DNA of 62,569 bases, filler included. It is 10 parts of 10 records of this genome, joined end to end, with 100 filler letters (N's around TTAATTAATTAA, not from the genome) between each part and the next. Parts side by side here need not be neighbours in the genome. Positions count along the whole stretch, not along the records: positions 45,954 to 50,973 come from SRR31147125_298585; 9 more parts are not named here. One strand, written 5' to 3'. The notes beneath the pieces were generated by a model. That model searched no databases, was not told the DNA's origin, and saw only the letters and a list, made by a program, of their open reading frames with translations. Both the position numbers and the translations under genes were made by a program. Below are positions 1 to 62,569 of this stretch, piece after piece; positions within the stretch are counted from its first letter, which is position 1, and the number at the start of each line of letters is the position of its first letter.

Positions 1-48
1 ACGGGTGTGAGGGATGTAAGAAGAGGAAGAATCTTGTTCTCCATGCCA

Positions 49-1569
49 CTACACCCTTCCCCGGGGGGAGGCGTGATGGTTAGCGCAAAATAGGCTGCCA
101 GGAGACGTTGCAATGCTGAATTCCGTGTCATCAGAAGGGTCAGAAGAAGAACCGTTGGAACGCTCCGATCTTCCTCCCTTCACACCTTCAACATCTTCTC
201 GTTGGTGTCCACGGAGGGCCAATATCTCTGATAAACGTTCTTCACGTTGCGCGTCGAGTTCGGAAGCTTGTCGACGCCCTTCGTCGCGGTGGTTGTAGAG
301 TGCTTCGTCAAAGGCCACCTGAATGGATCCAACCATTATCCATGGGGCATGGCGACACGATCAGATCCCGGGCACCTGCATGCGGAGTGTATCGAGTGCG
401 GGTGTGTCGGAGATGGCCAGGCAACGTTGCACATCTTCAACGAGTTCCTTCTCCTCCACACCCCTGGTCATACGTGCCTTGACAAGCAACGTAGCCAACG
501 TAGGACTCACGTCTGTTGTTGATACGGTTGATACGGTTGATACGGCGTGGGTGTGATGGGGTTTGGTTTCGACTACCTCTCCACATACCCTTCATTCTTC
601 CCACGACTTCACTGGCAATGATTTCAACATGTTTTGCTTCCGCCCCGCCTGTCATCGTCCACCAACAGGGAAGGGAAAGGGAGGGAGATGAACGCCCAAT
701 GAACGGCCAAAAGTGTTTTTCCACTTTCCACTTTCCACCTTCCACGGTACAACACACCCCTAGAGTCCATCTTCTTCCCCGTGAAGTCGTTGTCGTTGCC
801 TTCCCATACACAAGGGAGAGAGAAAGAACCACCCACAGAATGAAATGCCCCAGATCAGTAACAGCACGACGAGTGCCACAGATAAACGATATAAATGCGG
901 AGCCTTGTCGGGCTGAGGTGATCAAGGGAGACGGGAGTGAGTGATCATTCTTTTCGGAGAAACATGGTCGCACGCACACATTCCGGGGAACGTTTGAGCC
1001 ATACACAACCTACAATAGCCCATATGATGTTAAACAGAAGACAAAAGGCGACAAGAAGGTTCTCCCATCCATAGAACCCTGTGTACGTGGACCCATCGTA
1101 GGCAGCACTGTTGAGAACGGAGGAGGATAAGGAACAGGAAGATCTGGGGCCGTTGTACGGAAGGGTACCTTAGGTTTCGCTTTGCGTAGACAACGGTAAG
1201 GACAAACACGTGGAGGAGGCCCAGAATGAGAGCTACCTGTAGGGAGGGGGGCGTAAACCTTCCATAAGCCAACCGTGTGTGCGAACCGAACCAAGACAAA
1301 GTGGTGGAGAGGTGCCTCGCACGCGTTCCATGAGATGGACAGGATGACGGCAGTGGGAAGGACGAGGACAGACACAGCGTAGGCCACACCCCACACGATC
1401 TTCTTGCTAGTGGAAGGGACGGAGTGCGTGAGCGTTCGACGGATGGGAAGCGAAGTTCGTTCCCCTCCGCACACCGTCTGCTTTGTGTCACGCCCACAGT
1501 TCCAACATCCTCATCTCTTTGTGAGGGGTATACGGGCGCGGAGACTGCCGACGCTGACGCCGACGCCAT
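49..1569 (-). CDS. Putative spliced gene, membrane protein of unknown function; exon structure uncertain
   Basis: ATG 1569 (MASASASAVS...). A plausible GT..AG intron joins this to the hydrophobic segments KKIVWGVAYAVSVLVLPTAVILSISW, VALILGLLHVFVLTVVY and HFILWVVLSLSLVYG. A downstream coiled/acidic exon (VAFDEALYNHRDEG...) ends at 49. No family recognised. Confidence 0.35.
518..545. repeat. 9-bp tandem repeat (GTTGATACG)x3, probably intronic
   Basis: Directly visible in the sequence. Confidence 0.7.
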
Positions 1570-1604
1570 ACGCGTACCACAAGGGCCAAGGGCGAATGGT
1601 TTGT

Positions 1605-2812
1605 TTACAGTGCTGTCCCACGTTCCAGATTCTGTTTGATCTCCACTGTATACTTGTCAAAGGCCTGTTCTCTATGGGTGAGGAGGTTCTCTCACGGGTG
1701 CACACCCTACCTTGTTGATCTTTTCATTGAAGACACGATTCTTCTCATTAATCCAACTGATGTCGGCTTCCTCCACGAATTCCTTGTGGCGTTTGCGACG
1801 TCGATCCATGCTGGAGGAGGGTTCGTAGTTACTCCACACAATCCAAGACTCTTAACCATCACCTACTCAGCGTGCATGGACGCCGCCACACGTTCCACGC
1901 CCTTACGATCCCGATGGCCAAATCCACCATAGTTCACAGTATCCGCAGAGGGAAAGAGACGATCATTGGGCATTGCCTAGTGGGGACAGACGTCATCGAG
2001 AGCCGTCGGGGATTCCTTTGGACGACGAACCTTCTTCTGTCCAACATACTCTTGTCGAATCTGATCAACAGGAAGATCCTACAAGAAAGGATGCTGTTGA
2101 GAGCAACAGAGACACATAATCCACCCACCTGTAGTTTCTTCTTGTATTGACGTGTATATGACGACGTGTTGTACGCTACCGACCGTCTACCATCATTCCT
2201 CACATTCCGTGCGCATCTACACCAACGTACTCTCCCATGCAAAGGACTTCTTGTCTTTCTTTCGTTTCTTCTCGTCTTGCTACGGACGAAGACCCCGTCA
2301 CCCCTTCTCCCGTCTCCACACCACCCTCTCCACTCACCCTTCCAGCATATTCAGATGTTGTGTTCACTATTTTGTGATGTCCTGCAGTGTCTCCGGCCTC
2401 TTCGATCTCTCGTGCCCACTTGGCACGTCGTTCCCGTTGTTCCTGTTTCATGGGATCCCTAAGAAGGTATGTCCAAGAGAGTCTCCGCCCGTCCACAGCA
2501 CCTCACGCTCATGTTTCCGCACGTAGTCAGGATCCCTTCGTCTCTTCTCCTCTGCTGCGACAGCCTCCAAGTTCGCCTTCTGTCCATCGTCCTGACCAGC
2601 CGCACCATAACCCTTCTAGATCCTTACACCATTCTACACCCACGTACTATGCGTCGTCGAGCAGCCAACAGACGTTGCCGCACGTCGAGGACGGTACCCT
2701 CCGCGGTTGTATCCTCTGTACCTTCCGCACGGCCCGTAGCACTCCCTGTACCCGTTCCCCATGCCCACTGCTCGCGTGGGGGTGTCCCCTCCTCCTCTTC
2801 ACGGTCGGCCAT
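1605..2812 (-). CDS. SYF2: Pre-mRNA splicing factor SYF2 (multi-exon)
   Basis: Spliced C-terminus EEADISWINEKNRVFNEKINK/AFDKYTVEIKQNLERGTAL* matches the SYF2 signature (..INERN..FN.K..R.Y.KYT.EIKQNLERGTA). An N-terminal exon reads KANLEAVAAEEKRRRDP. Start MADREEEE at 2812 is inferred. Confidence 0.85.
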
Positions 2813-2993
2813 GGGGCAGAAGGACGACAGGGAATGACCACGTCAGTCCCCTTCCCCTTTGGTGTGTTCTATGGGGGGCTACAGAACAGCCTGGGTGGTG
2901 GGAGTGGTGGTGGTGTGGTGTGTGTGTGTGGAGGCAACACGTCTGGATGGATTGTCTATGAAGGTGCGGGGTGTGGGGTTGGTGGTGGTTGAG

Positions 2994-3453
2994 ATGGACA
3001 ACAACCCCGACTCCCCCTTCCCCTTTCCTCCCACACATCAGAGGGAGGAAGAGGAGATGACTTCTAGTGAGGAGACGTCGTGTGCAAGCTACCACAGCTG
3101 CCTTGAGGACTGTCACGCCGACATGGAAGCCAGCCTTCGTCTTACCAGCGGCGTACGCCATAGCACAACACAGCACAAGGCACGGTGTGTCTCTTCTGTA
3201 GGTGACGCATGCCTCTTCCCACTCCCAGCACAACTGCATCGCGAGTTGTATCGCAGCCTGCCCTCCAATTCCGAATCCCCCCTTCATAAGGTGCTTCGCA
3301 AAATGGTGGCTCGAGAGAATCCCGCGGAAAGTTTTCTGCGTCGTGTACGCGAGGCTACGCGCATCCCAAGCCGGTACTACTAGGGGTTGGTTGCAGCGCT
3401 GTACAACCGATTACGAATCATCTTCGTCTCCCATGCCTGTTAGAAGGCCTTGA
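2994..3453 (+). CDS. Small hypothetical spliced gene
   Basis: ATG 2994 (MDNNPDSPFPF...) lies head-to-head with SYF2 in an otherwise gene-free gap. No homology recognised. Confidence 0.3.
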
Positions 3454-5455
3454 AATGTGGAGGCTAAGAACGCTCCTCCAGTCTTGCCAGACGCGTCATC
3501 CTTCTCACTCTTCCACCACGGTTCACTTGGGCTTTTCACGACAGCGGAACCTTCTTCGATCATTGCAAACAAACTGAAGAGGACGAAGAAGAGGAAGAGG
3601 AAGAGGAGGATCGTCAGATGACACATCGTTTGTTAATCTGTACGCACCTTTCATAGGGGTAGATCGAAGACGCGTGCCCGTCGCTCCATGTGATAGCCAC
3701 AGCGTAGTTGCCCATGGGGCGGACATCCGTTGCTACGATCGTCTCCTCCACAGATCCCGGATCAAGAAGTGGAGTACCTACACAACAGAAAGTGTGTAAG
3801 GCCACCAACCGTCTTGCATCCCGTTCGGCAGCACCTGTGAACTCCTCAACACATGAAGCACATCGACACGCACGTCGCACTGCAGCTGGGCGAAGTACAA
3901 CGGATTCGGATCCATCCCTGTGCAAAGAAGATCCGTCACAGCTCACCACCATCTCGACGAACACGACACAACAACCTGCGATCGATGACAAGGCCACGTC
4001 CTTCAACGGGTGCAATGTAGGGTGGAGTTACAGCTCCGTGCTGCAATCGTGCAACTTCACGCACAACAGCACGGGCCATATCCATGTAGATCTAGCGTAC
4101 TGCGAGTGGGTGTACAAACACATTTCCCGTGTGGCGGGGGGTACCTCAGCAAGCGGAGAGTCTGGCATCTCTAGTACCACGGGATGTCCCGCATCGCTGT
4201 GTTGTGAGATGAGGGCGTCGATGGGAACTTCAAATCTGTTCGTTCACAACATGGTGGGTTTGCGGAAACAGCGGAAACACACAGAGAGGATGAATTCTCA
4301 CGCATTCTTCATGCCGAATTGATGAATAATTCGCTCCGCAGCCCCACGTCCAAATGGATAGTGCTTCTTTTGACACCTACACAGCACGAATGGGAACGTG
4401 CTCGCTCGTTGTCGTTACCCACCAACGTACCCATCACACACAAAGTACGACATATTCTCCACGACCGCAACTGTGGGAACTTTGAGTCGGTGGAACATTT
4501 CGATCCCCTGAATGCCCACGTCAAGACAGACCGATCGCTGCAGTGATCGGTTGGTTACCTTTACAACATCCACGAAAGCCTGTGATCCGAATTCCACTGT
4601 TAAAGCACACACCCAACGCGGTTCCACTAGGACACGTACCAAATTCTGAGGAGTGGTGACAATAACAGCCGCCGTGAGAGAGACAAGTTGGCAAAGGGTC
4701 AGCTGTGTATCTCCTGTACCCGGAGGGAAGTCAATCACTAAATAGTCCAACGGACCCCAGTCGGTGGTGGTCAGAAGCTGGACATTCCTGTGTCGTGAGT
4801 GAACATGACACACATTGATCACTCCTACCTGGGTTAACAGATTGGATACCATGGGACCCCGCATAATCGCAGGGGCGTGGCTGTCGTTGTGTGCTAAATA
4901 AAGTACAAGGTTGAACCACGCACCGCTTCGCTCCTCCCTCATCCATACTGACCTTGTACATGTCCATATGACATTAGTTTCACTCCTTCGTGTTCATGTG
5001 GTGCGATCAGGGCTCCGTGGCTGGTAAGCTGTCTCGAATCACGAATCATTAGGAATCCTTCTCAACCTTCTCAAGAACAGAGGGCCGTACCGTGGAATCG
5101 TTCACATGGACAAGAGTGGGAAGAGAGGGACCATAGATATCCGCGTCAAATAACCCCACAGAACCTCCTGGGGAACACGTGAACACAGATAGGGAAACAA
5201 ACCATACACACAAAACCCTATCCTACCTAGTTCTGCAAGAGCGTAGGCAAGATTTACTGCGCATGTCGATTTACCTACACCTCCTTTGCCTAATGATGGA
5301 AGGGTTGGCAAAGAATTCCCAGAATCCCAAAGAACCCAAAGAAGACACAACGCAACAACTTGCCACGGCAATGATATTCGCCACAGAATCAAGACCCGGA
5401 CCATGACCTGTACGTGCTTGCGGGGTTCGTGCCGAGAGTGTGACGTTCACCGCTA
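3411..5455 (-). CDS. HCF101: HCF101-like Fe-S cluster scaffold (Mrp/NBP35 P-loop NTPase plus C-terminal DUF971/GBBH-like domain); 5' truncated, many introns
   Basis: Exons [18 protein letters not shown] (deviant Walker A), [42 protein letters not shown] and [11 protein letters not shown] are followed by DUF971 motifs [15 protein letters not shown] and [25 protein letters not shown]. Confidence 0.85.
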
Positions 5456-5474
5456 TCATTGGTGTGTGTGTGTG

Positions 5475-5574
5475 NNNNNNNNNNNNNNNNNNNNNNNNNN
5501 NNNNNNNNNNNNNNNNNNTTAATTAATTAANNNNNNNNNNNNNNNNNNNNNNNNNNNNNNNNNNNNNNNNNNNN
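5475..5574. other. Artificial contig linker N44-TTAATTAATTAA-N44. Identical linkers at 11739-11838, 18650-18749, 24702-24801, 31803-31902, 40396-40495, 45854-45953, 50974-51073 and 56436-56535.
   Basis: Nine identical 100-bp spacers with stops in all six frames. Genes are cut at them. Confidence 0.98.
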
Positions 5575-7941
5575 GGGGGGATTGGGTCTCACGGGTCAAT
5601 CGATTAGCATGCGCATGGGGCAACAAGCTCACCTCAGGATTCGTGGTGGAACCTCGTCAACGCCAAGTCGTGGTGAACGGTACACCAGGCACACTCCAGT
5701 TCTACGATGCAATGCGCGACTGGTTTGGAACTCCGATGCACACACACACGCCTAACTAAACATCACCCTCAGTCACGTCGCCGATCTGGAAATCGCTCCG
5801 CACAATGTTGTCTCCCGTAGTGACAAAGCACCAATTATTCCTGTGCGGATCGAGCATGTTTCCTTTAGCCCCGACGGGAAGTGGATGGCCACCGTGCGTT
5901 GTTCTTCTTCTCCTCTTCTTCATATTGCTTGCTAACACAGGAACTAGGTGGACCAACGGAGCGATAGGGAGATAACAGAATCTCTGTCGCTCAAATTCTG
6001 GAGTTTCGATACAGAACTTGGCCGGTAGGGAAAGGAAGAGGCACTTTAAGGGTCTCGTATTGACTTCTGCTAGATTTACACTCAACACGGTCATGGATAC
6101 ACCCCATAAGGTGAAACTCTCCTCCGTGGCCTTCCATCCCAATGCAGTACGTGCATGTACACTTCCTTCCTCTCTCTTATCAGCCTTCCCCTCCCAAGCG
6201 GCTCATGGTGTCAACGTCTATGGATGGCACGTTCAAGATGTGGGGAGTGGTGACAAGTCAGCCACAGGAAATGCGAAGCCGTGAACGTGCGGAGAAGGGA
6301 ACTAATGGGTTACTCATGCTCCTTTGTGCAGGTGCTGCCGTATCGACCTGGAGTTGTTCCTCTGCGGGATACTATCGCGACATGCCCGCCCGCTGTGCCG
6401 CCTTCTCCACGGATGGATCTCTCTTGGCCGTGGCCATTGGTCATGTGCGTTGTGCTTTCTGATGACGAGGGAGTATTGTGTGTGATTCTCTTGATATGCC
6501 AGGTTGTTACCTTGTGGGATCCATCTTCCACTATTCTCTTGCGTACACTCTGCTATTCGCCTCCATCAGAGCACATAAGGTTTGTTTTGTTCCTGTCCCC
6601 AGGACACGTGCTGTTGTCTCACCCCCTGCCTTGGTAGCTTTGTGGCTTTCGTCTCAAAGTTTCCTCTTCTTGTAGCCCACTCATCCACACGTGTGTTTGT
6701 CTGGGACCTTCTTACGTGCACCATACGATTCTGTCATTCTCTTTCTGTGCGCACTCTGGCCGTGGATCCCGGAAGACCTCGATTCACCGTAGCAGTCGTA
6801 CGGCATCGTACCATGGGTGGAGAAGAAGAAGAAGAAGAAGGAGGAGGTGTGTTTGGAAGCATCCCTCGTGAAAGAAACTGTGTCTGATCTCGATACTCCA
6901 AAGCAGAAAATGGCTCGGAGACAGCACTCTTGGGGGATGCGCTCGTGCAGGTGTGTGTGTGGGGGTGTGCTGCCTGCCCCCGCTTCTTGTTTCTAAGGGT
7001 GTGTGCGAAGATCGATTGTACCACAGCACGTCCTACAGATGTCGTGCATTTGAATCGCAACCAGATGGTGGAGGGCCTTGCCTACATTCGGTACGTCAAC
7101 AGTCACGTAGAAAAGAATGGTGATGGAGTACCGTCTCCAGGGCACCTCAACAAGAAGGTCCTTGTCACCTCTTGTTAACCACATCGCGTCGAGACGTTCT
7201 CTTATTGGAAGAAACCGGGGCCGTAGTCCCTGAGGACGACACTGTCCCTCCTCCAGACGAGGGTGTTTCAGCGACTTCAACCTTTGAAAAGGTTCGCGTC
7301 TCCCATTCCTCCACCGTGGTACACATCCAATTCATCTCCCTCCCAGGCGTTTGGTTCTGTGATGATGGAACCCACGGAATCGCATGACCAGAAGCGACTT
7401 CAGCCTACAAATCCCTCTGTTTCTTCTCGATTGCCTTCGATGTTGAATACACCCGCACACGTCCTTCCTCCACTTTCCACCCTTTTCGGTACGGAAGGAA
7501 TGGTTAGTAGGGGAGGCGGAGGATGGCTTACACTCTCATTCAGGAACATTTGTTGGGGCCTACTTGGAGAGGAAGGTGCTCGAAGAGGGATCCACATCAC
7601 CAGCCGACAAGGAACCAATGGACATGGGGACGGGAGAGAACGAGGGGGGTACGGGAGTCTTCGAGGGTCGGATGGACGGGATGGGTGACCGGATGGAGCA
7701 AGAAACGGAAGAAGGCGTTGTCGAGGAAGACGTCACCACCTCATTAGATCCCTCTCTGATCACGTTCTTCCACGATGAATTCATCAACAAACACATTGCT
7801 TCTCTGTCTGTTGCGGGTGAGTAGGTGGTTTGCGCGTTCGTTGTGATACAATAACCTTCTCGTCGTGCAGAGAGACCGCAGAGCCCCACGAAATCCACGA
7901 AATCCCTTCGATCCTCCCCAAGAAAGAAGCCACGTGGTTAA
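5575..7941 (+). CDS. WDR75: WD-repeat protein WDR75/UTP17 (SSU processome t-UTP); 5' truncated, multi-exon
   Basis: Exons VVNGTPGTLQFYD, VSFSPDGKWMATV, LKFW, FTLNTVMDTPH, VSTSMDGTFKMW, WSCSSAGYY..AAFSTDGSLLAVA..VVTLWDP and the C-terminal TPAHVLPPLSTLF. Basic tail SPRKKPRG* at 7939-7941. Confidence 0.75.
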
Positions 7942-8136
7942 AAGAGAAAATGTGCATTCTCATCAGAACCGAGGTGATCTCTCTCCCCATCTTCCTTTCT
8001 CTTTCCTCCTTTTTCCTCTGTCAGCTACGGATTGCACCTTTCTACTGCAGTATTCTATTCTCCTGTCGTCACTATAGAGCCTCCCACAAAGGTCCCGCGC
8101 CTGGTGTCCTACACACCATCTCCCTCCAGTCCTTCC

Positions 8137-11100
8137 ATGAGTGACGATGATCCCGATGCGTCGGTCCCTGACCCCAAGGTGAGAGCGTGTGAGACACTCC
8201 GCCTGTTGTTCCGAGACGGCATCCCAGGAAACCCAACAGGACCGTGAAGCAGAGTGTCACGCACGGCTAGTCCGCGTCCTCGAGGCCGAGGAAGAGGAGG
8301 ACGGTGAGACGAACGCACAACACCCATCCCCCCTCTCCACACTCACACACCCACACAGCGGTGGCAGAAATGGGTACTAAGGAAGAAGAGGAAGACACGG
8401 ACGTTGTAGCCGAGTGTCCACCGCTGATTTTGCGTGCAGCGGAGGTACGTCCGATCAATCTCATCTCTCCTCTTGAATGGCTGTGATCTTATGGTTGCAG
8501 ACCAGAACAGAACGGCTATCACGCATTCAGGAGGCAGATGCAATGCTTTTAGAGACACAGCTTAAGGAGGTGGCTGCCTCGGATCGTTGTTCCTTGTCTC
8601 ACTCCCTCCCTCCGCTAAGGTTGATCGACTTCGATCAGAGCTCTCACGAGCCGAGGAATCTCTCCACGAGGTAGATCACATCTCACTCCCACCTGCGCCA
8701 GACTTCTTACTCGGCGGATGTAGGCGGCCCGTCGATTGCATGAACGTGATGCCCAGGCGGATGTTGATACACTTCTTCCTCACGTCCCCACGCCTCTAGG
8801 GGCTAAATGTGATTATACCTCGTCCAAGGTGCACTGGGATCCTCTTTTCCTTTGCATGTCCTTACTCTCCCTTTTTGCAGATGTCATCGAATCAAATTGA
8901 AGAGCGTGGTACGTGTGTGCGTGCTGTTCATGCACTCCAGAATATCAATTCGACTAGGAGAGACATGGATTATGGAACGCGCACGATACATCCCTTTGCG
9001 TCTCACGCTTGTGGAGCGGAAGATGCTTCGCCTCGTTCAAGGGGCACTGGTAAGGATGAAAGGGATGAAAGGGATGAAAGGGATGAAATGAACTGATGAA
9101 TTTCTCGTACTAGAACGTCTCCGAGTATGTAGACAAGGTCCGTACACGTGTCACGCTTGTCTTTCTTGTTCATCAGCAGTTCTCCCTTTTTCTTCAGATC
9201 GATATCATCTCGTATCACACGAACAAGGCAAAACGAATCGTCGCACAAGTGAAAGAGGTGAGCAGATCACGGACACATGGCTTATGTATTATGGTCACTG
9301 TCTTTCCGTTTCCCAGGTGTGTGCTATTCTCTCCGGTCTTCTTGTGGCAGCGAACTACAGGGAAGGGCAAGCATTAATCAAAGATCGTGAGTTCAAGCAC
9401 AACGAGGTAGGCAATCAGTATCCTCCTCCTCCTCCTCACCGCGCTTTCTAGCACTTCTTTCAGCGTCTGTTTGAGGTAGCACGACGCCACAAGATCATGT
9501 GTCCTGAAAAGGTACGAAGAGGGCAAGGGGGAGGGGAAAGGAACAGAGATGTAACTCGATCCAGATGCGATCCGAGTATGGATCCCTGGTATACATGCTA
9601 CAAGGTGAGTAAATGACGTATGAACCAAACCGCCGTCCACTGATGGGCGTCTCATTCAGATACAACGATTCCAGAGATCGAAGACATGCTTCAGTTCAAA
9701 TGTGTTCTACCAGTACAAACTGCCTTCGATTTCCTAGAGAAGCGCGGGGGATTGAACGTTCTTCGTGATCCCAACGTCATTGTAGCAACGCATGAGATCT
9801 TTGCGGATGGGAAATCACGTGCTGAAGTCCAACGGGAGATTCGAGAGAAGGAGAGGGCGCAAGAGTTTCTCGCTCGCAAGTACAGCAGGTGCGGGTAGTA
9901 TGGGGGGGTGGAGGTGGAGGTGTTTCTCAATCTACAGCAGCTCGGTGTTGTCAAATGAGGACATCAAGTTGTGTCTCTACTCTATTTCAGGTTTGATGGG
10001 ACCCGGAACCGTAGAAATCCGGTGTTCACTGTGTGTCTTACAGACAATCATGCCTTCTTGCGCATGGCACGCGATCCGTGTGATCGCATGATTCAGTATC
10101 TGACAACATTTTTTGACTCTGACCGTGTAAGCGCCTGCACCGAGAACGTGTCCTGTCCCATCACTGATACGCTATCTATAGCCCGAGGATGGCTATTCCC
10201 TGGCAATCCAGGCAGGGTATAGCGGCGCCCGGCTCACCCATCATCATCAGAGACAATTCTTCTATGTTCTACAGTCCCTCACACTCTGGCGTGAAGTCAC
10301 TCACGAATTCTTCAAACTGTAGGCCTTGGAAGTGTAGGCAGCTGCCGTCTCCTCTGATTCACTCTGTAGATGGTGCCTTGCTGAGCAAGATCTTCTTGAT
10401 GAACGAAATGTGTATCGCCTGCGAGATACAGTGTGTTGAGGTGTGGCTCGTGTGGGCCTGGACTCACACACGGTTTCCCACGCAGGGGCAAGGACTCAAT
10501 CGATTACAGTCTGCACCTCGTGTGGGAAATGCGATGCGCTCCATTCTAGCCAATGTCCAGCAGCGGGTGTGGTTCTTCTTTGTCTCCTTGTGGTCGATAA
10601 CTCCCCAGTTAGGTTGGATCGTGGGTTGGCAGCTCCGTTATCCATCTTGGAGACCACAACGTGTACGTGTGTGTGGTGTGTACATGTGTGCGCTCGTTTC
10701 TCACCGCCTTGGCCAGGCCCAACGCACTTATGTTCATCGACAAGTACATTCAGGTTCGTTCACACTACGATAGCAGGCATGAGTGGGCTGCTGACATATG
10801 CCTCAGGTTCCCCGAATCCTAGGTCCCATCGTCAACACGTTACACCAGCTGGATACCGTGTATCAGAAGCCAGGGATTCGTTCGTATATCGACGGGCAAT
10901 TCAAAGGCCTCACTCAACTCAAAAAGGTGGCGAGATATCTCTCCTCTGTTTCATTGCGCACTAACACTGCAGCCTGTAGGAAATCCTGGCTGACTTCTTC
11001 CGTCATGCATTTGATGGAAGTGGCGCAGACAATTTCTTTGATGCCGGGTCTTGTATAGACGGTCGACTCACGAGTGCATGGAACTGGTGCCAACGAATTG

Positions 11101-11165
11101 AGAAGAAACAATTCTTCCCGGCCTTTTTGCTTACAGGGTTTATTGGCTTCGATGGTGGGTTCTAG
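8137..11165 (+). CDS. DUF2009 / UPF0652 family protein (intron-rich)
   Basis: Spliced motifs [90 protein letters not shown] and FDGSGADNFFDAGSCIDGRLTSAWNWC...GFIGFDGGF*. The 5' exons are less certain. Confidence 0.85.
9053..9088. repeat. Intronic 9-bp tandem repeat (AGGGATGAA)x~4
   Basis: Visible inside a GTAAGG...TAG intron of the DUF2009 gene. Confidence 0.7.
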
Positions 11166-11185
11166 GCAGTAAATGGATACAATAT

Positions 11186-11695
11186 TCACAAACGACTTTG
11201 ATGCTGCTCTCTGACTTCATCTGCAACGAGCTTAGTGGAAGGAACCACGTGACACCCCTGTGGAGCCAACATACCAACGAAACGGAAGAAACGTTGCGCC
11301 CGTGGCCATGCAGTACTCTCGGGTGGATCTGGTTCCGGGACCGTGCCACGCAAAGACCAGAGGTCTTCCAAGGCCGCATCTGTCGCCTCGTACTGTTGCA
11401 AGATCGACGTATCTAATGGGAAAAAACCCCGCAAAGTTGGTGTCCGAAGGCAGGAATCCTCCGCACCGTTGGATTGTGCATAGTCCACCAGCGGTCGCAA
11501 GAGATTGGATGGAATTGTGAAATTGAGCGAAGGAATCTATTCCAGGACGAGACTCAACACATCACACCACTCGTTCATCTCACGCACAATACGTCCACCA
11601 GAGTGGCGTGCATTACTTGTTACCATGCCAAGAAGCTGTCCATGCTCATCAAGGAGCATACCTCCACTGTTCCCATGGTGTACGCGCGCACTGGT
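11186..11695 (-). CDS. TYSND1: 3' end of peroxisomal trypsin-like protease TYSND1/DEG15 with PTS1 (-SRL)
   Basis: TSARVHHGNSGGMLLDEHGQLLGMVTSNARH carries the catalytic Ser motif GxSGG. It is followed by LNFTIPSNLLRPL..Y and LEDLWSL, and the C-terminus is QHQSRL*. The layout matches the TYSND1/DEG15 C-terminus. Confidence 0.8.
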
Positions 11696-11838
11696 CTAAC
11701 CTCCTATCGTGGGCACACACACACACACACACACACACNNNNNNNNNNNNNNNNNNNNNNNNNNNNNNNNNNNNNNNNNNNNTTAATTAATTAANNNNNN
11801 NNNNNNNNNNNNNNNNNNNNNNNNNNNNNNNNNNNNNN

Positions 11839-14800
11839 CCCCGACGCTGAGGGTCTGCTCCACGTGTATGTTCTACTCACACCTACAAAGCGGACGGAAC
11901 ACGAGGCACAAACGATTGCCCGTGTGTGGAGTCGGGAAGGTGTGGAGGTGGTGTCGGTTTCCTCTGTGAAACTTGTGGCACACATACGGGGAGACGACGT
12001 GGCCTCGGCGGTCACCTGGTTGGCAGAACGCCCCGAAGTTCGTTGGATCGAACCCCAAATGCCAATGTCCCTTCAGAACGACGTGGCCGCCCCTCTTGTC
12101 CAAAGTGGCACGGGAACCCTGAATTCCATGCATCTGCGTGGTTTGGATGGATCCAATCAAGTTGTGGGGTGTGGGGATACAGGAGTTGACTGGGATTCAT
12201 GTTTCTTCAATGACTTGTCGGAGCCTATTCCCTTCAATTCTCATACACAAGTCAAACAGATCAGTCATCGGAAGTTCACAACATACATAACAGCGTTTGG
12301 AGATCGTGGCGATGTTGCAGCGGGACATGGTACTCATGTTGTGGGGACGATTGCTGGGGACGCCATAGATGAGAACGAGGGACTGAGTAGGGCTGCATCG
12401 CGGTACAATGGAATTGCACCAAAAGCCAAGGTCGCATTCTTCGATATCTCTACGGGAGAGGGATTGAATGTCCCTGATGACTTGCGTGCTACCTACTTTC
12501 CACCCACCTTTGAGGCTGGTGCACGGGTGCATTCCAACTCGTGGGGCTGCTACTCACCCGAGGACCCCTCGTTTTGTAATGTCTATTCGACATACTCAAT
12601 GGAAGTCGATGCGTTCATGTACGACCACCCGGACTTCTTGGCCCTGTTCGCCGCGGGGAATGATGGGGAAGCGGGAATGGGGACAGTGATTTCTCCGTCT
12701 ACAGGGAAGAACGGACTCTCAGTGGGAGCCAGTCAAACCACAAACGTCCACTTTGCAGACATCTACGACAGGATGCTGGATTTCGAACACATTGCCCACC
12801 GTCTTCAGGATCGCTTCTGCACAGACCCTGACGTGTACAACAGCGAACACATTTGCGGAGAATTCGGGCTTGTACCCCCGTGTCCGAGTCTCCGAGACCG
12901 TCTCTGTCGTGAATTCAACACATCGGATGCCTGTTGCAAGTACTCCTTTTCCGAGTTTTCCTGTTGTGCCTCATCCCTTCAGGAGGATGTGCGGGATCAT
13001 GCTCTTTGGTACAACGAACACAACTTGGCCTACTTTTCCGCACGGGGACCCGTTCGAAGCGATTTGCGTCGAAAACCCGATTTGGTTGCTCCTGGAGCGT
13101 TCCTTGTCTCTGCACGCTCGGATGGAGATGTATCCACCAATCAATGTGGGGCTAGATTTCAAGGAGACACGGCCACCCTCACCGTCAAGCAGGGGACATC
13201 CATGGCAACACCGGCCATGGCGGGTGCTGCTGTTTTGGTTCGGCAGTACTACGTGGATGGAATGGGAATTCATCCCAAAATGCTTCCTTCAGCGGCCCTT
13301 GTCAAGGCAACACTAATTAACAGTGGAATACCTCTTACGGGCCTTGTGGATGCGACTGGAGGGCGGCACAAGTGGGATATCTTGGAGACACCACCCTCCT
13401 ATCACGAAGGATTCGGAAGGGTGCAGCTGGACAACGTTTTGGCTTTTGAAGATTCGGATTTCACGATGAATATCCTCGATCGCAGACCCATTTCTGCGGG
13501 AGAGATTCACCGCCTCTGTTTTTCCGTGCCGCATGCTGCACGACACGTGAAGATTACAGTCGCATGGACGGATCCGCCGGCGGATCCTGTGTCCAGTGTT
13601 TCCCTTGTCAATGATATCGATATTGTTGTCGTCGAAGAGAGTGGCCGCGAGATTCGAAGCAATGGACAGGAGTTCTGGGACACGGAAAACAACGTTGAAC
13701 AAGTTCACATGGACCATCCCCAGGAGGGTGTGTTTAACTTGATCATTTCGGGGAGCAATATTCCTCTGGGCCCGCAAGAGTATGCCGTGGTCATGACGGG
13801 AGACTTCAATCTGGATGTAGAATGCCACAGCACCTGCCCGCTCTATTGCAGCAAGCGTGGTGATTGTGTCGATGGTGTGTGTCACTGCTTTGATCGCTTC
13901 CTGGGACCAGACTGCGGATTTTCCATGTGTCCAAACGACTGTAGCGGACATGGAACGTGCAACATGGTTGAGGGAGTATGCGATTGCTACTACCCCTACT
14001 TCGGAGACGATTGCTCGGATAGCTGGAAGCAGGAAGTCAACACGGCCGTTCCCCAACAACCAGCAGTACCCGTGCCGCCCTCTTCAACCTCCTCGCACCA
14101 ACGCACGATCTTTCTCCGTTCGGGTTCCATCAATACACTCACAACACCCGACATGCGCGAGAATCCCATGCGAGCCAATTCGATTCCGGAGCGCGGTTTC
14201 TTCCTTGTCCACATGAGGGGCCCTGTCACGTCATCATCTCGGGCAAGAATTGAGACGGCGGTGGGCATGAACGTGCATCACTACCTTCCTCACAATACGT
14301 TTGTCTTCTATACGACGGGTGAGGACATCAAGAAAACGTTCTACCACCCCGATGTATTGTGGGTGGACATTCTACCGCCTTCCAGCAAGTTGGCACCCGA
14401 ACTGGAGCATTTGGAGGTGTTAGCCCTGTCTCCCGCCGATCTCATGGGCCACAACAATCGTGATACACTGGTATCGTTGCTCGGCGGACGACCGCAACAC
14501 ACATCCTCTCCTCGTCCTTTTACTCTCTACGCCCTCCTCTCGGGTCATGCAGACATCCTAGCGTCTCAGTGGTCCAAGGGGCATCCTTCGGACGATGTCG
14601 TTCTACGTGCTGCCTCGTCTTCAAAGCTCGTGGCCCTTGTGGACGGAGATGCCGTCCGGGCACGAAACGTTGCGGTATGGTTGTCGGAACAGCCCGAAAC
14701 GTACTGGGTTGAGGTACGATCCAACATTCAGACGATGAATCGTGCTGCAAGCTGGATCATTCAAAGTGATACTCCCGAGTTCAGACCGCTATGGGACCGA

Positions 14801-17800
14801 GGGATCCAGGGCGACGGGGAAGTTGTTGGCTGTGGAGACACGGGTGTCGATACGGATGCCTGTTTCTTCCACGATGTCAATCGTGCCATACCCTACAACA
14901 TTATCGACGACGTGCACAGGAAATTCACAACCTACTACACTGCGTACGGCAACTACGGCGACTTCTATGATGGACACGGCACCCATGTGGTCGGTTCTGT
15001 GGCGGGAAGGGTTATGGATGGAGCACATCCCGAAACATCGGCATTCGATGGAATGGCTCCCCGGGCCAAAATTGCCTTCTTTGATATTAGTGGCGATGAG
15101 GGCGGACTCAATGTTCCGGATGATTTGAACGAAGGCTACTTTCCCGTCAGCTATGCCGCCCATGCACGTATTCACACCAATTCATGGGGGTGTTCCTCCA
15201 TCTTTCCCTCTCTTTGCAATGTTTACAGCACAAGTGCCATGGAAGTTGATCAGTTCACTTATGAACATGACGATGCCCTTATTTTGTTTGCTGCGGGGAA
15301 TGCGGGCGAGGCTGGATGGGCAACTGTCGCCTCACCCAGTACAGCCAAGAATACAGTGTCCGTGGGTGCCAGTCAAACATCGTTCAAACATTTCGGGGAG
15401 GCGGAACACAGCAAGGATTATGCGGCACTGGTAGACGAAGTACGTGAGATTCTGTGTGACGAGGGTCAGCTGTACCTCTCGGATTCTTTTTGCGAATCGT
15501 GGAATCGTACGGCCCCCTGTGCAGACTTGCAAGCCGTATTGTGTTCCAATTTCACAACTGTGGAAATGTGTTGTGCAAGTACCCTGACCAGGACCATTTG
15601 TTGTCCGGAGTGGCTTGAGGCCGAGGTGAACAATCATCCATTGTTCTATAACAGAGCAAACATGGCCTTCTTCTCTTCACGTGGACCAACGTACGATACG
15701 CGTATCAAGCCTGATGTTGTGGCACCGGGCTCTCTGGTTGTGTCGGCCAAGAGTGATGGCCGAAATGACACCTTCCAGTGTGGGATTGATCCCACTGCTG
15801 AAGATGCAGCCATTCTTACCATGGAGGGGACATCCATGGCCACTCCCGTGACTGCAGGTGCAGCCGCCTTGGTACGACAGTACTTCCGCACAGGATTCTA
15901 TCCAGGTGGAGTCCCGAATGAGAATGATGCATTGGAACCATCCGGTTCTTTGGTGAAGGCTGTTCTCATTAACAGTGCAACTTCTCTTGAGGGCGTGCTC
16001 GATTTGAACGGCGAGGCCCATCTGTGGCATGTTCTGTCAGGTACAACACCAAACTTCCTCGAGGGCTTTGGCCGTATCCAACTCTCCAATACGCTCCGCT
16101 TTTCCGATTCGTCGTTCTCCTTGCACGTTCGGGATCGTGTTGCATTGGAAACAGGGGATCAAGACAGAGTGTGCGTACGGATTACGGATCGGGAACCACC
16201 GTTAAAAGTTACTCTGGTGTGGACGGATCCTCCAGCCTCTCCATCTGCTGAAATCAGCCTGATCAACAATTTGGACGTACTTGTTGTAGACAGCCAAGGA
16301 TGGGAGTATCGCAGTAACTTTGGAATGGAGTTTGACGATGTGAACAACGTTGAACAAGTCATCCTGACCGATCCACCCCTGGGGGAGACCTTTGCTATCC
16401 ATGTTGGAGGAATCAGTGTTCCCCTGGGTCCCCAAGCCTATTCTCTCGTTATAACAGGTTCCTTTGAACTCACAGACGCGTGTCCCGTTGCATGTCCCTT
16501 CTATTGCACCGCCAGAGGACAGTGTGCTGAGGGGATCTGTGTGTGTTCTGAGGACTCTTCGGGTCTGGATTGTTCCTTGAGTAGGTGCCCCAACGATTGC
16601 TCCGGTCACGGCTTCTGCGACGTGATCTCAGGATCTTGTTCGTGTGATGACGGCTGGACTGGTGTAGACTGTTCAACCTATATCCCCGTGTGTGGCGACG
16701 GATTGTGTGGAAGTACAGAGAATTGCACGTCCTGTTGGCCAGATTGTGGAATCTGTGCCCTGTCTTGTGCCGAGGACGTGATATTGGAACCCCAGGACCC
16801 CTTGTTCACCCTTCAGTGGCACCTTCACAACGTTGGACAGACAGGTGGTAGTGTTGGAAGTGATGTTCACATTCTACCGGTCTGGGAGCACGGTTTTACG
16901 GGCGACAGTGTTCAGATCTGTGTTGTGGACGAAGGAGTGCAACGGATTCACCCGGACTTGATTTGCAATTATAGTCCTCTTGGCAGCTACGATTTCAACG
17001 ACGACGATTCGGATCCGTCACCCTTACCAGGAGCTGGACACGGAACATCTGTAGCAGGCGTAGCAGCTGCCCGGGATAACACCTTTTGTGGTGTGGGAGC
17101 TGCATTCCGTGCGAACATCTCTGCTATACGTCTGATCGGAGGACCGTCAACGGACGCCATGGAGGCCAGCGCCCTGTCATACACCATGCAAGTCAATGAC
17201 ATTTACTCCAACAGCTGGGGTCCGGCGGATTCAGGATCATCTCTTGTGGGTCCAGGCGAGTTGACACGAGAGGCTATCCAGCAGAGTGTAGAAGAGGGTC
17301 GAGGTGGACGGGGTGCCATCTTCATGTGGGCTGCGGGAAATGGTCTCGAGAATAGTGACAATATCAATTATGATGGCTACGCCAACTCTCGTTTCACGAT
17401 TGCAATAGGTGCCACGGACCACAACGGAAAGCAGTCGTGGTACAGCGAGCCCGGGGCCCCCATGCTCGTGAACGCACCGAGTAGTGGTGACAGTACTGGA
17501 ATCACCACAACGGATCTCGGCGGTGAGGATGGCTACAGCGATGGGGACTGTACATCGGATTTCGGGGGTACATCGTCCGCCACTCCGTTGGCTGCCGGTA
17601 TTGTAGCCCTCATGCTTCAGGCAAATCCCGCCCTTGGCTGGCGTGATGTTCAACACATTCTTGCCATGACAGCGGAAAGGAATGATGGCGTAGATGAGGA
17701 TTGGGAGGTGAACGAGGCGGGATTCCACGTGAATCACAAATACGGCTTTGGTCGAGTCAATGCAACAGGTGCCGTGTCCCTGGCCCAAGTGTGGGTGGCT

Positions 17801-18649
17801 TCGTGTGAAGTTCAGAACGCTAGCTCTGCACTTCTCCTTGTCTCGAACGGGACCATCCCCGACTACGATGAAACGGGTGCATCGTTTTTCTACAGCATGA
17901 AGGAGAACATTCGTATCGAGCACACCGAAATTCGGTTGACAATTCGTCACACGTGCGTGTGTGTTGTGTGTACGTGATGGCCTTATCTCAATCTACGTTC
18001 ACAGGTTCCGTGGAGATCTCTTGCTTGCATTGGTGTCACCTGCCGGAACATACAGCATGCTGGCAACACCCCGTTTTGATAGCGGAGACGATTATGATGA
18101 CTGGACCTTTACGTCCGTGCGACATTGGGGAGAATTTTCTCTCGGAGTGTGGCAGTTGATTGCGCTGGATGCCGCTGCGGGAGACATCGGAGAGCTTGTG
18201 TCCTGGGAACTTACGGTGTACGGTACCTCGCCCTCGTGTACGTTTGGACTTGATGTTCTGAACTCAACGTGTGGAGATGGACTTTGTGTTGCAACAGAAG
18301 ACTGTGTGATCTGCCCCCAGGATTGCGGTTCTTGTCCTGGTCTATGTGGAGATGGCGTTTGTACTTCTGCCGAGACGTGTGAGTCGTGCCCCAATGACTG
18401 CGGACTCTGTTTCTACGAGTGCAATACCGGTCCACTCTCTCTCTACAACATTAGTGATGTGTTGTTTGGGGATCAGTGGCACTTGCAGAATACGGGTCAG
18501 ACAGGCGGAGCGCCAGGAGCAGACATTCACGTTGTTCCTGTTTGGTCGCGAGGGATCTATGGAACGGGTTCCCAAGTTACTGTTGTGGATGACGGCGTTC
18601 AGTACGTGGGGCGTGCATGTGTTTGTTTGTTTGTGTTTGTGTGTGTGTG
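11839..18649 (+). CDS. Giant secreted/surface multi-subtilase: [KP-43/TagC-like S8 + beta domain + EGF]x2 - Cys repeat - kexin-like S8 + P domain - Cys repeats - second kexin-like S8; truncated at both ends
   Basis: 2037-aa ORF plus a second exon after the intron at 17953-18004 (restores the P-domain motif HTFRGDL). Catalytic D/H/S motifs: GDTG 12176, HGTH 12326, GTSMA 13199; GDTG 14837, HGTH 14975, GTSMA 15833; VDEG 16928, HGTS 17039, GTSSA 17573. A fourth module begins DQWHLQNTGQ..VVDDG at ~18470-18600. Confidence 0.9.
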
Positions 18650-18774
18650 NNNNNNNNNNNNNNNNNNNNNNNNNNNNNNNNNNNNNNNNNNNNTTAATTA
18701 ATTAANNNNNNNNNNNNNNNNNNNNNNNNNNNNNNNNNNNNNNNNNNNNCACACACACACACACACACACACAC

Positions 18775-19060
18775 CCGCGGGGCTCTCGTCTCCTGCAGTC
18801 TCCAAGTCCCACACAAGAACACGATCCGAAAACGCGGCGACGAGACGCGCGTCGTCCACACCCCCCAATGCCAGTGCTGTCACGGGTCGTTGCCCTCCTT
18901 TCAAGAGGAGAGCCTGGGAGGGATCACGGTCGGCAACGTCCCATACGGCGAGAGTGTTCCCCACGGAAGGGACCACAAGGAACCGCCCGTTAAAGGCGAG
19001 ACAGGATGGGCCAGGACGAGCTTCCTCAAAGAAGCGCTGTACATGACCCCGCCACACCAT
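18775..19060 (-). CDS. First exon of a WD40 protein, WDR27-like (3' truncated)
   Basis: LAVWDVADRDPSQALLLKGGQRPVTALALG..LVAAFSDRVLVWDLE resembles the WDR27 N-terminus. The exon ends in a GT-repeat intron at the contig edge. Confidence 0.55.
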
Positions 19061-19107
19061 CCCGTGGGGGTGGCGGGAATTCAATCCTTTGCTCCGTCTG
19101 GGGTTGA

Positions 19108-20698
19108 CTACAAACTCGCATGCGCAAGCTCATCCTTCCTGCGTTTTTTTCGTTCCAACAAGGCATTCAACTCTTCAATCTTGCGATCACACTTGGCATC
19201 CTCCAATTGATAGACCCTTCGTAGGACAGGATAAGGAAAGAAGTTTCGTTCTCTCACAGTACCTCTCTCGAATGATCTTGAATGCTTCTGCCGTGGAATA
19301 CGGGGTGCCCGTACGGGGATCAAGGTACCTGTCGGCAAAATCACTTCAAATCCAACACGACGCAACATTGCGGTACCGTGCGGGTTGGCCTGTTACAGCA
19401 CACGTATGCTGGGGTGGATCTGAAACTCCTCTCAATACAGGAGACAGACACAGAGACAGAGACGCACAGGGAGCCGCGATCTGTCGCCTCACTACAAACG
19501 CTGGCATGTCTTTGGGACTTCCTGTGAACGTCACAGTCGTTCCCTCTTCTGTCGATGCAAACTTTGCCAATGGACCCGTCGCGCCACAACACACAGTTAG
19601 GGAGACACAACACCTCCCTCACCACGATCCCAGCTGTGTGGATACGTGACCTTTGTGCTCCGAAGGGCCTTCTTATCTTCCTCAAGTTGAAGCAAGTACT
19701 CAAGAGAGGCCTGATTCCACCTTGAACCAACCCACTGAGCACGCTCCAAGGTATCCAAACCCTAAACGCACAATTCTGTCTGAGCGGCTTCGGTAAGCAT
19801 CTCCTCCTGAGTGAGTTTTTTCACCCCAAGTGATGACCCCTTGGCTGCACGATACTTGGCCTATGGATGGATGGGATAGATGGGTTGGATGGACGGGATA
19901 AATCCCTCCGCTGCGGCCTCACCTGTCGGACCTCCCTCTCTTTCTCTCGTTGCAGTTGTAAGTGTGCCACTTCCACTGTTTGTTGTCGAGTGGAGGATCG
20001 CATGGTGCGTGATCCTCGAGGACCGTCGTCCTCCACGACCCGTTCCAAGTGCTCCTTCGTCGTAGCGGTCTGTTCTTCTCTACGCCTTTTGCGTCGCTCG
20101 GCAGCCTCTCGCATTTTCTCTTTGCGCCTGGCCGTGGATCGGGGAGGAGTCGACTGTCTGTCTCCACACCCATCATCACATAGAGAACCCACGTGACACT
20201 CCTTCGCTCGGCAGATTTGGCACCCCCATGTGCCTTGGGGTCCACATACACGGACTTTTTCTTCTTTTTCTGGGGTGTCAGAGTGTGTCAGGGAGTGTCA
20301 TGGCGCGTCGTGGAGGGTTCGAGTCCCCCACCTCCTCCAGACTGGCTTCGTCCACCACTTCTTCAGCTTCATCTTCCGGTAAGTCAAAATCTGAGTCCAC
20401 AAAGTCCTCTTCCACTACAGAGGGGGCGACGGCATGGGCGGAGAACAACCCAAGCAGGCATCAGAGCCCCCTCACCTTCTGCTTCTTTGAATTCACCATC
20501 GTCCTCTTTTTCCGCAAAGAACTTCTGATGCCAGAATGCCTCGTCTGCATCCTTCTCCTCTCCTACCAGAGCTACCATCCTGTTCGTGTCGTGGTCGGTC
20601 GGTCACAACAACTGCATCCACCCAACCACCCAACCACACACACACACACACCGCCGTCCTCGTGTGGACCGTGCAGGGAGGCGCCCTCCCTCCTCCAT
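19108..20698 (-). CDS. VPS72: SWR1 complex subunit VPS72/YL1/Swc2 (multi-exon)
   Basis: N-terminus RLPARSTRGRR, then DEAFWHQKFFAE, DSDFD..EDE, KSVYVDP and LTQEEML.EAA.TE. The YL1_C motif reads CAVTGQPARYR/DPRTGTPYSTAEAFKIIRE. Confidence 0.85.
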
Positions 20699-20797
20699 GG
20701 CACACACACACAGGGGAATGAAGGAGGAACAACAAGGGATCTCATTCTCGAGGCCCAGCCCTCCTCCTCCTCCACGGAAGAGGGGTTATGTGCCATC

Positions 20798-23277
20798 TCA
20801 AATCTTCCCAGACGAAGGAGGAGGTGTTATACTTGGTGGATCTTCCGTCTTCCGACCGCCTCGGGTAGTACTGGGATCGTCGCCTTGATTCTGGTGCACC
20901 CAGGTGCGGAGGTGATCCACCCAATCATTGCATGCGTCAGCACTATCGGCCAGGAGGATGAAGTCGCGGTGATGAGTAACCACCTGTAGGAACAACCGAT
21001 GTGAGCAAGGACAAACGAGGACCAACACACCTGGAAACAGCGGTTGCCATAACGCGAGCGGTATTTGGTCCCTTGCTCCACCCCAAGGACGTCAATGGCA
21101 CGGATAGATCCAAGGACTTTCTCCGAATCCGCGTTGGTGTAGTAGCGGATACAGCCAACACGGGCAACAAACCATCGCTTCTTCCATCCCCATCCGGACG
21201 GGTTCCGTTTCGTCAAAAAACCTTCAAGCATGACACGACCACTCGGAGTTTGTGTTACAAGGCACGTACACGCCTCACCACCCGGGGGAATCATCCATGA
21301 TCGACTGAAAGAAGCGGGAGAAGATGAAAAGACAGGAGGAGTATCAGGCCGAAGATCGATAGTATTCATATCCACGTCAGAAGCGCGCCGTCTTGGTGGA
21401 GAAGTGGGCGGAAAGGGCGGTGATCCATGGCCTGCTAGCATCTCGCGACGAAGGGCCGTGAGGGCCGGAGCACCAGAAGGTAGGGGTTGCAAAGGAGGGG
21501 AGCCACTATCTTCGGCATGAGTGGGAGGGGCCGGGGAAGTCTCGGAGGAGGAGGTCACAGAGTGTGGAATTCGTACGGATAATGGTTGAAGACTCTCTCG
21601 AATGGGGAGGGCATCGCGTCCCCCTAACCAATCACGAGCCGACAAGGCAGGCTCGCCCGATTGACAAGGTGGATACACTTCCTCCCGAAAGATTCCCGAT
21701 TCCAGAGAAGGCAGGCAAAAAGAAAGACCCTCAATGCAGTGGCGCTTGGGGGCCCATCGCAGCACTCGTACAACTTCGCCTATTCCACAATCAATGCAAC
21801 GACGAGGAAGTAGTGTCGTGGAAGACGCAGGCTCAGCGCGGTAGGGAAAGTGGGCACTGACAAAGGGAGCAAAGTCGAGAAGTTGAAAAACCTGGGCGCT
21901 ATGAGCAGCACACGGGAGATATACACACCCACACACGCCTCCCTACCTGCACATGGCCTTCACCTTTACCCGAAACAACGAGCACCCCACCATCCGAGTC
22001 GTAGTGTAATTGGACATGACGTCCCGGTACATCCACAGGGATCGATGCGATGAGGTGCGGGATAACGCAAATCCCACACGCGCTGGACGACACGTGAGAA
22101 TGGCCGGCAGACCTTCTCTGGACATACCATTTCCATGGGTCCGTGGCCTGTCTTTGCTTCGCCAAGCGTTGCCAGGCGAACGCTTGCACCACCAACATCG
22201 CACACACCATTCGGACCCCATGATCGATCAGCCCACTCCACTTCAAACCGCTTTGACAGTGCATAGGGATGTGGAACATGAAGAGGAGGCACTGCAGAGC
22301 GGGAGAGCCCGCCACGAGGATCCAGTACCCTATCCACCCACAATGAGAATTGCATGCGAAGAAGATACAGATTCAAGCCACACAAACCTCAACAGCCCGT
22401 CCCCACATGCTGCAGCCAGGAGAGATCCATCACGGTTCCATTGAAGGGAACGGATCGAAGGAGTACCGGGCGTAAGAACCGAGACCGCCTGGCGTCGTCG
22501 TCGCGGAACAGCGGGGTAGACACGCTCCCCTTCCATGGAAGACGTTGTGACAGGCCTTGCACCTTCGGATACGTCGCACAATGTGAGAGATTCAGGCCGT
22601 GCGACAGCCATGATATGAGCAGCCACCTGTCTCCTCGATCAGCTCTGGAGGAAGAAACAACACACAATAATCTCGTCGCCCACCGGATTGAAACGAAGAG
22701 ACTGGACAGAACCTTGGATCCAACGCTTCTGCCCTGCTTCTACATCATCCCAGATCCCGCCATGGGCGCCAACGGTCGAGTCCGAGAGATCCCTGGCCAG
22801 AAGCCACAATCCAACGTTTCCCGCTTCACTTCCTGCAGCCAAGAGCGTAGGATGGATGGGAGATAGATGAAGACACGTCACCGCGGCCGCTGGGAAGAGA
22901 TGGAGAAGAGGAGGCCGCGGGGGCACCCTGCGACTGCCGTCGAGCGAGAGAACCAAGGCTGATCCTACCAGCGCTGTCTGGGAGAACGAGAAGGACCGGG
23001 ATGAAGAAGATGAGGTGGGAGAAGGGAGGGAAGACGCCGAGGAGGCAGGCGATGCCGTCGAGATGGTGAGAAGGGCCCCATTCGTTTCAAACGCCACAGG
23101 GCTGGTCGTGCTCCGAAGCGAGACATTGGTGAAGAGTGGCGTTTCGTCTCGGATGCCGAACAGTCCTCGGCTGCCCAACGCATTGACGCGTGGGATGAAG
23201 GAAGAGTCCAACCCACCCGCCCCAACAACTCATGCCACGCACAGAGGAGAACCTTCAGGTGTTGGAGTCCCGTCCAT
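20798..23277 (-). CDS. Divergent coronin-like WD40 protein fused to a C-terminal PH domain (multi-exon; start approximate)
   Basis: Coronin motifs LHLSPIHPTLLAAGSEAGNVGLW, LQWNRDGSLLAAACGDGLLR, LHYDSDGGVLVVSGKGEG and LLPRRCIDCGIGEVVR..IEGLSFCLP..FREEVYPP..EPALSARDWLGG. A Pro/Ser linker leads to the PH domain LEGFLTKRNPSGWGWKKRWFV..FQ/VVTHHRDFILLADSADACNDWVDHLR. Confidence 0.75.
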
Positions 23278-23353
23278 AGCGGATCGGCCCGCCACGGGCC
23301 ACAAAGGATGGGGAACTGACGTTGTCTCTCATTATCCTCCCCTTGAGGCGCCC

Positions 23354-24626
23354 ATGGAGTCCCGCTTTGCGTTTGGTGGATCGGAGCAGAAGGCCAAGAA
23401 GAATTCCATGGTAGGTCAAATGGGTGGAAGAGAGACAGAGTGTTGGTGGAGATTGAGACATTGCACGTCAAAGGGTCAGGAGGAGGACAACACGCAGCCG
23501 GAAGAGACCCACGTATCGTTCACGGTGCAACGTGTCGCAGTGGAGGTATGTACCCTTTCCTGACGGACGGAATCTCACAGACCCACCCTCACACACGTAC
23601 CACGGGACAGGACGCAAGGATTGCCCCATCACAATGTGATCTACAAGCCAGCTGTCTCTCTCTTTCCGATGGATCAACGCTCCGACACCTTCGTGCGACG
23701 ACCCAAGCACTTGTGGACACGCTGGACCCTACATCGCCGTTGCGAGAACTTCAACAACACACGGATCTTCAACCAGGCGTGTATGAAGGTGTGTGGCAAG
23801 AGATCGGAACGGAGTGGCGCTGAACCCCTCCTGTAGGAGGCTTCAAACTGTGGGAAGGTGCACTGGATCTTGTGGAATACTTGGGAACCTCACACATGGA
23901 TGTCTCCAACGCTCGTGTAGCGGAGGTATGAATCGATCAGGGTCAGGGTATTAGGGTACAGTACCCACGCACACACCCACACACATAGATCGGGTGTGGT
24001 CATGGTCTTCCTGGGATCTATTGTCTTCGAGCGGGTGCATCCGTTCTCTTTCAAGACTATGTGCGTGTAGCGCTTGTGTGTATGTGTGTGTGTGGAGGGG
24101 GGATCGTACTGTCTGATTCGTTTGAAGAACGAGGAGGTGCTCCGTATCATTACCATTCCTACGGCTGTTCTCAACGTTGGCATGGAAGGAGTGACAGCAC
24201 GCGGGGAATTCATCGCTGGGGAGTGGGGTGCAGTGAGCAATGCCTTGTCACAGGTTTGATTCCAATCGTCATGTTGCGTGGTGTGACTGTCTCACGCAGG
24301 AGCGCACATTCGACGTTCTCCTTGCGTCCGAAGTACTTTACAATCCGCAAACCATGCACCTCATCCACCAATTTCTCATACGACACCTCGCACGGCCCGC
24401 AGGCATTGCATATCCCCTTATCTCTTTACCAATCCAGTGATCCTTGACGCCGCATACGCTTATTAGTTCCAAGACATACTACTTTGGCGTTGGGGGTGGT
24501 GTGTGTGCGTTTGAGGAGCTCGTGAAGGAACACGGACTCCTGCACGTAGAAACCGTCCGAACCTTTCAGGATGGGATGTCTAATGTTCGCCAGATCCTAC
24601 GAGTATCACGCAAGGAAGACCAATGA
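23354..24626 (+). CDS. METTL18: Histidine protein methyltransferase METTL18/HPM1 (multi-exon)
   Basis: DLQPGVYEG/GFKLWEGALDL, the SAM motif GCGHGLPGI, FQDY/NEEVL, FIAGEW, FDVLLASEVLYN and KTYYFGVGGG. Confidence 0.85.
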
Positions 24627-24826
24627 AATCATGACGACCACGCATTGCGATGGAATGGCACTCCCACACTCTCCGTTCCCTCACAACTCGTCCTTGACTT
24701 CNNNNNNNNNNNNNNNNNNNNNNNNNNNNNNNNNNNNNNNNNNNNTTAATTAATTAANNNNNNNNNNNNNNNNNNNNNNNNNNNNNNNNNNNNNNNNNNN
24801 NTCTCTCTCTCTCTCTCTCTCTCTCT

Positions 24827-27800
24827 CTAAATCAGAAGCTGCAGGAACCATATCCTCAATCCTTCGGGATACATGCGCTCCTTGTCCCACAGGCTATGAA
24901 TGTCCCGTTCCGGCCGCGGGCCCGCAAGCATGCGCATCGGGTTACTATTCTCTCGAAGGCACTGTAACAGGATGCTCACCTTGCCCTGCGGGACATGCTT
25001 GCCCACCTGGAAGTGGTGTGCCAACCTTGTGTACCAGTGGTAGGCTGTGCATGTAGTACGAGCGTGTTGCCACTCTTATGATTTCCTTGTGGATTAGGTG
25101 CCTATGCGGGAATCGGTGAAGCAGAGTGTATCGCTTGCCCGGCAGGCTTTTCTTGCCTGGATCCCTCTGCACCTCCCACATCGTGTTCCTCTGGATTCTT
25201 TAGCCTGTCTGGAGGTACGACAGCGTAGGAACACGACGACGACGACGACGTTCGTACAACCTTACCCCTTGCTCGCAGTGGCTTCCTGCTCGGAGTGTCC
25301 TACGGGTTTCATGTGTCCCAATGCGACGGAGGCTCCACAGTCATGTGACACGGGATCCTTTGCAGCCGCACGATCAACTAACTGCACGCCATGCCCTGTG
25401 GGTCACTTCTGTCCCGATACATCCCATGAGCCTCTCGTCTGTCCACGGGGCTACGTCTCCGCAGGATCAACCAATGTATGCAACTCGTGCCCTCCGGGAT
25501 ACGCGTGCCCCGAGCCTCACTTGTCTCCATCACCCTGTAATCCTGGAAGCTTTGCCCCGGGTGGAGCGTTGACGTGTCTCCCGTGTCCGGCTGGCCATGC
25601 GTGTGGAGCCACGGCAGCCGAACCAACAATCTGTCCGGCAGGCACGTTTAGCGCAGCCGAGGCATCTCAGTGTTCTTCCTGTTCTCCTGGATCCTATTGC
25701 CCGACTCCATCCGGAATATCCGAATTCCTCTGTATGCCAGGGAGTTATTCTACAGGCGGAAGTGCCGAATGCACACAATGTCCTGCTGGATACGCTTGTC
25801 CCAACACGTCGGAGGCATTGGAGTTGGCGTGTGCCTCAGGCTACTACTCCACAGGTGGCCAGGAGAATTGTACTGTGTGCCCGGCTGGATTCGAATGTCC
25901 GGCACCGACAGGTGAGCTTCGTACGCCTTGTCGCCCTGGACAGTATGCAGTGGCTGGTTCTCCTGCGTGCACCGACTGCCCAAGCGGTTTTGCGTGTCCC
26001 TATGTAGATCGTGCCCTGGAACAGTCCTGTGCCAATGGAACCTACTCACTGGGTGGCCAGATAGCCTGCACTCCTTGCCCTCCGGGATTTGCGTGTCCTG
26101 TTGCCGACGCGTCTCCTGTTGCATGTGAAGCGGGGAGCTATTCTCTACTAGGCGCCCCAACTTGTACACAATGTCCTGCCGGGTTTGCCTGCCAAGCCGT
26201 GGACAAGGATGCTCTTGTTGCGTGTCCCCCTGGAACCTATTCTCTTGAAGGAGAAATGGATTGTACTATCTGTGATGCGGGCTTCATGTGCAGTACTGTC
26301 ACGTTCGTTTCGTTTGTTTGGGTTTGTGGATTGTGGCGGGTTTCCTGACACATCTCCTCTGTTTCAGTGAACTTCCTACCGAATGTGAAACCGGATACTA
26401 CAGTTTGGGCGGCGCAACGACATGCACGGCATGCCCAGCAGGATTTCAATGCCCTGACGGGGATGCCGATCCTGTTCCATGCGGAGCGGGAACGTACAGT
26501 TCTCCCGCTCAAAGTGGTTGCACTGCCTGCAGCCCTGGGTTCTACTGTCCCGAAGGATCCACATCTCCCACTGCTGTGCCCTGTCCTATTGGAAGCTACT
26601 GCAATCCTTCCTCTGTGATCACACCTTGCCCCGCTGGATCCTTTGGCATCAAGATGGCGGGTGTGAATGAGACCGATGCTTGTACTATATGTCCCGCAGG
26701 AAACTATTGTCCCACGGGAACGGTTCAAGGCGAGCTGGACAATAATGTGTGCCCACGGGGCTATTACTGTCCCGAGGGAACACAGAGTGCCACACAGTAT
26801 CCGTGTAGTGCAGGAACGTACAACGAAGACGTGGGACGCTTTGTTGAGGAACATTGTATTCCCTGTGAAGCGGGGCACTATTGTCCCGAGGGAAGCGAGC
26901 ATTCCCGTCTGGCGTGTCAATACGGCCACTATTGTCCTCCTGGTAGGCCCGTCCTGGGTTGTGTCGTGTGTTCCCTTGTTGATCCACCACCTTGCGCAGG
27001 GACATCTCGGGCAGATGAATATCCGTGCAGTGCGGGAACGTACTCGGGTCGTGTGGATTACCTTACGGACCAGAGTGCGTGTCGCGGGTGTATCCCCGGA
27101 GCCTATTGCTCCGAGGCAGCTATTCTTCCTGCCCCGTGCGATGTCGGATTCTACAATCCATACACCAATCGATCCAGCTGTCTCTTGTGTCCGGTGCGTG
27201 CCAGACACAGGTGTCCAGCCTTCCTCTCCTGACGTATGCCATACAAGGCTGGCAATGCGTGCCCCACAACCGGTTTGATCGAGACCGCCACACGCTGTGA
27301 ACCTGGCCATTATTGCCCGCCCGGCACTGTGAATCCAGATGACAACCCTTGTCCGGCAGGAACATACACGAATCGAACGGACGCCACCTCGGAGGAGGAA
27401 TGGTTCGGTTTGCGTACGTCTCACCCTGGGAACAAAATTCTCACATTCTTCTCCACATTTTCAGTGAGATTTGTCCTGAGCGCCTCAAATGCCCGGCCGG
27501 CACAGGGGGGCAGGAAATCTTCCTGAGGCACGCACGCATGATCCTCTTAGAGAGATCGCATTGACTATCATGCCAACAGGAATGCGATCCTGGCTTCTAT
27601 TGTCCAGCAGGAACGCATGATGGCAACATCGAGTCGTGTCCCGCAGGAACCTTTTCCAATCGCACAAACCTTCGTGACGAAACAGGGTGTACACCATGCC
27701 CGGCGGGATACTATTGCACAGGTTCTCAGATAGCTCCTGATGGCCTGTGCAGTGCGGGATACTTTTGTCCACTTGGAAGTGACTCAGCCACCGAAAGCTC

Positions 27801-30800
27801 GTGCCCGGCTGGGACGTACGGGCCAAATGTACGTGACTCCAGGACAAAGGTTCTGTTGCTGAATGTTCTGGCCCGTTGCAGGCGGGACTAGAGTCCGTTG
27901 ATCAGTGTCTTCCATGTCCCCTGGGCAAGTACTGTCCCCTTCACTCCGCCCTGGGAGACATCACGGATTGTCCAGAGGGATCCTACTCCGATCAGCTACG
28001 AACGGAGGAAGTAGGTCCTGGATCCGCATGGCCGTCTTGTATCACATGTCCTGCGGGATCCTTTTGTGTTACGGGGAGTGTGGAGCCTGTTGCATGTGGC
28101 GAGGGACTGTACTCGGCCGCTGGAGCAAGTGACTGCATGGATTGTGAAGTGGGCCACTATTGCAATAGTGCTACAACGACACAGGAAGACATGCTTAACA
28201 ATAGGCGGTGTGAAGCCGGTGGGTGAGACGATGGATAGTGATGATATTGATATGGGTGGTGATGACCTTGTCTTCTTCCTCGTAGGCACTTTTTGTCCCG
28301 TCGGAATGAATCGTGCACCAGATCTCTTCCATGACCCCTGCCCCGTGGCCAAGTATTGCGAGGAAGCCACAGTGGCACCCACAGACTGTGATGCTGGAAC
28401 CTATAACCCTGTAACAGGAATCAAGAGTCAGTCCGAGTGTCTCCCTTGCCCAATGGGATACTATTGCGTTCAAGGTGTGTCGTGCGACCTCCCTCCCGTA
28501 CCGTTGTCCACATTTCTTATCGTCCTCATCCCATTCTTAGGATCGAGTAGCGTTACGGGTCCGTGTCAGGCGGGATACTATTGTCCCGAGGGCTCCGAAC
28601 AAGCCGATCAGGAAGCGTGTCCCGAAGGAACCTACAATTCGCACACGGGCGCCGCGGAGCTGAACGCATGTGCTGATTGTCCGGCTGGATTCTATTGCCC
28701 AACGACCGCTACAGTCACTCCACTCAACTGTACGGCCGGTTTCTATTGTCCCACTGGGACCGAGACTCCAGAGGGATGTCCTCCCGGAACCTTTGGTGCT
28801 TTAAGTGGCGGTCTTCGTGCAGTGGAAGAATGTACCCCTTGCGAGGGGGGATCCTATTGTGCAGGCGGTGATATTGCATCAACGGGAGCTTGTGAACCCG
28901 GTTATTATTGTCTAGCGAGTGCAGCCGTGCCGAATCCAGATGGTTCTGACGAAACCGTCGGCGCACCGTGTCCACATGGTCACTATTGTCCAGAGGGTGC
29001 GTCCCACCCCACCTCTTGTCCTCCCGGCTTTTTCAATGATGCATTGTATGGAACATCCCTGTCCAATTGTCACCCTTGTCCTCCTGGACAGTACTGCCTG
29101 GGAGAAGGGAACACAGAACCAACAGGAGTCTGTGATGCCGGATTCTTTTGCAACGGTACCGCAACGGTTCCCACTCAATTTCCTGCACCTGTGGGATACT
29201 ACTCACTATCCAACGCCTCGATCCCTGCTCCGTGTGCCCCGGGAACATATAATCCGCAAGTAGCTCAATCATCCTGTCTCGAGTGTCCGCGTGGCTACTA
29301 TTGCGAATTACCTGGGACGGACTATCCCTCGGGATGCCCTGCTGGATGGTTTTGCACACCGGGATCTATCACACCCTCGCCGTGTGATAAGGGGAGCTAT
29401 AGTTTCCAGGAGAAGTTGGGCAGTGCGGCAGAATGTCTTGCGTGTGATGCTGGCTACTATTGCAGTGCCACAGCCCTTACAAACGTCACCGGCCCTTGTG
29501 CCGCGGGTTATTTCTGCACGGAGGGGTCATACGAACAAACACCCGTGGCGAGGGCGTTTGGAGATAGTTGTCCGACTGGACACTACTGTCCCGAGGGAAC
29601 GCACACACCCCAACCCTGCCCACCCGGTACATTCTTGAATACAACAGGCAATACAGGGGTAGACGACTGTCTTCCTTGCAGTGGTGGATTCTATTGTGAG
29701 TCCAGTGGTCTGGTCGCCCCCACAGGACCTTGCGCAGCTGGCTACTACTGTCAATCTGGATCGGCCACAGCGACTCCGAGCGGAAATAGCACCAATGGGA
29801 TTTGTTGGACGGGCCATTTCTGTCCTAATGCAACCGATACGCCACAGCCCTGTGCAGACGGATCGTATTCCAATATTGTGGGCCAACAAAGCTGTGTCCC
29901 ATGCCCTGAAGGATTCTACTGTATCGAGGGCACGATTCAGCCTCGCGATTGTGATCGTGGACGATACTGTCCACAGGGTACCGGTTTCGTACAACCTCGT
30001 TGTCCTGCAGCAACGTATAGCGATCGCTACAATCTTGTATCCTCCGATGAGTGCAAGGGTTGTCCCGGAGGCTACTACTGTGAAGTATCCGGTTTAGTTA
30101 GCCCCAGTGGACTGTGTGCACCGGGTTATCGGTGTTCTGGGAATGCGACATCGCGTTACGGAGATGGCGTGTGTGATCCGGGATACTATTGCCCCGAAGG
30201 GAGTGAACAGCAACTTCCATGCCCTGCTGGTACGGTAGCCGAACTCGCCGGCAATTCCAATTTGTCCGACTGCGTCGCATGCCCGGGTGGCCGCTACTGT
30301 CACGCTGCCTCGGCAACACCTACGGGTATCTGTGCCGCAGGCTATTACTGTAATGGCAGCGCCTCAACAGCCACGCCCACAAACGAGTCAGGAACGGGAG
30401 GAATCTGTCCCGAGGGCCATTCCTGTCCCGAAAGCAGCTCGAATCCCGCCCCATGCCTTGCAGGGACCTATCAATCCCAGGAGATGCAATCCGAATGCTT
30501 GCCCTGTCCAGTGGGGTATTACTGCGAAGCAACAGCCTCCGAGTACGTTCCTTGTCCAACGGGCTATTATTGTCCTGAGAATACGACCTATGCACACGAA
30601 TATCCGTGTCCCAAGGGATCTTTCCTTAACAGCACCCAGCGCTCCAGCGCCGATGATTGCATTTTGTGTCTCCAGGGCATGTGGTGTGGCTCGACGGGTT
30701 TGTCTGAACCCAGCGGTACTTGTGATGGAGGATGGTATTGTAGTCAGGGGGCAACGAGTGCACGGCCCGAAGAAGGAGAAAGCGGTGGAACGTGTCAACC

Positions 30801-31802
30801 GGGCGAGTACTGTCCCCCTGGAACGGGTGCCCCGCTTCCCTGTCCTGCTGCTTATTACTGTCTCACGACGCTCCTCCTCGAACCCACGGGCGAATGCTCG
30901 GAAGGATACTACTGTTTGGGCAATTCTCATGAACCAGCTCCCACTGATGGTGTGCAAGGCGATATTTGCCCCCCTGGTCACTACTGTCCTCAGGGAGTGC
31001 CTACCCGCACGTGTGTCCACAAGGGACGTTTACAAATGTTGAAGGCACAACCGATATCGGCTTCTGTACGTTGTGTTTGCCCGGATTCTATTGCAACGAC
31101 ACAGGCCTCTCGAGTCCAACGGCAATGTGTGATCGTGGTTTCTATTGCCCAGCAGGTCGACTCAATCCTCGCGAGAATATTTGTCCTACAGGTCACAAAT
31201 GCGAACTGGGAAGTGCGGAACCCGAACCATGCCCTCCTGGCACATATCAAGACGAAGTTGGCCAGGGAGATTGCAAGTCGTGTCCCCCTGCCTTCTATTG
31301 TCAGTTCAACGTCACCACCCAACCCGCACCCTGTCCACGTGGCTACTACTGTCCAGAGAACACATCTAATCCGTACAGCTTCCCCTGTCCACTTGGTACC
31401 TATAACAATGCAACCCAACAGTCAGATCCCGATGTATCGTGTGTGCCATGTACACCTGGCAAGTACTGTTCAGCCCCAGGGCTAGAAGAACCCCTGGGGG
31501 ATTGTATGGCAGGATTCTATTGCGCAGGGGGTGCAGATCGCCCGACGCAAACTCCATGTCCCCCTGGAGGGTATTGCCCCGAGGGAAGTCCGGCACCCCA
31601 TCTGTGTCCTCCGGGAACCTTCTCGGATGTTGGAAACCTTACGAGCCCGAACGAATGCAAGATCTGTGTTTCGGGTTCTTACTGTAATGACACGGGACTC
31701 ACGGCCCCCAGTGGCCTCTGCGATGCAGGCTTCCACTGTGAAGTTGGATCCCATGTGTCCCAGCAGCTGCCTTGTCCTGTTGGGTCGGCTTGTCCAGCGG
31801 GT
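24827..31802 (+). CDS. Giant Cys-rich repeat surface protein (GCC2/GCC3, ephrin-receptor-like CPxGxYCP repeats); truncated both ends, spliced, one probable sequencing frameshift near 30995
   Basis: Dozens of CPAGYYCPxG / C..C..G.YC units across ORFs 25098-26348, 26288-27232, 27876-28226, 28066-31485 and 30966-31802, separated by short GT-AG introns. Confidence 0.85.
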
Positions 31803-31902
31803 NNNNNNNNNNNNNNNNNNNNNNNNNNNNNNNNNNNNNNNNNNNNTTAATTAATTAANNNNNNNNNNNNNNNNNNNNNNNNNNNNNNNNNNNNNNNNNN
31901 NN

Positions 31903-32594
31903 CCGCTCTTGTCCTTGTTGTAATTGTTAACGTAGCCGCCACCGGTCTTGGTGTCGCCCTTACGGCCCCAACCTTTGTTGGTTTTGCCGCTATTGGTATT
32001 ATCCATGTACTGATCGTCAACCTGGCCTAGTGGGCTGGTGCGGACATTCTTGACGTGCCACATGTCGATGGTTTCGCCAGGGTTGTTGGTAAACTTACGT
32101 CCAGCCGAGGTGTCGCCTTCCATGTCCATGTGACAGGAGATCGCGCAACCTTCCTCTTTGAACCCCTTGGTATTGACGTTCCAGAAGATACCGACCTTGT
32201 CCTCGTAGTAGGTATTTTCGTGTTTGGTCTGGTCTTTGTTCACCAGCTGCTTCCAGCTGCCATCCGCCTGTTTGACCCAGGGGAAGCGCTCCAGACTTTC
32301 CGTCGGATCTTTGTACTGAATGAGAAAATAAACGTACTCGTCATCGTAGAGGGATTTCATGGTGACGTCTGTTTCCTGCATCCCAACATAGCCATTGTTC
32401 GGCTCATAGGGCAGGTTATCGACGGTTACTTTGAGAGGAGCGGCTTTGCTCCAGGCATTGTCAACGGCACCGGAAAGAAGAATGGGCTTGTTTGTCTTGA
32501 CACTGGTCAAAACCGTGGAGGCCTGCGCCCCGAATGCAAAAAACAGAAGGCAGGTCAGTAAGCCGAGAGTTTGCATCATGAAACGTGTCTTCAT
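31903..32594 (-). CDS. Periplasmic DOMON-like heme-binding protein (ethylbenzene dehydrogenase gamma / EB_dh family); 3' truncated
   Basis: Signal peptide ending AFGAQA, then KSLYDDEYVYFLIQYKDPT, YYEDKVGIFW, GCAISCH and IDMWHVK. Confidence 0.7.
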
Positions 32595-32749
32595 AAGAAT
32601 CTCCTTTCGAGAGGGTTGAAGCACTTAACGTCATGATGCCGTTTTATCTCGTATTTAAATGAAGATTCCAGATTAAAGTTGTTTACAGTTTTTATCGAGT
32701 TGTGAAGTTTCCTTCACAGAATTAAGAAAAAAGTCATAAATTCGAAGAG

Positions 32750-33391
32750 TTAAGAGGATGTCATGGCGCTGAGACAGGCCACGACTTTTGTTCCATGAGG
32801 TGCCAGACGGTAATTTTTCCGGTTATCCTGCTCGATCAGATGGGATTCTTTCAAAACCTTCAGATGGAAATTCACCTTGGTATGATCTTCGATCTGCAGC
32901 TTTCTGGCGATGTCCATGAAGCGTAACCGTCCCTCTCCTTTCAACAGAAAAAGAACCCGCCTCCGCGTTCCATTCGACAGGCACTTGAACATATCATCCA
33001 TATTCAAAATCTCTTCGCAAGCGAGAAACTTTGCTTCTTCCAGACAGCGCCGTATCGCCATCAGCAGCTCATCAATTTTGAACGGTTTGGTGACAAAATC
33101 ATCAGCGCCTCTGCGCATCGCTTCGACCGCCCCGTCAACCGTCGAGAACGCTGTCAGCATGATCACCCTGATCTTCGGGTCATCCCTTTTAATCTGTAAC
33201 AGAACTTCCATCCCGCTCATTCCGGGCATGACGGAGTCGAGCAGGACCAGATCAAACGTGTCCGTTTTCAGAGCCAGAAGTCCCTCTTCACCATTGTCCG
33301 CACTCTGAGCTTCAAAACCGGCTCCTTCCATCACCTCAACAAGATTTTCCCGCAAATCTTGATCGTCATCAATGACCAGTATTTTCGCCAT
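32750..33391 (-). CDS. Response regulator, receiver domain plus ArsR-like winged HTH
   Basis: ILVIDDD, LLDSVMPGMSG, MLTA and DFVTKPF, followed by FKCLSNGTRRRVL..RFMDIARKL..KVNFHLKVLKE. Confidence 0.9.
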   Translation of the reverse strand: MAKILVIDDDQDLRENLVEVMEGAGFEAQSADNGEEGLLALKTDTFDLVLLDSVMPGMSGMEVLLQIKRDDPKIRVIMLTAFSTVDGAVEAMRRGADDFVTKPFKIDELLMAIRRCLEEAKFLACEEILNMDDMFKCLSNGTRRRVLFLLKGEGRLRFMDIARKLQIEDHTKVNFHLKVLKESHLIEQDNRKNYRLAPHGTKVVACLSAMTSS

Positions 33392-34793
33392 ATTCTGGCT
33401 CTCCCTGTGGAAAGATCAGCAAAACCGTTGTTCCCTGATCCGGTTCGCTGCTCAGTTCTATACGGCCCCCATGCTGTTCCATGATGCCATAGCAGATCGA
33501 AAGCCCCAGACCTGTTCCCTGCCCCACGTCCTTGGTCGTGAAAAAGGGGTCCAAAACCTGGTCCAATTGCTGGGCCGTTATCCCTGTGCCGTTATCCTTG
33601 ATTTCAACAAGGGCCTGCTTATTCCCCTGCCGGGTTGCGACGCGGAGATCTCCCCCTTCCGGGGTTGCATCCATCGCATTAACAAAAAGATTGATGAACA
33701 CCTCCTCCAGTTTCCAGGGGATTCCCGAGATAACCCCGACGTCCCCCAGATCAACATGGATCTGATAGGCTTTCCGCCGCGCGCCGAGAAGATCGAGCGA
33801 ACTCTGAATCACATCGTTGAGTGAAACCGGGACAAACTCGGCATCACGCTCCGTGGAGAAGGACAATAGCTCCCGCGCAATTTTGGACGCCCGGTCAAGG
33901 TTCCTCTCAATCGTCGAGAATCTCTTCTGCACTTTGTCATCCTGAGAGACCAGATGACCTTTAAGCATTTCGACGTTCATGGACACATTGGCCAAAGGAT
34001 TGTTGATCTCATGGGCAATTCCGAAGGCCAGTTTTCCCAGAGCGTGCAGTTTCTCCGCTTTGGCAAAGCGTGCCAGCCGATCTTCAATCAACAAGCGCCT
34101 CTCTTCATCAAAGACGTACAGGGCATGCATCACAAAGTGGAGGATGATAAAAGCCGACAGACCGCGAAACAGTTCGATCGGAGCCCCGAGGACGGTGGTT
34201 CCTGACGGGATAATTCCGGTCAAGATGCCATACATCAACAGGGCGACTCCTGCCCCGGCGAAGTTTCCGGCTCCCCGGGAGCTGACGTCGCTCACTGTGC
34301 GTGAGTAAAAAATCAGCCCGAGCCCCGAAAAAACCGCTCCAGGGAAGCCGACCAGATTTCGGATCCGGCCGTTGATATAAGCGTAGTTTTCGACACTGTA
34401 GTCGGCCAGATGGGTCGCCACACTGGCCAGAAAGAGCCCCGCAGCCAGGAGAGAGAGCAGGGTCAGCAGGCGTTCCTTTCCCGGGAAAGCCAACAGAAGA
34501 ACCCGGACTCCGAAAACGAACAGGAACACGAACGAGACCAGAACCAGGAGCAGCTTCAGACTGAAGGCGAGTGGTTCGAATTGTTCCGGAAGCACCGCTG
34601 TCGACAGGTTCTGATAGAGTTCGAACCATTCATGGAAAGCGTGACTGTAAGCAAACAGAGCGAAAAGCCAGAGGAACCGGGCAATCTTCAGGTTACTGGC
34701 CCGGGTATCACAGGACGTGATCGAAACGCCGATGGCGAAAAAGGCCATCCCGTAGAACAGGTAGAGTAAAAAAACGGAAAATTCACTCGGCAT
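33369..34793 (-). CDS. Membrane sensor histidine kinase (multi-TM input, HisKA, HATPase)
   Basis: About 6-7 hydrophobic segments, H-box GIAHEINNPL, NLFVNAMDA, DNGTGI, PFFTTK and GTGLGLSI. Confidence 0.92.
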   Translation of the reverse strand: MPSEFSVFLLYLFYGMAFFAIGVSITSCDTRASNLKIARFLWLFALFAYSHAFHEWFELYQNLSTAVLPEQFEPLAFSLKLLLVLVSFVFLFVFGVRVLLLAFPGKERLLTLLSLLAAGLFLASVATHLADYSVENYAYINGRIRNLVGFPGAVFSGLGLIFYSRTVSDVSSRGAGNFAGAGVALLMYGILTGIIPSGTTVLGAPIELFRGLSAFIILHFVMHALYVFDEERRLLIEDRLARFAKAEKLHALGKLAFGIAHEINNPLANVSMNVEMLKGHLVSQDDKVQKRFSTIERNLDRASKIARELLSFSTERDAEFVPVSLNDVIQSSLDLLGARRKAYQIHVDLGDVGVISGIPWKLEEVFINLFVNAMDATPEGGDLRVATRQGNKQALVEIKDNGTGITAQQLDQVLDPFFTTKDVGQGTGLGLSICYGIMEQHGGRIELSSEPDQGTTVLLIFPQGEPEYGENTGH

Positions 34794-34918
34794 TCATAAA
34801 GCATACCTGACTACTCAAGTTTACACAAAACAAGCTTCTTTACTAAGGACAAAGAACAGACCTTTACTTGCCAACACCCGCCGAGTACACTCTGCAGACT
34901 TGCAGCAGAGAGGCCCTG

Positions 34919-35905
34919 ATGGAACACGCAAACACACATCCCTTCGACCAACTGACCCCCGACTTCATCATGGATGCGGTTGAATCACTCGGCTACCGCT
35001 GCGACTGCCGGATCCTGACGCTGAACAGTTACGAAAACCGTGTCTACCAGGTCGGCATCGAAGAGGAACAACCACTGATTGCCAAGTTCTATCGCCCCGA
35101 ACGCTGGAGCCGCGAGCAGATCCTCGAAGAGCACAGTTTTTCCCAGGAACTGGCCGACCACGAGCTGCCGGTCGTTGCCCCGCTGGTGGATGACAATGGC
35201 GCGACTCTGCACAGGTATCAGGGGTTTTTCTTCAGCCTGTCGCCACGAAAAGGGGGGCATGCTCCCGAGCTGGACAATCTCGAACATCTGGAGATCATCG
35301 GCCGCCTGCTTGGCCGTATCCACCTGATCGGATCCAGACAGCCATTTCAGGTCCGCCCGAAGCTCGACAGTCACAGTCATGGTCACGAGTGTGTTGCCTT
35401 TATCAGTGAACACTTTATTCCGACTGAGTACCGGGAGTCGTATACCTCTTTGACGCGCGATATCCTGCAGCTGATTGATGAACGCTTCAATCGCCTGCAA
35501 GGGATCCACCTCATCCGGACCCACGGTGACTGCCACAGCGGCAACATGCTCTGGCGTGACGGTCTGCCCCATTTTGTCGATTTTGATGACGCCCGTATGG
35601 CCCCGGCTATTCAGGATTTCTGGATGCTGCTCTCAGGCACGGAAGACCAGCAGCGGCTCCAGCTGGATAAAATCCTCAACGCCTATCACCAGTTTTTTGA
35701 TTTCAATCCCCTGGAGTTGCAGCTGATTGAGCCCTTAAGGACCCTGCGGATGATTTACTACGCGGCCTGGCTGGCGCGGCGCTGGGATGACCCGGCCTTC
35801 CCCCGCACCTTTCCCTGGTTCAACTCCCTGCAGTACTGGGGTGAACATATTCTCGAATTGCGCGAACAGATGTCGGCCCTTCAGGAGCCGACACTGCAAC
35901 TGTGA
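34919..35905 (+). CDS. srkA: Stress response Ser/Thr kinase SrkA (RdoA/YihE)
   Basis: LNSYENRVYQ, AKFYRPERWS, IRTHGDCHSGNML, FVDFDD and WLARRWDDPAFP. Confidence 0.92.
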   Translation: MEHANTHPFDQLTPDFIMDAVESLGYRCDCRILTLNSYENRVYQVGIEEEQPLIAKFYRPERWSREQILEEHSFSQELADHELPVVAPLVDDNGATLHRYQGFFFSLSPRKGGHAPELDNLEHLEIIGRLLGRIHLIGSRQPFQVRPKLDSHSHGHECVAFISEHFIPTEYRESYTSLTRDILQLIDERFNRLQGIHLIRTHGDCHSGNMLWRDGLPHFVDFDDARMAPAIQDFWMLLSGTEDQQRLQLDKILNAYHQFFDFNPLELQLIEPLRTLRMIYYAAWLARRWDDPAFPRTFPWFNSLQYWGEHILELREQMSALQEPTLQL

Positions 35906-38011
35906 CCGACCCGATGCCGATGCAACCCCTGGAACAGAAAGCGCTGACCCTGCTGAAGCAGAGCAAGCGCCCCCTTAACCGGCGTACCATCGCCGAGCAG
36001 CTCGGGCTGCAGGGGCAGGAGCGCAAACAGCTGACCCGGACCCTTGAGCGTCTTGCGGCCAAGGGCCAAGTCGAAGAGCGCAAAGGCTTCTACCGCTTAC
36101 CCCCGCCGAAAAAACGGGTCACCGGAACCTTCTCCCTGGCTGAGCGCGGCTTCGGCTTTCTCCGTCCGGACAACCCGGAGCAGGAGGATCTTTTCATCCC
36201 GGCTCGCGAGGTTGGAACGGCGATGGATGGCGATCAGATTGAGGTCAGTTGTCACTTTTCGCCCCGTCAGGGCCGTCCCTTTGCCCGTGTTCAGCGCATT
36301 CTTAAGCGCGCACACAGTCAGCTCCTCGGCCATTACCAGAGCCGTCGCGGCAAGGCCGAAGTCTGGCCGCTGCAACGTTCGCTCGGCGGCCCCTTTCTGG
36401 TCCAACCGGACAAACGTATCCACAACGGTGACGTGGTCAGCATCCGGATCGAGCACTACGCGGATGGCCGGAGGCGGCACGCGGGCAGGTTGTTGAACAC
36501 CTCGGTAAAGCGGACAATCCACAGGTCGATATCGACATCATTATTCGCGATCACGGTTTGCCGCACCAGTTCTCAAGTGAGGCTCTGGACGAGGCGGACA
36601 GGGTCGCCTGTGACATTGATAAAGAGGACTTCGAGGGCCGCACCGATCTGCGCACCCTGCCGCTGGTGACCATCGACGGCGAAAGCGCTAAGGACTTCGA
36701 TGATGCCGTTGCCCTGCGCAAAGAAGCGGATGGACTTTTTCGCCTCTGGGTCTGCATCGCCGATGTCGCCCACTATGTTCAGCCCTTCAGCCCTCTGGAT
36801 CAGGGCGCTCTGGAGCGGGGCACCAGTGTCTATTTTCCCGGTTTCTGCCTGCCGATGCTGCCGGAGTCTCTGAGCAACGGCATCTGCTCTTTGAAGCCCC
36901 ATCAGGACCGCCTGGTCATGACCGCGGAACTGCTGATCAACGCGGAAGGGCAAACCGTCTCAAGCGATTTTTATCCGGCGGTGATCAACAGTCACGCGCG
37001 CCTGACCTACACACAGGTTGCCCTCTACCTGGATGCCCCGGAGGCTTCCGAGCTGGACCCGGAACTGCAGAAACCGTTGGGAGAGATGGCCGAGCTTGCC
37101 TCCATTCTGACCACAATGCGCCACCGCAGGGCAGCCTCGATCTCGATCTGCCGGAAGTCGAGATTGTCCTCGATGACAGCGGCCAACCGATCGACCTGAA
37201 GAAGATCGATCGCCACCAGGCTCACCGCCTGATCGAAGAGTTCATGCTCGCAGCCAATGAGGCCGTGGCCTCTTTTCTCGCTGAATCGGGCCGTTCCTTT
37301 CTCTATCGCATTCATGAGCCGCCCGACATCTTCAAGCTGCAGGATCTGCAACAATTGGCGGCCCAGTGCGGTGTCGGTATGGTCCTCGGCAAAGACCTCC
37401 ATCGCGCCCTCCAGGAATTACTGGATGCGGTCGCAGACAAACCGGAAGCGCGGATGATTCATCAGCACCTGCTGCGCAGTTTGCAGCAGGCCTGCTACAG
37501 TGCGGACAATCGTGGTCACTTCGGCCTCTCCTCCAGCCATTACTGCCACTTCACCTCACCCATCCGGCGCTACCCCGATCTGGCGGTTCACCGCGTTCTG
37601 AAGCAGGTGCTGAAAAAGGAGAAGGGGTCTCAGCCTGGCGGGAAAAAATTGCTCCGCCTGGGACAGGACTGTTCTGACAAAGAGCGGCGTGCCATGCAGG
37701 CCGAGCGGGAATTGATCGCTCTGCGCAGCTGTCAGGTCATGGCCGGGCGCACCGGAGATCGTTTCCACGGGACGATTACATCTGTCACTGATTTCGGTTT
37801 TTTTGTCGAACTGGACGACATCTTTGTCGACGGACTGGTTCACATCCGCACCCTGAATGATTACTTCCACTTCGACCCCTCTACCATGAGCTTGACCGGA
37901 GAGCGGCAGAGACAGAGATTTCAGGTGGGCATGCGGGTGACCGTGCAGGTCAAACAGGTGGAGTTGTGGCGCCGTCGAATCGATTTCACCTTGCTTGAGG
38001 TGCATGAATGA
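35902..38011 (+). CDS. rnr: Ribonuclease R; two apparent single-base frameshifts (~36468, ~37131)
   Basis: HTH and cold-shock N-terminus, TIDGESAKDFDDAV, IADVAHYV, RGTSVYFP, HFTSPIRRYPDL and a C-terminal S1 domain, split across three ORFs. Confidence 0.9.
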
Positions 38012-38439
38012 ACGGACTTGCGTTATTGACAGCGCTGCTCTGGGGAGCCTTTTGCGGTTATGGCGGTATGCGTCTGATCGAAGCCGGTATCAACCTGATA
38101 TCCGCTATCCACGGGATCTTTTCACGACGCTGGAAGAGTTTGGTGAATAAGGCAATGCCGGGGCAGATCGCCTACGGCATCCTCTTCGACCTGCTCATCC
38201 GGATGCTGATTCAAGCAGGTCTATTGGGTGGGCTGCTGCTCTGGGGTCATGAATGGGTCACCCGCAACACCGCTTTCGACTATCAGGATACAACCTTGTG
38301 GATCTGGGCCACTGCGACAACGTTAGCCGCTCTCGCGACACTGCGTCCCAGCCTGCAAAAAATCGTCATCTCCTGGAAAATCGGTCATGTGCATGACTTT
38401 GCCCAGAAGCGCAAGCGCACCCTGATGCTGCGTCGCTGA
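38008..38439 (+). CDS. Hypothetical membrane protein
   Basis: 143-aa hydrophobic ORF with an ATGA overlap on the rnr stop. Confidence 0.7.
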   Translation: MNGLALLTALLWGAFCGYGGMRLIEAGINLISAIHGIFSRRWKSLVNKAMPGQIAYGILFDLLIRMLIQAGLLGGLLLWGHEWVTRNTAFDYQDTTLWIWATATTLAALATLRPSLQKIVISWKIGHVHDFAQKRKRTLMLRR

Positions 38440-38445
38440 GAGCGA

Positions 38446-38916
38446 TCAACAGACCGACACAACCTCATACTCCTTCTCCCCCACTTCAATCAGATCACCA
38501 CAAGCAGTCCCGAGGAGCGCCCGACCCAGGGGAGAACCCGGAGTGATCAACTGCACCGTTTCACCTTCAAAGTCGATACGCATTCCGCCGGATTCAGGGA
38601 CAAGGAACACCCATCGGCGCTCACCGTTCTGATCTTCAAGCGCGACCAGAGCCGATAACCGAATGGCGCTCTCTTCAGTAAAAACCTGTAACGGTAGTGT
38701 TTCAAACACCTGAATCGCGTGGCTGATCTCCTGAGCCCGATTGGCCTGCCCCTGGGCAATGTAGGAGGCCTCAAGCGCCAGCGTCTCATACTTGTTGTCC
38801 GGAATATTCTCCTCGTGCGTTGCCGCTTCATGCGCCTTTTTTGCCGCCTGTAACAGCAAGGCATAATCATCTTTGAGACGCTCAACGATTGTTTGACACA
38901 ATATTTCTTTGTTCAT
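38446..38916 (-). CDS. GreA/GreB-family elongation factor-like protein
   Basis: N-terminal coiled coil with DNKYETLALEASY and C-terminal ITPGSPLGRALLG..GD. Confidence 0.85.
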   Translation of the reverse strand: MNKEILCQTIVERLKDDYALLLQAAKKAHEAATHEENIPDNKYETLALEASYIAQGQANRAQEISHAIQVFETLPLQVFTEESAIRLSALVALEDQNGERRWVFLVPESGGMRIDFEGETVQLITPGSPLGRALLGTACGDLIEVGEKEYEVVSVC

Positions 38917-38967
38917 AGGTTACACCTTCTTACAAAGCCTCTTTAAACCTAATCAAGTCAAAGACTC

Positions 38968-39279
38968 TTTTAACGCGGAGCCACAGAGGAGGAGAGCTTG
39001 CTGAGAAAAACCCGAAAGGCTTCTTTTCAGAGATAAAGGAAGTAAAAACAGAAGAACGTCAAAAACAAATCATTGATTTTCATCCTGTTTATCTCATTCA
39101 TCCCTGAGTCCTTTTGTTTTTGAACGTACCTCAGCAACGAACTTCGTGAAAAAAGAGCACCAAAAAACCAGATATGATTTTCTTAGTGCTCTTGGTGTCT
39201 TTGTGGCTAAAGGGTTTTGATTTTAAGGCGGAAAAGCCCTTCTCTCCGTCCTCTCCATCTCCCCGCCTCTGCGTTGAAA
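38968..39279. repeat. Cluster of degenerate nested inverted repeats (REP-like) between cysS and the greA-like gene
   Basis: Outer arms TTTTAACGCGGAG..AGAGGAGGAGAG / CTCTCC..CCTCTGCGTTGAAA. Inner pairs AGAGATAAAGGAAG.. / ..CCTGTTTATCTCATTCATCCCTG and AAGAGCACCAA / TTAGTGCTCTT. Confidence 0.5.
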
Positions 39280-39289
39280 GAAATAAAAC

Positions 39290-40395
39290 CTACTTCAACT
39301 TCCAGCTTGTTCCTTCTCGGCTGTCGAGCAGCTCAATCCCACGTTCGGCCAGGGCATCGCGGATCTCATCCGACTTGGCAAAGTCCTTTTCCGCCCGAGC
39401 CTGCAGGCGCAGCTCAATCTGCGCTTCAATCTCTTCAAGGGTGATATCAAGCTGGGCCAGTCCGGCCATCCTGATCTGCTCCAGCCAGTGTGCCGGATCA
39501 GAGTTGTAGATCCCAAGCACATCCCCCAGACGCAGAACCGTTTGACGTAGATCGCGCACTTGGGCGACCAGATCCGCCTTCTTTTTAAACTTTTTGGTCG
39601 CAACCAGGCGGTTCATGGTCCGCACCCCTTCAAACAGGTGGGCAATCGCCAGGGCACTGTTGAAATCATCATCCATCGCTTCACGGAACTTGGCTTCCAG
39701 CTCGGCTCCAGCGGTGCTGTCTGCGGCTTCGTCAGTCGCCCCTTCAAGCATCTGGTCCGCACTGAGCAGCGCTTCGTAGAAACGACTGAGACCGGCCTGT
39801 GCTTCGACCAGGTTCTGATCGGAGAAGTCGATCGGTGAACGGTAGTGCGAAGTCAGGATAAAGAAACGCACAACCTCGGCATCATAGGTCTTCAAAATAT
39901 CGCGGATAGTAAAAAAGTTGCCGAGAGACTTCGACATCTTCTCTTGGTTCACATTGACAAACCCGTTATGGATCCAGTACTTGGCAAAGGTCTGGTCGTT
40001 CGCCGCCTCCGACTGAGCGATCTCATTTTCATGGTGCGGGAAGATCAGATCGCGGCCGCCGCCATGAATATCGAAGCTGTCTCCCAACAGTGATGAGCTC
40101 ATGGCCGAACATTCAATATGCCAGCCCGGTCGCCCGTCTCCCCAAGGCGATTCCCAGCTTGGCTCATCCGGTTTCGCTCCCTTCCAGAGAGCAAAATCCA
40201 TCGGGTTCTCTTTCTGCTCACCCGGTGCGATCCGTGCTCCGGCCTGCATCTCCTCCATGTTGCGCTTACTCAGTTTGAGGTAGTCATCAAACTTGTCAAC
40301 ACGGTAATAGACATCGCCCCCCGAGGCGTAGGCAAAACCCTTATCGATCAGGGTCTGGCAGATTTCGACAATCTTGGCGATGTACTCTGTGGCCC
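39290..40395 (-). CDS. cysS: Cysteine--tRNA ligase (5' truncated)
   Basis: [38 protein letters not shown] and KMSKSLGNF. Confidence 0.97.
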
Positions 40396-40495
40396 NNNNN
40401 NNNNNNNNNNNNNNNNNNNNNNNNNNNNNNNNNNNNNNNTTAATTAATTAANNNNNNNNNNNNNNNNNNNNNNNNNNNNNNNNNNNNNNNNNNNN

Positions 40496-40654
40496 CAATG
40501 GGTGTGGAAGACCGGCCATATGTTCCAGGCACCCTATTGGCTGATGCCTCCGGGCCTGTGCATTTCCCTGATCACCATGGCGTTTTACATGACCGGTCGG
40601 GCCATGGAGGATGTGCTGGACCCGCGACTGCGCAAGGAGGAGACCACGCCATGA
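40496..40654 (+). CDS. 3' end of a peptide/nickel ABC permease (DppC/OppC-like)
   Basis: YWLMPPGLCISLITMAFYMTGRAMEDVLDPRLR, with the stop overlapping the next ATG. Confidence 0.8.
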   Translation, partial: QWVWKTGHMFQAPYWLMPPGLCISLITMAFYMTGRAMEDVLDPRLRKEETTP

Positions 40655-41631
40655 CCCCCGCCCTCTTGGACGTCGACAACCTGTCCATCGGCTATCGTAC
40701 GGCCGACGGCACCCATCTGGCGGTGGATGATGTATCGTTTCGCCTGGAACGGGGCGGTTCCCTGGGGTTGGTGGGGGAATCGGGATGCGGCAAGACCACC
40801 ATCGGCATGGCCCTGATGGGGCTTCTGGCGCAAAATGCCACGCTTGTCTCCGGTCGGGCCCGGCTGGATGGCGAGGACCTGATGCGCGTCAGCGATGCCC
40901 GCATGCGCCAGATCCGCTGGCGTCATGTATCCATGATCTTCCAGGCAGCCATGAATGCCTTGAATCCGGTTCGTCGCATCGATGAGCAGATCGCCGAAGC
41001 CATCGTCACCCACGAACCCGAACTTACCACGCATGCCGTGATGCACCGTGTCCGGTCCCTGGCCACCCTGGTCAGAATCCCCGGGAACCGGATCCGGGAC
41101 TATCCCCATCAGTTTTCCGGCGGCATGCGCCAGCGCGTCATCATTGCCATGGCCCTGGCCTGCAATCCGTCGCTGATCATTGCCGACGAACCCACCACGG
41201 CCCTTGACGTGATCGTGCAGAATCAGATCCTGTCGGCCATCGCCACCTTCCAACGGGAGATGAACATCGGCATGATTTTCATCTCCCACGACATCGCCGT
41301 GGTGGCGGAAGTCTGCAGCCACTTAGGGGTCATGCACGCCGGCCGGTTGGTGGAGATCGGCACCCGGCGGGAGGTGTTGGATTGCCCGGGCCACCCCTAC
41401 ACGCGGATGCTGCTCGGCAGCCTGGTCACGTTGTCGGACGATCCCATTGATTTCTCGGGTGGAATGCACGTCGCGGATAAAAACGGAACACCCACCGGTG
41501 ATGGATGCAGCATCTGTCCGGTCTGCCCGGATGCAGAGGCCATCTGCCGGACGGCCCGCTCGCAATGGGTGGACCTGACCGCCACCCACCGCGTGCGCTG
41601 CACCCAGGCCGCAACACAGCATAAAGGATGA
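40651..41631 (+). CDS. Peptide ABC transporter ATPase (DppD/OppD-like)
   Basis: [31 protein letters not shown] and the Cys-containing oligo_HPY tail. Confidence 0.93.
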
Positions 41632-42612
41632 GCGCATTGCCCCCCATCGATCCTAAAATTGACCGAGGTGACCAAAGTCTATGACGCGCGTGAAGGGCTG
41701 TTTGGTCGGTCGGGGAATCGGGTGGTGGCCCTGGACCGCTTCAGCCTGGCCGTCCAGCCGGGAGAAATCTATGGCCTGGTGGGCGAAAGCGGCAGTGGCA
41801 AGACCACTGTCAGCCGCCTCATCGTGGGCCTGGAAAAACCCGACGGCGGGCAGATCCATTTCTCCGGTGAACCGATTGTCGGCCTTAGCGGTCGGCGTCG
41901 CAAGGCCTTTACCCGATCGCTACAGCTGATTTTCCAGGACCCCTACCAGAGTCTCAACGCCCATTTCTCCATTTTCGATGCGGTGTGCGAGCCGCTGGTG
42001 ATTCATCGCGTGGGCAATAGCGCCCAGCGTTTGGAAAAGGTATGCAACGCCCTGGAGATTGCCGGGCTGCGGCCACCGGCGTCCTTGTTGAACCGCTATC
42101 CCCACCAGCTCTCCGGCGGCCAGCGTCAACGGGTAGCCATCGCCCGGGCCATGGTGCTGGAGCCCGGTTTTCTGATTGCCGACGAGCCCACCTCCATGCT
42201 GGATGCGTCCATCTCGTTTCGGATTTTTCAGCTGTTGCACCGCTTGCGGGAGACGTTTTCCGTGACCATGTTGTTCATTACCCATAGTCTGGCCGCGGCC
42301 CGGCACCTGTGCGACCGCGTGGGCGTGATATATCAGGGACGGCTGGTGGAAGAGGGCACGGCCCGGGAGACCATTCTGAACCCTCGCCATCCCTACACCA
42401 AGGCGCTCCTGGAGGCGCATCCGCGCTTCGGCACTCGTGATCCGCGACCGTTGAGTACCCTGCTGGAGGAAGAGCGACCCGGACCGAGAGGCGCCCATTG
42501 TCCGTTTTACCCACGTTGCCGGATGGCCGTGGACAAGGTGTGCGATCGACGCGAGCCGCTTCTTCGACATCAGGTGGCCGGCCACCGGGTGGCCTGTTTT
42601 CTCTTTGAGTGA
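41628..42612 (+). CDS. Peptide ABC transporter ATPase (DppF/OppF-like); probable extra C in the run near 41640
   Basis: GESGSGKT, YPHQLSGGQRQR, ADEPTSMLD and HPYT..CPFYPRC..VACF. The ATG at 41628 is coupled to the upstream stop. Confidence 0.92.
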
Positions 42613-42666
42613 ACCTTGCCGAAGCCATCGGAAATGTGGCCTTCTACGAATTTTTTACGTTAACGG

Positions 42667-44148
42667 GTGGTTGGACTCCATGAAAACGACATCACCGCCT
42701 TCGCCACCCGAGAAAAGACCCGCAACAAGGGCATCCGTGACGTCCTTCTTGCCGGTGTATTCTGGCGTATCCTGGTGATCGAGATGATTCTGCTGGTCTG
42801 GTCGGTGGCCTACCGGATGATTGCGCAAGATGCCGGCGGCCCGGCGCTGTTTTGGTATGCCGTACGGATCATCTGCCTGGTGATCATTATCCTGTTGTTC
42901 ATGATGCTGACCCTGCGCCGGTTTCTGGAAAAGAAGATCATTCGTCCCTTGGAGGCCGTCTCCGAGGCCAATCGCCAATTGGATGTCGCCCATCCACGGG
43001 TGGATGACGTCCCCCTGGATGACGATGCCGCCCTGGAGATCCGCGAAATCGTCTCCACCCGTGCGCGCATGCTGGAGGCGATCTTAAACGTTTCCAACCA
43101 GCGCCTGCAGCTGGTGAAATTCATCAGGGAAACGTTCGGCCGTTACCTGAGCCGCAAGATTGTCGATGAAATTCTACAGACGCCCGAAGGGCGACGCATC
43201 GGCGGGCGCCGCCAGACCGTCACCGTGCTCATGTCCGACCTCAGGGGGTTTTCGGATCTGTCCGACGCCCGCGATCCGGAAGAGATGGTGCGTATCCTCA
43301 ATCGCTACCTGGAGGCCATGACCCGGGTTATCGAACGCTACGACGGGGTGATCGACGAATTCATCGGGGATGCAATTCTCACCGTCTTCGGAATCCCCGA
43401 TGAAAAACCCGACGACCCGGCCCGGGCCGTGGCCTGCGCCCTGGCCATGCAACAGACCCTTTTCGACCTGAACCGAGAACTGGTTCAAGACGGGCTGCCG
43501 CCTTTGGAAATGGGCATCGGGATCAACACCGGGCCGGTGGTGGTGGGCAATCTGGGATCCGAAGCCCGAACCAAGTACGGGATCGTGGGCGCGGTGGTCA
43601 ACATCGCATCGCGCATCGAGTCCAACACCGTCGGTGGCCAGGTGCTGGTGGGGCAGGCCACCATCGGTCAGCTGACAGGCCTGGTCGCGGCAGATTCCCC
43701 CATAACGGTCATGATGAAAGGGCTCAAGCAACCCTTGGTGTGTTATCCGGTCTCGGCCATCGGCCCACCCTATAATGTGTCCTTTTTTTCTCATAATAAT
43801 ACAGAATCATTAGAAATAGATTTGCCGATGCAATTGTGGCGACTGGATGGCAAACGGGTGGTCTCCGATACCATTGCCGGTCAAAGCCGGTCGCTGGGCC
43901 CGTCGACCCTGACCATCCGGATCCCCGTCCGCCTGGAACCGTTGACAAATGTGAAGCTGCTATTTACGGGTTGTCGGCAAGACCATTGCTTTTCCCATAT
44001 TTACGCCAAGGTGAGCGCCATTGACGACAGCCGGGGGCAGACGCTCCATCGCTTGGATATCACCTACATGGACCAGGCCGACAGGCTTTTCCTGAACCAA
44101 TGGATCGACGTTCCCAGTCCATATGGAGAGGAGTTTATTTGGCCATGA
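42667..44148 (+). CDS. Membrane-anchored class III nucleotide cyclase, Cya2-like (candidate guanylate cyclase); 2 TM, HAMP-like linker, catalytic domain, C-terminal beta domain
   Basis: MSDLRGF, IDEFIGDA, MGIGINTG and RTKYGIVGAVVNIASRIE. The true start may be ATG 42680 with an indel. Confidence 0.88.
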   Translation: MVGLHENDITAFATREKTRNKGIRDVLLAGVFWRILVIEMILLVWSVAYRMIAQDAGGPALFWYAVRIICLVIIILLFMMLTLRRFLEKKIIRPLEAVSEANRQLDVAHPRVDDVPLDDDAALEIREIVSTRARMLEAILNVSNQRLQLVKFIRETFGRYLSRKIVDEILQTPEGRRIGGRRQTVTVLMSDLRGFSDLSDARDPEEMVRILNRYLEAMTRVIERYDGVIDEFIGDAILTVFGIPDEKPDDPARAVACALAMQQTLFDLNRELVQDGLPPLEMGIGINTGPVVVGNLGSEARTKYGIVGAVVNIASRIESNTVGGQVLVGQATIGQLTGLVAADSPITVMMKGLKQPLVCYPVSAIGPPYNVSFFSHNNTESLEIDLPMQLWRLDGKRVVSDTIAGQSRSLGPSTLTIRIPVRLEPLTNVKLLFTGCRQDHCFSHIYAKVSAIDDSRGQTLHRLDITYMDQADRLFLNQWIDVPSPYGEEFIWP

Positions 44149-44179
44149 CCGCCATCCCCGGTTGACCGATGCCCTGATG

Positions 44180-44877
44180 GACTTGGTTTTTCCACTTTCC
44201 TCACCTGGAGCCCTTCGGGGGGAATGTGGCCGCCGTCATCGGCCGCTACCGGGACGCCATGCACCCGGCCACTGGTGAGATATACCGGCGCCGTAAGGAT
44301 TTCGACGACAGTGTGAACCAGCTCAATAGCCAACTGGCAGGCTTTCTGGATGCCGAAAACGCCAAAATGCGGCCTGTGTTTGCCCATTGTTTCGAAAAGC
44401 ATCGCACAGACGGCACCGACTACCTGATCTACGTGGGCCGGAGCCTCATGGAAAGAGGGCGCTTCAGCAACCTTTACCTCAAGGATATCCGCCTGTGGCA
44501 GATCCGCCTGGCCGGTGCCCCCGGAGACCGCCCATCTGATCTTGATCCAGAACACGCCCGTGGCCATCCGTTTCCGCTATGATGAAAAACGGTTCGATGT
44601 GGACGGGGCCTACGATGTGCGCTATGAAATCATTAAATCAAGGCTCGACAAGGCGCGGGTCAAGGACACCGGCGAGCGCCTGACCCAGCCGGGAAAGATC
44701 GCCATTGTTTTCTCCCATCCCGAAGAGGGCGAGGAGATCAGACGATACATCGATTTTCTCGGCGTGCAGGAGATATTGACCGGCGAGACCGATGAACCTG
44801 CCATCGAGGATTTGCCGGGCGTGCCTGGGCTGAAGGCCTTGCGCACCACGATTAACCTGGATAAACCACCTGTTTGA
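44180..44877 (+). pseudogene. C-terminal remnant of a large GAF-containing conserved protein, with an internal break near 44515
   Basis: FEKHRTDGTDYLIYVGRS, YLKDIRLWQ, then in another frame LILIQNTPVAIRFRYDEKRFDVDGAYDVRYEIIKSRLDKA..ERLTQPGKIAIVF. The N-terminal part is missing. Confidence 0.6.
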
Positions 44878-44884
44878 GGGGCTG

Positions 44885-45772
44885 TTGATGATTGCCAGAC
44901 CATCCCACCACTCGCCATTGTGCCGGCGGCCGACCCGGTCGCTGCTGGTCCTGCTAATCGTTTTGATGGTCCATGGCAGCCTCGTGCCGGCCGTGGCCCG
45001 GGAGCAGCGGGTGACGAACGCCTTGGGAATGACCTTTGCGTTGATTCCGGCCGGCATGTTTGTCATGGGTAGTCCGCTGGAGGAGGCTTTGCGCGATGCA
45101 TCGGAGATGCAACACCCGGTGACCATCAGCCAGCCGTTTTACCTGCAGACTACCGAAGTGACCGTTGATCAATGGCGGGCGGTCATGGGACATCGTTTTT
45201 TTGCCCGTAAGCGGGGCACAGGTGACATGCCGGTGGTCAAGGTCTCATGGAGAGACTGCCAAAAATTTATTCGCAAGCTGATGCACATGACCGGTGAGCG
45301 GTATGCCCTGCCGACCGAGGCCCAATGGGAATACGCCGCCCGCGCCGGCAGTACAACGGCGTATTTTTGGGGCAACCGGATCAACTGCAGCCGCGCAATG
45401 TACGCCAACAACCCGCTTAAGTCCGACGAATGCGTGGCCGCCAGTCGGATCAGGGGGCTGGAAACCGGCTGCCGGGCGCCGGTCAAGCAATATCCGTCCA
45501 ACGCCTGGGGGCTGTATGACATGCACGGCAATGTCTGGGAGTGGTGCGAGGATCTATTTGATCGCTATTCCGGCGTTTCCCAGGTGGATCCGTCCAAGAC
45601 CGACTCCGGCCAGGACCGGGTGCGTCGCGGCGGTAGCTGGTTCAGCCCCGGCTACGCCTGCCGAAGTGCCAACCGTGCCTATGGGCATCCCATGAGCCGG
45701 ATGCAGAATACCGGCTTTCGATTGGTCATGATCCCACCGGACCAGCCGATTCAGGCCGTTCCATCCAACTGA
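44885..45772 (+). CDS. Formylglycine-generating enzyme (FGE/SUMF1-like) domain protein, exported
   Basis: Signal peptide, IPAGMFVMGS, TEVTVDQW, LPTEAQWEYAARAG, NAWGLYDMHGNVWEWC, RRGGSW and GFRL. Confidence 0.9.
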   Translation: MMIARPSHHSPLCRRPTRSLLVLLIVLMVHGSLVPAVAREQRVTNALGMTFALIPAGMFVMGSPLEEALRDASEMQHPVTISQPFYLQTTEVTVDQWRAVMGHRFFARKRGTGDMPVVKVSWRDCQKFIRKLMHMTGERYALPTEAQWEYAARAGSTTAYFWGNRINCSRAMYANNPLKSDECVAASRIRGLETGCRAPVKQYPSNAWGLYDMHGNVWEWCEDLFDRYSGVSQVDPSKTDSGQDRVRRGGSWFSPGYACRSANRAYGHPMSRMQNTGFRLVMIPPDQPIQAVPSN

Positions 45773-46076
45773 TGTCGGTTACATGGACAACCATTCGTCC
45801 ATGCCGGTCATGGACCGCTCGATAGGCCCGGGGTTGCCATCACCGGGGAAAAANNNNNNNNNNNNNNNNNNNNNNNNNNNNNNNNNNNNNNNNNNNNTTA
45901 ATTAATTAANNNNNNNNNNNNNNNNNNNNNNNNNNNNNNNNNNNNNNNNNNNNGGATAAAAAAGGGAAATCCCGGATCGACGCAATTGTCGGTCCGGGAT
46001 TTTTGCGTTTAGGGGGTAAGAATAGCGCGATATTGTGATGAAACCAAAGGAGAAGTGAAGATGAAATGTGGGGTGA

Positions 46077-48204
46077 ATGAGAAAAAATTACCATTTATTC
46101 AGAGTCTTATTCTGATTGGGGCGGCAGTTTTGCTGCTCAGCTGGGGGGGAAGAGTCATGCGTTGGCATCGGAGCGTACTTCCCATCAGCAGGTGGTTGAA
46201 CTGGAGCAGGTGGTGGTGACCGCCACCAGAAACGAAAAATCCCCGGATGAAGTGACCGCCGATGTCGACCTGGTGACGGCCCAAGAGATCAATGCCGCCC
46301 CGGCCAACAACGTCGATGATATTTTACGTCGTCTGGGCGGTGTGGATATCCGGCGGCCATCCGATTTCGGAATCACTTCGCCGATGGATATCACCATCCG
46401 AGGGGTGGGCGGTACCAAACGCACCCTTTTCATGGTGGACGGGGTTCCCGTCAACTCGGCCATTACCGGGTTTGTCTTCCCCAACATGCTTCAGATGCCC
46501 TCCATCGATCGGATCGAGGTGGTCAAAGGGGCGTTCTCTTCCCTGTACGGCAGTAACGCCATGGGCGGCGTGATCAATGTGATTACCAAAGAGCGAAAGA
46601 GTGAGGGAGTGGAATTTACGCCCATGGTGAAATCGGGGAACTTCGGCCTTTTCGAGGCGGGCGGATCCGTCTCCGGTCGCAGCGGAGCACTGGGATACTC
46701 TTTGAGTGCAAGCCATCGGCAGATCGACAATCACTATCGCCGGGACGAAAATGTAGACTACACCTTCAACCGCATGACCGGCGCCTTCACCAAAAGCTAT
46801 GAAGATGTCACCGAGCACTCGGAATATGACGATCAGCGTCTGTTTGCCAAATTCACCTATGACCTGTCCGACGATACGCGCATCACCTTCAGCGGCAACA
46901 CGGCTGAAACCATGTCGGAAATGGGAATGACCAGCTACCAGGATACGCCAAAGGAAGAGGACAGCGAGCATCGGTTCCACTTTCTAAACGTGAATGCCCG
47001 GACCGTCATTGCCGACAAGATCGACGTGGATGTACGTCTCTACACCAACTACGATCGTACCGATTCCAAGACCGAGCACATTTTGAAATTATCCGATAGC
47101 ACATCCGACACCGCCATGTCCGGCGAAATGGGAGGCAGCACCATGTCCGGAGGAATGTCCGGGATGGGGAGCATGGGAGGCGGCACCTATGAATACCTTT
47201 ACGGCAAAAGAAACCATAGAGGCCGGGACATCGGCTTTCAGGCCAAAGCCGGAATGGTCATCGGCGATCGCAACTATCTCACCGCAGGGGTCGATTCCAG
47301 CTTTGTGGACGGCTATTGGATCAACAGTCAAGAGGACGGCACCGTCATTGGCGATGCCATGGACGAATCCATTGACAATCAGGCGATCTATCTCCAGAAC
47401 GAATCCCAGCTCTTGGACGATCTCACGGTGACATTGGGTCTCAGATACGACATCAACTCCGAGTCCGAAGACTCGTTTTCTCCAAAAATCGGGGTGCTCT
47501 ATCGTCTCTCCGACCGCATCAGTTTTCGGACATCGGCAGGAAGGGCCTTCAGAGCTCCCAATCTCAACGAGCTCTACACGCCCACCTGGATGATGGTGGC
47601 GGGGGTCCCCTTTGAATCCAACCCGGATCTGGAGCCGGAGGTGGTGTGGTCTTACGATCTGGGCGCCCGAATCAAACTCACCGATCACTTGAACGTTCAT
47701 TGCACCGGTTTTTACTCCAAAGCCGAGGATCTCATCTCCAACCCCATCACCATGGGGGTCATGCGTTACGAAAACCTGGATGAAGTGGAGACCGACGGCT
47801 TTGAGACCGGCATCGAAGGGAATCTCTTTCCATGGCTCAATGTTTACCTCAACTATACTTACACCCATTCGGTGGACAAAGATAGCGGACGCCTCGAGGA
47901 TCAGCCCCTTCATCAAGGGAACGGCGGCATCATGCTGACCCATGCCTTCTCTTCCGACATCAAGATGACTGCCACATTGGATCTGCGCTACAACGGTGAG
48001 ATGGCTTATTCCGACATGATGACCGGCACGGCCATCGAGCTGGATGATTGGGTGGTGGCGGATTTGGGGGTTCGGTTTCAGCTCTTCGATCGCCTGGGGA
48101 TTCAGGCGGCAATGACCAATCTGTTTGACGAAGAGTACGAAATCCACGGTTCCAACCTGGGGCCGGAGCAGTGCTACTGGGTGGCCATGGATTACACCTT
48201 TTGA
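46077..48204 (+). CDS. TonB-dependent receptor with a Met-rich loop; signal-peptide region has apparent homopolymer indels
   Basis: TonB box EQVVVTATR, plug IDRIEVVKGAFSSLYGSNAMGGVINVITK, AFRAPNLNELY, NPDLEPE and C-terminal DYTF. Confidence 0.92.
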
Positions 48205-48221
48205 TGACAGGGAGCAGCGAT

Positions 48222-50009
48222 ATGCAGCGACAACAATCAGCAGAGAGCCGTCATCTTTTGTCGAGGATGACGGTTTTGATCACATTGTCAGTAATGGTAT
48301 CATTTTTCAACCCAAGCAATGTCGGGGCGTCTAATTTAGAAAAAGAGTTGGTTGTTGGCACCGGATGGGATGCCACTCGCCCCGGAGATTTTCAACCGTT
48401 GGGGATGTGGGAACCGGCTTGCCTCATCTACGAGACATTGGTCAATCTGGATCAGCAGAGTCAACCCGTTCCCTGCTTGGCAACGTCGTGGGAGGTTTCC
48501 GAGGATGGAAAAAACTATACCTTCCATCTCCAGGAAGGGGTCTGTTTTCACGATGGCACCTTTAGCGCCCAGGCCGTGAAGTTCAACTACGAGCGACTGG
48601 GACGCATCAACTGGCAGGCTGTCTCAAGAGCCGTGGATCGCGTGGTGGTTGTCGATCCGCTCACCATCCGGTTTACCCTGAAACGACCCGTTCCTCTCTT
48701 TTTCATCCATTTGGCAGGCAGCGGCTACGGGATTGTGGCCCCTTCGGTCATCTCCACACCATCGAACGCATCAAATACGTCTAAATCGATGCCTCCCAAA
48801 ATGTCCGGAATGGCCAAAATGGCCGGCAGTGAGAAGATGGCGGAAGTGTCGAATCCGATGGATCATGGCGTTAAGGCGGATCAGATGGATCAGACGACCC
48901 GGCTGGACAAGAAAATGCCCAAAGCGATGATGGCGGCCATGAAGAAGAAAGGGGTGAATATGGGGAAAGGCGCTACCGTCCCTCAGGTCGCCAAAGTGAC
49001 CGCCGCCATCGGAACAGGTCCTTTCAAGTGGGATGCGGATGGATACCGCCGGGCGCAATCCTTTTCAGTGGTCGAAAATGACGCATATTGGCAGGGAAAA
49101 CCGCGATTTGAGCGGATCACATGGAAAGTGATTCCCGATCCCGCCGCCCGAACCATCGCCCTTGAGACCGGAGAGATCCACCTTACCGGTCAATCTCCCA
49201 ATGCCTCTTTGACCGAGGAAAACATTCAAATCCTCGGCAGCAATCCCAATATAACACTCTCTCAATCGAAGAACTGGGGCAGCCGCCTGGTGCTCATCAA
49301 CCATACCCGTCCGCCGCTGGATAACCCGGATGTCAGAAAAGCCATTCAGATGGCCATGGACACCCGATCCATCCAGATGTTGTTTCAAAATATGGCCACG
49401 GTGTGTCCAGGTCCCTTTGGGCCGGATACGCCGTTGACCCACCCTGACATCGCTTTACCGGAATACAACCCCGATGCAGCTGGAAAGTTGTTGGATAAGG
49501 CAGGCGTGAAAGATAGCGATGGAGACGGTATCCGGGAGTTTGACGGAAAGCCGTTGACGATACGATTCACCGTTGCCAAGAGTCAGACCATGGCGGTTCT
49601 GGTGTGTGAATATCTCAAAAAGATCAGCATCGACGCCTCCATTCTCCCCAGAGAAAAGGGATCGATTTTCGAGATCCTGAAACAGATGGATTTCGATATG
49701 GCAGTGCACCCCAATATCCCGTCGTTCTATCTGGGACTCTATCACACCTTTCACACCAAAGGGCGATGGTCGGCCCGGTTTAATCTGCCAAAGTTGGATC
49801 GTTTGCTGGAACAGGGCGAGGCGGCAACGGATATGGATCAGTTCAAATCGCTGAGCCGTCAGGCCCAGAAGATGATTCACGATCAGCATATCATTTTGTT
49901 CGGCGTCAATGAGAGCAAAGTCGCCGCCAATACCAAAATGTTGGGAGCATTTTCTTTTCCGCCGGAGGAGTGGGTGGGAGCCATGCAGGATATCTGGAAG
50001 CGAAAGTAA
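48222..50009 (+). CDS. ABC substrate-binding protein, family 5 (NikA/DppA-like), with a Met/Lys-rich insertion
   Basis: IYETLV..PCLATSWEVSEDGKNYTFHL..GV.FHDG, IGTGPFK, YWQGKP and LDKAG..DSDGDGIRE. GGAG RBS upstream. Confidence 0.9.
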   Translation: MQRQQSAESRHLLSRMTVLITLSVMVSFFNPSNVGASNLEKELVVGTGWDATRPGDFQPLGMWEPACLIYETLVNLDQQSQPVPCLATSWEVSEDGKNYTFHLQEGVCFHDGTFSAQAVKFNYERLGRINWQAVSRAVDRVVVVDPLTIRFTLKRPVPLFFIHLAGSGYGIVAPSVISTPSNASNTSKSMPPKMSGMAKMAGSEKMAEVSNPMDHGVKADQMDQTTRLDKKMPKAMMAAMKKKGVNMGKGATVPQVAKVTAAIGTGPFKWDADGYRRAQSFSVVENDAYWQGKPRFERITWKVIPDPAARTIALETGEIHLTGQSPNASLTEENIQILGSNPNITLSQSKNWGSRLVLINHTRPPLDNPDVRKAIQMAMDTRSIQMLFQNMATVCPGPFGPDTPLTHPDIALPEYNPDAAGKLLDKAGVKDSDGDGIREFDGKPLTIRFTVAKSQTMAVLVCEYLKKISIDASILPREKGSIFEILKQMDFDMAVHPNIPSFYLGLYHTFHTKGRWSARFNLPKLDRLLEQGEAATDMDQFKSLSRQAQKMIHDQHIILFGVNESKVAANTKMLGAFSFPPEEWVGAMQDIWKRK

Positions 50010-50029
50010 AATGCACTGAATGGAACAAG

Positions 50030-50162
50030 TGACATCGTAATACCGAGAGGTGCGAGTAACACTTAAGCGAAATGAAGTCGCGTCGGGAGATTCGATGTCA
50101 TTTTGTCCTGGCAGACGGTCTGCCGGGATAGTTTAGAAGCTGTTTTGAAAATGACTTCTAAA
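50030..50162 (+). promoter_or_regulatory. Three consecutive inverted repeats upstream of the second TonB receptor (structured leader, terminator or operators)
   Basis: TGACATCG(50030-37)/CGATGTCA(50093-100); TCCTGGCAGA/TCTGCCGGGA (50106-50128); TTTAGAAG(50132-39)/CTTCTAAA(50155-62). Confidence 0.45.
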
Positions 50163-50202
50163 AGGAAAATAGAAAAAATCTTAACAAACGGAGTGGAAAA
50201 AG

Positions 50203-50973
50203 ATGAATCAGAAGTTGGAAAAATTTGAGTCCGGGAGAAAAATGAGAAAAAAGGGATCCATCCTAAACGTTACGCTGACAATCTTAGCGTTGGCTGCTTT
50301 TTGCAGCCCTGTTCCATGGGCTGTTGCATCATCAGATACTATTGAACTGCCGGAAACCACGGTAAAAGGAAGAAGGATCGAAGAGAGACTTTCTGCTGAG
50401 CTTGCTGAATACGGGCATAAAGTGGAGATTATCAATGCCGAGGAGATCAAAACCGGCGGATATACCGATATCAATCAAGTATTGGAGGCGCTGGTTCCAG
50501 GACTCTATATCAACTCCAAGAGCGGACGTGGCGATTATGTTCGAATGAGTCTTAACGGCGGGGATAACAAACGGGTCATTTTTCTCATCGACGGCGTTCG
50601 CCTAAACAATAGACTTTACGGCAAAGGCTATCTCGATACCGTGTCCCTTCAAATGATTGAAAGGATTGAAGTGTTGAAAAACGGTGAGGGCCTCTTTTAC
50701 GGTACAGACGGAACCTCCGGTGCCATCAATATTATCACAAAAAAAGTGACAAAAGCGCGTCATGGCAGCGTCGGTGCCGGATTTGGTAGCCACAAGGCAT
50801 CCGAAGCACATGGTATGATCTCCGAAACAATCAATGGCAACGGCTTTTTAGTATATGGATCCTACGACGGCTGGGAAGGATATCGTCCATTCAGGGATGA
50901 AGATTACGATCACATCGATGGGGCCAGCCGAAAAGATCGCGGGTATGATCGAAGCGCTCTTCTTGGAAAATTC
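50203..50973 (+). CDS. TonB-dependent receptor, N-terminal part (3' truncated; start 50203 or 50242)
   Basis: Signal peptide and plug LIDGVRLNNRLY..IERIEVLKNGEGLFYGTDGTSGAINIITK. Confidence 0.88.
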
Positions 50974-51122
50974 NNNNNNNNNNNNNNNNNNNNNNNNNNN
51001 NNNNNNNNNNNNNNNNNTTAATTAATTAANNNNNNNNNNNNNNNNNNNNNNNNNNNNNNNNNNNNNNNNNNNNGCTTCATTTGCATCGGTTCGATCGATC
51101 AAATGCATGGAAAGGAGAAAAG

Positions 51123-51912
51123 ATGCGGTTGTGGCAGCAAAGCATGATTTTCCTGGCCCGAAACCAATCGGTGAAGCGCTTTATGCACCGTCGTGCAGCG
51201 TTATCACAATTGTCAATGGGATTCGTCGGAGGTGCAAATATGAACGAAGCGGCCGAAAAGGCCATTGGGTTACATTCGGCGGGTTATTTCTCCTCCCTTT
51301 TTCATCTTGGTGAATATGTCGAAAATGAACAGGTCGTGGAGCAAACGGTTGATTCTTTGAAATCCTTAGCAGCCAGCCTGGCTGAATCGAACTTGGATGT
51401 TCATATTTCCGTTGATCCGACGCAAATCGGATATCTCTTGGATGCGGATAATTGTGTGGGTTATACGATGGATCTGGCAAAACAAATCGGGCGGAACACC
51501 AGTTCTCCAAACCCGGCGGCCAGACATTTTCTAATGCTGGATATGGAGGATTCCACCCTCACATCGTTCACGAATCGGCGGGACATAGACGACAATTATC
51601 TTCAACTGGCAAACGGATGTTGTCCGAAGAAGCGCACAAAAAGGATTCTATCCCATATTCGGGACACACGATGATCGATTGATCGATCAAATTATCGGCA
51701 TGGCCCAAACGAGAGACTGGGCCAAACAATCCTATGAATTTGAAATGCTTTGCGGTGTACGGAGAAAATATCAGGAGCAACTCGTGCGGGCCGGACATAA
51801 GGTGCGGCTGTATCTTCCATTTGGAACCGAGTGGTGGCCGTATGCTGTCCGGCGGGTGGGGGAAAGCGCGAAGAATGCAAGATTTTTAATTCATTCCCTG
51901 TACGGTCGATGA
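51123..51912 (+). pseudogene. Monofunctional proline dehydrogenase, internally deleted and frameshifted
   Basis: FVGG..LGEYV..ISVDPTQIG..LMLDMEDS jumps straight to RRDIDDNYLQLA, so the QAYL..RLVKGA core is missing. The C-terminus GTHD..YEFEMLCGVR..VRLYLPFGTEWWPYAVRRVGE is in other frames. Confidence 0.7.
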
Positions 51913-51989
51913 TCCTGGGTGGCTATCCGGTCCGAATCCTTGAATGGCGGTTTAGGAATAAGGACGTTGTGTGTCAACAATAAAGTCGA

Positions 51990-52425
51990 TACAGCATATC
52001 GGCGGGGCGTTTCTGATTCCGTACGTCGTGGCCCTCTTCACCGCCGGCATCCCGATCCTTTCGATGAATTTCTCGGCCTCTCCAGCGGCGCCTGGAAACT
52101 CGATGGCCTCAACTGGTCCGTCGTTGCGGCGGTATTCCTGATCTGGCTGACAAACTGGATAATCACCTACAACGGCATCGAAAAGGGGATTGAGCGGGCC
52201 GTCAAGATCATGATGCCGGTCCTGTTTGCCATCAACCATCGTTATCATCGCCTGGGCCATCTGCCTGGAGGGCGCAGGGAACGGCATTCGCCTGTACACC
52301 ACACCCGATTTCAACAAAATTCGAAACATCGAGGTATGGATCGCCGCCCATGGCCAGATCTTCTTCTACCTTTCCCTGGGATTCGGCATCATGATCGCAT
52401 ACGCATCCTACCTTCCGAAAAAGAA
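51990..52425 (+). pseudogene. Fragments of an NSS/SNF-family sodium:solute symporter
   Basis: GAFLIPYVVALFTAGIP, GIEKGIERAVKIMMPVLF and PDF..EVWIAAHGQIFFYLSLGFGIMIAYASY. Deleted and frameshifted. Confidence 0.7.
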
Positions 52426-52718
52426 AGTCGGGCAGGGCAGTGTTTTTTTCTTTTATCTGCCGGCATCGCAGAAGGCCGTTCACGAGGTCCGCGCCGAATC
52501 CGAACGGCTCGCCATGGGCAGTGAATCGATTCTCCTGGTCCCGGCTTAAACGCATCGATCCAGACGTCAAGGTTCTGCTTTCCAGCGGTTATGGTATTGA
52601 CGGCAAGGCCATTCGTATTTTAAAACGGGGATGCAACGGCTTCATCCAGAAACCGTTCACGGCCAATGTGCCGGCCAAAAAAATAAGGCCGGTTTTCAGC
52701 AAGACTTCGTCCTCGTAA
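52420..52718 (+). pseudogene. Remnant of a hybrid histidine kinase C-terminus (HATPase end and receiver end)
   Basis: VGQGSVFFFYLPAS..GSESILLV and LKRIDPDVKVLLSSGY..GCNGFIQKPF. The receiver's phospho-Asp region is missing. Confidence 0.6.
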
Positions 52719-52736
52719 GTCGTCAATGTATGCAAT

Positions 52737-55700
52737 ATGCTCAAGTCCAAGCTGACCATCCCCCACCTATCGCGGATATTCCAGCGGCCGCGACTGCATG
52801 GCCTGCTTCGGCGGCTGGCCGAGAAGCGGTTAACCCTCGTCGTGGGGGGCGCAGGCTATGGCAAGACCACATTGGTTGCCAATGCCCTCCGGCGGCGGAA
52901 ACGCAAGGCGGTTTGGTACCACCTCGATGAAACCGATCGGGATTTTTCAACCTTTATCGCCTACCTGCTGCATGGCTTCCAACCGTATCTGAACGGCGAG
53001 GATGAAATCCTCGCCGCCCTCCGGTCGGCCTTGCGCCTGTCCGTTCCACAGCGCCTGGAAATCCTCGAAAGACTGATCCATCAGTTGGAGCAAACAATCG
53101 ATTTTGAGTTGCTTCTCGTTCTGGATGACTTCCACCTGATTCAAGATACACCCGAGATCTGTGAATCCATCGAGTTCCTGCTCAAACACCTGCCGGCCGT
53201 CATTCACCTGGTCCTTGTTTCGAGGGTCGAGCCGGCCATCCGCATCTCCAGACTGCGGGTCATGGACGAGGTCGCCGAAGTTCATGAATCGGATATGACC
53301 TTCACCCTTGAAGAGATCCAAGGGCTGGCCGCAGACGTGTTCAATCTTCGATTGGGGCCCGCCATTCTGAAACAGATTCAGGCGAAAACAAGAGGGTGGG
53401 CCGCCAGTCTGGTTTTGTTCTTCCTCGTATTAAGGGGCAAGACCGGTGAAGCGGTTGAGAGCCAGTTGGAGGGCATCACCGGCTCCCACAGGTTGATTTT
53501 TGCATACCTGGAGGAAAATGTTTTCGAGTCCCAATCCCCTTTTGTCAAAGAATTCATGATGAAAACGGCGCTTCTCGATAAACTCGATCCCGGGTTTTGC
53601 GACGCTTATCTTGGCATACACCGATCGCGGGCACTGCTCGAACAACTGACCGCCGATCACCTGTTGACCCAAAAAAATGAGTCCGGGGATCTGTATGCCT
53701 ATCATCACCTGCTCAAAGAATTTCTGCTAACCAGACTGCGCAAGGCCACCGACGATAACATGCTTAAGGACCTGTGCCTGAAAATCGCCCGTTTGTTGGA
53801 TGAAAAGGGCGATGATATTGCCGCCATTCAGTATTATTTGGATGCAGACGAATTTCCCCTCGCCGCCCGGCGCCTATACGATGCCGGGGAAAGGCTGTTT
53901 CAAACCGGTCAACTCAACCGTATCCGCGCTTTTCTCGACCGGTTTCCACAAACCATGATCGCATCTGTGCCCGGGCTCCTATATATCAATGCCAAAATGC
54001 GGTCATTCTCGGGCGACCCGCTTGGCGCAATATCTCTATTCAACAGGGCCCTGGACGGCTTCCAAAGGGAAACGTCCGATGCGCGGGTAATGGATTGCCA
54101 GATCAACCTGGGCCTGAACTATTACTATACGGGGCATATCAAAGAGGCCGAAACCTACCTGGAGAACTGCCTGAAAACCGGGGGCGGCATGCGAACCCTT
54201 GAAATCACCGGCTTGTTGATCATGATTCCCGCCATTCTAGGCAACGCGGCCAAGGCCGATGCCTATGCCGGCATGGCCCGTGAGGTCTTGGGCGGCCTCG
54301 GCGGGCCGGTGAAACGGCAGATGGAGACATGGATTACGTTTTGCCTGAGTTATCGTTTGTTTTGTGCGGGAAACTTCAAGCGGGCCTATGATCTGGGGCT
54401 GGATGCCTTCAGGTGTTTTGCAAACAGCGATCAAACGAAGGTGATTATGCCGCTTGCCAGTCTCCACGTGGCCCTGCCCGCCTATTTTCTGGGACAACCG
54501 CGAACGGGACTCGGTCATGCGCAGAAAGGGCTTGAGCGGCTCGAACAGATGGAGATCCAGGACAACCAGGTCGGATGGCTGAACTATGCGGCCGCATTGA
54601 ACCTGAGCGGGATCGGCCGCATGGATGAGGCCCTGGCCCACGCACGCACCAGCCTCGAGCTGTTCTTACGACAATCCTGTTACTGGGGCCAGGCCACGGT
54701 TCACGACCTGATGCATTTCATCCATCGTAAAATGGGAGCCCCCGACGCTGCAACGCGCGATCTGGATAAGGGCTTCAGGGTGCTTGAGAACACGGATCTG
54801 CCCTTCACCCGGGCCATTCTTGAAATCGGCCGGCTGAGCATGCTGATCGACGACAAACAGCTCGATGGCGTCCAGGAGCGTCTGGAAACGGTAAGCGATA
54901 ACCTCAACGGTTCACTTTTTTACACCTTCAAGGCCCGGTTGTTGTCCGCCAAGCTGAAGTGGTATCGCCAAGATCCTGTCCGTGCCCGGGCATATCTGCG
55001 GACGGCGGTCCATATGGCCGATAAACACGGCTATCGGCACCAGCTTGCCAATCATGCCGGTTGGGTCGCTGCGCTGATCGCGGCACTACCCGACAGCGCC
55101 ACCGATCAGCCCTGGATGCGGCGCGTTCTCGATATCCAGAAGAAACAATCGAGCCGGGATGCTGTCGCTGATCATCCGTTCCACGGAGCGGAAAAAACCG
55201 CGACGGCGGCCTTGGTCGAGCGCCGGCCGGCTCCCGGAATCAGAATTTGCCTGCTGGGCCATTTCAATATCAAGATGGGCAATCAAGACCATCCCCTGGA
55301 GGACTTGAAAAATGCCAAAGCACGCATGATGATCAAGTATCTGGCGGCGATGCACAACCATGGTTTTATTCACCGGGACGAAATCATCGAGCTTTTATGG
55401 CCGGAAGAGGATTTCAATAAAACCCGTAAACGGTTCAATGTTGCCGTCAGCGCCATCCGGAAGTTTTTTGAACCGCAGATCAGGCGTGGCCAGCCCTCCG
55501 CATACCTTAAAAAACAGGGTGTCTCATTCAAGTTGGACCCGGGCGATGGCGGGGGAATCGATGTCCATGATTTTTTAGACCGGATCAAAAAGGGAAATCG
55601 CAGCCGTGATCCGGGGCAAGCCATCCATCACTATCTGGCCGCTCAACGGGTCTATGGCGGCCCATTTCTTGTCGAGGACCCCTATACGCAGTGGTGCCGT

Positions 55701-55997
55701 GATGAAAGACGGAGCCTGCAACACAGGTATTTATCCGTGTTGTGGAAGATTATCGGCCATTATCATGATGAACAGGATTACGCCAATGGCATCTTGTATG
55801 CCGATCAATATCTTGGTGTCGACGACAGCGCCGAGCACGTTTACCAAAAGCTCATGGCGTTTCACGCGATGGCCGGCAACCGATCGGAAATCAAAAAAGT
55901 GTTCGAGACCTGCAAGCGGGTGGTCTCCGATTCGCTGGATTGCCCACTGCATCCCAAAACGATGGATCTCTATCGTTCCCTGCTCCAGCAAACCTGA
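52737..55997 (+). CDS. MalT-like STAND ATPase transcription regulator with TPR repeats and C-terminal DNA-binding/BTAD (SARP-like) domains
   Basis: SKLTIP..RPRL, Walker A GGAGYGKT, Walker B LVLDDFH, TRGWAASL, YAYHHLLKEFL, TPRs, HRDEIIELLWP and YGGPFL..PYTQWC..ER. Confidence 0.9.
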   Translation: MLKSKLTIPHLSRIFQRPRLHGLLRRLAEKRLTLVVGGAGYGKTTLVANALRRRKRKAVWYHLDETDRDFSTFIAYLLHGFQPYLNGEDEILAALRSALRLSVPQRLEILERLIHQLEQTIDFELLLVLDDFHLIQDTPEICESIEFLLKHLPAVIHLVLVSRVEPAIRISRLRVMDEVAEVHESDMTFTLEEIQGLAADVFNLRLGPAILKQIQAKTRGWAASLVLFFLVLRGKTGEAVESQLEGITGSHRLIFAYLEENVFESQSPFVKEFMMKTALLDKLDPGFCDAYLGIHRSRALLEQLTADHLLTQKNESGDLYAYHHLLKEFLLTRLRKATDDNMLKDLCLKIARLLDEKGDDIAAIQYYLDADEFPLAARRLYDAGERLFQTGQLNRIRAFLDRFPQTMIASVPGLLYINAKMRSFSGDPLGAISLFNRALDGFQRETSDARVMDCQINLGLNYYYTGHIKEAETYLENCLKTGGGMRTLEITGLLIMIPAILGNAAKADAYAGMAREVLGGLGGPVKRQMETWITFCLSYRLFCAGNFKRAYDLGLDAFRCFANSDQTKVIMPLASLHVALPAYFLGQPRTGLGHAQKGLERLEQMEIQDNQVGWLNYAAALNLSGIGRMDEALAHARTSLELFLRQSCYWGQATVHDLMHFIHRKMGAPDAATRDLDKGFRVLENTDLPFTRAILEIGRLSMLIDDKQLDGVQERLETVSDNLNGSLFYTFKARLLSAKLKWYRQDPVRARAYLRTAVHMADKHGYRHQLANHAGWVAALIAALPDSATDQPWMRRVLDIQKKQSSRDAVADHPFHGAEKTATAALVERRPAPGIRICLLGHFNIKMGNQDHPLEDLKNAKARMMIKYLAAMHNHGFIHRDEIIELLWPEEDFNKTRKRFNVAVSAIRKFFEPQIRRGQPSAYLKKQGVSFKLDPGDGGGIDVHDFLDRIKKGNRSRDPGQAIHHYLAAQRVYGGPFLVEDPYTQWCRDERRSLQHRYLSVLWKIIGHYHDEQDYANGILYADQYLGVDDSAEHVYQKLMAFHAMAGNRSEIKKVFETCKRVVSDSLDCPLHPKTMDLYRSLLQQT

Positions 55998-56122
55998 AGC
56001 GACTTTTATTCCCCATTTATTCCTGGCCGTATACTCCGCGGTGGTCGTGGGGGCTTGATTTTGTACCCGCGTTCAATTTCGGTGACGAAAAATCCCTTAT
56101 TAATGCCAAAGGAGCATGACAG

Positions 56123-56435
56123 ATGGATTCCAAGTTGATTCCAAACGGTTTGGTGCGGGCACCATTTTGGAAATTTCTGATGGGACTGGCCATTGCAGGG
56201 GCCGTTATCCTGTGGGGAGTGGTTGCCATGCTGTTGTGCTGGTTCAAGGGGTTGAATCAAACCAACATGAACGATCATTATGGATTCGCCCTGTGGATCT
56301 GGGCCGACCTGGCGGTGATCGCCCTGGGCGGGGGCTTTTTTTACGGGCTTGCTCAGGTATATCATCGGCAAGGACGAACTCAAACATATCATCAACTACG
56401 CCGTCATCATCGGGTTTATCTGCTATAGCTCGGCC
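56123..56435 (+). CDS. qrcD: NrfD/PsrC-family membrane subunit, QrcD-like (3' truncated; frameshift ~56333)
   Basis: GLNQTNMNDHYGFALWIWADLAVIALGGG/FFTGLLRYIIGKDELKHIINYAVIIGFICYS matches QrcD of sulfate reducers. Confidence 0.75.
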
Positions 56436-56637
56436 NNNNNNNNNNNNNNNNNNNNNNNNNNNNNNNNNNNNNNNNNNNNTTAATTAATTAANNNNNNNNN
56501 NNNNNNNNNNNNNNNNNNNNNNNNNNNNNNNNNNNAGGACAGATCTTCCAGATATGCTAAGTGGGTAGTTATACTACCGGAAAAGCAACAAATTTACGTC
56601 ATTTTAAACGTTAATGCCAAAACTTCAAACTCATTTT

Positions 56638-57573
56638 TTACATCTGTGGCTCGTCATCTCTTTTTTGCCGACGCTCCTTGAACTGGAAGACCGCCTCCTT
56701 CACCGCACGCTCCAGAGTTGTCGGATCGTATCCCATCTCAAACGCCTTTCGGCTATCCAGAGTGCAATCCGGCGGTCGATCGAACGGCAAATCCATCTCA
56801 GCAATGCGCACCGGGCGGATCATGGCCGGCGCAATCTCCAGATCCGCAGCCACCATCAATCCCAAATCAAACCGGGAAACCCTGGTTCGTCCCCCCATAT
56901 TAAGCATACCCCGCGATCGCCCCACCAGGTCCAAGATCCCACGAGCAACACTCAGAACGTCCACCGGGGTTCGGTACTCATCAGTAAAAAGGGTCAGGGG
57001 GTGGCGGTTCACCACGGCATCGATCATTTGGGTTGAAAAGATTGCATCCGATCGGGGCCCCCATCCGAAAAGCAGCGGTAATCGGCACACCAGCGCCTCC
57101 GGATAGTGCTGCAGCACCAACGCTTCGGCCTCGGCCTTTTGCCGGCCATATTCACACACAGGATGGGGAACGGCATCTTCACCGTATGGTGCGTTCAGGC
57201 CACTGAACACCAGATCCGTAGAGGTGAAAACCAAATCGCAACCGATGTCGGTGCACAGTTGGGCAATATGGCGGGTAGCCCCCACATTGATCCGCGACGT
57301 TTCGCCGGAACGATCCTGACACTCACTCACCCGCGAAGCGGCCGCAGCATGAACGACCGCACTGGGGCTGACATCACGAAAGATGGCACTCAAGCCCTTC
57401 CGATCCGTCAACTCGGCCCGCACCAGGTGGATCCCCTTCGCTCGCGGCTTGTGCTGTCGATAAAGAGCATACACCTCCCATTGCGGACAGGCCAGCTCGC
57501 ACAGTGCATTTCCTAACATCCCACCGGCACCGGTGATGAGCAACCGGGGAGCAACTGGTCTCTCAATATTCAT
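56638..57573 (-). CDS. RmlD-like NAD(P)-dependent SDR (dTDP-4-dehydrorhamnose reductase family)
   Basis: LLITGAGGMLG, VVHAAA, FTSTDLVFSG, YGRQKAEAE and LFTDEYRTP. Confidence 0.88.
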   Translation of the reverse strand: MNIERPVAPRLLITGAGGMLGNALCELACPQWEVYALYRQHKPRAKGIHLVRAELTDRKGLSAIFRDVSPSAVVHAAAASRVSECQDRSGETSRINVGATRHIAQLCTDIGCDLVFTSTDLVFSGLNAPYGEDAVPHPVCEYGRQKAEAEALVLQHYPEALVCRLPLLFGWGPRSDAIFSTQMIDAVVNRHPLTLFTDEYRTPVDVLSVARGILDLVGRSRGMLNMGGRTRVSRFDLGLMVAADLEIAPAMIRPVRIAEMDLPFDRPPDCTLDSRKAFEMGYDPTTLERAVKEAVFQFKERRQKRDDEPQM

Positions 57574-57640
57574 CCGTTTGTGGTATAGCGCACCGGTAAC
57601 CATATCCCTCAACCGTCATCAAAAACGATCGAAACCAACA

Positions 57641-58726
57641 ATGAGATCCAACACCATTGCCTATTTCATCACAGACCACGGATTCGGCCACGCAACCCGG
57701 GCGGCCGCCGTCATGGCAGCCTTGGAGCGGCAAATCCCCAACGCAAGATTCGAGCTCTTCACAACCAGTCCCGAATGGCTATACGAAGATTCGCTCAAAA
57801 ACAGCTTCGGCTACCACTTGGTGCAGACCGATGTAGGGATGGTCCAGCTCTCTCCCCTGGCAGAGGATCTGCAAGCCACCTGTCGGGCGCTTGAACAGTG
57901 GCTCCCCTTCAATGATGACCTGGTCCGGCACCTGGCAGAAAGGGTCAACCAACTCGGATGCCGGCTCGTGATATGTGACATTTCAGCACTGGGTATCGCC
58001 GTGGCCCGTACAGCCGACATACCGTCCGTACTGGTCGAAAACTTCACCTGGGACTGGATCTATGCGGCTTACGGGAAAACATGCCCCGAAATGGTTGGAT
58101 TCGCGCTCTTTCTGAAGAAACAATACGGCAGGGCCGATATGCACATCCAGACCGAACCACTCTGCAACGCCGTGACGGGCGCGACCCGTCTGACGCCTAT
58201 CAGCAGAAGTCCGCAAACGCCACCGGTCGAGATCCGCAAGCAACTGAACATCCCCGTCGACGCAAAAATGGTCCTGCTCTCCATGGGAGGCGTACCGGAT
58301 CGCCACCAATTCCTGGATCAACTGCCTGAGGCCATCGATTCCTTCATCGTCATTCCCGGCTGTGAACGCCTGGCCGTCTCACACGACAAGGTCATCATAC
58401 TGCCGGCCCACTCTCGCTTCTTCCATCCCGATCTGCTTGCAGCAGCCGACCTTCTCATCGGTAAAGCCGGCTACAGCACCATTGCCGAAGCCTACCACGC
58501 AGGGGTGCCTTTCGGCTACATTGCCCGGAAGCAATCTCCCGAATCGCCGCCCCTGGAGCGGTTTATCCAGGAGCGCATGGTAGCGCTGCCGATCCCTGCC
58601 CAAACCTATTCGGATGGGCGATGGCTGCAAAAACTGCCAGAACTGTTAACGCTTTGCAAAAGCGTCAACAGTGAAGAAAACGGTGCCAATGCGGCCGCAC
58701 GGCACATCGTCGATCGGTATTTCTAA
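57641..58726 (+). CDS. GT-B glycosyltransferase-like protein (resembles the N-terminal domain of L-arabinokinase)
   Basis: YFITDHGFGHATRA, DVGMVQ, NFTWDWIY and HPDLLAAADLLIGKAGYSTIAEA. Confidence 0.75.
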   Translation: MRSNTIAYFITDHGFGHATRAAAVMAALERQIPNARFELFTTSPEWLYEDSLKNSFGYHLVQTDVGMVQLSPLAEDLQATCRALEQWLPFNDDLVRHLAERVNQLGCRLVICDISALGIAVARTADIPSVLVENFTWDWIYAAYGKTCPEMVGFALFLKKQYGRADMHIQTEPLCNAVTGATRLTPISRSPQTPPVEIRKQLNIPVDAKMVLLSMGGVPDRHQFLDQLPEAIDSFIVIPGCERLAVSHDKVIILPAHSRFFHPDLLAAADLLIGKAGYSTIAEAYHAGVPFGYIARKQSPESPPLERFIQERMVALPIPAQTYSDGRWLQKLPELLTLCKSVNSEENGANAAARHIVDRYF

Positions 58727-58781
58727 TCGTCAACTCGAAGCTTCGTCTACCGACAGGCCGTCTGCGAAATGATCTTCAGCC

Positions 58782-59627
58782 TTAAATCTTACTCACGACT
58801 CTATTGGTAATCGTACCGATCTTCTCAATCGAGCACGATACCTCATCCCCCTCCTGGAGAACGATGGGCGGGTCGCGAAAGATACCCACACCGGCCGGCG
58901 TGCCGGTGGAGATTACATCACCGGGCACCAGGGTGATATCTTCGCTGATGTTGGCAATCAGGGCCGGCAGGTCGAAAATCAGGTCCCGCGTATGCCCATC
59001 CTGCATAAGACGGCCGTTGACAGTGGCCGTGAGCCCCAAGTTGTGGGGATCGCCGATTTCATCCAAAGTCACCAAAGCCGGTCCCATAGGCGCAAAGGTA
59101 TCGAACGATTTGCCACGAAACCATTGGGAATCTGAAAATTGCGCCTCCCTGCCGGATACGTCATTCATCACCGTCACACCTGCGACGTATTCCATTGCTT
59201 GGGACCGGTCGATACGCTTGCCCTCCTTGCCGATCACAACGACCAACTCCACCTCCCAATCGACCTGGCCGGAGCTCTGTGGCAGCAGGATTGGATCGAA
59301 AGGTCCGTTTAGCGTGTTGGGCGTTTTGCAAAAAATCAGCGGGCTGACCGGGGCGTCGGAGCCCCCCTCCTTGGCATGCTCCTCATAATTCCTTCCCAGG
59401 CAGATGATTTTGGAAGGTCTGGTAACAGGCGGACCCAAGCGCTCCGTCGAATCGCCGGCATGATCCGCCAGATCCGGATCGGCCAGCCGCTCCAGCCACC
59501 CTTGGCGGAAAAACTGTTCGTCGATATCGGGCACATTCGGAAAGAGGTTACGCAAGTCTACAACACTCTCCCCAACCAGCAATCCCGGGCGCTCTTCTCC
59601 CGGCTTTCCCATTCGAATGAGTCTCAT
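58782..59627 (-). CDS. Fumarylacetoacetate hydrolase family protein
   Basis: KIICLGRNY.EHAKE, VDWEVEL, NDVSGR, GKSFDTFAPMGP and GDVISTGTPAGVG. Confidence 0.93.
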   Translation of the reverse strand: MRLIRMGKPGEERPGLLVGESVVDLRNLFPNVPDIDEQFFRQGWLERLADPDLADHAGDSTERLGPPVTRPSKIICLGRNYEEHAKEGGSDAPVSPLIFCKTPNTLNGPFDPILLPQSSGQVDWEVELVVVIGKEGKRIDRSQAMEYVAGVTVMNDVSGREAQFSDSQWFRGKSFDTFAPMGPALVTLDEIGDPHNLGLTATVNGRLMQDGHTRDLIFDLPALIANISEDITLVPGDVISTGTPAGVGIFRDPPIVLQEGDEVSCSIEKIGTITNRVVSKI

Positions 59628-59941
59628 CGTCACCTCAAGTCAAAAAAGTATAGGGGTTGGTGCAAACGCCGAACAGTCCATCAATCCTTTGCCTCACTAT
59701 CCTACCCTATGTGCCACGAATCGATATCGCTGTAAAGCTCAAGGCTTCAAGAGCCTGATATCTCAAAGAGATTCAAACCAACAAAACTTAAATAACATTT
59801 ATAATTCAGTTAAATAAAAACACCCCCGACCAAAAGCCGGATCTCAGTATGATTGTCTGACAAATTTTCGCTTGAATTTTACACCGCAATATGAAAATTC
59901 TGTTTGGATTGCGTGAACACGCCGTTGGAGGCCCAGATACC

Positions 59942-62461
59942 ATGCATGATTCTTTCCCCAAATCATCATCCGAACCGGCCGACGAAAAGCGCCCTGGTCC
60001 TCATATCGAGCAGAAACTAAAGAAACTCAGTGAATTGTTCAGCCTTCTGGGGTCCGATCCAGAGCAGAACATTCATATTATCGTGCAGCAGGCGTGTCAG
60101 TTGCTGGAGAGCGCCTGTTCGCTCTACAATCGAATAGATGACCTGCAGGCCTCCCTGGCGTGTTGGTCCGGATACAATTTGCCCCCGGGATTTCCGCCCA
60201 AGGATATGGGCCGCGGACATGTCTGTTACGAAGCGACCCTGAGAGGGGGCAACCAGCCTGTCGTTTTCGAAGATCTTACACAGACCCCCTATTTCGAAAG
60301 CGACCCCTATATCCAGCAATACGATCTCAAGAGCTATCTGGGCTATCCGGTGCATTGCCAGGGGAACATCATCGGAGGTCTGTGCGTCGTCGACACCAAC
60401 ACCCGAAAATTCAATGACATCGACACCTATATCATTGGAACCCTGGCCAAATTCCTCTCCCTTGAGGAGGAGCGCAAGCAGGCCGAAGCGGCATTGCGTC
60501 ATAGCGAAGGCAAACACCGCAAACTATATAAGATGATGCGCCTCATGGCCGACAACGTTCCGGACCTGATCTGGGCCAAGGACCTGGACGACCGCTACAT
60601 GTTCGCCAACCAGGCGTTGTGCGACAAACTGCTCAAGTGCCGGCATCCCGACGAAGCAATCGGCAATACCGAAATCCATTTCGCGCAGAAAGAACGGGAA
60701 CTCGGTCATCAGCACACCTTCCGGCAGGGGGACATCGACTCGGATGAAATCACGAAGCTGAGAAAATCGGCCGGCCGATTCCTTGAAGAGGGATTGATCC
60801 GCAACCACTATCTGATGCTCGACGTGCACAAAGCACCCTTCTGGGATGACAGCGGTCAACTGATCGGTACCGTTGGGTGCGCCCGCGACGTCACACGTGA
60901 GAAACAGACCGCCAAAGCGCTTGAGGAGAGTGAACAGCGTTACAAGGAGCTATACAACAACGCACCGGTCATGCTCTATTCACTGGACAGTGGAGACCGG
61001 GTTACGAGCGCAAGCAACCTGTGGTTGGAAACGATGGGCTTCTCGCGGGAGGAGGTCATCGGCCGATCCGCTTTCGACTTTTTTACTCCCCAGAGCCGCC
61101 GCGACGCCATCGAAAACTCCTTTCCCTCATTCTACAAATCGGGGCAGATCAAAAACCGCCCCTATCAATTCATCACCAAAGAGGGCCTCATCAAAGACGT
61201 GATGCTCAGCGCTATCGCCCAACGGGACGAGGAGGGCAACTATGCCGGAGCACTCGCTTTTGTGGTTGATGTGACGCTCAATCGGGAAGCTGAAAAAGAT
61301 CAGCGGCGGCTGGCCACACGCCTGCAGCAGGCCCAAAAAATGGAAGCGATCGCCACCCTGGCCGGTGGAATCGCTCATCAGTTCAACAACGCTCTGGCCG
61401 TCATCCTCGGCAATCTTGAACTGATCCAGATGGACGGCCTGGCCGACACCAAAATCATGCGTTTCGTTGAGCCGATCAACCAGGCCGGCCAAAAGATGGT
61501 CCAGTTGACCAGCCAACTGCTGGCCTACGCCCGCGGCGGGAAATTCCAAACCCAAATCGTAGACTCCCATCGTTTCGTAAATGAGACCCTCAGCCTGGTC
61601 AACCACAGCCTGTCGCCCTACGTGGAGCTCGAAACCGACCTGGACGAATCGACCGATCCCATCGAGGTGGACAGCACCCAAATGCAGATGCTGCTGGCCG
61701 CCATCCTCTCCAACGCCTCCGAGGCCATCGAAGAAAAAGGCAGTGTCCGCATCCAACTGCGCAACATGGAGGTGACGCCGGACGATTGCATCAAATATCA
61801 AGGCCTCAAAACCGGCCGGCATGTGCTGCTCACCATTACCGACAGCGGCAAGGGAATGGATCAGGAGACCCGCGAGCGTGTCTTCGAACCCTTTTACACC
61901 ACCAAATTTCAGGGCCGCGGTTTAGGCATGGCGGCCGTTTACGGCATCGTCAAAAAACACGGCGGATTTGTCTATGTGGATTCAGCTTTAGGAGAAGGCA
62001 CAACGGTCTCAATCTACCTGCCGTGTGCCCGATCCTCCTACGCCACAGCAGACGAGACCGTCAGACCTCTGCATAGGAGCGAAGGCAAAGGAACGGCCCT
62101 TATCATCGAAGACGAACATCTCGTCATGGAGGTGAACCGGGCCATCGTCGAGAAGCTGGGGTACGACGTGTTGGAGGCCAAATCGGGCAAAGAGGCGCTG
62201 CGCATTGCAGAACAGTATGGGGGTCACATCGACTTTGCATTGCTGGACGTCATCCTGCCCGATATGAGCGGCAACCAGATCTATCCAAAGCTGAAAGAGT
62301 TTCGCTCCAACCTGAAGGTGATTGTCTGCAGCGGCTTCACTCTGGACGGACCGGCACGCGAAATCCTCAACGCAGGCGCCGAGAGCTTTCTGCCCAAACC
62401 CTTCTCCGTCGCCGCCCTCTCCCAGGCACTGGAGGATATCCTAAATAAAAAGCGGGAATAG
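59942..62461 (+). CDS. Cytoplasmic hybrid sensor kinase GAF-PAS-PAS-HisKA-HATPase-REC
   Basis: GAF (SYLGYPV..GGLCVVD), PAS (NVPDLIWAKD; NAPVMLYSLD), QAQKMEAIATLAGGIAHQFNN, PFYTTKFQGRGLG and receiver LLDVILPDMSG..LPKPF. Confidence 0.93.
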   Translation: MHDSFPKSSSEPADEKRPGPHIEQKLKKLSELFSLLGSDPEQNIHIIVQQACQLLESACSLYNRIDDLQASLACWSGYNLPPGFPPKDMGRGHVCYEATLRGGNQPVVFEDLTQTPYFESDPYIQQYDLKSYLGYPVHCQGNIIGGLCVVDTNTRKFNDIDTYIIGTLAKFLSLEEERKQAEAALRHSEGKHRKLYKMMRLMADNVPDLIWAKDLDDRYMFANQALCDKLLKCRHPDEAIGNTEIHFAQKERELGHQHTFRQGDIDSDEITKLRKSAGRFLEEGLIRNHYLMLDVHKAPFWDDSGQLIGTVGCARDVTREKQTAKALEESEQRYKELYNNAPVMLYSLDSGDRVTSASNLWLETMGFSREEVIGRSAFDFFTPQSRRDAIENSFPSFYKSGQIKNRPYQFITKEGLIKDVMLSAIAQRDEEGNYAGALAFVVDVTLNREAEKDQRRLATRLQQAQKMEAIATLAGGIAHQFNNALAVILGNLELIQMDGLADTKIMRFVEPINQAGQKMVQLTSQLLAYARGGKFQTQIVDSHRFVNETLSLVNHSLSPYVELETDLDESTDPIEVDSTQMQMLLAAILSNASEAIEEKGSVRIQLRNMEVTPDDCIKYQGLKTGRHVLLTITDSGKGMDQETRERVFEPFYTTKFQGRGLGMAAVYGIVKKHGGFVYVDSALGEGTTVSIYLPCARSSYATADETVRPLHRSEGKGTALIIEDEHLVMEVNRAIVEKLGYDVLEAKSGKEALRIAEQYGGHIDFALLDVILPDMSGNQIYPKLKEFRSNLKVIVCSGFTLDGPAREILNAGAESFLPKPFSVAALSQALEDILNKKRE

Positions 62462-62569
62462 CCCCCTCCTCCTCCGCCATCCGATCCTATGGACGAGTGT
62501 CACCCGACGGCCTATAGGCGACGGTCACTGCCGTTGCCTACCAGTGCATAGAAAGAATCGACGATTTCC

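Follow-up and report, generated by a model that had tools for sequence, protein, structure and literature searches.

Subtilases are the textbook case of a protease with one catalytic domain that is matured by one cleavable propeptide. In characterized members, the I9-type propeptide is autocleaved at its C-terminal end, and kexin-type enzymes are thought to need a pro-domain of their own for folding. Several protease domains on one polypeptide, as in the array described here, are found in the polyserases (polyserase-1/TMPRSS9, -2 and -3) and in carboxypeptidase D, which differ in being animal proteins and in belonging to other clans (S1 with the chymotrypsin fold and M14, respectively). For the membrane-bound polyserase-1, independent protease domains are reported to arise by post-translational processing (PMC1435904). 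Beyond this, the polyprotease literature, as far as its accessible excerpts go, presents S1 or M14 enzymes as multi-domain proteases and no S8 array is apparent in it, and a phrase search of the literature for subtilase or subtilisin domains in tandem or in multiple copies found no description.

Two further groups of described proteins are relevant for comparison. A survey of S8A genes recognizes a "KP43 protease" cluster across kingdoms (PMC6713707). In Tetrahymena, 12 fusions of leishmanolysin with a subtilisin-like convertase and two fusions of a subtilisin-like protein with teneurin-1 have been reported (PMC3143110). Like the array reported below, these stem from a protist, join a subtilisin-like convertase to a protease or to teneurin-type EGFs, and have been proposed to serve cell-surface processing; the leishmanolysin fusions differ in being reported as two-part proteins whose partner is a metalloprotease rather than another subtilase.

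Among 272 fetched relatives of the locus studied here, arrays of two to five catalytic-type domains from a single subfamily occur in 12, several of these being catalytically dead, such that the premise of the preliminary description that subtilases normally carry one catalytic domain holds for most relatives and fails for these tandem arrays. The kexin-type arrays comprise five units in P0131, three in P0147 and two each in P0132, P0133, P0136, and P0153, in all cases several Peptidase_S8 domains with P domains and no pro-domains between them. As catalytic residues are missing, as aligned, from P0131, P0136, and P0153, arrays of this kind need not be enzymes. P0017 from Edaphochlamys debaryana is a two-S8A protein with several Peptidase_S8 domains in one predicted protein. 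Multi-subtilase arrays, active as well as catalytically dead, thus recur in public protein sets while being essentially undescribed. In contrast to the array on our contig, those from the databases each belong to a single subfamily, and many feature bacterial accessory domains. S8A and S8B domains occurred together in none of the 272 relatives, in line with the earlier remark that the architecture was not recognized as described, and as judged from these comparisons it is the mixed array, rather than tandem subtilases as such, that appears to lack a counterpart among relatives.

In word-index searches with the whole fragment, no relative matched beyond a single unit with an identity high enough to be useful: the matches of highest score cover 19% of the query, and the widest alignment extends over 42% at 28% identity. 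No relative of the fragment was present in the genome-contig collection, which does not include the contig either, and a scan of that collection with P0132 retrieved 53 prokaryotic loci with 38 ORFs matching S8, none of which contains two catalytic domains within the 3-kb flanks.

Gene fragment and order of its modules

The window, i.e., the whole stretch of 62,569 nt that was analyzed, consists of ten contigs joined by artificial linkers (N44-TTAATTAATTAA-N44). Positions 11839-18649 constitute exactly one whole 6811-bp contig (SRR31147125_296658) with a linker on either side, so the "truncated ends" reported earlier are contig ends, which cut the gene at both sides. Linker positions, translation, splicing and comparison of the open frame with shuffled sequence characterize 11839..18649 as part of the interior of what is probably one gene on the plus strand, the strand of all features given below. 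Upon translation, a frame of 2037-2045 codons is open from 11840, while the longest open frame in 200 shuffles of the contig had a mean of 160 and a maximum of 319 codons, compared with 2045 observed. A 52-nt spliceosomal-type intron of phase 2 (GTGCGT...CACAG) is located at 17953..18004; excision of this GT..AG element restores the frame, after which the product aligns without gaps to the P domains of P0135 and P0134. The spliced product comprises 2237 residues with zero stops. The single reading frame originally proposed therefore extends through module 3, whereas the P domain and module 4 are reached in a second frame by way of the intron. The kexin motif is lost after VVDDGVQ, where a GTACGT donor and a GT-rich stretch occupy the contig end (18603..18649); from this, a second intron probably starts at ~18603, the contig ending inside it.

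The order of modules is two KP-43-type S8A units, a kexin-type S8B unit with its P domain and the first part of another kexin unit. In each S8A unit, one or more I9-like propeptide folds precede a catalytic domain that contains a Cys-rich helical insert, and a beta-barrel and two EGFs follow. Pfam reports three Peptidase_S8 stretches, EGF_TEN/EGF_Teneurin/EGF_2 pairs behind modules 1 and 2, and P_proprotein. Together with the matches to relatives of solved structure, this bears out the initial assignment of at least four tandem subtilase modules from two S8 subfamilies, which, as far as the open reading frame shows, share a single uninterrupted frame that is spliced once. The catalytic residues are D113, H163, N274, and S454 in module 1, D1000, H1046, N1154, and S1332 in module 2 and D1697, H1734, N1834, and S1912 in module 3 (spliced numbering), so that the intact D/H/S motifs claimed for the three complete modules were all located, together with the Asn. 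Module 4 is visible only up to VVDDG, with D2233; all catalytic residues visible on the contig are intact in modules 1-4. An ABC transporter domain, the feature of the Dictyostelium Tag type, is not present on this contig, i.e., in an internal gene fragment.

KP-43-type and kexin-type units compared with their relatives

For modules 1 and 2, the best match in sequence and fold is provided by KP-43/SubHal, the oxidatively stable alkaline proteases of Bacillus (1wmd, 5fax), which show the same order of catalytic domain and C-terminal beta-barrel. The S8A modules differ from KP-43 by a Cys-rich helical insert of ~80 residues located after the oxyanion Asn and ahead of the Ser, and by the extra tandem I9-like folds, the EGF pairs and the further protease units in the chain. 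Membership in S8A is indicated by the motifs DTG, HGTH, AAGN and GTSMATP, which align with those of 1wmd itself.

In module 1, a propeptide-like region (11840..12100), N-terminally truncated where the contig begins and terminating in ...VRWIEPQ, can be aligned to the proximal one of the I9-like domains that precede module 2; its weak Fervidolysin_NPro-like match (E 0.15) is under the cut-off. The catalytic domain (12101..13429; Peptidase_S8 E 2.6e-37) has its Asp at 12176-12178, His at 12326-12328, Asn at 12659-12661 and Ser at 13199-13201; among solved structures, KP-43 is its best relative (1wmd, E 1e-45). The alignment with 1wmd is broken at query residues 311-392, the Cys-rich insert missing from KP-43 being situated at ~12770-13015, and reaches residue 431 of 434, thereby covering the C-terminal beta domain of KP-43, to which beta-barrel domain 1 (13430..13810) is equivalent. 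EGF pair 1 (13811..14020) is of the teneurin/tenascin type, with EGF_2, EGF_Teneurin, and EGF_Tenascin over their cut-offs and matches to teneurin chains in the PDB.

A Pro/Ser-rich linker (14021..14191) without stop, hydrophobic segment or dibasic site leads from unit 1 to unit 2. In an AlphaFold2 (AF2) model of linker and unit 2 (pLDDT 87.5, pTM 0.90), the 240 residues ahead of module 2 are predicted as two beta-alpha-beta-beta-alpha-beta domains with pLDDT values of 80-95, a distal I9-like domain at 14192..14371 (model residues 45-104) and a proximal I9-like propeptide domain at 14519..14734 (model residues 154-225) that ends in ...TYWVEVR and is followed by a junction loop with pLDDT <50 (model residues 227-240). 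The end motif of the propeptide-like domain, V.W(I/V)E, is conserved in the family consensus. Foldseek ranks 1wmd first for the unit 2 model (E 1.1e-36, TMt 0.82, 29% identity), and its matches include the unprocessed pro-subtilases 3afg, 1r6v, and 2e1p. No Pfam family is matched by the linker before module 2 at E ≤ 1, Inhibitor_I9 included, and an atlas search returned unnamed bacterial clusters and one CspB_prodomain lead with a score of only 0.89. By predicted fold and position, the I9-like domains are assigned as putative propeptides, and with such folds ahead of module 2 the S8A units look like complete zymogens.

The module 2 catalytic domain (14792..16069; Peptidase_S8 E 4.8e-45; top fold match 1wmd) carries Asp at 14837-14839, His at 14975-14977, Asn at 15299-15301, and Ser at 15833-15835, and contains a Cys-rich helical insert like that of module 1. 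Beta-barrel domain 2 (16070..16477) is all-beta at model residues 687-804 and aligned with unit 1, and EGF pair 2 (16478..16675) matches EGF_Teneurin and EGF_2 over cut-offs. Units 1 and 2 share 46% identity over 720 residues. The portrayal of KP-43-like S8A modules, each with a beta domain and EGF pairs, is thereby upheld by Pfam and the 1wmd alignment.

At the junction between S8A and S8B, the EGF is followed by six residues, CGDGxC...DCGxC Cys-rich repeat 1 (16691..16756) as the only spacer, about ten residues and the kexin domain. A motif scan located three such repeats, at residues 1618, 2127, and 2152, the latter two corresponding to 18270-18335 and 18345-18410. Repeat 1 matches no Pfam family at E ≤ 1, and the atlas search gave nothing usable for the repeats (best score 0.79). 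In an AF2 model of EGF pair 2, repeat 1 and module 3, the catalytic domain is predicted with confidence, the first 101 residues having pLDDT <50.

The module 3 catalytic domain (16787..17824; Peptidase_S8 E 6.1e-45; Asp 16928-16930, His 17039-17041, Asn 17339-17341, Ser 17573-17575) has best relatives at 60-61% identity and exhibits the motifs VVDEG, HGTS, AAGNG and GGTSSA. The P domain adjoins it in two parts, 17825..17952 at the end of exon 1, aligned gap-free over the exon junction, and 18005..18257 (P_proprotein, PF01483, E 1.2e-18 to 1.2e-19). The start of module 4 (18429..18602, catalytic Asp 18588-18590) is of kexin type and shares 48% identity with the beginning of module 3 across 83 residues. 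Matches to Kex2 and furin, P_proprotein and the motif scan hence agree with the earlier account of a kexin/furin-like S8B module with P domain, a second kexin start and CGDGxC spacers. The best solved relatives of module 3 are Kex2 (2id4, E 7.3e-81) and furin (1p8j, E 1.1e-80), with which it has in common D/H/N/S and the adjoining P domain; here, the S8B units are positioned downstream of S8A units. The Asp residues aligned with those of "PADDG" and "NYDGY" in Kex2, which we take to be the acidic residues of the S1 pocket, are retained, while the acidic residues near the His of Kex2 ("SDDYHGT") are missing from module 3. Judging from the retained Asp residues, the kexin-type units probably cut after basic residues.

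In contrast to kexin and furin, modules 3 and 4 lack an S8 pro-domain (PF16470; no match at E ≤ 1 in the preceding pieces, where just CGDG repeats were found) and a basic cleavage motif ahead of them. All of the 12 single-unit relatives nearest to the kexin units possess the pro-domain, in one case below the Pfam cut-off. Module 3 scores 503 bits at 60% identity with a prokaryote-type S8B protein compared with 275 bits with Kex2 or furin. Given the presumed need of kexin-type enzymes for a pro-domain, it is conceivable that units 3 and 4 lack activity even though their triads are intact.

Possible processing of the array

On balance, we lean towards the view that the contig stems from the interior of a single protist nuclear gene that encodes a giant extracellular multi-subtilase and self-processing polyprotein. 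Among single-unit S8A relatives, 18 of 25 possess a signal-like N-terminus and 17 of 25 a strongly hydrophobic 19-mer within the last 13% of the chain. As both protein ends lie beyond the contig, we infer from these relatives that the protein is secreted and that a C-terminal anchor encoded off the contig probably keeps it at the cell surface. After entry into the secretory pathway, each S8A unit would fold on its own internal propeptide and then cleave the propeptide-catalytic junction, as subtilases generally do. In a tandem chain, such a cut would sever the polypeptide between units, releasing a KP-43-type enzyme with the next unit's propeptide as its C-terminal tail and leaving a KP-43-type/kexin-type multi-enzyme stub. 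The two I9-like domains predicted before module 2 lend support to the self-processing suggested in the preliminary description, and the model is consistent with release of independent protease domains, for which polyserase-1 offers a precedent. Whereas polyserases are activated by a cut at a short activation motif, the array would rely on removal of a folded propeptide domain.

The kexin units were also considered as the array's own processing enzymes. Eight dibasic and three RxxR sites are present in the 2237 residues, but the linkers and propeptide junctions contain none of them, so that this role was rejected.

It is possible, though rather unlikely in our estimate, that the same gene product stays unsevered as a tethered multi-enzyme array on the cell surface, in which the I9-like domains would remain in place for folding, regulation or spacing and the different specificities would be kept on one stalk. 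The resemblance of single-unit relatives to type I membrane ectoproteases agrees with this, as do the several apparently active kexin-type domains without intervening propeptides in P0132 and P0147, and the linkers free of dibasic or RxxR sites. The same holds for the Tetrahymena protease-protease fusions, reportedly read as cell-surface processing machines (PMC3143110). The predicted disordered loop lies exactly at the propeptide-catalytic junction and argues against a permanently intact chain. So does the behavior of characterized subtilases: they lose the I9-type propeptide by that C-terminal autocleavage, and an enzyme normally stays inhibited under an uncleaved one.

Returning to a self-processing polyprotein, its most far-reaching form, a self-severing subtilase polyprotein of mixed subfamilies with proteases in fixed ratio, ordered activation and kexin units devoid of pro-domains, is an unlikely proposition. 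One translation product would then yield proteases in fixed ratio, broad ones of the KP-43 type and basic-residue-specific ones of the kexin type. Autocleavage by S8A units would leave the inhibitory propeptide of the next unit as C-terminal tail on the preceding one, such that the units would be activated one after another in an order set by the chain itself, and the kexin units, apparently acquired from a prokaryote-type S8B lineage and then deprived of their pro-domains, would fold without a pro-domain in cis or helped by neighboring units. A chain of at least four subtilase units raises the question of whether propeptide autocleavage doubles as polyprotein processing, and the kexin units without propeptide that of how a kexin-type domain folds lacking its pro-domain. 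For protist biology, the array suggests that a single gene supplies a cocktail of surface or secreted proteases.

Continuity and origin of the contig

That separate paralogous subtilase genes were joined by chimeric or collapsed assembly, and that a four-module protein does not exist, is improbable. The assembly is highly fragmented (contigs of 5-8.5 kb, often ending in (GT)n/(CA)n) and mixes at least two organisms, and the Pro/Ser linker between units 1 and 2, with its mere 57 residues, could lack a stop by chance, which may count against one gene. On the other hand, the longest shared DNA amounts to 65 nt at 75% identity and lies inside the catalytic domains, leaving no repeat for a mis-join by the assembler at or near the junctions, and units 1 and 2 are just 46% identical. 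Every junction is in frame with folded domains abutting. Separate paralogues would carry stops, start contexts, signal peptides or anchors between units, none of which occurs here; no 19-residue window in the 2237 residues exceeds a Kyte-Doolittle value of 1.38, from which an internal signal peptide or membrane anchor is absent.

The tetranucleotide composition of the contig correlates at 0.73-0.78 with four intron-bearing contigs of the window and at 0.32-0.40 with five bacterial-looking ones; by intron, EGF domains and composition, it appears to belong with the eukaryote-like contigs. The label "eukaryotic" given at the outset is thus sustained by the exact GT..AG intron, the second GTACGT donor, the teneurin-type EGFs and the composition. 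A bacterial multi-domain protease gene with a frameshift (pseudogene or sequencing error) in place of a eukaryotic intron is very improbable, since, against the bacterial accessory domains of module 3's nearest relatives (SLH, dockerin, Big_9, Calx-beta), the bacterial or archaeal nature of relatives bearing names and the half of the contigs that are bacterial, there stand the exact 52-nt excision that recovers frame and gap-free P-domain alignment, the interruption of module 4 by the second donor, the teneurin-type EGF pairs, the clustering with intron-bearing contigs, and protists and green algae among the named S8A relatives with the longest query alignments.

In the nine other contigs, 169 ORFs of at least 110 residues were screened for S8 and P domains; neither was matched, and no further parts of the gene were found there. 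Contig 1 of the window contains an HCF101-like gene with best identities of ~46-53%, and plant "HCF101, chloroplastic" is among its few named matches.

Composition of the window and extent of the subtilase gene

The 62.6-kb window is composed of ten contigs of 5.0-8.5 kb each, spaced by artificial N44-TTAATTAATTAA-N44 linkers (5475-5574, 11739-11838, 18650-18749, 24702-24801, 31803-31902, 40396-40495, 45854-45953, 50974-51073 and 56436-56535), and does not constitute a single locus. The ten contigs are unrelated and adjacency across the linkers is meaningless. As the subtilase finding at 11839-18649 coincides exactly with the third contig, flanking window sequence is uninformative about it. 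Judged by gene content as well as by tetranucleotide profile, the window is a mixture: contigs 1-5 feature eukaryote-type domains and split open reading frames (WD40, PH, HCF101-like ParA plus DUF971, ephrin-receptor-like Cys repeats), contigs 6-10 tightly packed bacterial genes (two-component systems, RNase R, CysRS, Opp-type ABC, TonB receptors, RmlD). The tetranucleotide correlation of contig 3 amounts to 0.73-0.78 with contigs 1, 2, 4 and 5 vs. 0.32-0.40 with contigs 6-10. The subtilase gene on this short contig is assigned to a protist.

The frame starting at 11840 stays open for 2045 codons, compared with a mean of 160 and a maximum of 319 in shuffled controls (n = 200). The preliminary description had assigned all modules to a single reading frame, which has to be corrected, since this frame closes at 17977 and the protein goes on in a different one, reached via a 52-nt intron (17953-18004, GTGCGT...CACAG). 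Its excision connects ...TIRHT to FRGDLLL and yields a P domain that aligns gap-free to those of the nearest relatives and a stop-free spliced product of 2237 residues. The 5' end of the contig falls within a propeptide-like domain, and in the last module VVDDGVQ is followed by a GTACGT donor, GT-rich sequence and the contig end; the gene thus runs off the contig at both ends, as had been proposed. (GT)n/(CA)n microsatellites occur at the breaks of contigs 1-4 (window 5450-5474, 11700-11738, 18620-18649 and 18750-18775), the terminal run of contig 3 being intronic, and seem to fragment the assembly of the eukaryote behind these contigs.

Units of the array and their relatives

The spliced product bears out the proposal of at least four subtilase modules from two S8 subfamilies, with intact D/H/S residues in the three complete ones and CGDGxC Cys-rich repeats as separators. 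Unit 1 comprises a proximal, truncated propeptide-like domain, an S8A catalytic domain (D113, H163, N274, S454) with a Cys-rich insert some 80 residues long, then a beta-barrel and a pair of teneurin-type EGFs. A Pro/Ser linker of 57 residues leads to unit 2, in which a pair of beta-alpha-beta-beta-alpha-beta domains, followed by a loop of low confidence, precedes the S8A catalytic domain (D1000, H1046, N1154, S1332), a beta-barrel and two EGFs. The Cys-rich insert is shared by unit 2, where it is helical in the predicted model, and the two units are 46% identical across 720 residues. Their top solved relatives, by sequence and by fold, are KP-43 (1wmd) and SubHal; for KP-43 the sequence match includes the C-terminal domain (E 1e-45) and the fold match reaches a TMt of 0.82. 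Named relatives include proteins of Naegleria, Thecamonas, one cryptophyte and green algae and also of bacteria. From their sequence, single-unit relatives of units 1 and 2 (alignment A1; database proteins P0159, P0160, P0212, P0213, P0230, P0250 and others) seem to form a family of type I membrane ectoproteases: the N-terminus is signal-like, some 150-320 residues precede the catalytic domain, a CC...CC insert is conserved, and a hydrophobic segment lies towards the C-terminus.

One CGDGxC...DCGxC repeat forms the spacer between the EGFs of unit 2 and unit 3, which consists of an S8B catalytic domain (D1697, H1734, N1834, S1912) and a P domain. Two further CGDG repeats follow before unit 4, of which only the first ~58 residues, the catalytic Asp among them, are on the contig. 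At their starts, units 3 and 4 share 48% identity across 83 residues. Among solved structures, unit 3 matches Kex2 and furin best (E about 1e-80), but it is far nearer to S8B proteins that carry bacterial accessory domains (60-61% identity, 503 bits vs. 275 bits for Kex2), and its named relatives are bacterial and archaeal. All 12 nearest single-unit kexin-type relatives contain an S8 pro-domain, in one case below the Pfam cut-off. In units 3 and 4 no such pro-domain was found, and the place where it is expected holds CGDG repeats only. Both Asp residues aligned to the S1-pocket motifs of Kex2 are retained in unit 3, so that it probably prefers basic residues at P1.

To place the array among known subtilases, 1.84 billion representatives were searched exhaustively by HMMER with unit 2 through unit 3 as the query, and the best 150 of 50182 matches were combined with two word-index searches into a set of 272 relatives. 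According to their catalytic domains, 135 were single S8B, 122 single S8A and three unclassified, while the remainder fell into the tandem classes BB (eight), BBB (two), BBBBB (one) and AA (one). Multiple Peptidase_S8 stretches in the tandem relatives were confirmed by Pfam. Tandem subtilase arrays thus exist, and the interpretation offered in the preliminary description was largely right, with a novelty narrowed by their occurrence in 12 of the 272 relatives. P0131, for example, has five kexin-like units and P0147 has three. Catalytic residues, as aligned, are missing from all five units of P0131 and from the units of P0136 and P0153, and are retained in both units of P0132 and in two of the three units of P0147. 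In P0131 (3332 aa), each kexin-like domain has a P domain partner and none of the five triads is complete as aligned (Asp replaced by Gly, Ser by Glu/Asp, His often lost); from its sequence the protein looks like an array of pseudo-proteases.

A mixed S8A plus S8B protein was not present among the 272 relatives. One uniting the two module types with similar closeness to the query should have headed the HMMER list, and none appeared among its best 150 of 50182 matches; weaker combinations may lie further down. Phrase searches of the literature yielded no description of tandem or multiple subtilase domains. Those listed papers on 'polyproteases' that treat multi-domain proteases appear to be about S1 polyserases and M14 carboxypeptidase D, leishmanolysin-convertase and subtilisin-teneurin fusions are reported for Tetrahymena (PMC3143110), and a broad S8A survey recognises a KP43 cluster (PMC6713707). 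Multi-catalytic proteases and tandem subtilase arrays are already known kinds. Unusual here is the combination of S8A with S8B units, every one of them apparently active, as is the predicted retention of in-chain propeptides for one unit type and their apparent loss for the other.

Predicted propeptides, proposed processing and integrity of the array

An AF2 model was obtained for the linker plus unit 2 from a 27-sequence alignment (pLDDT 87.5, pTM 0.90). In this model, 240 residues that are blank in Pfam fold as two I9-like domains, joined to the catalytic domain by a disordered loop. Unprocessed pro-subtilases are among its fold matches, and the family consensus preserves the closing 'V.W(I/V)E' strand of the propeptide region. 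Taken together, these features make the S8A units look like zymogens that are complete but for a signal peptide.

In characterised subtilases the enzyme itself removes the propeptide, cutting at its C-terminal end. Inside a tandem chain such autocleavage would sever the polypeptide, and for this reason we lean, with slightly better than even confidence, towards a self-processing polyprotein. The main rival, a multi-enzyme stalk that stays tethered and uncut, appears rather unlikely. The kexin units were also considered as processors of the array and rejected, because none of its linkers contains dibasic or RxxR sites.

Among 25 single-unit S8A relatives, 18 have a hydrophobic signal-like start and 17 a strongly hydrophobic 19-mer within the final 13% of the chain, so that the boundaries between separate paralogues should bear an anchor and a stop, then a start with a signal peptide. 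The unit boundaries of the spliced product have none of these, and a hydrophobic segment is absent throughout its 2237 residues (top 19-residue Kyte-Doolittle mean 1.38). DNA repeats in contig 3 do not exceed 65 nt (75% identity) and sit within the catalytic domains, away from the junctions. Cys-rich modules fill the S8A-to-S8B junction as well as that between units 3 and 4, which, going by the encoded modules, are too tight for the end of one gene and a fresh start of another. Mis-assembly of contig 3 is regarded as improbable.

Other genes on the window

Contig 1 carries a split gene on the minus strand (3617-5446) for an HCF101-like Fe-S cluster factor, with ParA/NUBPL P-loop exons and a DUF971/GBBH-like_N exon. 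Best identities are about 46-53% and plant 'HCF101, chloroplastic' is among the few named matches; the host is possibly a plastid-bearing protist. Very long open frames on the plus strand of contig 5 (25098-31802), e.g., 28015-31482 with 1156 codons, contain repeated ephrin-receptor-like/TNFR-like Cys-rich modules and probably encode a giant surface protein, rich in Cys, from the same eukaryote.

On contig 6, a bacterial gene of the RNase R type (35845-38008, plus strand) is spread over three overlapping frames, i.e., OB_RNB at 35845-36666, RNB 1-169 at 36432-37196 and RNB 164-325 plus S1 at 36704-38008, which suggests two frameshifts caused either by sequencing errors or by pseudogene formation. 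The bacterial contig 9 contains an isolated piece of a sodium:neurotransmitter symporter (SNF) frame (52214-52546), which adjoins a 1092-codon gene for a regulator with AAA_16, TPR and BTAD domains (52719-55994).

Follow-up and report, generated by a model that had tools for sequence, protein, structure and literature searches.

Methionine-rich inserts in a TonB-dependent receptor and a NikA-type binding protein: a candidate B12-repressed cobalt-uptake pair

Two adjacent genes, which encode a small TonB-dependent receptor and a family-5 (NikA-type) periplasmic binding protein, each with a methionine-rich insert predicted to be disordered, were analysed in a DNA stretch of 62,569 nucleotides (the window). 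We hold with medium confidence that the pair represents the first two genes of a B12-repressed cobalt-uptake operon of a Desulfobacterales-type anaerobe, the cargo being most likely the cobalt ion or a small chelate of it. The operons of the relatives are switched by vitamin B12; therefore, cobalt or a B12 precursor is a likelier cargo than copper, which the original prediction had proposed. The window is made of separate contigs strung together with linkers (N44-TTAATTAATTAA-N44), and positions 45954-50973 alone were used as genomic context. The features are as follows.

45854..45953, no strand: artificial linker N44-TTAATTAATTAA-N44 at a contig break; anything to its left is outside the genomic context
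45965..46004, plus strand: 17-bp hairpin with U-rich tail, the terminator conserved after the cobalamin aptamer of relatives, with the aptamer lost at the contig edge (folding; alignment with the hairpins of relatives)
46061..48204, plus strand: TonB-dependent receptor gene, with signal peptide, TonB box, plug, barrel and YTF end (Pfam, AF2, Foldseek)
46143..46149, plus strand: G7 run, with a frame shift between signal peptide and mature protein in the window version (three-frame translation against P0123)
47083..47187, plus strand: variable Gly/Ser/Met loop of the receptor, disordered and predicted to be extracellular (composition, pLDDT, strand count)
47581..47595, plus strand: conserved PTWMM motif of a long loop predicted to be extracellular (subfamily conservation)
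48204..50009, plus strand: family-5 (NikA-type) periplasmic solute-binding protein (Pfam, sequence and fold matches)
48747..49007, plus strand: Met/Lys-rich segment of the binding protein, disordered (composition, outgroup comparison, pLDDT)
50203..50973, plus strand: second TonB-dependent receptor, N-terminal 257 aa (Plug domain; cut by the contig end)
50974..51073, no strand: artificial linker, a contig break

The receptor gene starts with the ATG at 46061 (the start had originally been placed at 46077), and its body is in frame from 46162 to 48204. The N-terminus is homologous to that of P0123; compared with P0123, the signal peptide and the body are read in different frames in the window, the shift being at the G7 run, and one extra G at this run restores the frame in an independent contig (from a run that is possibly the source of the window). 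The Pfam domains Plug (PF07715; 86 bits) and TonB_dep_Rec_b-barrel (PF00593; 163 bits) were both above the cut-off, the AF2 model of the barrel had a pLDDT of 87.7, in agreement with the plug and 22-strand barrel typical of TonB-dependent receptors, and the protein had a signal peptide, a TonB box and a C-terminal aromatic residue (in the motif QVVVTATR, which is conserved, the TonB box was assigned by eye). The top fold match with Foldseek was E. coli BtuB (E value, 1.7e-39; TM, 0.87-0.90), with which the receptor shares size and fold and, as judged from its relatives, the control by a cobalamin riboswitch. However, the identity to BtuB was 20%, the score was under the cut-off of the BtuB equivalog model (TIGR01779; 188.7 versus 599.7 bits), the partner here is of the NikA type and not of the BtuF type, and the Met/Gly/Ser loop distinguishes the receptor here from BtuB. 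The two top NCBIfam models were TonB-hemin and TonB-B12, both of which were matched under the cut-off.

The receptor loop with six methionines claimed in the original prediction was recovered as LKLSDSTSDTAMSGEMGGSTMSGGMSGMGSMGGGT, whose 35 aa contain 6 Met, versus 3.6% Met in the remainder of the protein (binomial P = 0.0014). In the AF2 model, residues 313-340 had pLDDT values below 50 and were placed between the two longest strands; the loop was predicted to be extracellular because the strand count was odd from either end. Among 50 receptor relatives, the Met loop was present in 18 and absent from 32, with at least seven state changes on the tree and with loop lengths of 7-70 aa. The motifs WMM, TMGVM and DMM, which had been noted in other loops, are all present in the receptor, but of their residues only M478 (46/46 subfamily members), M620 (37/46) and M534 (32/46) were conserved; W476 of PTWMM was found in 46/46 as well. 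These three methionines and M400 are conserved residues on predicted extracellular loops.

The gene for the binding protein begins with ATG at 48204 or 48222; from the comparison of its N-terminus with that of P0003, it may begin at 48204, with a 1-base overlap with the receptor stop codon. The protein matched SBP_bac_5 (PF00496; 237 bits), in agreement with family 5 (cluster C, NikA/DppA/OppA), whose members have two lobes plus an additional domain. Its closest solved relatives in both sequence and fold were NikA of E. coli (sequence E value, 2e-60) and Brucella, which bind Ni chelates (Foldseek TM normalised to the target, 0.79-0.84). With the E. coli NikABCDE system, it shares the family-5 fold, NikB/C/D/E-type partners in the relatives, and the equivalents of M27 and W100, which were invariant in 30/30 family members. 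Unlike NikA, it scored under the equivalog cut-off (TIGR02294; 192.5 versus 393 bits); the equivalent of the metal ligand His416 was His in 17/30 and Ser in 12/30 members (His in the window protein, H511), and among the other chelate-binding residues of NikA, the equivalent of R97 was kept in 10/30, and those of R137 and W398 were not retained. An insert and an own TonB receptor gene upstream also set it apart from E. coli NikA.

This insert had been described as rich in Met and Lys and as preceding IGTGPF, and such is the case: the segment between the conserved GIVAPS and IGTGPF is 87 aa long with 12 Met and 13 Lys (Met outside the insert, 3.0%; P = 1e-5 for the enrichment). Six NikA-like outgroup proteins had 11-16 aa and 0-1 Met at the same site; the segment here is approximately 72 aa longer than in ordinary NikA-like proteins. 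Residues 182-253 had pLDDT values below 50, so that AF2 predicts both Met-rich segments to be disordered. The insert is a family trait (at least two Met at the site in 27/29 of the nearest homologues), and the Met enrichment expected in homologues was found: the pooled inserts of the 29 homologues contained 203 Met in 1699 residues (12%), versus 1.2-3.6% in the rest of the proteins, and almost no His. Their length was 21-188 aa; the shortest, that of P0016, had no Met, and that of P0006 (L010) was internally repetitive with units of approximately 17 aa. The distant member P0244 had 71 aa with 9 Met at the site, and ten other near-family representatives aligned with it had 6-15 aa and no Met.

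Gene context was taken from 13 of 14 related loci (L014, a partial match of 24% identity, was left out and only scanned for Met-dense stretches). The relatives belong to Desulfobacterales, e.g., Desulfosarcina and Desulfobacterium, in line with the sulfate-reducer affinity predicted originally. The receptor and binding-protein genes are adjacent in 7/13 loci (L001, L002, L005, L006, L010, L011 and L012), which supports the proposed coupling of outer-membrane and periplasmic import. In relatives, the operon runs from the receptor through the binding protein and the NikBCDE-type transporter to the large subunit of a CobN/ChlH-type chelatase; the permeases looked for in the neighbourhood (NikB/C type) thus follow the binding protein there, and the chelatase stands at the operon end in 8/8 loci that extend beyond the ATPases. 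The operon of L001 has CbiK and ExbB-ExbD-TonB next to it. The window differs in that a second receptor gene, and not permease genes, comes after the gene for the binding protein; this counts against the assignment to a cobalt operon. This second receptor, also part of the original prediction, has a Plug domain (69 bits) and TonB-B12 as top NCBIfam model (80 bits, under its cut-off); it is a different receptor, with only approximately 30% identity to the relatives of the first. ABC ATPases at 40498-42612 were considered as the missing NikD/E and rejected, as they are on another contig piece and have 29-39% identity to the operon ATPases of the relatives; they are generic Opp/Dpp paralogues.

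A cobalamin riboswitch (Rfam RF00174) was found upstream in 9/10 related loci with upstream DNA, directly 5' of the receptor or binding-protein gene (L001, L005, L006, L007, L008, L009, L010, L011 and L013); the leader of L012 (approximately 390 nt) had none. No riboswitch was detected in the window at the gathering threshold, nor any aptamer in 45954-46200 at E values up to 10, because the contig begins 107 nt 5' of the receptor start codon. The 17-bp hairpin near this contig start (-28.9 kcal/mol; z, -5.4) was revealed by folding, with nothing found by a consensus terminator scan, and aligned with the hairpins just 3' of the cobalamin aptamers in L001, L006 and L011; the first 57 bases of the contig piece are the conserved terminator hairpin that the relatives have after their aptamers. 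The first 30 bases also occur in a second contig of the run, i.e., as a two-copy repeat at the assembly break.

Met-dense stretches (5 or more Met per 30 aa) were searched for in 196 ORFs of the window and the 14 loci. Of the 28 ORFs with such a stretch, 4 encoded the receptor, 8 the binding protein and 8 the operon-linked chelatase (20 in all); the other 8 mostly encoded membrane permeases. The chelatase stretch was seen in 8/8 operon-linked CobN-like proteins, with 5-8 Met per 30 aa; it is located around residues 115-170 of approximately 1250, in an N-terminal part left uncovered by the alignment to solved CobN, ChlH and HmuS. As for the co-occurrence of the inserts, Met counts in the receptor loop and the binding-protein insert did co-vary (Spearman 0.60, P = 0.018, n = 15, a value that overstates independence because related sequences share traits), but the receptor loop itself occurs in only the 18/50 relatives mentioned above. 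Rho was 0.93 in the 7 pairs whose two genes were verified to be on one locus. The inferred pair P0031/P0149, with 11 Met in its binding protein, had 0 in its receptor. L012 and L002, whose inserts are identical, were counted as one in these statistics, and the L007 receptor, which is elsewhere in the locus and was matched in two pieces, was omitted.

Taken as a cobalt-uptake operon, the genes would lie, as in the relatives, behind an adenosylcobalamin riboswitch with a terminator, and B12 shortage would lead to transcription read-through. The receptor would move cobalt over the outer membrane, the most likely form being Co(II) in a small chelate or in a thiol or sulfide complex; the binding protein would hand it to the ABC permease (NikB/C-type, with NikD/E-type ATPases in relatives), and the linked chelatase would employ it in cobamide synthesis. 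The disordered Met-rich segments (the extracellular loop of the receptor, the insert of the binding protein and the N-terminal part of the relatives' chelatase) may serve as flexible thioether-rich arms for capture and hand-over of the cargo. CbiD was detected in 5/5 operon-carrying genomes searched and CbiK above the cut-off in 4/5, and these genomes are likely, on gene content, to be de novo producers by the anaerobic pathway, which need cobalt. CbiM-type transporters were found in 4/4 host genomes searched; the Nik-type system is thus not required to explain cobalt entry, and an argument from the lack of any other cobalt transporter is ruled out. Thioethers are poor ligands of Co(II), which speaks against cobalt, as do the partial conservation of His416, the scores under the NikA and BtuB cut-offs, the variable receptor loop, the pair P0031/P0149, and the lack of an aptamer in the window and in the L012 leader.

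For Nik-type transport under B12 control there is a precedent: according to the available part of PMC2667541, NikABCDE homologues preceded by B12 riboswitches in Clostridium tetani as well as Desulfitobacterium hafniense are interpreted as cobalt importers, and E. coli nikABCDE is regulated by NikR, unlike the riboswitch-controlled relatives here. These two species share the Nik-type ABC system under a B12 riboswitch; they are, however, Gram-positive and therefore assumed to have no outer-membrane receptor. CntA (staphylopine) and CntO (pseudopaline) are, likewise, a family-5 protein and a TonB receptor for metal-metallophore complexes including cobalt, with matches of 145 and 105 bits, respectively; in contrast to Cnt systems, the CntA cut-off of 800 is far above the score here, and the Pfam hits in the related loci included no opine synthase genes.

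The main rival, possible although rather unlikely in our estimate, is that the cargo is a corrinoid or another cobalt tetrapyrrole instead of the cobalt ion. The Met thioethers would then serve as transient axial ligands in handing on the macrocycle, a role proposed for the Met-rich insertion of HmuS with heme, and the linked CobN-like protein would take out, swap or re-insert the metal. The BtuB fold match and the TonB-hemin and TonB-B12 models agree with this, but fold similarity is common to all TonB receptors, and the binding protein is of family 5 and not of the BtuF type used for corrinoids. TonB receptors under riboswitch control classically import B12 (available part of PMC7689651), and heme binding by NikA is also reported (PMC2667541, in the part available); the host genomes, nonetheless, resemble those of de novo producers. 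HmuS, a CobN homologue beside a TonB receptor in HmuYRSTUV of Bacteroides, has a Met heme ligand and a disordered, low-complexity, length-variable Met-rich insertion as a family hallmark (PMC12583661, as far as its text was available); this and the Met-dense stretch of all 8 operon-linked CobN-like proteins speak for a corrinoid or other cobalt tetrapyrrole. However, this stretch is off the HmuS insertion site (780-898; same partial source), and the linked chelatase, with its motifs kept, is nearer to ChlH (528 bits) and CobN (414 bits) than to HmuS (330 bits).

The HmuS insertion is the closest published parallel to the inserts, a likeness in kind only. The Bacteroides hmu operon resembles the operon here in its TonB receptor, its CobN-family enzyme and its anaerobic host; it differs, in what could be consulted of PMC12583661, in that the Met insertion is in the chelatase-like HmuS (domain IV), and not in the receptor or the binding protein as here, where no hmu operon was found. 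Moreover, hmu is a system for the iron of heme and lacks a binding protein of family 5; the control here is by B12. A bolder proposal, to which we assign a small probability, is that Met-rich disordered arms are a general device of anaerobes for passing metal-tetrapyrroles, the operon being the cobalt counterpart of hmu. B12 shortage would then induce the import of foreign corrinoids or cobalt tetrapyrroles by the arm-bearing receptor and the NikA-type protein, and the divergent CobN/ChlH-like enzyme would strip or exchange cobalt. If true, the operon would harvest cobalt through dechelation in sulfidic habitats, in which sulfide locks up the free metal.

We give little credence to the possibility that the Met tracts have no ligand function and are tolerated low-complexity loop expansions by repeat slippage, spacers or redox buffers. 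The length and sequence variability of both inserts, the internal repeats in some of them, the repeated gains and losses of the receptor loop, and the Met-free segment of P0016 are in its favour. Against it, the Met content is kept though the sequence drifts, the same bias is found in three proteins of one pathway and in few of the other ORFs scanned, the Met content co-varies between partner proteins, and the insert is present even in the distant P0244, unlike in the representatives aligned with it.

The Cu(I)/soft-metal relay of the original prediction, in which Met tracts would bind Cu(I) as they do in OprC, CueO and Ctr1, was not supported and is very unlikely. In its favour, the chemistry of MxxM- and MGGM-type tracts suits Cu(I)/Ag(I), and several conserved methionines of the receptor are on its predicted outer side, as in the TonB-dependent OprC/NosA. 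However, the operon is behind a cobalamin riboswitch in 9/10 related loci, with CobN and CbiK as partners (not in a copper or denitrification context), the Pfam hits in 117 ORFs nearby included no copper gene, and the inserts are nearly His-free. The copper site of OprC/NosA consists of conserved Cys, His and Met (CxxxM and HxM). No Cys was conserved in at least 90% of 53 aligned receptors or in at least 39 of 46 subfamily barrels, and OprC was at Foldseek rank 49 with 14% identity and absent from the best 60 of 67 sequence matches.

The family is small: of 1.84 billion representative proteins, it takes up 3-4 clusters formed at 50% identity. In the literature consulted (most subscription journals outside its scope), neither Met-rich inserts in receptors or binding proteins under B12 regulation nor a receptor-Nik-CobN operon was described. 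In the available part of a 2021 review (PMC7689651), cobalt specificity is predicted for some TonB receptors and confirmed for none; the small receptor family here is a candidate cobalt-specific outer-membrane receptor with clear regulatory evidence. A Met-rich tract alone should not be taken for a copper signature. Up to three successive proteins, i.e., surface receptor, periplasmic carrier and cytoplasmic chelatase, have Met-rich segments predicted to be disordered, which provides a link to the unexplained Met-rich insertion of HmuS and points to a hand-over mechanism so far undescribed for cobalt or corrinoids.

The 62.6-kb window contained nine pairs of 44-N runs, each pair flanking a six-frame stop linker (TTAATTAATTAA), and is thus ten separate contigs. 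The linkers (N44-TTAATTAATTAA-N44) were found at the following positions:

5475-5574
11739-11838
18650-18749
24702-24801
31803-31902
40396-40495
45854-45953
50974-51073
56436-56535

Since the contigs are glued, neighbourhoods spanning the linkers are artificial; the genomic context was limited to the piece 45954-50973 (5,020 bases). The Opp/Dpp-type ATPases (40498-42612), which are on another contig piece, and the AAA-TPR-BTAD regulator (52737-55997), which is outside this piece, were rejected as context for the receptor and the binding protein. The piece carried three genes, all on the plus strand:

46162-48204, plus strand, body frame of a TonB-dependent receptor (Plug, 86 bits; barrel, 163 bits)
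48204 (or 48222)-50009, plus strand, family-5 solute-binding protein (SBP_bac_5, 237 bits)
193 bases past the binding-protein gene, plus strand, another, distinct TonB receptor truncated by the contig end after 257 residues

The receptor gene had its ATG at 46061, and its signal peptide is a homologue of the one in P0123, the closest relative. A G7 run (46143-46149) puts the window's signal peptide and mature receptor in different frames; a second contig, from public run X1, has G8 there, and its receptor gene is one intact frame. Because the extra G restores a single frame, the shift is most likely a homopolymer assembly error, with run-length variation as a possible alternative. Note that the run X1 contig has 98% of the sampled words of the stretch and could itself be the source of the window, so that it gives no independent support for the sequence overall. 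This contig (11.5 kb) extends another ~6.4 kb downstream. Relative to the window, its copy of the binding-protein gene differed at 48542-48560 by C>T, T>C and three additional bases, which are in frame; the site, at approximately residues 107-113, is outside the Met-rich insert.

The original prediction held that the receptor and the binding protein both carry methionine-rich inserts, and both inserts proved to be real. The variable segment of the receptor (Met loop; 47083-47187, 35 residues), which takes in the loop named in the original prediction, contains 6 Met, 10 Gly and 8 Ser (Met outside the loop, 3.6%; binomial P=0.0014), and the 87 residues between the conserved GIVAPS and IGTGPF of the binding protein (48747-49007) include 12 Met and 13 Lys (Met elsewhere, 3.0%; P=1e-5). 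In six NikA-like outgroup proteins, the same site has 11-16 residues with 0-1 Met. As a separate observation, the receptor gave ~100-bit matches, far under the cut-off, to NCBIfam models for selenocysteine-motif TonB receptors (TonB_dep_CU, PCPU, PUIUD and FCYXU); no in-frame TGA was seen in 46162-48204.

The binding protein lies within a compact group of 29 homologues (E <=1e-144), after which the matches fall to 1e-61; when 1.84 billion representatives were searched with a profile, no more than three clusters at 50% identity scored >800 bits. The insert site ranged from 21 to 188 residues and had at least 2 Met in 27 of the 29 homologues, the exceptions being P0021 (1 Met) and P0016 (0 Met). 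The pooled inserts had 203 Met in 1,699 residues (12%) versus 1.2-3.6% in the rest of the same proteins; Lys was likewise enriched, and His was almost absent. A more distant member (P0244) has 71 residues with 9 Met at its insert site, where ten other aligned representatives have 6-15 residues and 0 Met. The longest insert, that of P0006 (L010:4290-6353; 188 residues, 27 Met), consists of about six tandem units of ~17 residues each (NGKPxGMxMPRNMxE), which show insert growth through repeat duplication.

Close relatives of the receptor numbered ~45. Its loop had at least 2 Met in only 18 of 50 aligned sequences, chiefly as MGG-type repeats, and many other receptors had a fixed 10-residue IDNPAPFGPP in its place; at least seven changes of this trait were required on the tree, from which the loop columns had been left out. 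Met counts (binding protein/receptor) of the seven same-locus pairs were 12/6, 3/0, 2/0, 6/6, 10/6, 27/8 and 2/0. Together with eight pairs inferred from contigs of equal length (n=15), one of them a clear exception (11/0), the Spearman coefficient was 0.60 (P=0.018); since relatedness inflates such figures, the co-variation between loop and insert is suggestive and not a proof. One member (L008) has a 98-residue Gly/Ser/Met insert with 12 Met and a cobalamin riboswitch of its own; its genome is labelled uncultured Spirochaetales bacterium, a different phylum, which points to lateral transfer or mis-binning.

The AlphaFold2 model of the binding protein (30-sequence alignment; pLDDT 79) was confident except for residues 182-253, the insert region, where pLDDT was <50. 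Its best structural and sequence matches were the NikA proteins of E. coli and Brucella (22-23% identity). The receptor model (53 sequences; pLDDT 87.7) was confident except for residues 313-340, corresponding to the Met loop, which connects the two longest strands (287-309 and 343-367). The number of strands from each end to this loop is odd, and the turns of opposite parity are all 2-5 residues long; by this DSSP strand order, and not by coordinates, the Met loop is therefore predicted to face the extracellular side. The further, partly conserved Met residues of the receptor (M478 in 46/46 members of the subfamily, M620 and M400 in 37 each, and M534 in 32) are likewise placed on predicted outer loops or the tops of strands, and no conserved Cys was found in the receptor family alignments. 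The top fold match was E. coli BtuB (E 1.7e-39). OprC was also among the fold matches (rank 49, 14% identity); its hallmark is missing here.

Species-representative genomes and metagenomes yielded thirteen related loci. According to the Pfam matches of 117 neighbouring ORFs, their recurring order was receptor, binding protein, two NikB/C-type permeases, two NikD/E-type ATPases and a CobN/ChlH-type chelatase (~1,250 residues). The order in the window is different, since the gene after the binding protein is a second receptor gene and not a permease gene. The chelatase was present in all eight loci that reach past the ATPases:

L003:4172-7456
L004:5392-6819
L005:10400-14155, minus strand
L006:15008-18754, minus strand
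L007:15044-18931
L009:15105-18875
L012:8278-10794
L013:6718-9234

In L001, ExbB-ExbD-TonB-CbiK was directly upstream. A cobalamin aptamer (RF00174; Rfam, 33-123 bits) was found in nine of the ten related loci with upstream DNA (exception, L012; in L002-L004 this DNA is cut off, and they are outside the count). It immediately preceded the receptor gene in L001, L005, L006, L010 and L011, and the binding-protein gene in L007, L008, L009 and L013, where the receptor is located elsewhere. Additional cobalamin riboswitches precede neighbouring receptors and the L005 chelatase. Two further regions were observed in these loci. In L006 (3466-3643 and 3888-5476), a cobalamin riboswitch (113 bits) is ahead of an odd B12-regulated pair, an unassigned 281-residue ORF and a Cytochrom_C_asm-family gene for a CcsA-like, heme-handling membrane protein; in Desulfosarcina variabilis (L009:536-8776, minus strand), two more cobalamin riboswitches are followed by several genes for TonB receptors and one for a DUF4198 periplasmic protein, adjoining the operon.

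No cobalamin aptamer was detected within the window with Rfam, the contig beginning only 107 bases ahead of the receptor ATG. Its opening bases form a hairpin of 17 bp, followed by a U-rich tail (-28.9 kcal/mol, z -5.4); this hairpin aligns with others 40-50 bases past the aptamers of L001, L006 and L011; the common leader is GGATAAAA..GGGAAATCCCGG. The first 30 bases of the piece are shared with a second run X1 contig, which runs on into a variant form of this hairpin, and a short unitig at that point has a depth equal to the sum of both copies; therefore the assembly broke exactly there, in a two-copy element. The window thus appears to retain the putative expression platform of a cobalamin riboswitch, the aptamer probably having been lost at the contig edge.

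Towards the N-terminus, all eight operon-linked CobN-like proteins have a stretch dense in Met (5-8 Met in 30 residues) and also in Lys (e.g., MNLDRMMKM); it is absent from the second CobN of L006 (18905-21514). Of the 196 ORFs that were scanned, 28 had a Met-dense stretch of this kind: 4 receptors, 8 binding proteins, 8 chelatases and 8 others, mostly membrane permeases. The Desulfobacterales genomes G001-G004 (of L006, L009, L007 and L005, respectively) each had 6-17 CobN/Mg-chelatase-family matches and several ChlI/ChlD-like genes, a class-I chelatase expansion unusual for non-phototrophs; the operon-linked chelatases scored lowest on the Pfam model (~970-995 bits versus up to 1,338).

The receptor and the binding protein are very probably an import module repressed by B12, and this is the robust part of the interpretation. 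The cargo is most likely Co(II), as the ion or a small chelate. Counted for cobalt were the NikA-like binding protein, in which the counterparts of NikA M27 and W100 show no variation; the final gene of the operon, a class-I chelatase large subunit keeping the ChlH/CobN motifs; and the ChlI/ChlD-like partners in the genomes. In addition, CbiD was found in 5/5 carrier genomes searched and CbiK above the cut-off in 4, so that the carriers probably make cobamides de novo and require cobalt. NikABCDE homologues preceded by a B12 riboswitch were interpreted earlier as cobalt transporters (PMC2667541). Counted against cobalt were the NikA His416 equivalent, retained as His by just 17 of 30 members, and the CbiM-type transporters already in the genomes. 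Thioethers, moreover, are not good ligands for Co(II), which was also counted against it.

The main rival is that a corrinoid or cobalt-tetrapyrrole is imported. Its strongest support is from the literature on HmuS, a CobN homologue encoded beside a TonB heme receptor in Bacteroides; its methionine-rich insertion is disordered, variable in length, sets HmuS apart from true chelatases and may pass heme to a Met/His site (PMC12583661). The Cu(I) uptake relay of the original prediction was replaced by the B12/cobalt reading, as the relatives' operons have cobalamin riboswitches and a CobN-type chelatase, and no copper-related family was found among the Pfam matches of the 117 neighbouring ORFs.

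The two proteins are TonB-receptor and family-5 members that do not reach the curated thresholds for BtuB, NikA and CntA. In its mode of work, the system is like a Nik-type metal-chelate importer that is controlled by B12 and has an outer-membrane receptor of its own. Such systems have been predicted, with no cobalt receptor confirmed as of a 2021 review (PMC7689651). In the full-text literature searched, with most subscription journals and a key 2006 paper outside it, no description of Met-rich arms in such a setting was found; Met-rich, disordered arms in a B12-controlled import setting appear to be new here. That this bias recurs in three consecutive proteins of a single route is an argument for the Met-rich segments handling the cargo, whatever its nature.
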